Shown piece after piece: positions 1-64,000 of a DNA stretch of 64,000 nt (position 1 is the first letter of the stretch; each line of letters starts with the position of its first letter). The stretch lies in contig BFEA01000004.1 in the NCBI GenBank assembly GCA_003427395.1, positions 2,586,579-2,650,578 of the forward strand, given 5' to 3'. A model generated the notes under the pieces. That model did not search any database and was not told the DNA's origin. It saw only the letters and a program-made list of their open reading frames with translations. The stretch comes from Chara braunii. Lineage: Eukaryota > Plantae > Charophyceae. Both the position numbers and the translations under genes were made by a program.

Positions 1-1439
1 GTTCCTTATAAAATGTAGGTATTGACACCTCTTGCCGTGCAACAGCAAGTCTACACTTCAGCACAAGTCTCACACCCGAGATGCACACAAACATGGGCGG
101 CTATGGCCGTCACCACTTTCAACAGATATGTCTCTGTCCCCATCTCTCTATACCTATACCACTCTCAGGTTACTCTCGCACTCTGAATGTCGTCCTCTTC
201 ACTCCGTAACAACGGAGCTATTGACTGCAGACTACTTCCAACCTCACTTGCGGCTTGACGGATAAGACGGCACCAGCGCTTCCACGACATGGGCGGATGC
301 AGACTGTGTTGACGCTTTGCACCCCTGGACTTTTGTACTTGCGGCAGTTTTTCAATTTTTGACTTCTTGGGACTGGTACCTTCCTTCGGGTTCCAATGCA
401 TCTGGAGTGTTTGTGGGCTTTGGTGGCACTGAGCTGCAACTGCAATGACATATCGACAGGCCATTAATGATCTGGGCCTATGGTGTTACCTAACCTACTG
501 GACCTACGGCACAGACGAGCCCTATGGGACCTACCAGATTGGACTATGGCACACAAGACTCCATGACTTGGTACCAGATCAGGGGCTTGGACGCTGAGGC
601 GTGTGAAATCCTTTCACTCCCGTCGGCCTCAAGTCGAGATAGCCGGGATTCTTATCACCTACCTACAATGTGAATCCCTCTCTGAACCTGCTAGTAGTGA
701 AAGCCTATCCTAGGGGCGGTCTTCATTAGTCCGTTCTTAGGAAACCGTTGATCTTCCTCTGGTCCCTGAAACTGCCGACGAACTTTGACTTGCTATTGTG
801 GTTCTCTGCCTGATTGGTGTGTGTCATGTGGAACTATTCTGTCAATGTCATATCTGCCACACATATAGTCTGGGTGGGTTTGCGGATCAGGGGTATGCTC
901 AGATGGCTCGCGTTCTCCTTGTGCAGAGAGGATTAATGGACTCCATAATAGTCCATATGCCTCATGTTGCTTCCCATGAGTTTATGGCGCTGCTACACAT
1001 GATGATTATTTGTGTTGTAGTGCAGGCAGCTTCCACCCATGCGGGACTGCCAGGTTTGTTTAGTGATCTTAAGGTTACTCCTATGCGGGTCTCACGTGAC
1101 GCTCCCACGTGAGACCCGCCTTCCAGTGTCAGGAACGTTTTTTGCTGGGCCCTTCAACGGTGCGCAGCTCTTCGTTTTATTTTTTTGATCCACTCCCGCG
1201 CGACGTGCACAAAAGACAAAATAGTAGATTCAATATTGTCCTTTTTCTTTTCCTTTATGGGGATGCGGGCGGTCCGAACTTTCCCGAATGGTCGGTCCAG
1301 CATCGCGGGCAGGGAGAGCTGGTAGCGCCGGGGGGTAGAGGTCGGGCAGGGAGAGCTGGCAGCCCGGGGGGGTACAGGTGGGGCGAATTCGTACCATTTG
1401 TGCAGCAGATTCATTCCAATTTGAAGGGGAGGGGGGGGG

Positions 1440-2790
1440 TTAGGAGGGGTGAGATGACGAGCGGAGGAGGGGAAGGAGGAGGAACGGGAGGACAATGAAC
1501 AAGCTCTGCTCGGCATGGAGGAGGGGAGGGATGGGGAGGATGGCGAGCAGGAAGACAAAAAAAATATGCCCGTGTATCTCCCCATGTTCCAGTGGAAGAT
1601 TCTTTCCACTTTGCATGGAAGGGGGGAAGGGGGAAGGATGACAAGCGGGAGGAGGGGAGCGGGAGGAGGGCAAGGAGGAGGAATGAGAGGACGATGAACA
1701 GGCCCCGCTAGAGGAGGAACGAGAGGATGGCGAACTGGTGGAGAACGGGTGGGATGACGAGTGGGAGGAGGGGAAGGAGGAGGATGGGGAGGATGACAAG
1801 CAGGAAGACAAAAAAGATGCCCGTGTATCTCCCCATGTTCCAGCGGAAGATTCTTTCCACGTTGCATGGGGGAAGGAGGGGGGTGGATGACGAGCTGGAG
1901 GGGAGCAGGACGAGGGGAACGAGGGGGAACGGGAGGACAGCGAACAGGTGGAGGGGTGAGTGGGAGGAAGGGAAGGAGAAGGTGGAAGACAAAAAAAATA
2001 TGGCCGTGATGACGAGTGGGAGGAGGGAAAGGAGGAGGACATGGAGGACGATGTGCAGGAAGACAAAATGATATTACCATGTATCTTCCCAGTTCCAGTG
2101 GAAGTTTCATTCGACTTTGCATGGGGGAAGGAGGGGGCAGGATGACGAGCTGGAGGAGGGGAGCAGGATGAGGGGAAGGAGGAGGAACGGGGACAAAGAA
2201 CAGCTGGAGTACGCATTACCTCAACACTTCGTGTCCAGCTCTTGTGAGCTGCTTTCGGCCTTCGTCCTTTGTCCTTCGTCCTCGAGTGACTTCATAGAGG
2301 CTCGAAGAGCTATCGTTCCCCCAGCGCCTTTGTGGGAGCCTGGATTAGGCGCTAGCTTCTTATAGGCAGCAATGCATAGATTTATGTCTTTCATGAGACT
2401 GCTGAATAGGCCACTGGCCCGAAATTCTTCATAGCTAGCGCTCCTTAGGGGAAGGATGAGGAACGGGGACAAAGAACAGCTGGAGTGGGAGGAGGGGAAG
2501 GAGGAGCAAGACAAAAAAAGATGACTATGATGACGAGTGGGAGGAGGGAAAGGAGGAGGACGGTAAGGACAACGACCAGGAAGACAAAAATATATGCCTG
2601 TTTATCTCCCCACGTTCCACTGGAAGATTCATTCCATTTTGCATGGGGGGAGGAAGGATGGAGGAGGAACGGGAGGATGACGAACAGGGGGAGGAGGGGT
2701 GAGTGGGAGGAGGGGAAGGAGGAGGAAAACAAAAAAGTATGGCCGTGTATCTCCCCATGTTCCTGCAGAAGATTCATTCCGCTTTCCATG
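1440..2790. repeat. Purine-rich low-complexity region with ~5 dispersed copies of a ~60-70 bp motif
   Basis: GAAGACAAAA...CCGTGTATCTCCCCATGTTCCAGYGGAAGATTC...TTGCATGG recurs near 1550, 1805, 2060, 2580 and 2730, separated by GGA-rich spacers. Confidence 0.8.
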
Positions 2791-3953
2791 GTGGAGCAGG
2801 TCTCCACCTTAACCGGAGCCGTGGAGGGCATGGCCTTGTTTTATTACATGGGCCACTCCCATATGTAGGCTAGCTTTGGTCTTCTTGGCTGTTCTTGCAC
2901 TCGGATGGCACCCAGTCTAGGCATCCGAATGAATAGACGTTCGATAGTGCCATCCCGGAGTTCTGTCTCTAATGCAACAATGTCATTGTCGGCCTGCAGG
3001 AATATTGTGCCCTTTTTTTGCCAAAAGGGATCGGTAGGGGGTCTTCCCTGTCCAATCGCTGAGCGTCTTGTCATACCTTCTTGCTGAGCACTGTAGTGCT
3101 GCTATTATCATGGTGTAGTTGGCAATGGGGTGACCAGTAACTGAGAGTTATCCTTCCATATTGGCTTGCCAAGTGATCACATACAGTGTGCCATTAGACA
3201 TCCTGGGTGGAGGCATCAGCTTCACTAGGATGTTCAAATTGGGAGTAGGTGTCAATCATATAGCTCAGTCTGGTGTGGGGTTTGCGCCAGAGTCTGAATG
3301 GGTATAGTCAACGAAGCAACCACATTCCTTGTTGGAGGGGTTAGCTTGGGAGGTCAACCGAACAGCTAGCTGTCCTTACAGGTCAGCAATCTGTTCCTTC
3401 ATGTCTGGAATCTGTTGGTAGAGTCTAACATTATCTGTGCGGACCACCTGCAGCTCAGTGAGACTCTTAGTGGCGCCGAACAGGTGTTGGGTGCTGTCAT
3501 CGGCAGTTTCGGTGGCCAGCTGGCCAGACAAGTGCTCAATGAGCTGATTGTTACGTGCCTGTTTGGGTTTGCCCTCCTCTCTATGTCTGCGTCCCTTTTC
3601 TAGCGCTTTGATGGCCTTCCATAATTTCTGCCTCTACCTGTCCAATTCTGAATTGCTGTCTGCACTTTTTGCTTCATTGACGGAGGAGACTGTTCCATAC
3701 TTTCTGCCTCCACCTGTCCAATTCTGAATTGCTGTCTGCACTTTTTGCCTCGTTGGACGGGGAAGAATGCCCTGCATTGGTGTTCGGGCTAAGTACCGAT
3801 GGAAGGGGTCTTGTGCAGCAGAGCAGAGTGAGCGAGAATTGCCGCGTCCGTGGGATGTGTGTGTGTGGTGTTGTGTGTGGTGTGGATTGCGTTGGACACT
3901 ACAGCCTTGCAGGGGCGGGTTGGATATCACGACCAGTATGGTTCCACTTTTGA

Positions 3954-4024
3954 ACACCGTGTCTTGGCTGTAGTGGTTATGAGACTTGGCTCCTGAGGCC
4001 AAGGGCGCCGGTTCGAATCTGTGC
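3954..4024 (+). pseudogene. tRNA-like (Gln-CTG-like) Pol III cassette, copy 1
   Basis: A box TGGCTGTAGTGG, anticodon arm CTTGGC-TCCTGAG-GCCAAG, B box GGTTCGAATC; poor acceptor stem. Confidence 0.55.
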
Positions 4025-4277
4025 TTGCATGGAGGAGGGCTTTGGCCTGCTTGTGCGAATCTATATACCAGATGTGGAAGCAGTGAAGCACCCGTTAACC
4101 GACGGGGAAGAGTACCCCGCATTGGTGTCGGGTCTTGTGCAGCGGAGCAGAGTGAGCAAGAATTGTCGCGTCCGTGGGATGTGTCCGTGTGGTGTTGTGT
4201 GTGGTGTGGGTGGCGTTGGACACTACAGCCTTGCAGGGGTGGGGTGGATTTCACAACCGGTATGGTTCCACTTTTGA

Positions 4278-4348
4278 GCACCGTGTCTTGGCTGTAGTGG
4301 TTACGAGACTTGGCTCCTGAGGCCAAGGTCGCCGGTTCAAATCCGTGC
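4278..4348 (+). pseudogene. tRNA-like Pol III cassette, copy 2
   Basis: Same A box and anticodon arm, B box GGTTCAAATCC. Confidence 0.55.
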
Positions 4349-6484
4349 TTGCAAGGAGGAGGGCTTTGGCCCACTTGTGTGGATCTATATACCAGATTGT
4401 TGGCAGAGGAGACTATATTTGCACCAAAGATTCCGTCTTTAGTGGGCGTAGTACAAGCATTCTCTTTCTCTTTCTTTTTGGTCTTGAGTCACTCTGTCAG
4501 CCTCGTAACCATCCATCCAACCACTGGTCCTAAAGAAAGATGGGAAGTAGGAGGAAAGGTAGGATTTTGCCCTAGCTGGGCCAGCCCTTACTTGGACAGA
4601 GGGCAACTGCAGGCAAACGGTGTATGATCCAAGAACCACACAAAATCCAATCTTCACTAATTGTCATAGAACGATATCACAAGGAAAATCAAGAACTGAT
4701 CCTGTCAAACAGATCACAATGCAGGCCAAGCAAGTAGAGGATTATACAGTCACACCACGGCTTCTCGTTGATCTAACCCTCCATTGCATCTCCCACGGCC
4801 ACTCAAACCCTCCATTGCGACTCCCAAGGCCACTCATCTTCAATCTCCAGGACGGTTACTACATGTGAGGTGTGTCGAGAGTATAGATCCCGTACTTGTT
4901 ATCACCCGTCCCTGGCCCTGGCAAGCTGCCTGGTTGGCAGGAATGGAGATTATGCCCCTTTTGTTCCACATTCTCCCTCAGTGCAAGATTGGATGTGCCC
5001 TTCAGAGGTCTGCCCCAGCCTCATCTATACCAGAGTTGCGAATTCACAGATAGACTGACTTAAAGAATGCTTTGAGTTGCAAGTTGCAACGATAGAGAAT
5101 GCGAAGCTGAGACTGGATAGCTGACTCCAAACATACGGATTTCGAGTCCATGGGGCAGGGTTGGTTTGCTCGAACAGCGTCCCACACTGCCCGCTAAGGT
5201 TGCATCCCACCACAGTACAGCAAACGGCAGAGAAAAACCGAACTTAGATCAGGATTAGGACACAACCCAAGAAGTGCCTCATCACGTCCATCTCTTGTAC
5301 TCGCACAGCAGCCATCATCGTCAAGGAAGAGAATGTAGTTTTTACTTTTGCTGTATTAGCCTGTTCAAACCTTACTGCAGCAGGTTCTAGGATCATTTCA
5401 AGTGCCCAACATTGCCTCTCGAAGGTAGTTGGGAGGTACTGGAACATGTTGCAACCACCAAGCAGTTTTCACTGTAGATGCGAGTCATGTGACCTCTTTC
5501 CCGTGCTGGCCCTGGTGGTGAAGTCTTCTTGGTAAACACTTGTTTTCCCCTGGTCTTGATCCCATCTGTCACGATGTTTCGTCACTCAGTTCTTCTGCCA
5601 ATACAAGCTTTGCTCACGGGCTGAGGTCCTTGCTTCTCTCCATCATTTCTCTAACTGTCTTTCTTGCCTCCCCTCTCATATGGCACTCCAATGCTTCGAG
5701 TGGAAGCCTAATCCGGGGTCACCGTTGAGTTGGAATTAGGGGCAGGGTGGCCTTGCTTCTTCTCTCCACGAAGTGGGGACTGGTCTGGTATGAAGTTGTT
5801 ATGATGTAAGTTCAATCAGAATGCAGAATTCAAATTTAGGACAAGTCAAGGATTGAGAGCAAGAGAGGGAGAGGTTCCCGAGATTGCCCCAATGTTCTCT
5901 CCCTCCTCTTGCCCCTTTATCATCCCCCCCTTGTCCTTTCTCTTTCTCTTCGATAACCAAAAAGTCTTTGAACTGCGAACTAGCACAGTGAGTTGATTCC
6001 ATTAAAGTTGAGCAGACATCAAACTCAGCGAGCTTCATCATCAAAAACAATCCTGAATGAATTCGTGACAGGCCAGAAACACCTCGTCGCTGAGGACCTC
6101 GGAAGCGGGCACGGCGGGTGACAGACACCGCTGCCTCTGACTTCAACGAAGAGTAGGTGACCCCTCCCCGGGTTTCCTCACAACAGGCCCTGGGCGCCGA
6201 TTCAAGCCCTGGGCGAATTTTCACGAGGGGGCACAGGCCCTGGGCGCCGTTCGTTTAGGCGCCAGGCCATGGTACTGTTCAGGCGCCAGTCTTGGCGCCA
6301 CTCTTTTTTTGAGCGCCGAGTTCAGGCGCCAGGACTCAGGACACCACGTGAGGCCGAACCGGCACTATATATGGCCGGTCGGCCTCAGCTTGAGTAGGCA
6401 TTCGTAGGTATTCTTCAGGTAGTAGCAGGAGTAGTCGATGATAGCAGTAAGGTTCCAGCGCCAGCATAGCGCAGCAGCAGTGCA

Positions 6485-6513
6485 GCGAGCGAGCGAGCGC
6501 GCGCGCGCGCGCG

Positions 6514-6600
<87 letters not shown>
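6485..6600. repeat. Compound microsatellite (GAGC)n(GC)n(GA)n
   Basis: Directly visible; includes a ~30 bp (CG)n run. Confidence 0.95.
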
Positions 6601-6604
<4 letters not shown>

Positions 6605-8770
6605 TTGCGACATTGAGATTCAGACTCGACATATGAGCAGCGACATTGTGGGAGACTATTTTTGGGATCAGTATCGATGACATTTTGGTTGACATCTCCC
6701 CTTCTCTCCCCATTCGTCTCTCCTCCCTCCTCCTCATCCATGTATGATGGAACCTGGCGCTTCTTCTCTGTGTGATAGCGCCAGGTCTCCCCTCACACTG
6801 AGTGATGTTGATGAGGATGATGTTCAGTCTGTGTCATGACATTGATTGGGTCTGATTATTGGTATTTCAGTCTTCCGCTGTGCTATCCTCACTATATCTG
6901 AGAGAGGTCGGTTCTTGGTTCTGGTCGGCACCATATTGATATGTGACACAAAGACTGCTCAGAAAATGCACTTCTCAGAGTGGGACCTGTCATTATCATT
7001 GCAGCGGCTGGGTCAGGGTGTTGTGTAGGCCTGAATCTACTTGTACGTCTGAAAGAAGGTTGACTGCCTTTGTGCTGCCCTAGGTATCGGGGGTTATGCG
7101 GGGTATATATACTATATCGCACATTAAAAAGGAAACTATGATTTTGTTCATCAGATATGTCTTTATGTAGTCTTGCTTTTGCCGAACGAGATTTGAGCAG
7201 GCGAATGTACCTGGTCAGAGTGTTAGATACTTTGTACTGCTGTTTGTCTGAGAAATATGCAATAGACCGATGGTCTATTTGGTGTCCTATCTGGACTTGG
7301 GTTTTCGGTCTGGGCCTGTAGACATCAGTTAAGACAATTTGTGTGCAAATTGCTTTGTCCAGGAGCAACACGTCCAGCGTGAGAGTGGATGCCTGGTACT
7401 ATCCCTGATGTTCATCCTTTGGTTGGAAGGCTTTGTTGGGGTGTTTCAGACTGTAGTTTGTTTATTTGCAGTGTAAATTGGTTTTCCAAGCACGTGAGGC
7501 CCCTGTTTGTGGGCAAAGAATAACTACCATACTTTGGACATGTTGATCTCTGAACCTAACGACGCTTCGATTGATCTGAAGCTTACACATGTGGAATCCG
7601 GCTCACCCAGTTAGCGCAACCACACTACTGATGCCTACTCGCTATCCCCGTTCACGCCGTTCTGCGTGAACACGTTATTGATATGCGCTCACCATGCAGG
7701 CTGTACCCACAACACACACATATAATACTAACTGAAGAGATGGTAGGAGATTGGCATCAGGAGATGTATATGGTTGGATTGCCATCTGTATGAGTGTGTG
7801 GTGGTTGAGACCACATCGCTTGTAACGTATAAGGGGCAACCACTGGTTTGAGCTACGCTTTGTGTTATGTTACTTCCATCTGACCTTTGCTCAATTCGGT
7901 GTAGTAAACCAAATAAGCGGGAAGAGGCAGGGTAGTTCAAGCTATGTTATGGGTTGTGTTCGGGCGATTCTTGTCTGGGCTTCAGGTATGTTTGCATTTC
8001 TCTCCCCTGCTTGCCACATGCTCTGCACCCTCGTGTAGGAAGTATAGTCCCATGGGCAAGGAGGACAGAGTGAGGGGAAGGAAGAAGTCCACTTGCTGCT
8101 TGTTGTCGGGCATTTGACTTGTTGGCCTCTTGGGAATTTCAGCCGCCAGGCACCCAGAGTAAGTAATTGCCATGTTCATGGACGTTGTCTCATTGTTGGC
8201 ATGCTCACAGACATGATCTGATTGGTATGATCTTCAAGGACTCAACCATAAAAGATGGTCTTGTGTCAACAGGTGGAGAGTGCAATGAAGGCTGTGGCGG
8301 AGTCAGCGGAGTGCTTGAATGTAGGCCATCTGACGGCCCAGATAACAAATGTGTTGCACATGATCGATCAAGAATTGAGGGAGGCACCAACAAGGAGCAT
8401 CCTTCTGGACAAATTGCCCAGGGTAAGTTTGCAGGAAGCTGTCATTCAGTTTGTAGGTGTATAGGACTGAAGAGGGATCCTATTGCATACATATGTGAAA
8501 GTGTTTCTTCAGTCAAAGTTCAATGCAGCTTTTGTGAATAATGCTCGTCAATCAAGTTGATGAATGCTGTTGAGGTTGGGGGCGATCCTATGCCTCCCAT
8601 GTCCAGAACTTTGGACAGGCATTTTGAACTATTTTCCTCTTGTCAGCGGTTTTGTAGAGGCTCATAAACTGTAAGGAACTTCACGCTATGAAAAAGACAC
8701 GAGTCCAAAGTTGGAATTGACTTCATTCATTGTCCATGAACTCGTAAATAAGAAATAACACCTGTCAGGA

Positions 8771-9121
8771 ATTCACTTAATTCGCTGATGATCTTACTGT
8801 ACTTATCAGGGCTTCAAACCATGGTAACTGTCCGGACGTCCGGACCGGGTTCCAGACAGTCCGGTGTCCGGTGTCCGGTGTCTGGTCCTGATGTCTGGAT
8901 GGAGGCCCCTGGGGAGAAAAAAAGAAAAAAGAAAAAAAGAGGGCGGCCCAGACCGTTTATTGGGTCCTGGCCGCCCCTCAAAAAATAACAGGGTGATTTT
9001 GCAGTGCCATTTCTCCCCACCGGACAGGGCCTAGAGGTCCGGACACAAGACACTGCAGGTTTCTGGCGTGGCGAGTGTCACACAGGCCTGAGCAATTTCA
9101 AGGCGCCCGCCGCTGCTGCCT

Positions 9122-9173
<52 letters not shown>

Positions 9174-12100
9174 NNNNNNNNNNNNNNNNNNNNNNNNNNN
9201 NNNNNNNNNNNNNNNNNNNNNNNNNNNNNNNNNNNNNNNNNNNNNNNNNNNNNNNNNNNNNNNNNNNNNNNNNNNNNNNNNNNNNNNNNNNNNNNNNNNN
9301 NNNNNNNNNNNNNNNNNNNNNNNNNNNNNNNNNNNNNNNNNNNNNNNNNNNNNNNNNNNNNNNNNNNNNNNNNNNNNNNNNNNNNNNNNNNNNNNNNNNN
9401 NNNNNNNNNNNNNNNNNNNNNNNNNNNNNNNNNNNNNNNNNNNNNNNNNNNNNNNNNNNNNNNNNNNNNNNNNNNNNNNNNNNNNNNNNNNNNNNNNNNN
9501 NNNNNNNNNNNNNNNNNNNNNNNNNNNNNNNNNNNNNNNNNNNNNNNNTTTTTTGGGCCCGGACATTTGTGCACCCCTGGTACCGGTCCGGACTGTCCGG
9601 GTCCGGTGATGTCCGAGTGTCCGGTAATGTCCGGATCACCGGACAGTCTGGACCGGTCCAGACACTGGTCCGGAAGTGTCCGGTGTCCGGGTCCGGGGTT
9701 ACCATGCTTCAAACTCATATTTCCAGGCCCTGACAAGAGCAATGCAAGCAGTCCAACTAACCTCAGAAATGAAAGTTAACTGGTCCAAAACAGTAGAATG
9801 GTGGACCGCGGAAACTCCTCCCCCCATAGAGATAGCCCCGGCAGGACTACAATGGACAGATCCAGATTCACCAATTCGATTCCTAGGCATCAACCTCAAC
9901 CTTAAAGGATGCCACCATATATCGGCAACAACACTCTTGTCTTCAATGGTGAATAGAATGCACACCTGGAAAACCACACATATTCCCTACTAGGCAGAGT
10001 ACTAGCACTAAACAACTCCTTAACAATGATGTAGTATTCCACCTCCATTTGGTTCCCAGCCGCTGACTTTCAAAGTCGGCTGAGAGAAAAAGCAGCAGCA
10101 TTTCTATGGACAGGTAACACGGATCAGCCACGCTTTATCCACAAGGTATCATGGCAGATAGTAACCAGCCCAAAAAGCAAAGGGGGCCTAGGCCTTATAG
10201 ACCCATCCCGCCAAATCCAGGCTCTACAAATTAAATGGATTATAAGACTAGCCCTCCAGGACAATCTGCATTGGTCACCACTAGTCCTGAACCACATCAG
10301 AGAACTGGCACCATTTACTACTACAACGAACATGACAGGCCTTTTCTGGATTTTCAATAAATCCTGGCCGCTTCCAAAAGTGAAACAGACCCAATCCGAA
10401 CAAACACTCCAACAAAACAACAACGACACCCCCCAATCCAAATCCCTGTGGGAACAAATACTACACACCTGGAGAACCATCTTCCCCAAGAACAGAACAG
10501 GTCCAAAGAAACAAAGTCCTCAGGCAACCTCTCTTCTGCAACCCACACATCAAGAACTACAAAGGGGAAATCCTCCCACTCTCAAAGTCAGAACCTAAAT
10601 GGGGGCACTGGCTAGAAAAGGGAATTTGGCAAATCAAGCACATCTGGGACAACTCAAATAAAACATGGAAAACAAAAAGAGACCTACGAGAAAAACTGAA
10701 AGGAACACATCATCTTCAAACGAACGTAAATCACATTGTAGACTGTATTTCTCCACAATGGCGAGTCTTATTAAAAACAGACCAAAAATGGCATCACGGC
10801 GATTGGGCTACCACCACGAACCTCTTACCAATACAGGAAGTCCTCTCAGTCAGGAACTACGAACCCCACAACAACAGTTGGATATGCTGCGACATATACA
10901 CAGTAGAAGATCCAGGAAACCCGGTAAGTTACATCAATATCATAAGCAGAGCAGAAGGAGCATTAAAAACAACAACCTGAGAAGAATCAGAATCATAGAA
11001 GGAGAAAGAAAAAGACTCTACAAACCCCACATCAGCGTTTCTAATCTGGAGATCAACCCATCGGAATGGACATGGAAGTCCTCCTCTAGTTCCACCCTCA
11101 TTTCAAATCTAAGTAGGCTAACGGGCTACACACCCAAACTAGGTTATCGACTCCTCACTAAACCCATATGAATATCCAACACAGTACGCAGTAGGTGGAC
11201 AAAGGAGGAACCACAACTGGCCAACACCCATTTCAAACTCCCCTGGGCCACAATCTTCTCCCCAAGACCGGTCAAGCTTGCTAGCCTCAGATCGTTAATA
11301 GCCTTCAGAGCAGTCCCAGTAAACCAATGGTTAGCCAACAGAGGCAACCACGAAAACAGAACGGAACAGGACTTTTGGTGCAAGGTATGCAACCTCGTTT
11401 CCCCCGAATCCCTGAACCATTGTTTTATGGACTACCCAAATGCCAGATCCCTCTGGCAAAGTCTAGAAGCGGCATGGTATAAAATATCGGACTCTCCCCG
11501 CCTAATTAACCCCACCACACTATTCCTCGACCTCAAACAAACACCTCCACTCAAAGGCTTTGAAGCCTTCCTCTTCACAAATCAAGAAAAGTACCCTGTG
11601 GGCTCTCTGGAAAAACAGATGTGACTGCACCTTCAATGATCGACTCATCCCCTCAGAGAACCCACTCATCATCATCAAACAACTTATAGACACCGAAATC
11701 CAAGCCCTCTGGAAAAAACAACTCAACAAGTTCCCCACTGACCCCGACAAAAAAAGCGAAACAATCAAAAAGTTCTCTACCTTCAAGCTAGGGAATGGGA
11801 TGACAGACTAACTTTAAAAAATTGGCTGAACTTAACTCAGATAAAAAGCGATATGATACCTCCCCTATCCCACTTACAATCACCCCCAAACCAGTCACCC
11901 ATCTCTAATCCAATATCGAATCAGTAAGTTCACCCCCCGCTCCCATCCAACAACCTCACTCCAATCACTTCCCTCCCTTGCACCCAACCGACGCCCTCCA
12001 AACTACCTCTACCTCCAACATACCTCCATTTCCCCGCCCGCCCCCCCCTCCCCCCCCAAAAAAAATAAAAATAAAAATAAAAAATAAAAAAAAATCCCCC

Positions 12101-12602
12101 TGCCAATACCCACCACACCAAGCTTGTCCAAACCCCCACAACCCAACCATCCCCTAAACCCCAACACTGGCCCTCCTAAGAATACTCCCACCAAATCCAA
12201 TCAGTCCCCACACCTGGCACTTCCTTAGATCTCAGACCTGCCCTAGAAATCACATGTCTACCTTATGGAAACATCCACCAATGCCAGACTACAGACAAAT
12301 AAAAATTAAGCTAGACTTTAGGATTCTAGCACCAATATCAGGGTAAGATCTAAATCCGAGTTGAACAGGCTAACTTAGGCAGGGGTGAAGGATGGTACAT
12401 CCTTTCTAAGGGAAGTAATCAATGCGGTCCTTTGGTCCTCCACACCTTAAGCGGGAGGAGCGTGAGTAACTATTGTAATCCCTTCTGACTTGCCGGTGGA
12501 ATAGGAACCGGACTGATGCTCCCCAGAATGGACAAGGAGCCGGAACCATAAGGTCACGTTTGGAAAAAAAAAAAAGGGAAAAAAAAAGAATGAAAGAAAA
12601 AA
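8771..12602 (+). mobile_element. 5'-truncated, degenerate L1/Tx1-type LINE (ORF2 RT C-terminal half, CCHC finger, 3' UTR, A-rich tail)
   Basis: FADDLTVL at 8781, KVNWSKT..IRFLGI, KGGLGL, CKVC..H finger ~11380; A-rich tail; 21-bp TSD AAGAAATAACACCTGTCAGGA at 8750-8770 and 12603-12623. Confidence 0.9.
8820..9706. mobile_element. Non-autonomous hAT-type element nested in the LINE RT domain (contains an N gap)
   Basis: TIR CATGGTAAC/GTTACCATG, perfect 8-bp TSD CTTCAAAC (8812-8819, 9707-9714), GTCCGG subterminal repeats; removing it restores FADDLTVLIRASNSYFQAL. Confidence 0.9.
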
Positions 12603-12756
12603 AAGAAATAACACCTGTCAGGATCAGGCAAATAAGGGTGTGAAGCGCTGCCTCACCGACTCTGGCTTATTTATCTTTTCTTTTTTCTTCTGTAAATATA
12701 CTCTAATAAGTCAACTTGAGTTGGAGAGCTGTGTGATGGGCGACTATCTTCCACAG

Positions 12757-12772
12757 TTTGGAGAGCATGGAG
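12757..12772 (+). CDS. Candidate 16-nt microexon of the SAPS-family gene (LESME)
   Basis: TCTTCCACAG acceptor, GTAAGA donor, ends in phase 0, compatible with the next candidate exon. Confidence 0.3.
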
Positions 12773-12957
12773 GTAAGACGCGTGGAACTGGTTTGCATTC
12801 AGTCTGATCGTACAGTTCTTTTGTTTTTGTTTGATCATAGAGTCTTAAATTCTTAATAAAGCAGGATCAAATGTTTTGAGAGGTCTAAACCTCGATCTTG
12901 CCCTCATGTCACTGTTGTACTTTGAACATAATGGATATGTGCTGTACTGATATGCAG

Positions 12958-12990
12958 CCAGAAAGTGATTCACCACCTGAAAGCATTCAG
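12958..12990 (+). CDS. Candidate 33-nt exon of the SAPS-family gene (PESDSPPESIQ)
   Basis: TGCAG acceptor, GT donor, phase 0-0; resembles the PET-I segment preceding the next SAPS helix. Confidence 0.4.
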
Positions 12991-13027
12991 GTTTTTGTGT
13001 CAGATAAGGGAACCCAGTGCCAGGCAT

Positions 13028-13686
13028 CTTTTATTTCCAACGCGGACAGAGGTGCTTTGTGTCATGTATCTCTGGATTGGTTTGCGTTCTTGCACACTCG
13101 AACAGCCAACACATAGCTAGATTGTAATATTTCTTCGCCCTTCTTGCCTATTTCTATCTCATAGCAGACTCAAGCAGCCGATGCATAGCTAGATTGTAAT
13201 ATCTCTTCGCCGTTCTTTGGCTATGGTGTATCCTGCCAAAATCAACCTTTGAGCCCAGCGTCTTTTATTTCCAACGCGGACAGAGGTGCTTTGTGTCATG
13301 TATCTCTGGATTGGTTTGCGTTCTTCGCCCTTCTTGCCTATTTCTATCTCATGGCAGACTCAAACAGCCGATGCATAGCTAGATTGTAGTATCTCTTCGC
13401 TGTTCTTTGGCTATGGTGTATCCTGCCAAATTCAACCTTTGAGCCCGGCGTCTTTTATTTCCAACGAGGACAGAGGTGCATTGTGTCATGCATCTCTGGA
13501 TTGGTTTGCTGTTATTTCTATCTCATAGGACACTCGAACTGCCAACGCATAGCTAGATTGTAATATTTCTTCGCCCTTCTTGCCTATTTCTATCTCATAG
13601 CAGACTCAAACAGCCGATGCATAGCTAGATTGTAATATATCTTCGCCATTCTTTGGCTATGGTGGATCCTGCCAAATTCAACCTTT
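13028..13686. repeat. Three degenerate ~200-230 bp tandem units with internal sub-repeats
   Basis: TTTTATTTCCAACGCGGACAGAGGTGC at ~13029, ~13263 and ~13453; repeated CATAGCTAGATTGTA. Confidence 0.9.
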
Positions 13687-14419
13687 GCTCATGGGTTGAG
13701 GCCTCGCTATAGCAGGGAATGGCCTAAAGAAATAGTGAGCATCCAATGGCCAGTTTTCAACTAGGTTCAGGTGCCCCTCCAAAGTTTGTTTGAATCGAAG
13801 GGTTCTTTCAGTAGAACACATCTAGACTATATATTGTAGTAATGGCAAGTCTACCCGTCGCGGCTGCCGCCGAGGCACGGGGCGGTATTCTTCTTTCACG
13901 AGGTATGAGTACCTCACCTCCCCACTTCGTACCCCTCCTCCACATCTTTCTTCATTTTTCTCGTTTTGGCAATCAAAGTTTCCTTCATCTCAACATTTGA
14001 GGCCGGGCTCCCCCCCCACCTGCAGCATCTACGCCGCTAAGCAAAAGAAAAGAAAACAGGCCTTACCCAAAAAAAAGAATAGGTGCTCAGCTCTTATCCT
14101 GTCTGCTAGTCCAGTAGGTTTCATGCCTGAGCGGCTCCGAGTAGCCGGGTTCTTATCTCGTTGCCGTGAATGGCCTGAGGAGGATGGGCAAGGCCAGTCA
14201 GGTGTCGGATTCTTATCCCGCTGCTGTCAATGGCCTGAGCAGTATGGCCAAGGTCAGTCGACACCGGTAGCTTGCTGGGCTGAGTTGTGCTGCCCTGTAA
14301 CCCGTGGCAATGTGGGAGCGTCAGAGGCCAGGGGGAAGTGGCTGCTCAGGTCCTGCTGCGGCTGGTCGGGACACGCCCAATACAAAATTCTCAGGTTGAA
14401 TTCTCAGTCAGAATCATCA

Positions 14420-15736
14420 TAGATGACATTCATGGCTGGATTACGACGCCTATCAGGGTTGAGACCCTTAAGTCATGATACTTTAAGAGGCTTCAACTCT
14501 CAATATACCTGTCATAACAGAAGCTCAATAACCAATAATCATGAGATTCGTGACATAATCTCCCATTAAAAAAAAAAAGAAAAACGACCAGAAACAAGTA
14601 AACTGACATCCAGGACTACTCAGTCAAAATGGGGTATAAGCTATTGGGACCTATTCCTTAAGACTAAGGACCCGGAACCTGTAATCAGAAGTAGATGGTC
14701 AAAATTAATCGGACTAGAGGCAGACCCTATCTCACAAATCCCATGGAAGAAGTTCAAATCAATCAGACCTGTTAAAATTCGGAGTCTCCGATGGCTTATC
14801 GCATACGTGGCACTACCGGTCAACTAATGGCTCCACAAGCGAAGACGAAGGAGTGATCCTAACAGTTCGGACCTATGCACAGTCTGTTCAGATAACGAGC
14901 CAGAAGATATAATTCACTGCCTAATTCGCTGCAAGGAAGCTACAGAATATTGGGCCAGGGCCTCGGACCTCTGGAACTCCCTTTTCACATCACCCCTCCC
15001 TGAACATTCTATCCAACTTCTTCTCTGGACTAACATTCCTACTGATTTCAACAACGCTGAGAAGATATGGTATGGCAGCATCAGAAAAGTGACTCTCTGG
15101 TCGATCTGGAAGGAGAGATGCAGCAGAACCATCGAGGGACTATCAACTCCGAATGAAAAGGTTTGGGTGGAGACAAGGACTCTGATCCAGGCAGAGATCC
15201 TATGCAGATGGCACAAGATGAGACTCTCCATGCCTGAAGATGAAGATCGACAGTGCAGTATCATCTCCAGATTCGTCAAGGTCTGGCTGGTGGGGGGGGA
15301 AATAGCAGAGATAAGAGACTCCAACGTACGATGGAAAAATTGGCACAACTCGGAGACCAGCGGGAGAAGCTCAATATCTCACTCAATGGGGGCCCCACAA
15401 GATCCACAGGCTACATAAGGAATAACAACAACCTTCATTTTCATGTGGAAGCATTTTCTTTCCTTAGGTCTCCTAGCTGATTAAAGCCTATTTGACGGGT
15501 TTCCATTGGGGAATCTGAGTGGGAGTTCAGGGAAAGGCAAGCTGACAGTCAATCCTCCTATAAGGAGCAATCAATGCTGGTCAGGGTTCCTTCGGCCAGA
15601 AGGAAGGAAGCGTGAGCATGTTCTATGATGTATCAAGTTTTTGACTTGCCGGGGGGATGGGAGCCGGACTGACGCTCCCTAGAATGGATATGGAGCCAGG
15701 ACCATAAGGGCCTGTTTTATTTATATTAAAAAAAAA
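14420..15736 (+). mobile_element. 3' fragment of a second L1/Tx1-type LINE
   Basis: RPVKIRSLRWLIAYVALPVN..CTVC..HCLIRC zinc finger, LWSIWKERC, 3' tail similar to the first LINE, A tail. Confidence 0.85.
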
Positions 15737-15756
15737 TGTTGCAGGATTTATTTTAT

Positions 15757-15960
15757 TTTGTTTATCTGATTGGATCTGGATTCGAGCTCGGGTCTGTATT
15801 TCGACAGTTCATGAGTATACCAAATTACCAATTGAGCCAGGCCCGTTGGTGGGGTACGGTCAAATGTAAACGACACCAACGTGCGTAGCTCAGTTGGTAC
15901 ACTCATGAACTGTTGAAGTAAAGACATAAGGTCGAATCCAGACGGAATTGGTTAAACGAA
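15757..15960. repeat. Imperfect palindrome made of two divergent tRNA-like units
   Basis: Right arm TAGCTCAGTTGG...GGTCGAATCC; the left arm is its reverse complement (~85-90 bp arms). Confidence 0.75.
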
Positions 15961-16187
15961 TTTGTGAAGTCCGTTGGCCTGGTGACTTCCACAATGATAT
16001 CTCAAGGTCGTCACCCTTCTATTGAAACAACAAAATCGAACAGCGGGCTTTCTCTCCCTCTCTCCCCCCCCCCCCCTCCCCCTCTCTCTTTCTCTGTGTG
16101 TCTGTGTGCTTGAAGGGGTGAAGAGTTTCGTTCACGCTTGGCCAAAAAAGAAATAGGTACGTTGGTGCAGTGTGGCGAAGTGCATCG

Positions 16188-16262
<75 letters not shown>

Positions 16263-16832
16263 NNNNNNNNNNNNNNNNNNNNNNNNNNNNNNNNNNNNNN
16301 NNNNNNNNNNNNNNNNNNNNNNNNNNNNNNNNNNNNNNNNNNNNNNNNNNNNNNNNNNNNNNNNNNNNNNNNNNNNNNNNNNNNNNNNNNNNNNNNNNNN
16401 NNNNNNNNNNNNNNNNNNNNNNNNNNNNNNNNNNNNNNNNNNNNNNNNNNNNNNNNNNNNNNNNNNNNNNNNNNNNNNNNNNNNNNNNNNNNNNNNNNNN
16501 NNNNNNNNNNNNNNNNNNNNNNNNNNNNNNNNNNNNNNNNNNNNNNNNNNNNNNNNNNNNNNNNNNNNNNNNNNNNNNNNNNNNNNNNNNNNNNNNNNNN
16601 NNNNNNNNNNNNNNNNNNNNNNNNNNNNNNNNNNNNNNNNNNNNNNNNNNNNNNNNNNNNNNNNNNNNNNNNNNNNNNNNNNNNNNNNNNNNNNNNNNNN
16701 NNNNNNNNNNNNNNNNNNNNNNNNNNNNNNNNNNNNNNNNNNNNNNNNNNNNNNNNNNNNNNNNNNNNNNNNNNNNNNNNNNNNNNNNNNNNNNNNNNNN
16801 NNNNNNNNNNNNNNNNNNNNNNNNNNNNNNNN

Positions 16833-16920
16833 CCAGTGGTTTTGTCCGTCAAGAGGTGGAGAGTTCCATTCACACTTGGCCCGGAAATGAAATAGGTAGG
16901 CTGGGGTGGTGTGAAGAAGA

Positions 16921-17001
<81 letters not shown>

Positions 17002-17372
17002 CGGTTTAGGGACAGTTCTGTTCACACTTGGCCCAGTGGTTTTGTCCGTCAAGAGGTGGAGGGTTCGATTCACACTTGGCCCGGAAATGAAATAGGTAGG
17101 CTGGGGTGGTGTGAAGAAGAGGACCATCTCTCTCTCCCAGTGGTGTTGTGCTGGAAGAGATGGAGAGTTCCGTTCTAGCTTGGCCCAGCGGTGTTTTAAG
17201 TGAAGAGGTGGTGAGTTCCGTTCTCACTCAGCCCGGAAACAAAATAGGTAGGTTGGCGAGGCATGGAGAACTGCACCCTCTTTCTCTCTCTCAGTGGTGT
17301 TGTGCAGGAAGAGGTGTAGACTTCTGCTCAGACTCGGCCGAAGAACTCTCCACCTCTTCGTGCACAACACCG

Positions 17373-17375
<3 letters not shown>
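16833..17375. repeat. Degenerate repeat units interleaved with (CT)n/(CA)n, ending in a hairpin at 17292-17375
   Basis: CCAGTGGT...AAGAGGTGG...TTGGCCCGGAAATGAAATAGGTAGG repeated; inverted copy at the end. Confidence 0.8.
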
Positions 17376-17416
<41 letters not shown>

Positions 17417-18222
17417 TCTTAAGGTTGCTGAGGTGGTGAAATTCCTGAAAGGTCCAAAGTGCTTCCCCTTTTCGAGATCCTGGGAAGGGGTTCGGACCTT
17501 TCGGAGTCTTCACCACTTATGGAGGAGTGGGATCTGAAGATTCTGAAGGGTCCCGAAGTGGTGGACATCCTGAACGGTCTGAACGCCTTGAATACCTGAA
17601 CACCCACGAGGATGGGTTTCACGTTTTCAAGATCGTTGAGGATCCTTATCTCTGGTGTTGACAAGATTCTAGTAAGTTCTTAAGAATAGTGAAAGTCCTC
17701 TTCTTACTACTACAAGATTTACTACGGAAAATTTCATACCTGCATTGACCACTTGTGGGCGTCGGCCCTGCTGCCCACTTTGACATGCCCAGCTCGGTGA
17801 CTCTACTGGCATATCTTTAGAAGTTTAGAACTTTAGAGCAAGATTATGGTGTCACACTTCTTTTTTTTTTATAATTATTATGGTGTCACACTTACCTTGT
17901 ATATAATCGTGCAATTTACCACGACTTTCTGAACTCTTTCATCTGGGTTAAGTGAAGAGATTGTCCAGACGAGTCGCGCTACCAGAGGCCGATGCTACTG
18001 TTGAATGCGATGGCAGAAATACCAAACTGAATGTGCCCAGAGAATCAAAATGATGTGGAATAGTGGTTGTTCATTCTTCTCAGCGAAGAAGTCGTGTGAA
18101 CAAACTGTAGAATGGGGAATGTCAATGCCCAGACGGTTCTTGCTGACAAGGGGGCCAATTTTCCTGCTGCTTTGTGCTTTGTCCCTTGTTTGTTTGCTCT
18201 GTGGTTATTTGGTTGATTACAG

Positions 18223-18495
18223 GGTTTGGCTCTGACAACGGCAAACATTGAAAAGTTTGTGTCCGTACTGGATATGTCCCCACCTCCCAGGCTGATGCAG
18301 AATAAGGAGGTCATGCCTACAGCAGGACGGCATCGAATTGTAGTGATTGAATTGCTCAGTCGTTTAGTAATGTACTGTTCGCAAGAGATTGATCAGAAGA
18401 TTGTTCTCACAGGAGCAGTAAGGAAGGTTGTAGATCTTATGTTCAGCCATCCTCTCTGCAGCATTCTTCACGGACAAGCATCTCATTTCTTGGAG
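18223..18495 (+). CDS. Exon of SIT4 phosphatase-associated (SAPS/PPP6R, PP6 regulatory subunit) family protein
   Basis: PTAGRHRIVVIELL...GAVRKVVDLMFSHPLCSILH matches the SAPS PLGKHRLKIVE...LDLFFxYPxNNxLH block; AG/GT borders, phase 0-0. Confidence 0.85.
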
Positions 18496-18810
18496 GTAGG
18501 TGTTACTTTATTTTATTTCGTTTTTGGATCCTCGTATCCCTGCATTCGTGGAGCAAATGAATGGTCTGAAATTCTCTGAATTTGGTGGCAGGTGGTGTGT
18601 GTTGGTGAGAGTAAGCAATCAGCAAAAGGAGGTAGGGAACGTTGCCGCCCCCAGTCGTTAGGTGTCTCGCATCTACATGAAAGAACAATCTTCCAAATGC
18701 AGAAGACCGAAGCTGCCAGCTTGGATGTTTAATGGCGGAGGGGATGCATCCGTACACTGTCAGAAATCCCTGAAGTGAGAAATCAGCAATCTTGGCCGTC
18801 CGTGGTCCTC

Positions 18811-18961
18811 CTGGCCCGACGGTTCGGATTGTCGCGCAATCTTAAGACTTTCAGACTTTAAGATCACGCGATGATCCAGGCCGTCCGACAGGGTGGGTGG
18901 CCAGGATCGTCACGCGATCTTAAAGTCTTAAGATGGCGCAACAATCTGACCGTTGGGCCGG
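18811..18961. repeat. Long imperfect intronic hairpin (~65 bp arms)
   Basis: GGCCCGACGGT...ATCTTAAGACT...GATCC and its reverse complement GGATC...AGTCTTAAGAT...ACCGTTGGGCC. Confidence 0.8.
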
Positions 18962-19367
18962 GCGTCGATCCGGATCAACGCACCAGTCGGGAAGAGGGCC
19001 TGAGGGCCTGTACAGGCCTGTAGGTAGTTTAAAAAAGCAGGTAGTGAGAAAAAAAAATTGCAGGGCCTTATGCCCGGTGCCTTTGGGCATTGGCCCATTG
19101 CAGGGTGGCCCTCAGCGTATCATCTGCTCCGCCAGCCACTAGGCCTGAAGCAAAACCGTTTCCCCTTTCTCCTGCTCAGCCCTTGGTGGCGCAGCGGTGC
19201 TCTTTAGGGTAGTCAACAACGCACACTCGCATGCACGCACACACACACTCAGGCACCCGCACACACGCGTATCCACACACGCATGGACACACTCAGATGC
19301 AACCTTGTGACTGGAGTTGTGTATACCGGACATGACATGACATACACGCACGCAAATGCATCTTGGG

Positions 19368-19424
19368 CAGACTGTCGGGGTTCAACCTCCTGATGAGTCG
19401 GTGAAAATCCGATGAAACAGTCTG
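19368..19424 (+). ncRNA. Type III hammerhead ribozyme (intronic, sense to the SAPS pre-mRNA)
   Basis: CAGACUG-UC^GGGG-UUCAA-CCUC-CUGAUGA-GUCGG-UGAAAAU-CCGAU-GAAA-CAGUCUG; complete core and three stems; cleavage predicted after 19376. Confidence 0.88.
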
Positions 19425-19547
19425 GCACAGTCATGCTTCCTTTTGTGGAGTTGCACACAGCGAACATGACAATGCAGGCATGCACGGCGAACATGACAAC
19501 ACACCAGGTGTGNNNNNNNNNNNNNNNNNNNNNNNNNNNNNNNNNNN

Positions 19548-19618
<71 letters not shown>

Positions 19619-20426
19619 GATCGGCCAGTTGCGTCCACCATAAATGCATCACCCCTCGCAACAGGTCATCTAGTAGGAAATAACCTACTCTAAGAGGCGC
19701 CCAATTCAACAATGTTGATCTTCTGGAACACCTTACTTGTCTACCTTCACCCCACACCCAGATGCTGGGAGTAGGAGCCTTTGTTGGCTGCAAAAAGGCG
19801 GAAATGGAAATCCCTATCGATCTTTGGACGTTTGACCTTTTGTGTGCTGTTTGAAGTTTAACAATTGTTGCAGATATAATGTGTGAGCTTGGGAACATTG
19901 CCCGGTTCAACAATTTGCCAATTCACGTGCCTTTGTTTGCTGGGATCTTTCTTGGAACGGGATGCATGGCTTGTGGCGTGTAACCACAGCTGATGTCGAT
20001 GCTGGACTGGACCTGGATGGCTGGTAGGAGAGCATAGGGATGAAGGCGGTTCCTGTGGGTGGCTTCTTATCGTTGTGGGGATCGTTAGTGTCATCTGTAT
20101 TTAAGATTCAACTTTGTGTGTTGTCTATGGTTCTCCTACCATCTCCAAATATGCTGGCCGATAGATCAATGTGGCTGTTTTCGGTGTATTCCTTTGGGCA
20201 ACAATATGCTTTTTATCCTTCTCAATATTTTCCACTTGAGAGTCTGTCATTGGAACAACGAGAACAATTACGAGCCTTCCAGATGGTCGCTGTCTATGGG
20301 CCCTTTTATCTCATTGAGCCTATACATCGTTTCCCTGCAGGCCTTGGGTACAACAGTTGCTTATATCCTTTTTTTTTTTGGTTATCGTATTTTTGATGTA
20401 CGTTTGTTTCCAAAACTGCATTGCAG

Positions 20427-20551
20427 GGAGTACTCACTCGACCAAACTCGTCTCTTTGCTCACATGTACTTGAGGGAGCTGAAGGCCTTCCAACACAACT
20501 TGCCAAGGCAGGGCGAGAGTGCGCGGCCATGCGGATTGGAAAGCGCCCAGG
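20427..20551 (+). CDS. SAPS-family exon (GVLTRPNSSLCSHVLE...KRP)
   Basis: TTGCAG acceptor, GTAAGG donor, phase 0-2; splices to give KRPGYCGH (SAPS RxGYxGH motif). Confidence 0.8.
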
Positions 20552-21365
20552 GTAAGGATGTGGAAAAACCTTTGTTGCTGAAGAAATGTTGTGCGAGCCC
20601 ATCCAGGTGCGATACTATTGTCAATATCACACAATAGCCATAACAACACTACCAATGGTTGTGATAATGGATAACTGTCCTGCCAGAACTCCCTTCTTGG
20701 GTACACACTTGTGTTGAACTCCTTGACTTGCGACACTCCGCTCCTTCCCATCTCGCCTACCTTTACTGCTCGTATATTATACTAGTGGGAGATTCTTTAA
20801 CTGCTGCAAGAGAGCTACTTTGGCAGCAACCAGGGGTGTAATGTGCAGATTATTGGGTGCTGCTACCCAGTTACAGCGTTTTTGCACACATCAAATTTGG
20901 AGAGTTGATTTCGTGTGTCTTGTGCTCTTTGCTGAAAGGCGGTGCAGTTGTTATCTTCGTCTGATATCGTCAATGAAAACCTGCTTTCTGAGTGAAAGAA
21001 ACAGTAGTTGTCGGATGGACAGCTGTGTTCGCTGCAATACGTAATAGTTATTTACTTTTCTGTAAGAAAAAGAGATTCTTGTCGCTGTGGTGTAGTAGTG
21101 GATGAGAGGAAAGTCATTTGCAATCTGAAGAATTGGGAAATTCTCGCTGATACGGATCACTGCTAAATAGGGCGATATGATCATGTTGTGAGGCAATTTG
21201 TCTCTCTCTTTCTTTGTATATGTGTGTTTCTACCGGATGGGTACGGAAGAGACTGTCCTGCGAAGAATGCTGTTCACTGAACTAAAACTCTGACCGTGCT
21301 GCACTTCGTTTTCTGTCGTGTTATATGTGTGGCTCCCTTCGTCCATGTGATGCTCTGATGCACAG

Positions 21366-21435
21366 ATATTGTGGGCACGTTGTCGTACTTTGTAGAACCC
21401 TCGAGAATGTGGCTGACATCAACAGTAATGTCAGG
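21366..21435 (+). CDS. SAPS-family exon (YCGHVVVLCRTLENVADINSNVR)
   Basis: CACAG acceptor, GTATGT donor, phase 2-0; completes the GYxGH motif. Confidence 0.8.
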
Positions 21436-22376
21436 GTATGTATGCCTCAAGTTATACCTATCAAGAATTTCAAACCCCGCTCTTGGTGAACGCTTGGCCT
21501 TCGCAACTTCTGTTTTGTTATGCGGATTTCTTCGTACGAAAAGTTAATGTCATCTCTTTGCAGTACTCGGTTCTGGAGCAAATTTAGGGATGTGGTTCTT
21601 CTCTGCAGAACTCGGTGCTGGAGTACTCGTGGTTTTTGACTAAGATGACGCATGCACACAGTAAAGCGGAGCAGATAACACAGGGAATGACTGCATGCTT
21701 CTGCTGTGTGCTGTGGCATGTGAGTAGCCGGTGTCTGGCCTGCGCTGGAATGCCATTAGGCTGTCGTTCAAAGATCGTACACTGATTTGCTACCTTTGAA
21801 CATTGCTAGAGGGGCCAGCTCCTCACAGGAAGGACCACCACCTGATACCTCGTCAGAGCTTTACCGCTGACTTCGCACTTATGGATGAGTGTTGTGCTCA
21901 CCATTTGTAGTCCAGTTTCTACATCCACCCTTTTGTAGTGCGGCGTGTAGCTCCGTCGGTTCACGCTTGAACTGTTGAAATGCAGACCTTAGCTCAAACT
22001 TCACTGGAAGGAGATAAGTAAAATACTACAATTCTGAATTACCTTGGGACGGTCAGTTCAATGACCATACTGTCACCCTTTTGGAAAAGGAGTACGGTGT
22101 GCCCATGGTGTTGAAAAGGATTTCGTTATACCGGAGAATATAACTCCGCGCGATTAACTGTGGACCTGGTTATGGGAAGCGCAGAGTGAGTTCATGTTGG
22201 GTTCAACCAGTTATTGGCCAGGAGGCGTGTGGAAGATCGAGAACTCCAAGAGTGTGATGGGTGTTAGTAATGGAGGGCGTAGTACTCACTACACTTCTTG
22301 GTGCTGTATCATTGCTGAGATGCTGACTGGCAGTTGTGTCTGTGTGTTGTGCTGTTGTGATGGCCTGGGACTTCAG

Positions 22377-22562
22377 GGCATATTAGAGAAGAATGAAGAT
22401 TGGTTGCGGTTCACGGCACCAGGTGGTGCACTTGGGAAGCTTGTCAAGGAGCAGTTTGGAGGCCTCGGCGGGCCGAAACCGCAGTTTCCCATGAGCTGTC
22501 TCTTTGATGGGGGCAGTGCGCAGGCTGCTGTGGATCACTTGCGTGCACTATTTCTCGGATGA
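22377..22562 (+). CDS. Probable last coding exon of the SAPS-family gene
   Basis: TTCAG acceptor; GILEKNEDWLRF...LGGPKP resembles the end of the SAPS domain; TGA stop. Confidence 0.75.
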   Translation, partial: GILEKNEDWLRFTAPGGALGKLVKEQFGGLGGPKPQFPMSCLFDGGSAQAAVDHLRALFLG

Positions 22563-24016
22563 TATTCGGCTGAGCCACGTCATTGATCTTTCTTGCCTGT
22601 CAGAGGTACGTCTCTTCTTGGGAGCCTTGAGTGACTGGTTGGCCGGTGCGGTATTGTGGAAGTCGCACACCACATGCGCAATCCTGTGTTTCTTTTGTAT
22701 CTTGGTAATAACTGATTGTGGCGTGCATTTGTGCAAGATGCCAGCCTCCTCGATGTCGAACATGTGGTGGGAAGACGTGGGAAGGTTTATACCTGGCTTG
22801 GTGGAAGATGCGTGCCGCGTGGGCACTTCTTTTGCATCTTAGAAACCAACGGTCGCATGCATTTGTGGACAGATGCAACCTCGATGTGAAACATGAGGTG
22901 AGCAGGCATATATATATATATACCTGGATTGCCCATTGCAGTATAGTTGGAGTCATTCGATCAGTGGCCCTGTGAATGGCTTAGAGCCTTGTTTCGTGGA
23001 GAGCTTCGCTGCTGCCAGGTCAGAATTGAGTTATGGGTGTGATTGTTGTTGGGGTCAGCCCGGGCAGTCAGTATGCCATCTATGATACGTCTGGCTCGTT
23101 CTGGCTGCTGTACGCCCCGTTGCCGGGCACAGCTCAGATGCAACACGAAGCTGCGCCGTCCACTCCAAATGGGATATGCTGGCTATTGTTTCGAGGTATT
23201 CGCAATCGGTTTGTTTGATGTTATTACCTAATCTGATGGTTATCGAAAAAAGTGCCTTTGCTTTCTAGTGCATACATGTTCTAGGTCTTCCTGTCGTAAG
23301 ACGAGGTGCCTTGCAGCCAGCAGATCACTGAGAATGATGCCAATCAAACGAGATCGGCATATGGACGCGCGCCTGCTCTCCTTGTGAGAAAGTGTGCGGT
23401 CAATCCGATTTATGTCTGTGTGAATGAAGTCCCATGCAAGACCAATCGGAAATGTATGATCTCATCCAGTTTAAGCAAAAAAAGGCATGTTTCCGTGTAC
23501 AATGGTAAAAATATGAGGATAAGATGTCTAGCGTCCGTATTGGGACAACATTGGTATAATATGGTATGGTTTTGCGATCGGTGAATGCAGGACTGTGCAG
23601 TCTGGCGTAACCCGGCACAGCTACTCACTTTTTGCGAAAAACGCTTCAGCGCGTACCGCATTTTCTTGTGCTTCTGTTTCCAGGGAAAACTGCAGTGGGT
23701 TCTGTTTATCAAGGGTAGGTTCATCCTCTTTTCCTGAGGGAAAACCGCAATGGGTTCCGTTTATCAATGGTAGGTTCATTCTCTCCCTCCTGAGATGGTT
23801 CAAGCGTGTGAAGCTTCTGTATCTGCTATTGTAATTATATTTCTGCAATAATTGATGATCTGGGGAAAAGCATCTTGTCACAGTGTAATCGGGAACAGCT
23901 TCTGGTTATCAGTGCAGTGACCGGGGTTGCTCGGGAGAATAGCAAGGGAATACAAAAGGGCCTGTTGAAAGTATCCGCTGATCTTTCGTTGGTTACCTCT
24001 TCCTGCAAAGTTACAA

Positions 24017-24183
24017 GGGCTTGCTGGTTAACAGCTTCTGGTTAATGCTGCAGGCTTGGGCTTGCTGGTTAACAGCTTCTGGTTAATGCTGCAGGCTTGG
24101 GCTTGCTGGTTAACAGCTTCTGGTTAATGCTGCAGGCTCAGGCTTGCTGGTTAACAGCTTCTGGTTAATGCTGCAGGCTTGGG
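24017..24183. repeat. 41-bp minisatellite, 4 copies
   Basis: GGGCTTGCTGGTTAACAGCTTCTGGTTAATGCTGCAGGCTT x4. Confidence 0.95.
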
Positions 24184-25823
24184 CATGGGCTCTGATGTTC
24201 TCGTTGGTTTGCTGTCCATCACATTTCGTTGGCACAGTTTCCAACACTAGTGTTCTAGCATGTCCTCTTCGACAGGATCCATCTCATTGACCGACTGTAT
24301 ACGATTTTGGAATGGACCGGCTGAACTAGGTTATGGGAGCCACAAGAGGCATTCATGAGCTGTGTGTTGACCAGATTCCTGGCATCATGGTAATTGCCAA
24401 CTATACTGCTCAGTTAAGGGCCGATTGTAGCTTGTTCATTAGGCAACACGAACGCGTAGATAGCCTAGCAGCATCTGGATCTCTGTCGTCATAGCCTAGC
24501 AGCTTCGGGATCTCTGTCTTCCTCCAGTCGCGTGCTTGGATACGGCATCTTTCTTTGTGTCCTCGTATGCGCCTTGAGAAAAGGGTTACAGCATAGTAAA
24601 GGACTAAGGTGTCATTCCTGGCCTAATGCCATGTGTTCCCCACGAAGAAGTGACTGACGAATCTAATTGCAGCAGCAAGAATGATGCTAGTCTGATTGGT
24701 TTCAACTTTTAAAACTTGAAAAGGAAATGACAAGGGTTTGTTAATAAAGTTTTGCAATACTCTGCCAACTTCACATGAAGGCGTTCAGTCATTCAATGCC
24801 ATCCAAAGATTCCAACCTAGTTTCTTATTGCTAGTTTGCTAGGTGCGGTGCAATTGTCGTACTCTGTTGTTTTCTCAGTGCATGGGCTTTTGGCTCTGAC
24901 CTTTTTTTTTTTTTTTTTTTTTTTTTTTTCAAAGGCCCATCTATTCTGGGGGCGGCAATCCCGTTGCTCATCAGCGGCAAGCCAAATGTACGTGGACACA
25001 ACAAGATTCAGGTACAACCACCCTTGCAGCTCTAGTCGCTTGCACAAGGGGGGGGCCTACTTCGGCCGTTCTCCCTCCAAACCTTGACTCATTTGCGGGG
25101 GTTCACTTACTGGTAGCACCCAGACACGCAGCATGTGGATCCTGTGAACGGCGGGGTGCGGGGGAGAGCCGCCTGGCAGCCTCACCGACCGCTCTGCATC
25201 CAAACTCTAGTTGTGTATTCTGTCCTCGAGTAGTATCCCTACCTTCTGCTTGCCACTGACATCCCGCCCTTGCATTTTGCTGACATCCAGAGACCTTGCC
25301 TACTGACTGCCTTCCCGCTACTTGCTACAGTCTTGTCATGCGCTTAGTGCTTAACCTAGCGCTGTATGTGCCATTACATTCCACGTAGTGTGCCCATGCT
25401 GCTCTCAGGCTCCCCTAATATCCTTCAGTCTGTGTATAGTACCCCGGCCTTTTCCTTTTCGGGTTTGACTCCCTTCCCACCCTCCCCCTCCTCTCTCCTA
25501 CTTGTACACGGTGACCTACCTATGCTCCTTCTACCCTATCATCGTTCCTCTCCTAATGTGTCTACACTACAACTATTTTTTCCTTTCCTCATCCATTCAC
25601 ACTTGTCTTCCAAGTAACTGTGTTATGTTGGTTTCCGCTTGACATGTCTGTAGCAACAGAGGCCCAAACGAGACACGGCCAGACTGGGGATCCAGAAATA
25701 GCAACTGTTGGTGAGGGGTACTAAGGGCCCCATCTCCTCCAAATTTTCCTTCTCCTTGATGGTCCAACACAAGCAGCGGGGTGTGATGGACCGACGTATA
25801 GCCAGTAGTCATAATGCCACAAG

Positions 25824-26697
25824 ACACCTGTGATTTCATGCCGTGCTTCGTTATCCGGTGGCCCATCAAGCCCCGCTGCATGTGTTGGACTTCTCCTTTG
25901 AGAGGAGACCAGGAGACCACCGCAACACACCTGTGATTTCATGTCTTGCTTCGTTATCCGGTGGCCCATCAAGCCCCGCTGCATGTGTTGGACTTCTCCT
26001 TTGAGAGGAGACCAGGAGACCACCGCAACACACCTGTGATTTCATGTCTTGCTTCGCTATCCGGTGGCCCATCAAGCCCCGCTGCATGTGTTGGACTTCT
26101 CCTTTGAGAGGAGACCAGGAGACCACCGCAACATACCTGTGATTTCATGTCTTGCTTCGCTATCCGGTGGCCCATCAAGCCCCGCTGCATGTGTTGGACT
26201 TCTCCTTTGAGAGGAGACCAGGAGACCACCGCAACACACCTGTGATTTCATGTCTTGCTTCGCTATCCGGTGGCCCATCAAGCCCCGCTGCATGTGTTGG
26301 ACTTCTCCTTTGAGAGGAGACCAGGAGACCACCGCAACACACCTGTGATTTCATGTCTTGCTTCGCTATCCGGTGGCCCATCAAGCCCCGCTGCATGTGT
26401 TGGACTTCTCCTTTGAGAGGAGACCAGGAGACCACCGCAACACACCTGTGATTTCATGTCTTGCTTCGCTATCCGGTGGCCCATCAAGCCCCGCTGCATG
26501 TGTTGGACTTCTCCTTTGAGAGGAGACCAGGAGACCACCGCAACACACCTGTGATTTCATGTCTTGCTTCGCTATCCGGTGGCCCATCAAGCCCCGCTGC
26601 ATGTGTTGGACTTCTCCTTTGAGAGGAGACCAGGAGACCACCGCAACAAACCTGTGATTTCATGTCTTGCTTCGCTATCCGGTGGCCCATCAAGCCC
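25824..26697. repeat. 103-bp tandem repeat, ~8.5 near-identical copies, cut off by an adapter
   Basis: ACACCTGTGATTTCATG...GAGACCACCGCAAC recurs every 103 bp. Confidence 0.95.
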
Positions 26698-26735
26698 CTG
26701 TCTCTTATACACATCTAGATGTGTATAAGAGACAG
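26698..26735. other. Nextera mate-pair junction adapter (assembly artifact)
   Basis: Exact CTGTCTCTTATACACATCT+AGATGTGTATAAGAGACAG (two inverted Tn5 mosaic ends). Confidence 0.98.
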
Positions 26736-29700
26736 GGGAAAAGGAGGTTATGGCGGAGGAGGAGGGAAGAGGAGGTTATGGAGGGAGAGGGAGAAGGGAG
26801 GATGGAGGTTGTGGCAGTAGAGGGACGAGGGAGGATGGAGGCTATGGCGGTGGAGAGGGGGGGAGTCTATGGCCGAGGGAGCCAATGGAGAGGGAAGAGG
26901 AGGAGGGAGGTTGTGACGGAGGAGGGATGGGCACATTTATGTATCTGGATGGAGGAGGGAGACCATGTGGCAGGAGGAGGGGCGGGAGGGAGGGAGGCTC
27001 TGGCGGATGAGGAGGGAGGGAGACTGATGGAGGAGGAGAAGGCAGGAGGGAGACTATGGCAGAGGAAAGGAGCCTGATGTGGAGGACGAGAGAGGGAGCT
27101 ATGGCGGAGGAAGGAGAGAGGGAGACTATGTGGAGGGAGGTTTACTGATGGAGTAGGATGGGGGCGAGAGGGAGACTGATGTGGAAGGAGGAGATGGTGG
27201 AAGAAGGAGAGGGCGACTATGTGGAGGGAGGAAAGACTGATGGAGGAGCAACAAGAAAAAGAGCAAGACAAAGTAGAAGAAGAAACGAAAAGAAGAAAAA
27301 GAACTGAAGAGACTAAGAATAAGAGGATTGACGCAGATCGACGGCCAAGGTACAAAAAAAAAAAAGAAGCCATGAAACAGGGCCTACCAGGCCCCGAAAA
27401 ATTTTGCGGCCGCCGCCTAATTTTTTTTCCCCCTTTGGGCCGTAAACCTGCGGTGCCAATTTTTTTTTTTTTGAGGTTTTTGGGGGGTGGCGCTGAGGGT
27501 GCCCGGGTGCCTGCCCGAGGGGGTCGCCTGGCCGGGCGCCCTGGGCGCCCTTCCGGGCGACCTGGGGGTCCTGGGCGCCCAGGCTGGAAAGCTAGGCATA
27601 TACCCTGTATCAATGGTTTTTTTTTAAGCTTCTTTTATTCAAACCACGACTTCCTCGAAGCCTCCTTTTGCCGATTCAGATTCAGAGTCACACCGCGCGC
27701 CAATGGGTGCCGAAGCGCCACCGCAGCGTTTTTGTTTTTTTTGGCCCGCGCCGCCAGCCTTTGTGGTTCGGTATCCCCAAGGCCCCAAAGATATGTTGTT
27801 TTTTTGAAACACACACGCTCCTCCTATTATGGGGGGCACCAGTCCAACTACTGTTCCCAAGTAAGCACAAAATTTACATGGTATACATGACACTGAGATG
27901 ACAAGGAAAGCAGGATGGGTGGTCACCAGCCACTGGGAGACTCCCTTCGGTACCCATTCATCACAAGCCTGCACAACTGCCTCCCCCTCTTCCTCCTGCA
28001 AAGAACCCCCCTCCCCCCCTCCCCAACCTCCTGCGAGGCGGGGACCTGGGTGGCATTGTGAGTAGGTGAGTGGGAAAAATAACTGAAGGGAGGAAACTCT
28101 ATATTCTCTGTCCATCAATGGACCAGGAGAATGTCTCTCCTCCTTTGGAGGGATTGAACAGGGGCCCTTCGCCCTTCGTTGAAGATAGATCGATATTGGA
28201 CTATATGTTGTCCACAATTCAGGCATTACCTGGCAACGGGAAAAAGGGAGATTGTTATTCTGTTGCTTGACATGGAGAAGGCCTCAATAAGGTAGGTTGG
28301 AGCGGAAGGTTGGGAGGGAGGGAGTCTCGTAAGGAATAAGGACCTCTAAAGACCAGTTGGATATCCGATGGCCAACAAAAAAAAACGAAAATAGAATATT
28401 TTGAAATTTTCTGCCCATCCCGGGGACCGCCAATATCCGGTAGGGGGAACCTTCCAGAAGCACGTGGTTAACTCGGAGGTGCACGCAGGATAGATGGATG
28501 GGGTACTGGTCGTTGCAAGGGGGACTAACAATTAGTGTCCTCCCTTAGGGGATTCTGCAGACTGTCAAAGCTTCATCCTTCCCACGGGTCATCGAAAGTC
28601 CGACGGAACAGTCAGGCACTTAACCCTAGTTGCGTATGCTTCTTTTTTCTTTTTCTTAGTTGCTTCAACGCGTTTGTGCTTTCCGCTCTCCGAAGTTAGA
28701 CCAGTCATACCTTGGGAAATCTGTGAACCAGCAAAATATATTTCGCCTGCGAGCTCTCGGCGAGAATATTTGGATGCCATGAGTGCACATAGGCAAAGTC
28801 CAGATTGCACACGCTATAGCGTTCAGTAGTAGTGGGTCCTATTTGCAGGATGCAGGTGAGGATCCACGACTTCGCAGCCTCCAGTATTCCAGTATTGTTT
28901 TGGCGGGATGTTGTGCGGATGTTTGCTTTGTACGACGGTGCTGCTGCAGCTTGCAAAGTATTTTGTTGTTGGTGATGACCAAATTCTTTGCCGGTAAGCA
29001 GATGGGGTAATCCAGTCAAGATGGACAAAGAGAAAGACGGACAAACGGAAGAAAACTGATGTACCTGCGCCTTTTTTTTTGTAACTGCTGAGAGGATCTC
29101 ACACCTTCAAGCTTTCCTTCAATTTCTCCATGCTCAGAATGAAAGGAATTCCCTGCCCATTCTCGACGACCAGGTTTTTTTTTTTTTTTTTCAGAAACGA
29201 AAAGAAAGAAAAAACTCCTGTCCATGTGCTTTCCTCGATGTGATTACAACCCGACTTCAGCGCTCATGTTCACAAAAACAAACAATAAGGGCACGTATAC
29301 TGGCGCTGGCACTTCGTTAATTGTATCTAACGGCAATTGCGACCTCACCGCGATGCATCTGACCGCAATCACATCCAGAGCTCAGTGTGAAAATTCCTAG
29401 TGTGGGTAGACCCTGCTCATCTCCTCCATTGCAGTGTGGGCATTTCGTCAGTGGCAGATGATTGCTAATGAGTTTGTTTATCTGGATTATGAACCCTTGG
29501 ACTCGTTTGAGATGCAAATGAGATTTTTTGTTCGGCATCGTCAGTGATTGAGGAACGTGCTATCGCTCAAGACTAGCATTGTAAGTTGTTGTGTTGCCAA
29601 AGTGTGCCATAAGGTTCTTGACGACGAGCTCATCTTGCACTGCGTTTTCGTCAAGCTCTCAATGAAAGGCTCATCTTGATCTGCTTCTCATGCAACTTTT

Positions 29701-30231
29701 CGTATTTATGGCTAGTGCATGCACAGGCCGGCAGAGGGACTGAATGCACGTAACGGCCGTACACAGGCTGTATGTGGCAGTACACCCCACGTGTGTGTGC
29801 CTAAGAGGCCCTGCATGCACATTGCTTTCTGCCATTCCAAGGGTGTTGGAGGTGCGGGGTGGGGAGAGGGGCCACAAGCCTGGTGAGAGGTACCAAGAGT
29901 TGCCCCGAAGGGTTTCTTGATAATGATGACGTGATGAGGCCCACAAGGGGAATGTCCGAATCTTACTGGCCTCTGACTGTTTCAACATGGTTTCCACCCC
30001 TCCCACTTTGATGTAGCAATCTAATATGGAGACTTGCAGCAGAATTGTTGCAATCATCGTGTCTGTCATGCTACTGCCATTTTAAAAAGGTGTGCGCGCG
30101 CGCGCGCGCGCTTGTGAGAGAGAGAGAGAGAGAGAGAGACCCTTCCCATCACCATCTGACTCCGTGTCCTCTGCCTTGTTCTGATCACCGATGCCCTCTC
30201 CGGTGTACCCCCGGAAGGTGTGCACACACAT

Positions 30232-30234
<3 letters not shown>

Positions 30235-30307
<73 letters not shown>
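30235..30307. repeat. (AG)n microsatellite; shorter (GC)n and (AG)n runs at ~30094-30138
   Basis: Directly visible. Confidence 0.95.
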
Positions 30308-30312
<5 letters not shown>

Positions 30313-31550
30313 GGGTGGTAGAGGGGGCCAAGAGAAAGGGAGGGGGAGGGTGAAAGAGAGAATCTTCTTCCTCTGTCATAGGCCTGACTTTAGCGAGTCC
30401 ACGCAAGGAGAGACATTGGATCTCCTACTCGACTAGTTATGTACGAGAAAAAAAAGTTTCTGTTTTCCGTCTTGGGACACGTGAGCCTCTGTTCTAGCAA
30501 GTCGAGCAAAAACTCGAATGCTTCCACAGTCCGTGGGATGTCTCCAATCCCATGTGCTCCAGTCCTTGTCTTCCGTTTTTCCCTACAGTTCAGCACCCAG
30601 TTTTGGGCGAGTTTTCTTCATTTTTTTGGTTTTTGTTTCAGGTTCCCAGCTCCTCATTCGTCTCTACCTCCTGGGTCATCGCTTCCAAATCAGTGCTTGC
30701 ATGTAGGGCTCCTCCTTTTTCCTTTTTTCCTAGACACCACCCCCTCGCCTTGTCACTTAGACCCCTCCTCCCATCCTTGCCCACAATGTGGTGGTCCAAT
30801 TTTTTGGGTGTTTTGTTTTTATGGATTTTGCCTCCTTCCCATCTCTTATGTTACTTGGTGCAGAGAGTCAGAAGGAATAAGTTGCTGGGTGGATGTGAAG
30901 GGCCTTTGTTGCACTCATGTACATAATGCACCAATTGTTTAAACCACCAGTACCTTGCCCAAATGAACTTTAGAGTCTGAAATGCGACACTCCAGGCTCT
31001 TCGAGGTTTTCGTTATGGTTGGCCAGGTGTACCTCTTAAACCACCAGTACACCCGGGCCTGCAGGTGCCACTGCGCTCCAAGCCCTGAACTGCCAGCACC
31101 GCACTTTTTTTCTTTCTTGGCTGGCCCCGCAGCCATTGGGGTTAGGTAGCCCGAGCCTTCAAAATTTCCGTAGGTGACAAGTTCCTTAGTTCCTTTTTCA
31201 GCAAGGCTGGGGCCATGCACTGGCAGTTTACGTCTGACATTGCCAGCCAGAACAGAAACAAAACTGCGGTGTACATGGGTGATTGCGATGTGCTCGTTTT
31301 CGACAGCCGTGGTTCTTGTGAACGGTAGACTATCTAATGAGTTAGGCTTGGAGGTACTCGTAGCTTAAAGCGTCAGTGCACCATACATAGGCCTGCGGGT
31401 GTCAGCATGGAACCCGCACCACTTTGGAGGCCGCACTTTTTTTTTTTCTTCCAACGGCGTCCCATGCAGCGCGGCCCCTCCGAGTTTTGCTTGTGGGGAC
31501 AAAAAAGTCTGGGGCTGTGTACTGGAGGTTAAAATCTAACAGGTCATCCA

Positions 31551-31622
31551 GAGGCGTCTCGCAGTTGTTAAGGCACACAATTGGCATTCAGGAGGTCATC
31601 GGTTCAATTCCCATTGCCCTCA
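31551..31622 (+). pseudogene. Degenerate tRNA-like sequence (Ala-GGC-like loop)
   Basis: 72 nt, TTGGCAT loop, AGGTC variable loop, GGTTCAATTCC T arm; D and anticodon stems broken. Confidence 0.45.
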
Positions 31623-32528
31623 TGTTACTGTCCTTCGAATTCTTGGCGCCTGAGGCTGAGAAATAACCCATCAGTCCTGCGGATGTTTGTAGGGGAAGGG
31701 TTAATTGGGGAGGCACAGTGACTGGCCACTCGGATGATGTTACGTCTCTCTGTTATCGGCTGACCCCTTGCCAATGTCTCGCCCCTCTACTCCCTGCGGA
31801 GCCTGGGGTGCAGCCCATTTGATGGGAGTCTATATGCCTGCTAGGGGCTCCCCTGACCCTGGTAGGCTATTATGGCTGCTAGGGGCTCCCTGACCCTGGG
31901 CTGAATAGCCTACCCTGTCCGATTGGGCAGAAGACTGAATTTGGGCTGGTTACTCTGATGGTAGAACCTGAAGACCATCACCCTCTTAAAATAATAAGAA
32001 TAATAATAGGATAAAAGTTATCATAAAACTAATGATAATAATATAATAGTAATCCAACATGTCCATTGTTTAGATATAAGTTCACACCCGTGTTGGTCAT
32101 AGACCCCGATAGAGTGTTGGCCATAGCCTCTGCTGCTACTCGATGAAGGGTGGGGGACGATGAGAAAGGGAGGCACAGCTACTGGCAGGTCTCGGTCTTT
32201 GTGTTAGCCACAACCCCACTGGCGGCCCCAACCCTATACCCTAACCATTAGGGGCAAGGGGCAACATGAAATCCCCCCTTCACAAAGAGAGGAAAACTAT
32301 GCTTGCAGGGGTCCCCTCTAAATAGTCTTAGGAGTAGGTAGTGGAAGGTAAACAAAAACAGAAGTTGAGAGAAGAACATAGACAGTTGTGATCACCCCCG
32401 CCCCAAAAAAAANNNNNNNNNNNNNNNNNNNNNNNNNNNNNNNNNNNNNNNNNNNNNNNNNNNNNNNNNNNNNNNNNNNNNNNNNNNNNNNNNNNNNNNN
32501 NNNNNNNNNNNNNNNNNNNNNNNNNNNN

Positions 32529-32561
<33 letters not shown>

Positions 32562-33313
32562 AAGTTCTTCTCAAATTGTGTCAGATGCACAAGGTGATTT
32601 GTTCTTGGGAAAATAAATGATGAACTTTATGAAGCAGAAGTTGGAGGCTCTTGTTTCAAGAGTAAGCCGTTATGAAGGGGAAGCTTATGTGTTTGTAATG
32701 GATTACCTTTGTAGGAAAATTTTGGAATGCCAAATTTAGACACTCAGGTCTCAAGGGTAAATGTTGGCATTGATTATTGATGGGGCTGTTGGATCTAGTC
32801 GGTTGTGTTGTCGCATTTCTCAAGTTTATTAAAATTTGTTCTGAAATATGCAGCACTGCATTTGGTTAAAAATGAAAGCCGAGCAATTGCATATTATATC
32901 ATCATATCGTTTCGTCGGAGGGCTCTGTAAAGGGATATTTGTTTTGAATTGCCGTCAAGTAATTGTGTATATTATATGTAGAATTTGGCAGGATGGGTCT
33001 GTAGGAGGACTTCTGTATTTCAGAGAAGTTTTTTTTTGTTTTTTTTTTTTTTGTTGAAAGACCGGTATCCTCGCTACGAGGTTCGTGCTGCCAATAGTCC
33101 AAGGTGGACCCTCAGGTAGTGTTGTTGCAAACCTGATAATTGGGGAAGGGATATGGGGAACATGGTAATACAGGGATAAGTGAGATAGAGTAACTACTAA
33201 CTACTGCAACAAGGGCTGCAGATTCTGCTGATGTACACACTATAGAGGGAAGTAGGGAGGGGTGAACAGTAAATGTCTCTTTCTGCTAGGGTCTCCTGCT
33301 TGCTGCTCGCTCC

Positions 33314-33437
33314 TTCCTACCCATCTATCCTGGTCGCCTATTCTTTTCTTTTCTTTTCTTTTTTTTCTTTTTTTTTTGGAGCGTGATTTTTCGTGGTTGC
33401 CGAGATAAAGTAGCAGGACGGGTGCCCCCCAGAATAG

Positions 33438-33502
<65 letters not shown>

Positions 33503-33593
33503 CCTACCTATCTATCCTGGTCGCCTATTCTTTTCTTTCCGTTTTCTTTTTTTCGGAGCGTGATTTTTCGTGCTTGGTGAGATAAAGTAGCAG

Positions 33594-33651
<58 letters not shown>

Positions 33652-33797
33652 CCAACCCATCTATCCAGGTCGCCTATTCTTTTCTTTCGGTTTTTTTTCT
33701 TTTTCGGAGCATGATTTTTCGTGTTTGGCGAGATAAAGCAGCAGGACGGGTACCCCCCAGAATCGATGGGGTTGTGCGTGTGTGTGTGTGTGTGTGA
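33314..33797. repeat. Three ~110 bp units separated by (GT)n
   Basis: CCATCTATCCTGGTCGCCTATTC...GAGATAAAGTAGCAGGACG x3. Confidence 0.9.
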
Positions 33798-35189
33798 GTG
33801 TGTTTGTTTGTTTGTTTGTTTTAACAGAGGACTTATTATTTCTGAGTCAGTTAGAAGATTTTAATTTATAGGGGTTGTCTGGTGTATTTGATTGGTGTTT
33901 TGTACAAGTTCAACCGGTATGTTTATTGGAGATAAGTTTTGTGCTAAAGTTTTTTTGGTCTACATTAATTTTGAAAAGACGGTGAATGAAGGGGAACGTA
34001 CATCATTGTTGAGCAAAGTTCATGGAAGAAAAAATTCAAAAAATGGTGTTGTGAGAAAGTGACGAGAGTTATGTCTAGTCGTGTAAGAAATGTGCTTGGA
34101 AGTTGAAGATGGAGATGACGATGGGCAGATGTGCGGGGACCATGAGTATTGAAGTCAGTGTCTCTGAAGTGGCATTGAAACACCACTGCTCCCCGATCAA
34201 ATCCCTAGGTGTCGGGGGTGACGCCAATTCGCCCGGGCTGTCTGCAGGGTGTTTGGGCAGGCAGGGGGGATGGCTGTGGTAGTGCACAAATTTTTGATAG
34301 TGCTGACCTCAGTGGGTTCTCGTGCTCATAGTTTTTAACAAGCAATTCTAGAACGATTCGAGGATGTGACTGGCCCATTTGGGAAAAATACGAGGAAAGA
34401 AATTGTTCCAACAAAAGTCTCTTGTACGGAAAACAATATGTTTGTGTGAAAGTATGCATATGTTTGCACCCTGTGAGACCAAAACGTTTTGGTTTGGTGC
34501 CTAGGGGTCGTGAAAATCCGTAGGTTTGCTAAAATGGCTTTGCGGGCAGTGTTGTTATGGACGAGTCCATGAGCAAGGTGCGCACTAGTAAACGCGATGC
34601 ACTTTGTGGCTGTATGGGCCTGCCTGAGCCCAGTTAACAGTATTTCATGATAAAATGTATGCAGAGGCCCGCGGTAGTTGTATGGGCCTGCCTGGTGGTC
34701 TAGCCGGTTGCGGACAAGAGTACGCCTGTTGGTGGTTTGGATGTGCAATTGCGCACGTGACGAACATAGGGATTACTTCAGCAAGGAAAAAAGATCTCAT
34801 GTGTTTATCACAGTGAGTAGATCAACTAAACGAAGGCCTCTCCTCTTTTAATTCCCTCCAATTCGTATCATCTGTCCAAACCATCCCTTGAGCGTAGGGC
34901 TGTCGACTTGCCGCCAGCATGGACATCCCTGATGCTAGAAGGATATGGCTACTTGTTTCAGGCCACTAGCCCAGAGAGCAAGTCAGGACATTCCTATGTG
35001 GCAAAATGTAGTAGAATTCTGTAGCATTGAGCTCCCGAGTTTGTTCTGTGCAAGAATGCATGCATGTGCATGTGTGTGTGCATGTCTCCCGTCCTTAGAT
35101 GTGGGTTGTTGACTAGGGGGCATGATCATGTGTAGTATATATCTTAAACCGCCAGTACTTGGCCCAGCTATAGGCCGCGGCGCTTCCCG

Positions 35190-37197
35190 TTAAATGCGCC
35201 GCGCCTTTAGGGCTTCGGGATATTGGACCTCAATGGCTGGAAGCGCCAGCCAAAAAGAAATCGAAACGGTACCCTGGCGCTTCGGCAAAACTTGGCACGC
35301 AGGGGGGCGGCCAGCTCGGCATGGACAGCTGGGCCAAGTACTGGTGGTTTAAAGACTGCAATCCCCTCTTTTGTACCACGTAAGTATGTATGCATTCCTG
35401 ATTGAATATAATACTTATGAAGTTATGATCATAGTACGCAAGCAAAAAAACACTAACTAAAATTTGAAGCGCACACCGGGTGAGAGCTAGCACAAATTTC
35501 AGGGTTGTCGAGCCCCGGCCCCGGGGCCCCGGCGGGGGTCCCTGTGGCCGGGGGTCAGCACCCCTGGCCTCAGCCGCAGCCTGAACCCCCTGGGCCAAAC
35601 TGCAATATTGCAGTTTTGGGCCGACCTTGGGCCCCTCCCCGGGGCTACACCCCCTTCTCGTGAGCCCGGAGTAGTGAGGGCGCGGGGCCGGGGGNNNNNN
35701 NNNNNNNNNNNNNNNNNNNNNNNNNNNNNNNNNNNNNNNNNNNNNNNNNNNNNNNNNNNNNNNNNNNNNNNNNNNNNNNNNNNNNNNNNNNNNNNNNNNN
35801 NNNNNNNNNNNNNNNNNNNNNNNNNNNNNNNNNNNNNNNNNNNNNNNNNNNNNNNNNNNNNNNNNNNNNNNNNNNNNNNNNNNNNNNNNNNNNNNNNNNN
35901 NNNNNNNNNNNNNNNNNNNNNNNNNNNNNNNNNNNNNNNNNNNNNNNNNNNNNNNNNNNNNNNNNNNNNNNNNNNNNNNNNNNNNNNNNNNNNNNNNNNN
36001 NNNNNNNNNNNNNNNNNNNNNNNNNNNNNNNNNNNNNNNNNNNNNNNNNNNNNNNNNNNNNNNNNNNNNNNNNNNNNNNNNNNNNNNNNNNNNNNNNNNN
36101 NNNNNNNNNNNNNNNNNNNNNNNNNNNNNNNNNNNNNNNNNNNNNNNNNNNNNNNNNNNNNNNNNNNNNNNNNNNNNNNNNNNNNNNNNNNNNNNNNNNN
36201 NNNNNNNNNNNNNNNNNNNNNNNNNNNNNNNNNNNNNNNNNNNNNNNNNNNNNNNNNNNNNNNNNNNNNNNNNNNNNNNNGGGGGGGGTGTTTTGCGGTG
36301 GGCGGGGGTGGGGCACCCCCGCGGCGGGGGTCCGGGGGTCAAACCCCTACCCCGGCTTTGCCCCCGGGGGCCCCCGCCTGACAACCCTGAGCACAAGTGA
36401 CGACTTGAAATGTTAACACTATGCAGGCCCTTCGATTGTTAACTGATTATTCACTAGCTGTTAGCCTACCAGTTAATTTAAGAAAACTCATCTAGGAATA
36501 TGAATTCAACAAATAATCATTCAGATGAATTCATTATAATGTTGTTGAGACTATCTATGGATATATTATTTAGACTCGGGACGCACGGATGTTTTCAAAA
36601 ATGTGTATGATCCTTCACAATCCTTTCTCCATCTCCTCTTCAGCTCCCCTTTCCTGTCTTCTGCAGATTCGTGGTACTATATCTCCTCAACGTCCGCGGG
36701 TCACTCAATCTTCACCCTACACACCGACTTCTTCCTCTTCTTCTTCTTCACCTAGCAAAAACTTTGTGACCACCGTAGCGGCAGGTGTTGTTCGTTAACT
36801 TGATTTGCTGATGTATATGTGTGGGCACAACGATTCCCATTAAACGCGCCGCGCCTTTAGGGCTTCGGGATACCGGACCGCAGTGGCTGGAAGCGCCAGC
36901 CAAAAAGAAATTGAAACGGTACCCCGGCGCTGCGGCAAAACTTGGTGCGCAGGGAGGCGGCCGGCTCGGCATGGACAGCTGGGCCAAGTACTGGTGGTTT
37001 CAAGACTGCAATCCCCTCTTTTGTACCACATAAGTATGCATGCATTCCTGATTGAATATCACCTCTCCACAACCCTTCTGCTAAATGATCATAGTAAGCA
37101 AGCAAAAAAACACTAACTAAATTTTGAAGCGCACACCGGGCGACAGCTAGCACAAGTGACGACTTGAAACATTAACACTATGCAGGCCCTCCGATTG
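35190..37197. repeat. Two direct copies (~35190-36437 and ~36840-37197) of a ~355 bp interspersed repeat
   Basis: TAAAYGCGCCGCGCCTTTAGGGCTTCGGGA...ACACTATGCAGGCCCTYCGATTGT in both; copy 1 interrupted by a MITE; related inverted pieces near 27700 and 31040. Confidence 0.85.
35500..36389. mobile_element. GC-rich non-autonomous hAT-like element (N gap inside)
   Basis: TIR CAGGGTTGTC/GACAACCCTG; imperfect AGCACAA(G) duplication; empty site visible in the paralogous copy at ~37150. Confidence 0.8.
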
Positions 37198-37899
37198 TCA
37201 AATGGCACTCTGTCATCCTGTCTGCCTAGTGTCATCACAATTTAATATTGGCCAGAGGCTCCGCTTATGTAGTAAGTGTTGTAGTATTGACAGGCGAGCG
37301 GCCTGAACCAGGCAGTTGTGGTTTGGAGTGGTGGTTTCACATTCCACCCTCGTGGTTTGGAGTGGTGAAGTCTCATTTCCTTATCTCCTACAAACTACCA
37401 ATTCTTATCAGCCGAGCGGCCTGAACCAGGCAGTTGTGGTCCTTTCGCTATCATGTGATGGTGGAATCGGCAGCGTAGATTCGCTCTGGAATGGTATTTT
37501 GTATTGTAGGCATCTGGCTCTGGAAGCGCACAATGGGTGGACCGTGGGAAGCTGTAGTTGCAAAAACGTGTGCAGAAGGAATGTGTGCTGCGAGATAATT
37601 TGTGTGAGAGACTGTCAGGTTGTCAGGTTGTCAGACACCCGTGTAAAGAAATGTGCCAAAAAGGTCGAGTGTGTCAGAGTGAAAGAAGGTTTCCTTTTTC
37701 GTTTTGCTTCTGTGTAGGATACCCAAGTTTGAATCCAACGTGAACAGCTGTTTTCTTTCAAGTTTGTTGTTTTTCTGCGCATGTGATTCCTTTCTTCGTG
37801 GCTTCTGCGCAGGTGACCACAAGTTCGGATCCAATGCAATGGTAGTATACGAGCCAGTTTTGGAACTTCCAGTTCCAACAGAAGCATAGAGATCTGTCA

Positions 37900-39103
37900 A
37901 AACGTTTGTAGGCATAGCCACTAAATAACGGGCATGCCTCCCCCACTCCTCCATCGGAGGTACAGACAGTGGAGGTAGGACAGCAGGAGATCCGCCACCC
38001 TCCCCCCTGGAGCAGGTTGAGGACAGCCTGGTGGTGCTGGCGGATTGAATGATGCACAACCTCCACGATTGGGATTGGGATGGGCGGCTCCCAGACGTGT
38101 TTTGGACTCGATCCACAGGGAGATCATCCCCCTCCTGGATAGCAACTGCAGCCTCCGCACAGTTCTAACACACGGCCTACCCAGCTACACTAGCTGGGTG
38201 TGGCACCGCCTGATGGCCATTCCTTACCTCCGGCTGCAGCCGCCTGAGATGACCGAGGAACTTCAAAACGGCCAGGGGACCTCGGCCCCTGTGTCGACAA
38301 TGCCTGTGGATGCCACAGAGGTAATGATGTTCGGTACTGCAATGGCTTCGCTGCTACAGCAACCAGCTACTGCCAGTGGTGCTGGCAATGTTGGCAGCAG
38401 TGTACACACACAGGGTAAGGAGCCGCCAACGGAGGAGGGCCAAATGAGGCTACGAACAGGCGACAATAGCCAAGGTGCTGCCACCCAGCAACTGAGGTCA
38501 GGGGAGGGCACGGGGTTGTCCACAATAGTGGTAGCATCAGTGGCACAGGGCACGTAATGACCGTGGGGCTCGGAGCCCCCAGGATACACGACCAACGACG
38601 CTGCAGCCTGATCGCCCGAAGCCGGCTGATGAAAACTTAGTCAACAAGGATAGAAAACTGAGACAGCTCTTGGATTAAGGTACACAATCAGGTGGCCTTA
38701 CGGACAAGGGAAGCGTGTTTCTCCCGGCTGAGGACTGTTGGAAGTGGGCATTCCCGAGGTTTCCCACAGCGAAAACAGGGGGGTCAATCTTAACGGGTGG
38801 ACCTTCCGCTTCCTCTCAAAATACGGGAGTGCAACTGGGGAGAAAGTGCTAAATCAAGAGATGCTAGAACAAAGAGATGTCTCCCTTCTGTTTGAGCTTG
38901 ATGAGGAGGCTGACCTGCATTACTTCTCACGTAATGCCCTACTCGATGTGCAAATCCTTCAACTAAAAGTCGGTGAAACATGGTCTGCAGTTGATGTTTG
39001 CACAATCTCAAGCACTATAATCAGAAATAACTGGCTGCAAGGGCCAAGGGAATGGAATAGTCAAGAATGGGGGTGCCCGTTAAAGATGGCCTTCAGCGAA
39101 TGA
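37900..39103 (+). mobile_element. Degraded ORF(s), possibly LINE ORF1
   Basis: Protein-like ORFs 38045-38557 and 38738-39103 upstream of an APE fragment; no diagnostic motif. Confidence 0.3.
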
Positions 39104-39182
39104 CATTGGCAATTAACGATGTATACTGTTAGCGTACTTTATGAAAGGGACAAGAAGTAGGCAACGCACCCGAAGAGACACG

Positions 39183-39241
39183 TTGAACCTATGACCCTCT
39201 GTACCCAAAACAGATGCGCTACCAGACGGCGCTACACCTTG
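39183..39241 (-). pseudogene. trnP: NUMT: truncated mitochondrial tRNA-Pro(UGG)
   Basis: Reverse complement CAAGGTGTAGCGC..TCTGGTAGCGCATCTGTTTTGGGTACAGAGGGTCATAGGTTC; 3' end missing. Confidence 0.85.
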
Positions 39242-39352
39242 TCATGTTCAATTGGTAATTCAACTAGCTGACTAACTAAGATTGGATTGACTGGAACTGG
39301 TGAACTCAATGGTGTAGGTTCAAATTCTACATTCCAGAAATTAAGCCATAAT

Positions 39353-40114
39353 CAGGGTCACCAGCCCGTACGTACGAAGGTCCCCGGGCAGACCTCCGTA
39401 CGTATGGGCGTTCAGGGTCCCGTACGGGGTTTGAACCCGACGGCTATCGGCCCCCGTCAAAAATTATTTCGGGGCCTAAAAATAATATTTTTTTTCTGAA
39501 TTTTCTTTTGGGAGTTCTCTATGATGTGAGGTACATGCCTGTAAATTTTCAAGTCATTTGGCTAAGGCCGATAAGAATTAAAAATAGCCAAAGATGGGGG
39601 TGTCAAAACGTGCTCGTCCACGTATTTTTTCACTTCCTACTTTTTGTTTTCACTTTAGGGGTCTAAACTATTTTATTATTTTTTGAAACTTTTTTAGTGG
39701 GTTTTGTATTATGTGAAGTACACATCTGTAAATTTTCAGGGCATTTAGGTTTGCCCAAAAAAAAAGAAAAATCGCCAAAGATGGTGGTGTTGACAACATG
39801 TTCGTACACTCACTAAATTTAATTCTCTTTTTATTTTTATTTATTTTTGTTATTGGTATTTGTTTTCCATATTTTATTTTTATTTCGAATTTGGTAATCA
39901 ATTCGGATGTAATGCTCAGGCAAATCTTGTTTAATTTATTTATTTTTCTCCATAACATTTTTTTTTTTCATATTTTTTTGATGACTTTTTTTTTTTTTTT
40001 TTTTTTTTTTGGGCCGGCGTTCGGGCCGAACAGCCGAATGCATCCCTAAGGGGTCCCATACGTTCGGGCGTTCGGGTTTGGGCGTTCGGCCCGTCCCGAA
40101 CGTGTGTTACCCTG
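39353..40114. mobile_element. Non-autonomous hAT-type element inserted in a NUMT
   Basis: TIR CAGGGTCAC/GTTACCCTG, perfect 8-bp TSD GCCATAAT, CGTACG/GTTCGG subterminal repeats. Confidence 0.88.
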
Positions 40115-40130
40115 GCCATAATAAAAAAAC

Positions 40131-40178
40131 AGAGTTTGATCCTGGCTCAGAATGAATGCTAACACATGCAAGTTGAAC
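40131..40178 (+). pseudogene. NUMT: 5' fragment of organellar SSU rRNA
   Basis: AGAGTTTGATCCTGGCTCAG...TAACACATGCAAGT with an internal deletion. Confidence 0.8.
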
Positions 40179-40179
40179 G

Positions 40180-40570
40180 TTGACCTTTGGATGCTAAATG
40201 TGCATAGGCTGGCAACCGCAACCCCCGAAAAGCACCACACAATATGTGATCAGTTCCGAGAGGTAGGGGGAAGGACCTGGCCAGATGTCATCTATGTACA
40301 AGAGATGCACCTGATGGACATACCAGACAATTCTGGGTTCATGCATCCATGCCGACCAGTGCTGGGGTAGCCACCTGGCTCCCCCCTGACACAAGAGTGG
40401 AGCCAGTTCAATGGACTGCGGACAAGGACACTGGGTGACCATCCTTGCAATACTTGAATTGGAGGTAGTAGGCATCATTTGCGGGGGTCGGGTAGACCCC
40501 TACCTCGGCTTGGGCCCCGGGGATCTCCGCGTGACAACCTTGCACGCAATTATAGGACCGCAATAACTCT
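40180..40570 (+). mobile_element. LINE apurinic endonuclease N-terminal fragment
   Basis: MLNVHRL...PDVIYVQEMH resembles the APE motifs NVRGL and DIIxLQETH. Confidence 0.65.
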
Positions 40571-40574
40571 TCAC

Positions 40575-42450
40575 CTTCGCGGAACATAGATGCCACGGTC
40601 TGAAAATCAGAAGTGAGTTGTACAGACAGAACAGACTGAAAATCAGAAGTGAGCTGTACAGACAGAGAACAGGGGGAGCGAGGTAAGCGGCCGGGGGTGC
40701 GGCGGGGGGGGTGGGGGGGGGGATCGACCCCCCCCCCCGCCTCTCTGATTCCATTATAGAGGCGGGGAAGGGGCGCCCCAAACGCTCCGACCTCAGGAAA
40801 ACCCCGGGGATCGATGGGGGCGGGGGAGCGAATNCGTGTTTGGAATGACTCGGTCGGTTGGTGCTTGGAGTGCCTGCGTCGTTTGGCGCTTGAGTCGCCC
40901 GGTCTGTAGGTGTTTGGAGCAGCTAGGTCAGAAGGTGCTTGGGGGGGGGGGGGGGGGGGGGGGTTGGGGGGGGTGCAGGGTTGGGCATCGGGAGGTGCGG
41001 GAGCAGGTCTATTTGGAGGTAAGGGATGTAAAAGTCGTTCATAGGCCTTCTCATCCAGGTCTGTTCTGAGGACCTCCAGGGCTGCCATAGGATGTTTAAT
41101 TTTGCATCCGATTCGCTGAACAGGCTGCAGGGGTCCTTCCACGTTTGGTTGTAGGAGTTGATGATGGCAGCTCTGGTCTGTTGTTCCTTTTCCCCCTGTG
41201 GGCTGGTTACATGGTTTTCCAGGCTTCGTGGGTGTGGGATCCGATAACCGCCTCCAGCGCCTGCGGGGCTTACTGAAAGCCAAACTGGTGGTTTTGCCGT
41301 TGAACTTGAAACGAGCACCTTGCTTGCTAGACCAGCATCAGCACATAGCGGGACCAATGGGCCAGTTGGTGGAGGTCCTTTCCCAACAGCACTAGGTCGA
41401 GTGCCCACGGGATGTGGTGTGTTATTAGGGAGTGGAAGGTGGCATCCCACCACTGCCAGATTCGGGTGACCATTGGGCATGGCAGGAGGTAGTGCTCCAA
41501 GGGCGCACAGGTCCGGGGGTAAGCCTTGCCACAGTAGCCGCATATGGGAAAGAGCTGGCCTTTGTGTTCCAAGTCGGTTTCGGACAAAAGCTAGTCCGGT
41601 GTGGGGAGGCATCAGTGCAGGATGTGCCATTGCAGCGAGCGGAGGTTAGTGGGAATTAGTTTGACACATTGGGGGCAGGGGAATTTTCGCTGGAGGGTCG
41701 GGTCTATGGGGGAGTCCAGAGCCCATCTCACGGTTATGGTTTGCCTAACAGGAGTGTCGGTCTCGAATCCCCCCCCTTGATTGGTGTAATCTAATGTATG
41801 CATGGGTTTCACGCTTGCCCATTCCATACCTGACACGGAACGCCGACCTAGGCTATCATGAAAACCCGAAAAGTCTGATGAATATGAGAGTGGTGGAGAT
41901 CAGGAGGGTCTCTTCACCGATGAACCCTCAACATCGATCGAGGCCCTACCTTTTGATCTGGCTAAGTATCAATCTCGCCCCTGGCAGGTCGGGTTCGTGG
42001 GCCTCCAGAGTGCAATCTCTCTGGTTGCTTCTTTGCACCCTGTAGATCACCAAAGGCAGGGCCAGGTCTCCAAGCTCGACCACCTAGTATGTGTGCTGCA
42101 CATTTGGTCCTTTTCTCAGGGCAAATTGTTAGACGAGAGGGACGACCCTTCGAATGTGTTGCAGTTTATCGTCCATATTTTTTGAATATCTAAGGTGTTC
42201 TTGAACTTAAACAAGTGTGACCCAATCCTCGGTCCGTGGATTCCACAAACTCCCAATCGTGTATAAACCTTTTTTTACTGAGGTAAGTCATATCGAGTGT
42301 GACGTCAGCGGGAAGAGTTTGTCTACCTTGTCCAATATGCGGGGGTTGTCAAACAGCGGTTGACACCAGATGTCGTGCCACCTGTTAGGAGGTTGTTTTT
42401 GCTTGGCCCAACTCGCCTCCAAAGGTCGATCATGTATGGCCACATCGGGT
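40575..42450 (-). mobile_element. Degenerate L1/Tx1-type LINE 3' portion
   Basis: QPLFDNPRI..GLYTIGSLWN, LRSLQWHILH, CGYC..HYLLPC finger. Confidence 0.8.
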
Positions 42451-42922
42451 CGTTAACACAAAATTTTATTTTATTTTTTTTAGAGTGCTTGTTTTAATAA
42501 TCATCAAATATGTATTTATGTATTTGTTTTGTTTGTTTTTGTGTCATCTTATATCCACTAATGAATCAAATCAATAATTGTGTGACCTTTTGTCGTTCCA
42601 TTTCAATACAACGAATTAGGGAAGGTTTTAAGCAAAACACACGNACCGAGGGCGGAGCTTGAAGTTTCATATCATGACTAAACCTCAATTTCAAGATAAG
42701 TATGGAGCTCTATGGATTAGTACTAGCTTTATATACAACACCTCGACAACCAGCGAAGCTGTTTTTATTTGCGTAATTATACCTATTCTGGATAAATCAA
42801 ATCATATTTGATCTGACTTACGGAAAATTCATAACCCTTAAAATTCACAAATCTCATTGGTTGAAAAAACTCATAGACTTTTTGGCTTTCTATGAAACAA
42901 AATTACCTACGTTCAATGGGAA

Positions 42923-43905
42923 AAATGAGTGTATCCCAAGTGATCAACAGAAAGGTACCAGAAAACAATACTCCATCACTTGTTTTTCGAAGTGATTGCT
43001 TTCTTCTCATAATCGATATTGATATTTGTTCTTTCTTATGGTATGAATTTAATTCAAATGTTTGTGTAACCTAAGATTCCAATAAATTAGTTCACCACCA
43101 AATGGACTCTTGGTGGAAAGGACCACTTCATATTTATAACTTTTTTTAATCAAACTTAATCGAATGAGATTGAACTGGCGCCGCTGGCACTTCGTGGCCT
43201 TGGACATGTAAGAGTCATACAAAACCCCATTGTCTCAGTATTTCTTAGTATGAAAACCAAGTCAAGTTTGATTCTTAGGGAAGTACTTATGACATTGGTT
43301 TGCTAATCAACATACAACAAGATTGTATCATGGGTTCAAATCTTATTTCCTCCGTTCCGTGGGCGGCAGAGTTTTTCAAAGTGGACACGATATGTCGTGC
43401 CACCTGTTAGGAAATTGGTTTTGCTTCGGCCCAACCCGAGAAATAAGTGTATCCCAAGTGATCAAAAGAATGGCACCAGAAAACAACACTCCATCACTTG
43501 TTTTTCGAAGTGGTCGCTTTCTTTTCATAATCGATAATGATATTTGTTATTTCTTATAGTATGGATTTAATTCAAATGTTTCTGTAACCTAAGACTTCAA
43601 TAAAGTAGATCACCACCAAATTGACTCTTGGTGGAATGGACCACTTCGTGTTTGCAACTTTTTTTAATCAAACTCAATCAAATTAAATTGAACTGGCGCC
43701 GCTGCCACTTCGTGGCCTTAGACGTGTAAGAGGCATACAAAACTCAATTGTTTCGGTATTTCTTATCGTGAAAACCAAGTCAAGTTTGATTCGCAGGGAA
43801 GTACTTATGGCATTCGTTTGCTAAATCAACATACAACAAGATTGTATTATGGGTTTAAATCTCATTTTCTCCGTTCCGTGGAGGGCGTAGTTTTTGAAAG
43901 TGGAA
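42923..43905 (-). pseudogene. Tandemly duplicated fragment of a group II intron maturase C-terminal region
   Basis: Two ~465 bp copies; reverse translation KSPFGGELIYWNLRL / KSQFGGDLLY*SLRL resembles KSPFDGDWxYWSxR. Confidence 0.55.
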
Positions 43906-44571
43906 ACATTTGTATAAGTACACAGTTGGAATTAAAAAAACAGTAATAATTCGTTGAAGAAACCAATGTGCCAATTTTTCTCTATTAACTTTCATTTGTG
44001 AAACGACACCGTAAAAATAGGGAAAATTTTTATTTTATCCACATAAGAGTTTATGCTCAATGGATTATTGGAATCATATGGATGTAACGCAACAATATGA
44101 ATAATACTAGCACCTGCAATTATAAAAGGAAGTAAATAGATCATGATATAACTTAATTATTTTATTTTGTTACTACTGTTTTAAAGTCACCTTTGGTTGG
44201 TTTTCCCCAAGGAAAAACGAAAGATTTCTATTTTACGTGAGCAACGCAGACGTTTAGAGTCTGGAAAAAGAAGAAATAAAAATCAGAATGAGTGAATTCG
44301 TTCTATGTGACATTTTACGATTAAGCGTGCTAAGTTCAAAAAAAAAAATACTTTATAATGAAGAAATTATAGTAACTTGGTTTGGGTGCTATAGCTGGTG
44401 TTTATTCAGTCATTTCATTTCGGTTGAATTCTTGGACATTCTTTCTAAACATTGTTGTTTTTTTATTTAGTTTTTTTGTTTTGTTTTTTGTTCATTCGGG
44501 ATAACTTGCATCTGTTCATAGCTTCGCCACAGATTCGCAATGAGGAATTTTTTTATCTGTTATTTTAGAGG

Positions 44572-44747
44572 GAAGTCTCTTAAAATTTGGAATTATGATT
44601 TTTTAAGATTTTAATACCAATGTTTTTAGAAGTTACTCTTTATTTCACTCCTTTCATTTATACTTTTAATGTGATTGCTATAATATATACTTCCTTAACT
44701 ATATTAAGACAAATCAATTTGAAAAAAATTATTGCGTATTTTTCAGT
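44572..44747 (+). pseudogene. nad4: NUMT: nad4 fragment
   Basis: IPMFLEVTLYFTPFIYTFNVIAIIYTSLTILRQINLKKIIAYFSV. Confidence 0.92.
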
Positions 44748-46704
44748 AAAAGGAGGGGTTGAAAATGCCACGGGTTTTTGCATTGTAAAATGCAAGTATA
44801 TTTGCGTGTTCCATCGGGATCATAATTTTTATTGGCACAGGAAGGATATAACCTTTGTGAGTGCGTTTTACAAATTCATACTTCTTAAGTTGTTCTACAA
44901 ACTTCTTGATAGGGGTTTGGTGGAGAACAAGTCTCGGGTGTATCCTTCTTTGGCTTCCTTTTTCGTGCGCTTTGCGTCTAACCCATAAAAGAAAATTCCC
45001 TTAAGTGGATATGTGGAAGTACGATACGACGACTCAGAGAAACATGTGATTTTTTAGCCTATTGAAATGACTCAAGAATTTCGTTAGACAGAAAACCCCA
45101 AGAAGCATCAAACATTTCTGACAAAATCCATGGTGCGAATTTGATATAACAAGTACCGACTCCCAGTGCAACCTCATAAAAAGTTATGAAACATAGACCT
45201 TAAGAAATTGAAACACAAGCGGTTGTTATGGTGTTGGATCCTGAGTCTTTATTGTTTTGTCTTTTGTTTGCAAAATCGCAACGAAGTTGCTTTGACTGTT
45301 GCCCCTCTTATGATTCACAAATGGATTGCTTTATTTTTCTCTGCTTTTTATGTTTAACCATGTTGAAGGAACTTGGTCAAAATGAGTCCGTAACTTCAGG
45401 AGGAGTGCTTACTTACAGTCGCTGACTAAGGACCTCCGGGAGAGCTGTATGCGAGAAATCTTGCACATACTGTTTGGGAAAGACTCTCTGATGCCTATCT
45501 ATATATGAAGGCGTCGGTTATGATATTTCACTCAAAGATTTAGTAGGTTGGGTAGTCTTTGCAATATTTTTTTTTATTTTTTTTTAATGCACCTAATATA
45601 GAGTATCATCCATAGAAAACGACCATATGCTCGACCGAACCAACCAACCGGATTGGAATCCTTCCTTCTGGCATATAAATATGGAATACATACCTTTATC
45701 ATTTGTAGCAATTATATGGTCTTAATATATGGATCAAATACATTTCGTCCCATATTTTGGCTTGGAAGTCTTTCTATATTTTTGACTTCTTATTATTTTT
45801 TGCGTTGACTTTTTTTCTCACTTTTCTTGCTCCAACCAATACCTTTAAGCGAGGCATCGAAAGATGTCATAATGCTCCTACTCTGATGGCAATCCCTTTA
45901 ATACTTTGATTCGTTTACGCCACGATGAAGTTAGACTAGTGAGCTACTACGCTGTCGGGGCAGAAACCCTGACAAGGGTATCTGCATTGTATTTTCAATG
46001 TCGAACGAAGTTCGAATCTTGATGTAAGTCTCTGGGAATTGGTCTGATGAAAACGAGACGTGCTTATGGAAAGTTTTGACTTGTCTGCAATCTCCGACGA
46101 GATCGGAGGGATGCGCAGTCGTGGAAATAATAAAATTAGACCTATTCTATCTAAAAATAATGTCGCGCGGCTGCTACGGCCTAAGTGGCTAAAGAGAGAG
46201 TTGCGCCAGGGTATGGGGCCACGACGCAGCAAGCGTACGAAGTTTTTTGTTTTCTTTAGGGCCGCGGGGTCTGATTTCGAGCCTGGGGGCCGATAGGCAA
46301 ATGCCAAGGGTTACCCAGTTCGATAGCCGACCAAGCCGCGGATACGCGGCTAACCGGTATGGGTAGGCCGCAAGCTGAGTAAGCCGGCAAGCCACAGGTT
46401 GGGCAAGCCGGTAGGCCACAACTGGGGCAGGCCTGCTAGGCCACAGGCAGCCGGCACCTGAAAGGCTGAGGCAGGGAAGGTACCTGGGCAAGCTTTTCAT
46501 ATTGAAGAGCTGCTCCTGTTCAATCTGGAACAGGAACTAGCCCAGTAGGTACGTACATGACTCTCACCCTGCTGATATAGGGATTGAATCTAACTCGTGG
46601 TACCGCAGGGCTAGCTCCTTTTGGAGCTCCCCGTTTTTTTTTTAGAGGCGCGGTCGACCTAGGCCGCCCGATCATGAAGATCACGCGGTCCAGATTGGCG
46701 TGTG

Positions 46705-46770
46705 AGATTAGCATGGCCCCTGCGCAAGGATGACACGCATAAATCGAGAAATAGTCCAAATTTTTTTTTT
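46705..46770 (+). ncRNA. U6: 3' half of U6 snRNA (AGC triad, ISL, 3' tail, oligo-T) lacking the 5' stem and ACAGAGA box
   Basis: AGATTAGCATGGCCCCTGCGCAAGGATGACACGCATAAATCGAGAAATAGTCCAAATTTT, essentially plant U6 from ~nt 43 on. Confidence 0.95.
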
Positions 46771-47135
46771 CGAGTCCATCTGGACTCGAACTCGGATCTG
46801 CATTTCAACAGCTCGTGGGTGAACCCACGAACGCAGCACGATCTTTGGCAAAACGGAAACCTGAAAAAAATAAATAATAAAATCTAAATTAACTACAATG
46901 CCAGATGGCGCTTAGCGAAGAGATTGGGGACTTACAGTCCCCATAGAGGACAGTAGGTGCCCGTTTTCATCGGGCAACCGTTTTTTAGTAAACGTAAGTT
47001 CTTTTATTTTTTTATTTTTTTTCTTTTCCTTAGATTTTGTTCTAGATTCTTTTTAGATTTTTTTTTTTTTTTTTTTCAAGATTCTGTTTTGTCTGCCAGG
47101 GCGCCCGTTCGTTTTTGACGAACGGACGAAACCGG

Positions 47136-47196
47136 GGCAGGCTGTTTCGTTGGAGTTTCACCAACTCATCAGGAGGCTGAACCTCGACAGTCAGCC
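47136..47196 (-). ncRNA. Type III hammerhead ribozyme, tandem copy A
   Basis: Reverse complement GACUG-UC^GAGG-UUCAG-CCUC-CUGAUGA-GUUGG-UGAAACU-CCAAC-GAAA-CAG. Confidence 0.88.
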
Positions 47197-47280
47197 TCTA
47201 CGCCTGTATCCGACGCCAATAATGACCAGGTACAGGCGCGCGCGAGAGAGAAGAGTTGGAGAGAGAGGGGGTAAGGGACA

Positions 47281-47345
47281 GTGGCAAGCTGTTTCGTCGG
47301 ATTCTCACCGACTCATCAGGAGGTTGGACCTCGACAATCTACCAC
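47281..47345 (-). ncRNA. Type III hammerhead ribozyme, tandem copy B
   Basis: Reverse complement GUGGUAGAUUG-UC^GAGG-UCCAA-CCUC-CUGAUGA-GUCGG-UGAGAAU-CCGAC-GAAA-CAGCUUGCCAC. Confidence 0.9.
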
Positions 47346-47382
47346 TGCGCCCGAATCGGGCGCTGGAAGTGGCCAGACTCAG

Positions 47383-47446
<64 letters not shown>

Positions 47447-49434
47447 CCTACCTACCTACCTACCTGCCTACCTCAGGTTGGCCCTTCATCTTAAAAAGCA
47501 ACCTTAGGATGAGCAAACTCGAGTGAATCTACTCCAAGGACGACGGGAGATTCACTCTACAGGTAGGCAAGGTAAGTTTTTTTTTTTTTTATTTTTTTNN
47601 NNNNNNNNNNNNNNNNNNNNNNNNNNNNNNNNNNNNNNNNNNNNNNNNNNNNNNNNNNNNNNNNNNNNNNNNNNNNNNNNNNNNNNNNNNNNNNNNNNNN
47701 NNNNNNNNNNNNNNNNNNNNNNNNNNNNNNNNNNNNNNNNNNNNNNNNNNNNNNNNNNNNNNNNNNNNNNNNNNNNNNNNNNNNNNAAAAAAAAGAACGA
47801 AAACAAAAACGAGGGAACTGCGCCTCGTGAGACCAAAAAGAAAGAGTCTTTTGACTGTGTGGCAGCAAGAAGAGCTACCACTTCAATTTTGGAAGATTGG
47901 CTGTGGCCGCGAGATCTTAGAACTCACGGCTCACAGCCTGCGCGTGTGGGAAAGGGGACTGAGGGAGGTAGAGGGAGAAAACGGGGTAGTTGGGAGGAGG
48001 AGGTCCTACTCCTCCCAACCTGCCAACTGTCCTCCCCGTTTTCAGGGGAGGGTAGAGGGAAATAAGGGAAGGCGGTTGCATGCAATAGCACGAACCTGGC
48101 TGAGGTAAAAGCCAGGTTCAGTAGGAATTAGAAAATTCATTTTTTCTTTTTCTTTTCTTTATTTCTTGTGAGGACACTTGTCCCAACGTGGTGCTACCTC
48201 TGGCACAAGCTGCCAGAGGTAACTGTAAGGCTCCCGTTTTTTAAGGGAGCCTGAAAATTAAAGGGTCACTAAGGAAAAGGCTAAATACAGTTTTTTCCTC
48301 GATGTATCTGCCCTGGAAAATGGGTCAAGATGCATAAAACTGTAAAGGGCTGTATCTCTCCAACCCCTTATCAGAAAAAGAAAAGAAAACCTTTGGTGAC
48401 GACTGGGTACGAGAACCTTCTCGTTAGGAGAGCGTAAAATTTATACGGTCTTCTTGGGTGTACCGTTAAAACTTCACTTAAGGTCAGTTAAAGTGACTTT
48501 GTTCCCTTCACACCTGAGTGAACCCACACTTGCTTTGACCTGTTTTTACTGAATGTTCATTGAAAAAGGGAAGAGAATGTGTGTGTTTGCGTGCATGACA
48601 GGGAGTTTGACAATGGAAAAGGATTGCATGGTGGTCTGTGTGTCGTTGAGTTTTGACTGCAGGTACGGCGTGTGGGCTGAAATGGATGATGGTGATGATG
48701 GTGAAAGGATGATTGTCTTCTCATCTCTATGCTTATGGATGTGTGTAAACTAAAGTGAAAAGAAGACGACGAAAAATAAGCGACCACAAAGAAGCGAAAC
48801 CTGGATGCACATAGATTTTTTCCCAAGGTCACTTATTCTTGCCCGAATGACCTATTTGTTTATGCCCGTCTGTCTAAATGACTTTCTCTTCTATGACCTT
48901 TCTTTCTTTCGTCTAAGTTGCTCTTGACGTCAGGCGGCAAGGATTTGCTCGTCTGCCGGGTAGGTGTTTTTTCTTATTTCTAGGAGGCATCTGGGGCGGG
49001 GGTTCGTTGCCATAGGGGCTGGCCCTGTTATCGACTCAGAGTGGACCGCTTTACGGGGGGGTACCATGCCGATTCGGTGGATATGGTCCGACTTCTGATA
49101 TCCGAGTCTTGTGCTCGGGCGAGGAGGAGTATCCCAGACCACTTCCTAAGGGGAAGGACAAAAGTGTCTGCACGGACGGACTTAAGGTTCTTGGTGCCTT
49201 ACATAAGGAGGAACTGCCATAGCATTATTTTGGTGGCCATTTTAGGAGCCACTGACGTATGGGGAACTAGTGCCACAAGCAGCCCAGTTTGTGTCCTACT
49301 AGCCAAACGGGGTGTATTTAGACGATCCAGACGTGGCTGGCCGTGCCATAAGAAGCACGGGCCAGAAGGAAGACAAATGTTTTAAGTGATACTTAGTTTT
49401 AACTTGATCACATTCGTCTTCCTTTTTCTTTCAG

Positions 49435-49800
49435 ATGACTGCGGGATCCATGGACTTATTCATTTTCTACGACCGCAATTCGGCGGCCGAAAGGGTTGAA
49501 ATCCAAAGGCGTAATGGAGAAAGAGTAGAAAGGATAGGCCGACTTGTTTATAACCCATCAAAGTTGTACTCAGAGGAGGACGTTCCGCGGTTTTGGGATG
49601 GCAGTGCGCAGAGACCCCTTAGACGGCTTATTTTCAGGAGACTGACCGGCTTGGATGTTATTCACTACGAGTTCGCGCCGCCATTGCCGGAACGTCACTA
49701 CGTTGATATGAACTTGGTGATATTGCAGTCATACGAACTCAATCCACGGGTGGACGAGATCCCTGAAATAAGGTTGACGTTCGTTCGTTACGTGCTTTGA
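49435..49800 (+). CDS. Unknown accessory ORF (121 aa, probably longer before decay) inside the putative LTR
   Basis: ATG directly after CTTCCTTTTTCTTTCAG; globular-looking composition; coding-like sequence continues to ~50430. Confidence 0.4.
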   Translation: MTAGSMDLFIFYDRNSAAERVEIQRRNGERVERIGRLVYNPSKLYSEEDVPRFWDGSAQRPLRRLIFRRLTGLDVIHYEFAPPLPERHYVDMNLVILQSYELNPRVDEIPEIRLTFVRYVL

Positions 49801-51418
49801 CTAAATGAGCGACAAGGCCCATGCTTTGGCAGATACTACACAGAGCGGATACGTGCCAATAGGTTCGCAGATGCCTGGAGCAGATGCCTGGAGCACGACA
49901 AGACCTGACAATCCCGAGGTATCTGCTGGTTCGTGATACACACGAGGAGGATCTCATCAGGAGTGCAGCGTGACTTTTACGAGTTCGAAATGGATCTCCT
50001 ATCGACTGGTTCGGCTTCATTGGACTGCATCAAAATGGCGAGGGATTTTCCCCTAATACTCGCACGGATTTTCTAGCCAACACGGCTCGGACTCCCGACG
50101 AGCTTTACGAATATACTTTGTTTTTCACCACGCGAGTAACCTCCAACGTCTCTCTCGAGTCATTGTGAGTATTACGATTACCTCGTCCGGCAGACGTCTT
50201 GGCATCGTCCGGATCCGGGACACAGAGACTCGACACCTATTTGGACTTAGTCGACCTCTCCGAGTTATAGTTTGGAGGTTAGCCTTTCGGATGACCTCCT
50301 TCTATAATACTCGAATCATTAGAGTCATGCGATGTGGACGAGTGTCTACTCTGATTTTTGACGACGACGAGCTGACACGTTTAGATTTGTTGGAGGCACA
50401 GGTGCGTGGCGGGCGACAGGTTTACCAGGGTTAGACGTCATCTTCTGAAATCTTACTCAGATTTAAGAAAACACTTCGCATGGACTCAGTCCCGTTGAGG
50501 AAACCATATTTCACGAGGTAATCTAAAAACAAAACAAAACATTCTGTGTAGTTAGGACCGCCAGATGGATAGTATTCGGACTACCCCGATGATTTCACTA
50601 TCATGCTTTGGCATTGAGGGGTAAATACATAGGTAAGGAAAAAGTTAATAAAAGTAAACCGGAAGGCGTTTGAAATATGATCTTGAAAGGCAAACAAATT
50701 TAAACGTCAATTTATAAAATAAGCTTGCTATATTAACAAAGAGAAGAAAAACCATAAGCATGACCTCTTTTCATCAGACCAAAACCTATCAAAAAGTTGT
50801 GTTATAATTGTCAAGTTGGATGATTGAAAGAATAACTTTTATGTGTATTGTTTTGTGATTTTCGTCTGAATAAATTATAGATATATCTATGTTTGTATGT
50901 AGAAACTGAAAGCAAGGGACTAGGGTGAAATTGTTGTTTGTTTTTATACTTGATTAAAAATCGCTCTAGTCGACCGGCGTACGCTCCATCCTTAGGAGAT
51001 CAGCGCCCTAAGTGACGGACGACGTCCGAGTCCACAGACGTTTAATCACGTACACCTATACTACAGCGTACGAGCAAACGCTCTCGGCTGATCCACCTCT
51101 GTGATAGCATTTAAAAGTTTTCGCATGTGGATCGGTAACTCGGTAGGGATACGCCCCTAAGTGTGGTGACAACCTCTTAGGGAAGACAAACTCATGCCCC
51201 GCGGAAACCTATCCTGTCGTAGGGGACCGCGGGACGTACAGCTGGCGCACCCGGCTAGAGCGGCGAAGGATCGACGCGACCGCGCACCCGTCTCGGCGGC
51301 TCGCTGCATTAATTATGCGTCGCTTCCGAGTTGTCTTTCTTTATGTTTTCTGGTTTTTCTCCTGCGTAACATGGCCGGGAGGGCCCTCGTTCACGCGAGG
51401 GCCGATGCGCTCAACATG

Positions 51419-51436
51419 TGGCGTCGTTGTTGGGGA
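51419..51436 (+). promoter_or_regulatory. Primer binding site, tRNA-Asp type
   Basis: TGGCGTCGTTGTTGGGGA vs the Asp PBS TGGCGCCGTTGCCGGGGA (three C>T changes), 2 nt after CA. Confidence 0.8.
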
Positions 51437-51584
51437 TAACGGCAAACTACCGTTGTCCCTAGTGGAACGACACTCGGATAAAAAAATATTAAGAAAATTA
51501 CAACTAAGGATTATTTTTGTTTTTGTTTCCAGATGGAAGACCGCTAAAAATTTACAGAGATAAGAAAAATTAGTTGAAATATGG

Positions 51585-54401
51585 ATGTGTGATGTTATTG
51601 TTTTTGTGTCACTCAAGCTGCTGGACGGGAGTGACGGTGAGAGGAGGAAGGACACTAAGGAACTAGCCAAGGCAATTGAAGAATCAGCCATACAACGTGA
51701 TCAAAATCCAAAAGTGGATGTGCCACTGTTTGATGGCAATAATGCCTCAGGCTGGGTCGAGAAGTTTGAACAGTTAGCCAGTTGTCGAGAATGGACAGAT
51801 AAGGAAATGTTATAGAAGGTGAAAAAATATTGTAAGGTAGCATATAAGGAGGAATTGGTAGCCCTGGTAAACGAGTCAAAAAACTGGGCGGAGTTCAAGG
51901 AGAAATTACTGGATAAATACCAACTGGAAGAACAATTATTAGATTTAGCTGACCTCCGAAAAGTTGTTCGGCGGGAATTCGGGTCAGCCAAGCAATTCTT
52001 GAGAGAGTTTGAACGAGTTGCTCGACTGATACCTGACTTGCATGATAAGGACAAATGCCTTATATTCCTAAACAACTTTTCAGCGGTTGAGTGGAGAGAG
52101 TTAATGAAGGACATGCAGGGGAAATATGATTGGCTAAAGATAAAAAACAATGTCCTAGCGGGAAGCTTTGACCAGATGCTTTACAGGTTATTAAAGCAGC
52201 GTAAGGAGGACCGCGAAAAGGAGGATGTTCGTAAGGATAAGGATCGCGAAGTCTTCAAAACCCTGTCAGAAATTAAGGGAATGATAGCCGATATGCGTGA
52301 AGAACGTTTGAAGTTCGAATTAATGATAGTTAAAGCGAAAGGAAGCAAAAGAAAAGGAAAAGAAGTTTATCTTGGGAGTAGTAGTGAAAGTGAAAGCGGG
52401 GAAGAGGAGCCTCCAAGGAAATTGACAAAGGCTGAAAGAAAAGCCTTAAATCAACTTCGAGGAGGTTAGGGAACGTTCAAAAAGCAGGGAAAGAATGGAG
52501 GGAAAGGTGAAAATGACCAGACGCAACCAGAACAATTCCAGCCCAGACCAAGCCAGCAACAAGCTGAGGGAGGTCAAGGACGAGACCGAGGAAATTATGG
52601 GGGACGCGGGAATTGGGCTAAGGACTTCACGTGCAAATTCTGTGACCAAAAGGGACATATTATGCGATTTTGACAGATTCTTGCCAAAGACGAGGCTGAA
52701 GGCTACGTATTCACCACTATTCGCAGGGAGGTCTTCGATTTTAAGGGGAATTTCATTGACCCCAACATCGAAGGGGGTATCAGAAAAGAAGCCTTCCGGC
52801 GTATGGGTCGCAGCATACCTGCTACCTTCAGGTTGGCCTCGCCTGAAGAAGAAGAGTCCTTTCAATTAGAAGAGGCATTTCAGTCCTTGCAAATTGATGA
52901 GCCGGAAATGGAATTGGGAGAGCTGACAGAACAGGGCGAGGCACTTGTCCAGAGAACGAAGAAAGTTACAAAGAAAATGAGACAATGTCGAGATGAAATT
53001 GTTCAGTTATGTCTTGATATGGATGAGGAATGGCCAGGCTTTCCAAATGTATATCTATTTGGAGGATGGGATAAATCATACAATGCTCCTTCGACTGCAC
53101 CAGAATCTTCACATGGTCCAAGACCCATGACTGCCACATTAATGTCACGACTAGTTTTTAAACTTATGGCTCCGACAACATTACCACAGATACGAAAGGC
53201 CCGGAGAACATTAGCTAAGAGAGCAGCGGCAGAAGGCGCCTCCAAGGAACCTGTCGAAGAAGTCCTCATCCCAGACGAAGAAAAAAACGACTCTGAGAAA
53301 GAAGACGAAAGGTTGCATGCAGAGGATGAACAACAAGCCAAACATCGTGCTTCTGAGCGTGAGACTGAAAAAGAGAAGGAAGTTGTTGAGGAAGAAGAGT
53401 CGCTACGAAAGAAGAACGTTTATACAATCCCTATTGAAAAGGGGATTGATATTGAGCAGATTGTCGACCGGATTTTGGAGAGTCAGCGTGACTTAGTCAC
53501 GCTAAAGGAATTTTTGGCCGCATCTTCAAAGATCCACGACGAGCTCAAGCAACGATTGACAAGGAGGAAGGTAATAACTGTCAAGATTGAAGACATTATT
53601 CCTCCAGAAGTTAATTGGGCACCTGCAGGAACTAAGATGGATTGGCGATGCGTTGCCATTGGACTGTTGAAGGTACACGTGGGACAGGGTGAGTTCTCTG
53701 CTCTCGTTGACGATGGTGCAGAAATGAATATTATACGAGAGAAAGAAGCAATCGAGGCAGGAATTTGGATCAATCGATCTGATACTGGATTTCTAGTGGG
53801 TGCGAGTGGATCAATTCCCTTTTGTGGCACGACAAGTGATGTCACAGTCGCGGTAGGAAAGGTGAAAGCTGGAAGCTACTTTTGTGTTCTACCCAGAGTA
53901 GAACACGAGGTATTATTGAGAAGATTTTTTCTGTGCCGAACTGAGAGCATCATCTTCAATAAGCATGATGGCTCAATGTTTGTCGCCTTGTGTGACCCTG
54001 TGTGTGAATATTATGAAGTAAGAAAATGTGAAAACACAAGGCCAACAAATTCCAGAAATCGGCTCAATCCGGGATCTTACTCTTTCTTGGAATCAGAAAA
54101 GCTAAGGCGAGAGAAAAATTCATTTGAGGGTTATGAGGAACCGAGAGAATTCTCTATTGCCCTGCCCAACATCTCGCAGGCAATAGATTTTCTTTCGACA
54201 GAAGTCTCGGTTGATCCAGGATTGGTTCAGGCATTGGCCGATGTGATATGTGATGTGGGAGGCGCAGGGAACATGACCTTAATATATCGTTTTGACACAC
54301 CTCTAGAGGCAAGTACACTAGTTACTCCTGCATCCAAGCAGAGTCTTTTTTTAGAGGACGGAAGTTGGCCACAGGATCAAAGCGCAAGCATAAGAAAGTA
54401 G
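51585..54401 (+). pseudogene. gag: gag-protease reading frame with in-frame stops
   Basis: VPLFDGNNASGWVEKFE capsid-like motif, CKFCDQKGHIMRF* zinc knuckle ~52630, ALVDDGAEMNII aspartic protease; all in one frame. Confidence 0.85.
54347..54353 (+). promoter_or_regulatory. Candidate -1 ribosomal frameshift heptamer T TTT TTA
   Basis: Correctly phased in the gag-PR frame; the -1 frame leads through KHKKVGVKA*PV into the RT ORF at 54485. Confidence 0.65.
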
Positions 54402-54484
54402 GGGTAAAAGCGTAGCCCGTGCCTGTCTTGATCACCCAGGAACAAGAAATTTATTACAAAGAGGAGAGAGAATAAGTCAAGACA

Positions 54485-56882
54485 ATGAAGATAAAGGCAG
54501 AAGAAGGACTGTGTCGATTAACAGAAGGCAGAATCAAGGAAATGATCATTGGAGATGATGAATTTCTTACCAAGGCAGAAACTGACTTCCTCGTAAGTAC
54601 TTTAAAGGATTTACATCTGGCGTATGCCTTTGATGATAACGATCGAGGAAGGTTGGATGTCGATATTATTCCAATGATCAGGATACATACAGTACCGCTT
54701 GAGCCATGGAACGTAAGAGGTTCGCGATATCCGAATCCAGATGATCACCGGAAAGTGATTGAGTATTTGGACGGGAAGATTCAGACGAAAGTAACAGACT
54801 ATTCTTATGGGTCATATGCATCTCCTTGGTTCTGTTTTATTAAACCGAACGAGGTCTTCAGATGGGTCCAGGATCTGCAAAGGTTGAAAGCAGTGACGGT
54901 TCGAGATGCAGGTGGGCTTCCACATGCAAATCTACTGTCGGAATCATGTGCAGGTCGATCTATCATAACATTGATTGATTTGTATTCTGGTTATGATCAA
55001 TTCCCCTTGTATACAGCAGACAGACCAATGACGGCAATGCATACACCTAGGGGATTGATTTATATGTGTTCAACACCTCAAGGTTGGACAAATGCCGTCG
55101 CGATTGTACAACGGTATATGATGAGGGTCATGCAGCCACTTTGTCCTGAAGTGACCTCTCCATATATCGATGATTTGGCTATTCCAGGACCTCGTGAGAA
55201 AAATGAGACAGAAGTGTTACCAGACATTCGCAGGTTTGCCTGGGAACATGTACGCGATGTGAAAAAGGTTTTGCGAAAGCTAAAGGAATATAACCTCACA
55301 GCTAGTGGTGTCAATACAGACACTGCATGCGAGAGGCGACCATTCTGGGATTTTTATGTAATGAGAAAGGTCGTAGGCCGGACGCAAAAAAAACGAATAA
55401 AATTTTGGAATGACCGACACCTTATAAATTTATCACGGATGTACGAAGTTTTATTGAGACTTGTGGATTTTGGCGTATCTTAATCCAAAGGTTTGCAGCA
55501 AGGGCAGAACACCTTAGGAAATTGATACGCAAAAATCAGGATTGGGAATGAGGACCCAGACAACAGGCAGCAGTGAATGACATGAAGGCTGCATTTCGGC
55601 AAGGTGAGATGATCCTCGACGTTCCTTGTTTTGACAACGATCCGAATCGACCCTTCATTGTGGAAACAGACGCAGGGCCTACAACCCTGGGTGGTGTCCT
55701 AATTCAAAAAGATAGGGAAGGGCGAGAGCGACCGTTGAGATTTGAAAGTCGAACTCTGAATACCGCCGAGCGTAATTATTCTCCATTCAAGAAGGAAACA
55801 CTAGCTGTCCTTCATTGACTTCGTACATTCAGGAATTACGTATTTGGAAGGAGGTTTGTTTTGAGAGTGGATCCGACAGCTTTGGCTAAATCAGTAAGGA
55901 AACTCTCTCCTTCGGATCCAATTGTTGCTCGATGGTTAACGTATATTTGGATGTTTGATTTTGAGATTGAGCGTATCTCGGGTGCACAAAATCGGGCTGA
56001 TGGATTGAGTCGAATCGAATGGGATTCATCTAAGGACCAGATCGAGGATTCAATCCCTGTGGATAATTTTCTGGATAAGGAGGAGTATCGATTGACTATT
56101 AATTTTATTAGCTATTTGGAAGATGCTTCGTCCCGATTGGGAAATCCATTTGGAACGCGCCAAATTCTTAGCAAGTGCGTTCTGAACTGGTAATGAGTGA
56201 TGCTTTTGTTGAAGAAGACCCTTGGGGAGAGAGAAATGCAGAGCAAATGATGAGTCTAGCATTATCTGACTCAGTCAACATCACAGACGAACCCCTGACA
56301 ATTGAGGGAGGTTACGATCAAATTGATAAAGCCTCTAGAATATGTGCAAATTTGTTATTTCTTGTGAATTTCTTAATTCAAGATGATGGTCGAAGAAGGA
56401 AGCAATGAAATCAGAGAAGTCTTTCGTAAGAATGAATATGATGAAATCTATGAGAAGATTGGGTTATGGTTGAATGGGGAAGTTGATGAAAATGAGGTGG
56501 AACCAGAAGTTCGCTTGAAGAGTAAAAATTTTGTTATCTGATATGGTCATCTTTTCAAAAAGTCTGATAATGGTGTGGGAGGACGAGACAACTTCACGTG
56601 ATTGCCGCACTACATGATGGAGTTGCCGGTGGTCACAGGTCGGCACGAGTTACCTTACGAAAGATTCAACATCTCTATTTCTGGGAAGGAATGACAAAAA
56701 TGGTTGTTGAATTTTGTAATTCCTGCATTCTTTGTCAAAAAAACTTTCGGTATATTGAACCTCTTAATCCTCGATACGTGGTAGAGCCAGGAACTGTGAT
56801 CCATCTCGATTTATTGGTGATGCCACGTGGAATTAATGGATACAAATATATCTTTGATGCCAGAGATAACTTGACCGGCTTC
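54485..56882 (+). pseudogene. pol: pol: reverse transcriptase, RNase H and integrase N-terminal part
   Basis: YASPWF, DLYSGYDQ, PQG, YIDD; PFIVETDAG; NRADGLSR; LHDGVAGGH..CILCQ; HLDLL..DNLTGF. Confidence 0.93.
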
Positions 56883-56896
56883 GAGATGGATACATT

Positions 56897-56969
56897 GCAT
56901 TCTTAGCTCAGCTGGATAGAGTAACAACCTTCTAAGTTGAAGGTCACAGGTTCAAATCCTGTAGGATGA
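56897..56969 (+). tRNA. trnR: Mitochondrial-derived tRNA-Arg(UCU), NUMT copy
   Basis: GCATTCTTAGCTCAGCTGGATAGAG...CTTCTAA...GGTTCAAATCCTGTAGGATG. Confidence 0.85.
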
Positions 56970-56979
56970 TGAATTATTC

Positions 56980-57066
56980 GGCAGAGTAGCTGAATGGTTA
57001 AAAGCGACAGACTGTAAATCTGATGAAGGCTATATTTCTACATAGGTTCGAATTTTGCCCTTCCCA
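56980..57066 (+). pseudogene. trnY: Mitochondrial-derived tRNA-Tyr(GUA), degenerate
   Basis: CAGA-CTGTAAA-TCTG anticodon arm, long variable arm, mismatched stems. Confidence 0.8.
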
Positions 57067-57239
57067 CTTAGTGCGAATTTGATATAACAAGCACTGACTC
57101 CTAGTGCAACCTCATAAAAAGCTATGAAACAAAGACCTGAAGAAATTGAAACACAATTGGTTGTTACCAAGGCAGCCTCTTCGTGAATGAAGAAAACGAC
57201 GAAACGCGTCTGCTACTAAACTACCGAGTAGAGGTGTCA

Positions 57240-57428
57240 TTCATGAATGCTCGACACATCAAATAAGTCGTGTCTGTCTCGTTGCAGACATCTGCAATGT
57301 CTCACTTGACTACGCCAAAGTGGGCAATTCATTCGGTGACTTGCACAATCGCCCTCACTAAACCAACAAGAATCTGGACTTCGATTCACATTAAGTCTTA
57401 CTACGATTGGATTGATTTTTTGTACCAT
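57240..57428 (-). pseudogene. rps3: NUMT: rps3 exon 1 (74 nt) plus the start of group II intron rps3i74
   Basis: [24 protein letters not shown] then GGGCG exactly after nt 74. Confidence 0.85.
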
Positions 57429-58199
57429 TATTTGCTTGTCTTTTTTTGTTTTGTTTTTGATCCATTTGTTGACATAAGACTTCTTGCACGGTTTGTTTAC
57501 AAGTTGGTGCGCAGCGTGTAATCATATCATTTATACATGATTCTTCAATCATTTGTATACTTGAACGCAAACTAATATTACGTAATTCATGTTGTTTTAA
57601 AAACTCTTGACAGCAGAGCCTCTTGAGATTTCATGAGTTGTTGTAATTCCGAAACAACAGATTCGTTTCTTCCTTCAAAAGTAGCCTTGAAAGTTTCGTC
57701 AAAAGTTTTTTGACTAAATAAAACAAATATCGTAATTTTTTAAAAATAATGTGTGAAATTTAAAGTATTGACTGATTAAATATTAACAAGAAATTAAATT
57801 TAGACATACCAGAAGAAAAAAATAAATCAGTTCCTCAAGACTTTATAGCAGCAATTAATTCTCTTATCATTTTTTTTAAAAAAATAGTCAATTAACCATC
57901 TACTTTGTCATGCTTTCCTAAAATGACGCTTACCATGATTCTCATTTGAAACAATATCAATGGTAGCTCGAACATTGAGAATTTATAGTCGTTAACACGC
58001 CTGAGGGTAACCGCAACCTTACGGTTATCTCATGAAGTGTTTTCTGTGATTTCTTGGACGAAGCAACTTTGTTGACGAGCCCGTGGGATTCAGACGCGAA
58101 ACGTGTGCTCTTTGAGGCTTTGTCAATGTGAAGAACGTTATGTGCTAAGAAATGGAATCCTTCTCCCGTAGTGACTATGCGAGTTTGATCAGACACTCT

Positions 58200-58380
58200 T
58201 GTTGTTATTTGTTTGGTAATCCAGATAATTACAAACATTTTTTTAGCAATGCGTTATACACCTCATGTAGATTTAACTTTCTACAATGTATAACATATTA
58301 TGAGAGATGTTCAAGGAGGCTGGCTACTTCAATATATGCATGCCAATGGAGCAAGTATGTGGGCGCCCGTTAGGTTACCC
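58200..58380 (+). pseudogene. cob: NUMT: cob fragment plus group II intron start (cobi274 position)
   Basis: HIMRDVQGGWLLQYMHANGASM+T followed by GGGCGCCCGT. Confidence 0.88.
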
Positions 58381-58387
58381 TCGAAAA

Positions 58388-58524
58388 ATGTGATTACTAT
58401 TGGAACATATTTACAAGTGTTTGATAATTCATGTGCAAAAATCGTACAGTGCATCAAAATCCTGCATCCTTTCAAAAAACAAAGAGTTATTATATGTGAT
58501 ATTATAATAGTGTCTTTGAAATAG
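58388..58524 (+). pseudogene. rpl14: NUMT: rpl14 5' fragment
   Basis: ITIGTYLQVFDNSCAKIVQCIKIL..DIIIVSLK. Confidence 0.8.
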
Positions 58525-58642
58525 GCACAAAGTGACAATAATAACGTAAGAGTTTTTTGTTTTACATCAGTTAATGGAGGCTACGCTGTAGCAATTGGTA
58601 ACAGTTGCATTAATTTAATTAACAAAAAACAAAACTACAAAT

Positions 58643-58715
58643 ATGCCTACAATGAATCAATTAATTCGTCATGGTAGAGAATTAAAATGACGTATGCAAT
58701 GTACTCGAGTTTTAA
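58643..58715 (+). pseudogene. rps12: NUMT: rps12 5' fragment
   Basis: MPTMNQLIRHGRE. Confidence 0.85.
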
Positions 58716-58723
58716 GTAAGCGT

Positions 58724-58800
58724 TAATTACCTCCCAACCAATAAATAGATACAAATAGAAATAACCAAACCACATCAACAAAATGCCAATACCAAGCGGC
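58724..58800 (-). pseudogene. cox3: NUMT: cox3 3' end
   Basis: [25 protein letters not shown]. Confidence 0.92.
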
Positions 58801-58804
58801 AACT

Positions 58805-59130
58805 TTAAACTTGAAATGGTGTCTTCGAGTAAGTATCTCGGTTCAAAATTCTCGTTTGCAAAACCGTAACAACATTATTCAATTTGAGTTTTCGACCTAG
58901 TGTGGCCACGACGGAATATTGTATGATACATTGAATACGATACAGCTTGAAACGATTTTGTACAAAACTATAATAATTACAAACACCTTGCAGAATCTGA
59001 TTAATTTTTTGAAGAATCTTTGTAATATCCAAGTTCACCCATGCCAATTTGGTATGTGGTTTACCCTACATAAGTTGCGCCCCTCAACGACTACACGCCA
59101 GACATCCCTACTTGGGATGATGATATAATC
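58805..59130 (-). pseudogene. NUMT: group II intron maturase domain X fragment
   Basis: ILQGVCNYYSFVQN..IIQYSVVATLGRKLK. Confidence 0.8.
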
Positions 59131-59381
59131 TGAACTTTATGACGATACGAAGGAGGAAGGTCTCGGTTGAAATGATGTTCAAAGTTTACGCAATGTTCGA
59201 TCAACAGGAAACCACAACAAATACAGTCGCTCGCCCTAGCTAGTGACCGCCGAGTTTGACAAAAAAAATACTAAATAAAACAGTAGTAGCTAAAAAGAGA
59301 AAATAGAAGTTAATTGTGGCTCATAAATAGTAATATGAAGTGATAATGGTCAATTGATTTTCATGTCAATTTACTTTAAAC

Positions 59382-59790
59382 CTGTGTTGCACGGCGTACG
59401 TGTACGCGGGTTGCGTGTACACATGTACACGTATTCCTATACGCGACACGTACCCCCGTACACGTACTCCCGTACGTGGGAATATGTAAAAAAAAAAAAA
59501 AAAAAAATCATCAGAAAAATATTTAAAAAAATTATGTTATGAAAAATGATATTTCAAACAACGTTTGTCCAAGACTCATGGCCAAATTCTGCACATAATT
59601 CGAGTAAAAAATCAAAGACACAAAACATAAATAAATTGAAATAAAAAAGTTTAAAAATTAGAAAAAAACAGAAAAAATAAAAACAAACTTCTGTAACAAA
59701 TACATGTTATGCAGAAACATGATACAAACAACTTTTTCCAACATAAGAAATATTTTAAAGTAATATTCTCCCCAATCTAACTCGAGTAAG

Positions 59791-59822
<32 letters not shown>

Positions 59823-60076
59823 TATTATCATAATAATTAAAAAAAATATTTTAAATTTTTCTTTAAGGTTTTGTATTTGTAAATCAAGATTGGTTGGGAA
59901 TTCGGGCATGACTCCTAAGTAAAGGTTGTTTGTATCATTATTCTGCACAACATTGTTTTTTATAGATTTTTTAGATTTTTTAGATTTTTTTTTATTTTTT
60001 TTTTACGTACGCATACGCGCGATTTCGGGTTCGTACGCGTATGCTGGAATACGTACGCGTACACCGTGCAACACAA
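59382..60076. mobile_element. AT-rich non-autonomous hAT-like element
   Basis: TIR TGTGTTGCACGG/CCGTGCAACACA, 8-bp TSD CTTTAAAC/ATTTAAAC, CGTACG subterminal repeats. Confidence 0.8.
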
Positions 60077-60185
60077 ATTTAAACTTCTTGTACAATCCTG
60101 TCCTGGAAGCATGATACTCCCAGTGGACGTTTTTGGTTTTTCCCAGGTTTTGGCGGAAGACGAGTTCTTCCCTGCTCAAATTATT

Positions 60186-60330
60186 CACCCAACTGTTCAT
60201 GGTGTTTTAAGATTAGCTTTCAAAATGAATGGATGAGTGGTGGAACGTGCTGAACAACATATTGGTTTACTTCATAGAGGTACGAAAAAATTAATTGAAT
60301 ATAAAACCTATCTACAAGCTTTGCCTTATA
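60186..60330 (+). pseudogene. nad7: NUMT: nad7 fragment
   Basis: [37 protein letters not shown]. Confidence 0.92.
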
Positions 60331-60616
60331 TTCGAGGAGTGAAAAACTTACGAGGAATTCCTAACTATCAAAATATGGTACTAGAAAACCCTAAATTCAA
60401 ATATGAACCGAAAAATCTCACAAGTCTCACTTTTCGAGCCGTTGATTTTAGAGAATTGTAAGGTACAACAAAGTTTGATTGCAACGGTTGCCCGTTCACT
60501 CGTCCAGTCTACTAAAGTGTCCACCAAACCGTGCAAGATGTCATACACCACACGACATAGATAGACGACCGGCGGAAGAGGGATTCAAACCCCCGACATG
60601 CGAATTATGATTCCAC

Positions 60617-61700
60617 TGTCGAGCGTATAGGTCCGGCACCGCACAAGGCAGCACGGGACCCTCCCGGCCGCGTCACTCAAGATTTGGTCTGATCCTCATC
60701 GAAAATGCATATGAAGCTTTCGCAAACCGCTCCGGCCGAGTGCGCCAACCATACCTCTCGCAAGCCCTTACGACATGATAGAGCCTACGCGAGGCATGCC
60801 TTACCTCCACCTTACGGGAGTTGTCACCTCCCTTAGGTGGGCGTAACCCCCTCGAGCTACCAGTCCACAATACGAAAGATGATCAGGCGCAATCGCAGAG
60901 GTGGACCAGCCGAGGGCGTTTCTCATACGTTGTAGCATAGGGGTACTCGCAGTATTGCACCTCTATCGGACCCGCGCGCGAACCGACATCTTGGGGGGGC
61001 TGAGGTCCGAAGCATGACTCGTCGTCGGTCGACTAGGACGCATCCCACACTCCACACGCACACTACTCTAAAGAACATAAAAATAAGAACACACATACAT
61101 ACTCATACATATATAGAACGACATAGAACAAACAACTCGACAACACTCCTAGTCCCTTAGTAGCCATCCCATAACTCTCCGACGCTGGAATCGGATATGC
61201 GTCTCGTGCGAGACTTAGTATAAAACCGCGCGGGCAAAGGGTCTTATCATATCGACTAGCAATGCATGAATACGCAGGCAGTCGCAGTGATGGCGTACTA
61301 TGTAGTGTCCATAATCAAGCGGTCCTTCGTGGATCCGAGTACCGCTTATGACACTCGAGTATCAGACTCGAAGTATCGTGAGGGTTTACCCCCTCACGAT
61401 ATTGCACGGTTGAAGGAATAGTCGTGCGGCCGCCTCGATATCTCCAGCCTTTAGGCTGAGTGTCCCGGCAGGCAGGACAAATAGACTCTGCCCGAGGGTT
61501 AATCCCTTCCATGCGGAGTCTAGGGTCTGGGATGTCCTGGACAGGGACCTTGAATCCCAGTCCAGGGCGAACGTCCGACTAAGAATCTTTTAAGAAGCAT
61601 AACACAATTAGAGGGGTTTTATTTCCTTTCTCAGTCTTAACCTCAATTAAACCCTTAAGCGTAGGCCCTTCAAGCCACGCAAATACCCAATATAGATATT

Positions 61701-61761
<61 letters not shown>

Positions 61762-64000
61762 AGGGGAATAAGTATGTGACAATCATTTCTCACTATCACA
61801 GTGAGACTCCTCACAACCATATATATATGTGTGTTCGTAGGCAGTCAAATCCAAAATCCGAGCCACAGAACATACCTGCAATCACATCAAAGAGTCAACA
61901 AAAAGTTCATGCACTACACGGAGTCAACTTCAACCAAGTTCTATACTCATACCCCTCGCTTTAGCCATGTAAGCTCAACCCTTGTCTAACCAACCATAAT
62001 TAAATACTCAGTACCTTTGTTAAATGGTCATTCAATAAAAGTCCGGGTGAAAACCTTAATGAAACAACGAAGATCACCAGGGCTGAAGCCTTTTAGGTTG
62101 AGTATTGAGGGTGAATTGGAGTTGAATCGTAAACCGACGGATCGGCAATTGACATGTTATCAGTGATAACAGAAGGTGATCCTTGTAGGATCAAGCTGAA
62201 TCTAGTCTTGATTTTGAATCAAATGTTCAAGAGGACGTGTAACACAAGACAAACCAATTCCCTAGCTAAGTCTATGAGTCCAAATCAAGGGTAATCTTCA
62301 TATCACGATCTCATTTAGAATCATTCTACTTTAACTAAATCCGGGTCTACCCCTAAGTCAATGCCTAAATGAAAAGGTAGATCTTTGACAGAATCTCCTC
62401 TATGCAAAGTGGATTGTCAGAACTGCCACCTGTCAAAATATAATTAAACTGCTCTAAACTAAGAAAATTTCGGCAGCGCTTTCCGTAGGAAAACTGTCTT
62501 CGCATAATTTATAATACCTCAAATATATATAAAAAAAACATTCTCTAACTCTGGAAAATCAAAATTTGTCTAACTCCCTGAATTAGTAAAAATTTGGGCA
62601 GCACTCCCTTTAGAACGGTAGACTTCCTTGATTTATACTAAGTCAGACATAAACTCAGTAACAAGACTTGAGTTCAACTTAGGCAAATTTCAACTAACTC
62701 CTTAGATTTGTAGAAATTCCAGCAGTGCTTCCCATAGAGAAAGTGTTATTCCAAGATTTATACAAAGCTAAGTTTAGAAAAAACAAATGACTTTGACTTC
62801 TCAATGTCTAATTTTGTCCAACTCCCTGAATTAGCAAAAATTTGGGCAGCACTCCCTTTAGAAAATGAGGCTTTCCAGATTTTTACTAAGGCAAAAAGTC
62901 AGAAAACATGGACCATGAAAAAGACAAAATCTGACTAACTCCTTGGTTTTGTAGAAATTTCGGCAGCGCTTCCCATAGAGAAAGTAGCTTACAAAAATTT
63001 ATACAAAACCAAGTACAAGTAAAAGATTCCCGAAAATGCAGAAATAAACCTAAGGAAAAATAAACTTAGCTCAGGAAAAGCAGGAATTGAAACTAAGTCT
63101 TATGGCTCTAACACGCAGCGAACAACTAAAACAACTACCTATCAAACTGAAACTAAGTAGCAGTCACACTCAGTCTCTAAGTACTCTCACCATTCCAAGG
63201 TCAATCTTATCAAACAATAGTTCGTAACCTTTCAATGATTTATGCTCTTATACCCTGCTTACAAAAGGCATAAAGCTAGGCCACCCAAACTTATGGGAAC
63301 CTGCCTAGCTCAGCCAGAATACACACAAACACATGACACAACAACTTTTCTCTTCTTTGGGCACATGACTAGTCCACCCTAGTCGCCCTGAACTGTTTAA
63401 GTATCTAAATTATATATAACTGTTTGTCCTTCGTCTTATAAGGTAGCATATGACTGAACCGATCAACTTACCACAAGTTTATTCTTAATTAATACTCTCT
63501 TCAGTTATGATAAGCTATAGTCAGACCATCCAAACTTATGAAAAAATGTCTGACTAGCCTGTTCATAAGTAAGATAATATAAAATATAATCAAGTTTTAC
63601 TTTCTTATTGTAGCATGTGTGTGGCTTCAGACCAGTCCTCCCAAACTTATGGGACCGTGTCCGGTCTGTCGCCAAAATCTTCCCTCATAATGAAACAAAG
63701 AGGGTCAGAGTCATCCAAACTTATGGAAAAATGTTCAACCCTCCTTCAGAAACCAAATAACCATATAGAAAACCCAAAAGAAAAAAAAGGCGGCCAAGTC
63801 ATCCAAACTTATGAAAAAATGCTCGGTCCCTGAAAAGGCAATCACACTCAACCCTCGCAAGTCAAAGCAACCAGACCACCCAAACTTATGGAAAATTGTC
63901 TGGTCCTTCAGGCAATCCAACATAAACATAGCACTGAGCCCTCCAAACTTATAGAGATTCTCCCAGCCTTTGGTTGACCCAGTCAAACTTAGACAATATA
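60617..64000 (-). mobile_element. 3' (U5) end of a long LTR from a related Gypsy family, running out of the window
   Basis: Reverse complement of 60617-61160 aligns with 50915-51416 and ends CGCTCGACA like CGCTCAACA; no PBS follows; abuts a cut tRNA(CAU) NUMT; upstream extent inferred. Confidence 0.7.
62440..63010. repeat. Five diverged ~120-124 bp tandem units with alternating variants
   Basis: AAATTT(C/G)GGCAGC(G/A)CT motif at ~62466, 62590, 62714, 62838 and 62955. Confidence 0.8.

What the first reader, a model, noticed from the sequence alone, without database searches (positions are those of the whole stretch)
19368..19424. Sense-strand hammerhead in an intron of the SAPS/PP6-regulator gene
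Seen: a full type III hammerhead with a perfect stem III lies on the pre-mRNA strand between exons 18223-18495 and 20427-20551. The stem II closing pair is G-U instead of G-C. Inference: it could cut the nascent transcript and affect splicing or expression; the wobble may be an attenuating change.
Basis: partly seen in the sequence, partly recalled or inferred. Interest (0 to 1): 0.7.

Follow-up and report, generated by a model that had tools for sequence, protein, structure and literature searches.

The report
Decayed repeat-family hammerhead in algal intron
The self-cutting 'hammerhead' RNA motif is really there, on the coding strand of an intron that is spliced out normally, but it is one worn copy of a very abundant repeat family in the alga Chara braunii, is predicted to misfold, and is unlikely to regulate its host gene.

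Summary
Observation confirmed: a type III hammerhead at 19368-19424 (+) passes the Rfam cut-off, with an 8-bp stem III, cut site 19376/19377 and a G10.1-U11.1 pair. RNA reads join exon end 18495 to 20427, so it lies on the sense strand of a real intron. The host is Chara braunii CBR_g38425, an LRR plus half-SAPS protein, not the canonical PP6 regulator.

The regulatory reading is poorly supported. Three more copies lie in the window, and DNA depth over the motif is thousands of times single-copy. About 86% of that depth has G-C, so the U is a CpG-type change that about 7-21 copies share exactly. A second change, A to G at 19378, together with the U drops the predicted active fold from 57% to 2%. 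The intron is spliced out efficiently.

What is left of interest is the family: type III hammerheads in short (138-147 nt) tandem units among microsatellites, unlike the published Chara Penelope hammerheads. I found no description of it in print. The scan met the same family before on other DNA (e1-10594704).

The parts
19368..19424 (+). Type III hammerhead motif: stem III 19368-19375/19417-19424, stem I 19377-19381/19385-19389 (G-U at 19378/19388), core 19390-19396 and 19414-19416, stem II 19397-19401/19409-19413 (G-U closing pair), loop 2 19402-19408
19376..19377 (+). Predicted self-cleavage site (after GUC); no pile-up of read ends seen here
   Evidence: sequence; table 6
19413..19413 (+). 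U11.1; the family has C (86% of DNA depth), which lies in a CpG
19378..19378 (+). G where the two intact sibling copies and the loose-end consensus have A; makes a stem I wobble and lets the 5' arm pair with the 3' arm of stem II
   Evidence: (table 7)
19288..19362 (+). Diverged earlier copy of the spacer that follows the hammerhead, giving about 1.5 tandem units of about 138 nt; preceded by CA-rich DNA (19222-19290)
   Evidence: score 51; shuffles mean 30.6, sd 4.7, max 49 of 500
19426..19495 (+). Spacer after the hammerhead (subfamily-specific, far lower depth than the motif); followed by a 35-N gap and (GA)33
18223..18495 (+). Host exon upstream of the motif (aa 391-481 of CBR_g38425)
20427..20551 (+). 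Host exon downstream of the motif, spliced to 18495
8273..8422 (+). Host exon spliced to 18223 (19 and 21 reads)
21366..21435 (+). Host exon (mapped by protein identity only)
22377..22562 (+). Last coding exon of the host gene (mapped by protein identity only)
47286..47340 (-). Sibling hammerhead with G10.1-C11.1, first of a 147-nt tandem pair beside (GA)n
47139..47193 (-). Sibling hammerhead with G10.1-C11.1 and one compensatory change in stem II
28553..28620 (+). Fourth copy with a destroyed core; its 5' flank matches the commonest family flank seen in reads

Best explanation
This motif is one decayed copy of a very abundant hammerhead-bearing repeat family that likely landed in this intron by retrotransposition, is predicted to misfold, and so likely cuts too slowly to disturb splicing, which proceeds normally. 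Shown: high copy number, a family consensus of G-C, two departures from the family in this copy, a partial tandem layout of about 138 nt among microsatellites, and efficient splicing across the site. Inferred: intact family copies cut tandem transcripts into 140-150 nt monomers, as non-LTR retrozymes do; a Penelope-like reverse transcriptase is the likeliest mover (about 55%); the U arose by methyl-CpG deamination; and selection merely tolerates weak copies on the sense strand of introns rather than tuning them.
For: Copy number: summed DNA depth is 348,738 and 547,772 in the two bins over the motif against 9.36 for single-copy DNA, and 5,521 contigs were laid on the 1.4-kb stretch. The tool warns that summed contig depth is not a copy number, and overlapping short contigs inflate it, so I read it as thousands to tens of thousands of copies. 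The window holds 4 copies in 62 kb. Allele: C at 19413 in 631,445 of 730,115 depth units; both intact siblings have C; single exact contigs carrying the T have depth 95-133 against single-copy 6.3-14.2, that is 7-21 copies. Folding: the probability of the active secondary fold is 0.024 native, 0.14 with the family C, 0.33 with the family A at 19378, and 0.57 with both (37 C; at 22 C 0.012 and 0.46). Splicing: 21 and 29 junction reads, with intron depth at most about 4 at 99% identity and on both strands. Layout: 147-nt dimer at 47136-47416; joints that go from the spacer back to a motif start in other genomic copies (table 5). Slow intronic ribozymes do not affect splicing while fast ones do (Fong 2009 as cited in PMC10274809, passage); the 3' splice site lies about 1,050 nt from the cut.
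Against: No cleavage assay was done. The catalytic core is fully intact, and natural hammerheads can tolerate even U10.1-U11.1 (PMC3088659, passage), so G-U need not kill it. Nearest-neighbour folding ignores loop-loop contacts and co-transcriptional order, and it also scores the two G-C siblings low in context (0.005 and about 0), so it is a weak predictor. Oligo-dT RNA cannot show cut or aborted nascent transcripts, so spliced reads do not exclude loss of some transcripts. No parent element was found: the family does not match the published Chara Penelope consensus sequences. The 147-nt monomer is not more structured than shuffles as a circle (z = -0.5). Strand bias across the genome could not be tested (no genome held).
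Confidence: 0.8

Rival explanations
1. Unselected leak: the copy is a passenger, but keeps enough activity to cut a fraction of nascent transcripts and lower host expression somewhat.
For: All core positions are consensus, loop 2 matches the Rfam consensus, and 10.1-11.1 mismatches can be active. Fast intronic ribozymes reduce splicing in mammalian reporters.
Against: The predicted active fraction is about 2%. The window before the 3' splice site is short: about 1 kb, or 15-20 s at the mammalian rates quoted. No end pile-up and normal junction reads.
Confidence: 0.12
2. Domesticated intronic ribozyme: the wobble was selected to tune cutting of the pre-mRNA and so set expression of the host gene, as proposed for CPEB3 and the amniote intronic hammerheads.
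For: Sense orientation in a proven intron of an expressed gene whose family is conserved across green plants; perfect stem III and intact core.
Against: Very high copy number; the U is a common CpG-type change shared with other copies; a second lesion; the motif sits in a partial tandem among microsatellites in a repeat-filled intron. With this many copies, sense-strand intronic ones are expected by chance.
Confidence: 0.04
3. Remnant of a plant-type LTR retrozyme (solo LTR) moved by Ty3-gypsy elements.
For: Type III topology is the one reported for plant LTR retrozymes (PMC4918200, passages), and a gypsy element lies in the window.
Against: Copies share only about 60-67 nt, not a 300-400 bp LTR, and depth falls several hundred-fold just outside the motif. 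Spacing is 138-147 nt, not 600-1000. tRNA-Met PBS-like matches are at chance level, 4 against 4.26.
Confidence: 0.04

Closest known systems
Non-LTR retrozymes of animals (Cervera and de la Pena 2020, PMC7229834, passages; bioRxiv 10.64898/2026.07.22.740005, passages)
   Same: Non-coding short tandem units, each with a hammerhead; no LTR or PBS; very high copy numbers are known; proposed to be moved by Penelope-like elements; the preprint reports depletion from introns.
   Different: Those carry type I hammerheads and are mostly metazoan. Here the motif is a full type III in a charophyte alga, the units (138-147 nt) sit at or below the low end of the reported range, and no circular RNA is shown.
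Plant LTR retrozymes (Cervera, Urbina and de la Pena 2016, PMC4918200; passages, section 10, supplement search)
   Same: Type III hammerhead with a canonical loop 2, in a green-lineage genome.
   Different: No 300-400 bp LTR, PBS or 600-1000 nt spacing here. The passages I saw give tens to a little over 150 motifs per genome. Chara does not occur in the 12 supplementary files searched.
Hammerheads of Chara braunii Penelope-like elements Chlamys-2/-3/-5_cBra and PLE-X1_cBra (Craig et al. 2021, PMC8557442; passages, supplement rows, part 47)
   Same: Same genome; (CT)n and (CA)n insertion preference like the flanks here; partial tandems; Chlamys-2 and -5 have a similar stem I sequence.
   Different: Those are type I motifs, mostly with a minimal stem III, and have different stem II sequences. 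10 short probes from this family found no matching hammerhead in the supplement (70-letter line breaks can hide a probe).
Intronic ribozymes proposed as regulators: mammalian CPEB3 HDV-like ribozyme and amniote intronic hammerheads (PMC10274809 and PMC6765202, passages)
   Same: Sense-strand self-cleaving motif in an intron.
   Different: Those are few-copy and conserved between species; this is a high-copy repeat with decay marks.

Membership tests
Type III hammerhead (RF00008) | Conserved core C3-A9, G12-A14, A15.1-U16.1, H17, and three stems with stem III open | tested here: met
Type III hammerhead (RF00008) | Score at or above the Rfam gathering threshold | tested here: met
   49.1 against 48.5 bits
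Type III hammerhead (RF00008) | G10.1-C11.1 pair (highly conserved, not invariant) | tested here: not met
   G-U here; family 86% C; conservation
Type III hammerhead (RF00008) | Loop 1-loop 2 tertiary contact | tested here: inconclusive
   Loop 2 matches the Rfam consensus letters; no 3D model made
Type III hammerhead (RF00008) | Self-cleavage | not testable with these tools
   No end pile-up in oligo-dT reads, which is uninformative
Non-LTR retrozyme | Short tandem units, each with a hammerhead | tested here: met
   147-nt dimer; about 1.5 units of about 138 nt at the focal site; go-back joints in DNA
Non-LTR retrozyme | Type I hammerhead | tested here: not met
   Type III in all three intact copies
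Non-LTR retrozyme | Monomeric circular RNA | tested here: inconclusive
   Go-back joints occur in DNA contigs as well as in putative RNA contigs; the RNA libraries are oligo-dT
Plant LTR retrozyme | Hammerhead inside a 300-400 bp LTR, pairs 600-1000 nt apart | tested here: not met
Plant LTR retrozyme | tRNA-Met PBS | tested here: not met
   4 two-mismatch hits against 4.26 expected (motif recalled)
Plant LTR retrozyme | PPT and 4-bp target duplication | not tested
   The right boundary lies in an assembly gap (19513-19547)
Chara Penelope-like pLTR hammerhead | Sequence match to a published consensus | tested here: not met
Chara Penelope-like pLTR hammerhead | Linkage to a Penelope-type RT gene | tested here: inconclusive
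   None beside the 4 window copies (30 of 171 ORFs scanned); the genome is not held
Chara Penelope-like pLTR hammerhead | Insertion at (CA)n or (CT)n microsatellites | tested here: met
   Focal copy and 47-kb pair are flanked by CA-rich and (GA)n tracts, but such tracts are common in this window
Domesticated intronic ribozyme | Low copy number | tested here: not met
Domesticated intronic ribozyme | Conserved at the orthologous site in related species | not testable with these tools
   No related algal genomes held
Canonical SAPS/PP6 regulatory subunit (host gene) | Full SAPS domain above the Pfam cut-off | tested here: not met
   19.6 against 25.6 bits; best stretch covers profile positions 318-437 of 451; N-terminal LRR
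Canonical SAPS/PP6 regulatory subunit (host gene) | SAPS-like fold in the C-terminal half | tested here: met
   Atlas feature score 0.97, TM 0.76 to a PP6R3-like model; 6 of 12 relatives pass the cut-off

The most novel reading that the evidence does not exclude
Chara braunii carries an undescribed retrozyme class: tens of thousands of full type III hammerheads in short non-LTR tandem units, which cut themselves into about 140-nt RNA circles and are moved by Penelope-like elements. Because Chara's long introns absorb these inserts, selection would keep only crippled copies on the sense strand, giving a genome-wide natural experiment on whether intron cleavage blocks splicing.
Probability: 0.3. 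Interest if true: 0.6.

Novelty: new variant of a known kind. Interest (0 to 1): 0.3.

Why it matters
The single copy matters little: it is a worn repeat in a normally spliced intron. The family matters more. In the papers I read, type III hammerheads go with LTR retrozymes and type I with short tandem or Penelope repeats; this family crosses that line, at a far higher copy number than those papers report for plants. With thousands of intronic copies in both orientations, comparing intact and damaged alleles by strand would test whether self-cleavage inside introns is selected against in a close relative of land plants.

Tried and rejected
Whole-genome search: no genome is held, so strand bias and the parent element could not be tested.
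Metagenome scans with two family patterns: 0 hits each.
Viral scan: 4 contigs share only the core and stem II, not the type III layout; treated as a common stem II sequence, not kinship.
Run search: no listed holder is on record as RNA; I laid 7 distinct runs of the 24 listed, reading about 6-13% of each raw-read run.
Read-end pile-ups at 19376/19377: none; uninformative for oligo-dT libraries.
Sense/antisense ratio of family reads: 0.67 and 1.13 upstream of the cut against 1.7-2.0 downstream. This fits cleavage, but different subfamilies cover the two positions, so I do not use it as evidence.
Match to Craig et al. consensus sequences: none (one of 59 supplement parts read whole).
Circular folding of the 147-nt monomer: not above shuffles.
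Word-index protein search with the C-terminal half found only the protein itself; the HMMER search found the family.
Scan look-ups by sequence and by nearby place: nothing.
Literature searches for a description of this family: searches gave only Craig et al. for Chara. Subscription journals and bioRxiv supplements are not covered, so 'undescribed' is provisional.

Full report
1. Observation. The motif is real. Rfam RF00008 matches 19369-19423 (+) at 49.1 bits (cut-off 48.5; E=8.8e-08). The core pattern gives 4 matches at 3 loci against 0.46 expected, and no shuffle of 100 reaches 4. The base list shows an 8-bp Watson-Crick stem III, a GUC triplet with the cut after C19376, a complete core, and G19397-U19413 closing stem II.

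2. Host gene. The exon 18223-18495 is 100% identical to part of P0001, which its source names Chara braunii CBR_g38425. Residues 340-607 map letter for letter to five exons, at 8273-8422, 18223-18495, 20427-20551, 21366-21435 and 22377-22562. Residues 1-339 did not map in the window. At 99% identity, reads leaving the exon end continue with the start of the 20427 exon (21 reads in X22, 29 in X23, one contig in X6), and 19 and 21 reads join the 8422 exon end to 18223. Exon depth is about 17-52. Just inside the intron it is 0.65 and 0, and nowhere in the laid part above about 4, with reads on both strands. So the exon chain spans the motif, the motif is on the sense strand, and poly(A) RNA is spliced. 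The protein is not the canonical PP6 regulator. It has an LRR and a sub-threshold match to the C-terminal part of SAPS, a SAPS-like predicted fold, and full-length relatives of 450-600 aa. Of 10 relatives looked up, 8 are named, from Spirogloea, Calypogeia, Physcomitrium, Cryptomeria, Chlamydomonas, Myrmecia, Chlorokybus and Scenedesmus; 6 of 12 scanned pass the SAPS cut-off.

3. The motif is a repeat. The window holds two more intact-core copies as a 147-nt tandem on the minus strand (47286-47340 and 47139-47193), and a fourth with a destroyed core at 28553-28620. At 80% identity, DNA contigs of run X1 give summed depth 348,738 and 547,772 over the motif, against 9.36 on single-copy DNA; 5,521 contigs were laid on the stretch. 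The raw ratio (37,000-106,000) overstates the copy number, because short overlapping contigs are summed and the tool warns against reading it as one. Two other loci in 62 kb give 4-116 per Mb (95% interval). With a genome of about 1.5-2 Gb (recalled), thousands to tens of thousands of copies is a fair reading. Depth drops to about 1,500 and 490 in the bins just outside the motif, and loose ends show several different flanks, so the hammerhead is the shared module of many subfamilies. The family is transcribed from other loci: 94% of the laid RNA reads in X21 and X22 run on into unlike sequence, on both strands.

4. The wobble. At 19413, 631,445 of 730,115 DNA depth units have C (86%), and RNA shows 84-88% C. 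Both intact siblings have C. That C precedes a G, so the change is CpG to TpG; the window is CpG-depleted (observed/expected 0.67). That methylation caused it is inference. Single contigs that match this copy exactly across the T have depth 95-133, or about 7-21 copies, and those across G19378 about 19-82 copies. Neither letter is private to this gene. Together they let the 5' arm pair with the 3' arm of stem II, and the predicted best fold becomes one long hairpin. The active secondary fold has probability 0.024 native, 0.14 with the family C, 0.33 with the family A, and 0.57 with both. Against over-reading this: the same method scores the siblings low too (0.005 and about 0 in context), tertiary contacts are ignored, and Perreault et al. 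report natural hammerheads with even a U-U at 10.1-11.1 (PMC3088659, passage).

5. Anatomy of the element. The 70 nt after the motif are repeated, diverged, just before it (19288-19362; score 51, shuffles mean 30.6, max 49 of 500). This makes about 1.5 units of about 138 nt between a CA-rich tract and a 35-N gap followed by (GA)33. DNA contigs from other loci show joints from the spacer back to the motif. There is no shared 300-400 bp LTR, and PBS-like matches are at chance level. This layout resembles animal non-LTR retrozymes (PMC7229834, passages), which a 2026 preprint derives from Penelope-like elements and finds depleted in introns (passages), but those have type I motifs. Chara's published Penelope-like families prefer (CT)n and (CA)n targets and carry hammerheads, but these are type I with different sequences (PMC8557442, passages and supplement rows). 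10 probes and a listing of all 8 core matches found none of this family; part 47 of 59 was read whole. The parent is therefore unidentified, and a Penelope-type mover is my inference at about 55%.

6. Mechanism for this copy. Fast ribozymes in introns abort splicing and slow ones do not (Fong et al. 2009, not read; as cited in PMC10274809). The cut site lies about 1,050 nt before the 3' splice site (the gap makes this approximate), so only a fast ribozyme would matter. A copy with two destabilising changes likely falls in the slow class, which fits the normal splicing. The RNA data are oligo-dT and cannot show cut nascent RNA; no read-end pile-up was seen.

7. Novelty. Five literature searches gave only Craig et al. 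for hammerheads in Chara, and Chara is absent from the 12 supplementary files of the plant retrozyme paper. Subscription journals and preprint supplements were not covered. An earlier scan note on another piece of this genome (e1-10594704) describes what appears to be the same abundant family; it is an unreviewed AI note and not independent support. Another note (e1-9892394) reports a Penelope-like element with a type III motif in a different genome. I checked that lead against the published Chara consensus sequences and found no match.

8. Verdict. The copy is ordinary; the family is a new variant of known hammerhead-bearing repeats. Interest 0.3.

Noticed in passing
window 8273-22562 (+), host gene: The host belongs to an unnamed green-lineage family: an LRR fused to the C-terminal half of a SAPS domain, from chlorophytes to a conifer. 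UniRef labels the Chlamydomonas member (CHLRE_12g486550v5) 'Flagellar associated protein'.
   Followed up: partly
window 19376 (family reads, table 7): Loose-end consensus across the cut site has U at position 17 in both RNA runs but C in the DNA run. This could mean that intact copies are cut and lost, or reflect clipping bias and a few highly expressed loci; strands are pooled.
   Followed up: no
window 19386 (family reads, table 7): 212 and 436 RNA reads have a TA-repeat just before the 3' strand of stem I (agreement 0.48): a truncated copy in a (TA)n tract, or a subfamily with a TA-repeat extension of stem I.
   Followed up: no
window 18790-18962: Palindromic repeat of about 170 bp in the same intron, with DNA depth about 900-1,400 against 9.4; MITE-like.
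   Followed up: partly
window 16048-17415: A second family of about 152-nt tandem units interleaved with (TC)n and (TG)n in the upstream intron; folds stably on the + strand; no Rfam hit and no hammerhead core.
   Followed up: partly
window 33314-33819: Three diverged units of about 150-190 nt, each ending in (TG)n.
   Followed up: no
window 26695-26738: Perfect 44-bp palindrome ending a 103-nt x 8.5 tandem array; from recall it is a mate-pair library junction adapter, so an assembly artefact.
   Followed up: no
window 46704-46765 (+): 3' part of U6 snRNA followed by a T run, about 370 bp from the hammerhead pair; likely a retrocopy.
   Followed up: no
window 51816-56900 (+): Decayed gypsy-like LTR retrotransposon (gag, protease and RT hits), followed by two tRNA-like sequences at 56897-57060.
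   Followed up: partly
window 12724-12803, 44599-44985, 45440-45531, 58949-59150: Organelle-like fragments: weak group II and group I intron hits and an NADH dehydrogenase membrane domain hit.
   Followed up: no
window 9628-11800 and 27900-28320: LINE-like fragments (zf-RVT hit at 11172-11621; RT-like motif near 28260, recognised from recall).
   Followed up: partly
L001-L004, 2001-2029: Four viral contigs carry hammerhead cores with the same stem II sequence as this family but different stems I and III.
   Followed up: partly
window 18264: Run X5 has T instead of C in the exon, suggesting a second strain.
   Followed up: no

Follow-up and report, generated by a model that had tools for sequence, protein, structure and literature searches.

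Tandem type III hammerhead ribozymes within a Ty3/Gypsy LTR of Chara braunii, probably a captured end of a hammerhead-bearing retroelement

The LTR retrozymes of plants carry their ribozymes in direct repeats of 300-400 bp, together with a PBS and a PPT, and give rise to circles of 600-1000 nt (PMC4918200). Beyond the PBS and PPT boxes, no sequence similarity between plant retrozymes and Gypsy elements was reported (PMC4918200). The non-LTR retrozymes of metazoans bear type I hammerheads, are arranged as dimers to large multimers, and produce abundant circular RNAs of 170-400 nt (PMC7229834; 10.64898/2026.07.22.740005). Two Chlamys types of Penelope-like element (PLE) of C. braunii carry canonical hammerheads, one of them at the 3' end (Craig et al. 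2021, PMC8557442), and the Chlamys PLEs of this species occur in very high copy numbers, with 5' truncation and partial tandems, and target microsatellites (PMC8557442).

The window analyzed here was the whole stretch of 64,000 nucleotides of C. braunii DNA (GCA_003427395.1, contig BFEA01000004.1, positions 2,586,579 to 2,650,578). An earlier note on this DNA had described two complete type III cores on the minus strand, with predicted cuts 147 nt apart. An Rfam search of 1.5 kb agreed with this description: both cores, designated HH1 and HH2, matched RF00008 (Hammerhead_3), with E-values of 4e-8 and 6e-8, respectively. The curated gathering score of RF00008 is 48.5 bits, and both matches scored lower because of mismatches in distal stem III; the pair was therefore absent from the whole-window run at the gathering threshold and was recovered by the E-value search. 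The third copy, which the note had placed near 19368, exceeded the gathering score in the whole-window run. A covariance model of our own (R1) was built from the three window copies and used to search related loci. The hammerheads of the window were as follows.

47286-47340, minus strand: HH1, type III, predicted cut 47333/47332; RF00008 44.5 bits, R1 82.5 bits
47139-47193, minus strand: HH2, type III, predicted cut 47186/47185; RF00008 44.0 bits, R1 83.2 bits; counterpart of the single ribozyme of L001, L002, L005, and L008 in the LTR alignment
19369-19423, plus strand: third hammerhead, of a different subfamily and outside any LTR, stem III a perfect 7 bp; RF00008 49.1 bits
28559-28614, plus strand: fourth copy, decayed, with a mutated core; blastn 73%, R1 20 bits

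HH1 and HH2 each consisted of GUC, a stem I of 5 bp with a 3-nt loop, CUGAUGA, a stem II of 5 bp with a 7-nt loop, and GAAA. Stem III had four contiguous pairs in both, and HH1 had two extra pairs beyond a mismatch. Every catalytic nucleotide and the closing pairs of stems II and III were intact in HH1 and HH2. The conserved core (CUGANGA, GAAA, the NUH triplet, G10.1-C11.1, and A15.1-U16.1) was present in HH1, HH2, and the copy at 19369, and the pair had the three-helix layout of type III, with helix III open, helices I and II closed by loops, and covariation. Loop 2 agreed with the Rfam type III consensus UGAaA. Stems I and II of both ribozymes were present in the minimum-energy fold, and for the isolated 55-mers the hammerhead fold was less stable than the MFE structure by 1.6-5.6 kcal/mol. 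The two ribozymes diverged by 16%, and none of their nine differences fell in the core (p about 0.03). The covariation of stem II to which the note had pointed (GUCGG/CCGAC vs GUUGG/CCAAC) recurred in the paralogues and in the reads of the family, and the loops, which it had seen to drift, were variable in these reads.

Both ribozymes stood under the Rfam gathering score, an N gap (47599-47786) was only 260 nt away, and no single contig of the DNA run spanned both ribozymes, as could be the case for a chance match or an assembly artefact. However, E-values of about 5e-8 were obtained in 1.5 kb, the same motif was found in paralogues, and the spacer was found in the DNA run, where one contig matched 47170-47243 exactly. 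Chance or artefact is thus scarcely credible as the source of the pair.

The surroundings of the pair were identified as a Ty3/Gypsy element with the following parts.

45953-51416, plus strand: 5' LTR of a degraded Ty3/Gypsy element, 5.5 kb, TG...CA, homologous to the flanks of related elements
51819-56906, plus strand: remains of gag, protease, RT, and integrase, arranged as in Ty3/Gypsy elements; the element breaks off at about 56.9 kb
Pfam domains of these remains, plus strand: Retrotrans_gag (gag, 51819), gag-asp_proteas (protease, 52803), RVT_1 (RT, 54485), and Integrase_H2C2 (56598)

The segment 45950-51480 of the window was homologous to both the upstream and the downstream flanks of related Gypsy elements, and a TGG-type PBS-like site lay 2 nt beyond the LTR end. 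Self-comparison of L001, L004, L005, L006, and L008, which belong to ten related loci sampled from GCA_003427395.1 (L001-L010), revealed LTR pairs that were 93-98% alike. The region that the earlier note had called Gypsy LTR-like was thus a true LTR, as judged from flank homology and the LTR pairs of related elements. The host has the features of Ty3/Gypsy elements, namely paired LTRs (in the relatives), TG...CA, a PBS after the 5' LTR, and the order gag-PR-RT-IN. The 3' LTR of the local element falls outside the window, and the repeat search and self-blast of the window showed no second LTR and no further copy of the flanks. All of the 53 homologues of the neighboring protease ORF were C. braunii proteins. 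The pair sits 1.2 kb from the 5' end of the LTR and, as the note had stated, antisense to gag-pol, with gag-PR-RT-IN on the plus strand and the hammerheads on the minus strand.

Several other features were observed in or near this LTR. The 3' half of a U6 snRNA followed by a T run was located inside the LTR (46704-46765, plus strand, Rfam 58.7 bits); its block (46698-46752) ranked fifth in conservation among the 55-nt blocks of the five-LTR alignment (0.76) and was present in all related LTRs. Short hairpins, each with a T run resembling a Pol III terminator, were found around the U6 half (46600-47140, plus strand), and the same layout was seen in L006 (18200-18440). Two tRNA-like genes (56897-56970 and 56980-57060, plus strand; 53.5 and 32.6 bits) interrupted the integrase region of the Gypsy element. 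An adjoining 96-nt stretch (57071-57166) recurred with 91.7% identity at 45133-45228, just upstream of the LTR. Elsewhere in the window, a tandem array with a 103-bp unit (25714-26837) had about ten copies at 98% identity.

In six related loci, an Rfam search at the gathering threshold gave no hammerhead match; the copies there scored below the cut-off and were found with R1. Every related LTR that was assembled at the homologous place (seven LTRs of four elements) contained exactly one hammerhead, antisense to gag-pol, at the positions below.

L005, 4343-4397 and 17320-17374, antisense to gag-pol: one hammerhead in each LTR (R1)
L001, 4152-4205 and 18601-18661, antisense to gag-pol: one hammerhead in each LTR (R1)
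L002, 3031-3086, antisense to gag-pol: one hammerhead (R1)
L008, 5677-5731 and 17451-17505, antisense to gag-pol: one hammerhead in each LTR (R1)

The alignment of these modules (A3) revealed a shared order of (CT)n, a leader of 45-50 nt, the ribozyme, a short conserved stretch, a hairpin, and an A-rich run. Two ribozymes were present only in the LTR of the window, and each of the seven related LTRs had a single one, which could be an undercount, as a short-read assembly may collapse tandem units. Assembly gaps lay at or near the ribozyme-microsatellite part of the LTR in many copies, including the gap of the window named above, and the assembly may therefore contain too few tandem units.

The pair and its surroundings could be divided into the following parts.

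47386-47445, plus strand: (AG)n, which is (CT)n on the ribozyme strand and precedes the leader in every related LTR
47341-47385, minus strand: leader of unit 1, homologous to the leaders of unit 2 and L002 in alignment A3
47194-47285, minus strand: spacer between the ribozymes, read from the sequence
47268-47285, minus strand: part of the spacer, short tail of unit 1
47236-47267, minus strand: part of the spacer, CT-rich and (GC)n tract
47194-47235, minus strand: part of the spacer, leader of unit 2
47058-47138, minus strand: tail of unit 2, with a conserved stretch after the ribozyme, a hairpin (about 47104-47125), and an A19 run (47058-47076) in alignment A3
47186-47332, minus strand: hypothetical 147-nt RNA from double self-cleavage, its ends deduced from the two cut sites

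Comparison of the units showed that 47136-47267 matched 47283-47416 with 74.6% identity over 134 nt. The leader of unit 1 shared 57% identity with that of unit 2 and 59% with that of L002. HH2 with its tail was closer to the single module of L002 (leader 69%, tail 68% alike), and the tail of unit 2 was common to the related LTRs (identity 68-72%). Relative to the other LTRs, HH1 with its leader and short CT-rich tail formed the extra segment. As judged from these identities, the second unit is old, because the units were only 74.6% alike and their leaders 57%, which is below the value for unit 2 and L002. A simple recent duplication of the unit was rejected on the same unit and leader identities.

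The earlier note had regarded the pair as a free-standing retrozyme-like module next to (AG)n. The (AG)n was confirmed, but the module did not stand free beside it, since the whole module was LTR sequence and the same place held a single ribozyme in seven LTRs of four elements. The note had also asked whether the flanks belong to the LTR or to a Penelope-like element, and both were Gypsy LTR sequence common to four or more elements. PLEs form partial tandems with hammerheads, and those of C. braunii have canonical ones (PMC8557442), so the pair might have been the ordinary terminus (pseudo-LTR) of a PLE at this locus. This is very improbable in view of the LTR sequence on both sides; in addition, the only nearby RT belongs to the gag-PR-RT-IN array, and the leader and hairpin flanks of the pair were low-copy, unlike the flanks of the genome-wide hammerhead family described below. 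A PLE terminus at the locus of the pair was ruled out, as the neighboring ORFs were Ty3/Gypsy gag-PR-RT-IN on the other strand and the flanks were LTR.

Raw reads of three oligo-dT RNA-seq runs and the contigs of one DNA run were aligned to 47081-47384 at 80% likeness, leaving out the U6 half and the microsatellites. A total of 2910 DNA contig pieces aligned to this segment. The summed word depth of the DNA, which is not a copy number, was about 350,000-600,000 over the two 55-nt cores and 20-68 over the flanks. The RNA depth over the cores was 600-1400-fold; every read fitted only partly, and the reads therefore came from other copies of the family. The family in C. braunii is thus very large, and the ribozyme is all that its members have in common. 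The note had suspected a dispersed family, and this was borne out by the copy at 19369-19423, the seven related LTRs, and the abundance of the core in the DNA, with transcription elsewhere in the genome.

In the reads of the family, no variant of at least 10% occurred within CUGAUGA or GAAA, and the loops were variable. The only variants near the cleavage triplet were at C17 of HH2 (47186 G>A, about 10% of depth) and a GUU consensus in the RNA reads that spanned the site. Positions 47163 and 47151, the U-A pair of stem II, changed together to C-G in about 85% of the reads. The RNA reads through the cleavage site (47183-47193) had the consensus GUU vs GUC in the DNA contigs, with a consensus agreement of only 0.53-0.62; such a difference would arise if self-cleavage removed GUC transcripts from the reads.

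The unaligned read ends revealed at least two flank types, designated as A and B. Type A was complete in L009 (23785-23912, plus strand), where the copy was 5'-truncated inside stem I, had (TA)n on both sides, and carried the ribozyme about 75 nt from its 3' end. It looked like a clean case of a 5'-truncated copy inserted into a (TA)n microsatellite, and many truncated copies of the family adjoined (TA)n in the reads. Type B corresponded to the copy at 19369 and to L001 27262-27345. This behavior fits the 3' end of a retroelement inserting by target-primed reverse transcription. By description only, the free copies (L009 and the reads) share with Chlamys-2_cBra and PLE-X (PMC8557442) the species, the canonical hammerhead at the 3' end, the copy number, 5' truncation, microsatellites, and partial tandems; unlike these elements, the window pair lies inside a Gypsy LTR and not at a PLE terminus. 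Insertion behavior and the published description (PMC8557442) together point to a probable link of the family to PLEs.

The depth at the pair itself was different. Over the spacer, the word depth of the DNA was 35-65, vs 12.2 for the sole contig that matched the locus exactly, which hints that the dimer form is inherited within one LTR subfamily. A few other tandem hammerhead joints were present in the DNA contigs of C. braunii. In the three oligo-dT runs (about 4.2 Gb), the RNA depth was essentially zero over the spacer (47202-47267), leader 1 (47345-47384), and tail 2 (47081-47124). In poly(A) RNA, both the locus of the pair and its close paralogues are thus silent. The three runs showed neither back-joined reads nor an accumulation of read ends at the cut sites, the libraries being of a kind that would not capture a small circle.

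Predicted cuts after C47333 and C47186 would give the 147-nt product, and a 147-nt circle is possible in principle, although hypothetical. Folded as a circle, this RNA had an energy of -36.9 kcal/mol (z -0.61) with 57% of the bases paired, which is unremarkable. Its longest purine run on the sense strand was 5 nt; thus, it had no polypurine tract. No PBS-like match of at least 8 nt was found with the 3'-end complements of the two window tRNA genes, a weak test that did not include tRNA-Met.

The pair resembled plant LTR retrozymes in the type III fold, the 5-bp stem I, the short loop 1, and the UGA-type loop 2, as well as in the LTR location, the Ty3/Gypsy link, and two ribozymes of the same orientation that could release a ligatable RNA. 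Unlike these retrozymes, it belongs to a charophyte, in which the LTR is 5.5 kb long and part of an autonomous gag-pol element, both ribozymes lie in one LTR, and they are antisense to the element and its PBS. Direct repeats of 300-400 bp around a non-coding center of 300-600 bp were not found; the only repeat was the one of 134 nt (74.6%), with both ribozymes in a single 5.5-kb LTR. A PBS of the tRNA-Met type and a PPT were not seen in the ribozyme-sense RNA between the cuts, the PBS test being weak. The module had no ends of its own and no 4-bp target duplication, and its flanks continued as shared LTR sequence.

With metazoan non-LTR retrozymes, the pair shared short tandem hammerhead units at the low end of 150-450 bp and membership of a family that is abundant genome-wide; a derivation from Penelope-like elements has also been proposed for those retrozymes. 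In contrast to them, the pair was of type III, was embedded in an LTR, and had no RNA detected in oligo-dT libraries. It formed only a diverged dimer with a period of 147 nt and units 74.6% alike, there was no array, and its relatives had one unit. The hammerheads of Avsunviroidae viroids and viroid-like satellites have the same type III topology, and the short helix III of the pair is also found among them. However, these are RNA replicons of 220-400 nt that are rod-like or branched and highly paired, whereas the pair is encoded in DNA, spans 147 nt, and has an ordinary folding energy.

Retrozymes are defined by tandem hammerheads, and in animals their units can be as short as about 150 bp (PMC7229834). 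Every catalytic nucleotide was kept in spite of the divergence between the ribozymes, and the C. braunii DNA contigs contained a few other tandem joints. The pair could on these grounds be an active miniature retrozyme, which would be transcribed and cut at both sites, and whose 147-nt RNA would be circularized and serve as an intermediate of transposition or replication independent of the LTR. We consider this quite improbable. RNA was absent from the spacer, leader 1, and tail 2, and there were no back-joined reads, a negative result that is weakened by oligo-dT libraries, which would miss a small circle. The flanks were part of the LTR in all relatives, the product had neither a purine run longer than 5 nt nor a PBS-like match in the spacer, the circle was not unusually stable, and stem III was weak, with the hammerhead fold above the MFE. 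Tandem hammerheads alone do not identify a retrozyme.

Between LTR lineages, the ribozyme was 82% identical, whereas the leader reached 48% and the tail 62%. In the five-LTR alignment, the 55-nt window of the ribozyme had a mean identity of 0.77 (97.6th percentile) and ranked fourth among the non-overlapping blocks. The top three blocks of the five lineages were 48980-49034, 48475-48529, and 49042-49096, with mean identities of 0.93, 0.83, and 0.80, respectively. In nine LTR copies, variation affected 2 of 14 core positions vs 20 of 41 others (one-sided Fisher p 0.02). Of the pair cells of 11 copies, 94.5% were standard, and three stem pairs showed compensatory double changes, in an alignment that was fitted to the model and thus favors pairing. 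The differences between HH1 and HH2 were far fewer than the divergence of the leaders predicts (p 3e-5). Changes were also found in individual copies: G12 was replaced by A in L002, the hammerhead of the L001 3' LTR had a 7-nt insertion in stem II, and those of L005 and L008 had GUU in place of GUC.

In L005, the two ribozymes (4343-4397 vs 17320-17374) had 4 differences in 55 nt, compared with 1.9% LTR-wide; the LTRs were 98.1% alike overall, and the leader was identical. Two of the four differences were a compensatory change of U-A to C-G in stem II. The mismatch could come from gene conversion with other copies or from an assembly mix-up of a high-copy sequence.

One explanation of this conservation is that selection maintains the hammerhead as a functional component of the Gypsy LTR, in which it would cut antisense or read-through transcripts, for example limiting double-stranded RNA and silencing, and that the pair is a doubled copy of this device. 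The rank of the ribozyme as the fourth most conserved block, the low variation of the core, the three compensatory stem pairs with 94.5% of cells paired, and the complete motif of L005 and L008, which are the youngest of the elements (LTRs 97-98% alike), are in its favor. However, L002 has lost G12, the L001 3' LTR carries the insertion in stem II, and L005 and L008 have GUU rather than GUC. Moreover, within one element (L005) the ribozyme was not better kept than the LTR, and no antisense LTR RNA was seen in the three oligo-dT RNA-seq runs. Gene conversion from the many other copies of the family, which number thousands, could also be the source of the conservation pattern. Selection of the hammerhead as a part of the LTR is rather unlikely. 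It is unlikely, too, that selection has preserved a functional type III hammerhead, as a tandem pair in some copies, in the LTRs of an autonomous Ty3/Gypsy lineage of a streptophyte alga, where it would either cut antisense or read-through transcripts or shed a small circular RNA.

The pair is probably an old insertion of the end of a hammerhead-bearing retroelement that was captured by a Gypsy LTR and copied with it. In the ancestral step, a hammerhead-bearing RNA end would have been inserted beside (CT)n in the U3-side part of a Ty3/Gypsy LTR, in antisense orientation. The most likely source of this RNA end is the 3' non-coding portion of a Penelope-like (Chlamys-type) element, inserted through target-primed reverse transcription. 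We infer the insertion rather than observe it, because no empty site was found and the place is an assembly (N) gap in L003, L004, L006, L007, and L010. The module of (CT)n, the 45-50-nt leader, ribozyme, hairpin, and A-rich tail would then have been copied with the LTR. In the LTR lineage of the window, a second unit of about 147 bp (leader, ribozyme, and short CT-rich tail) would have arisen upstream of the first, either by an old tandem duplication via CT-rich tracts or as a surviving partial-tandem insertion that was lost in other lineages. If the minus strand were transcribed, each ribozyme would fold and cut after GUC, and the 147-nt RNA, with a 5'-OH and a 2',3'-cyclic phosphate, could be closed into a circle by tRNA ligase. 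One point speaks against capture as cargo: the ribozyme is conserved more than a passive passenger should be (82% vs 48% and 62% in the leader and tail, respectively).

So far, LTR hammerheads were only known from the small non-coding retrozymes of flowering plants, in which the link to Gypsy consists of shared PBS and PPT boxes. The searched literature yielded no autonomous Gypsy family with a conserved type III hammerhead in its LTRs, and it is this residence that is new, the hammerhead family itself being known and abundant. In this charophyte, the LTRs of a full Gypsy family themselves contain the ribozyme, which is among their better-conserved blocks. If the hammerhead is indeed a selected part of the LTR, this family would be the first ribozyme-bearing autonomous LTR retrotransposon and a possible bridge from the hammerheads of PLEs to the LTR retrozymes of flowering plants. 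If the conservation reflects function, it would represent a new use of self-cleaving RNA by a retrotransposon and a route by which ribozymes move between classes of retroelements; if it does not, the LTRs of C. braunii would provide a clear case of one mobile element preserving the fossil of another.
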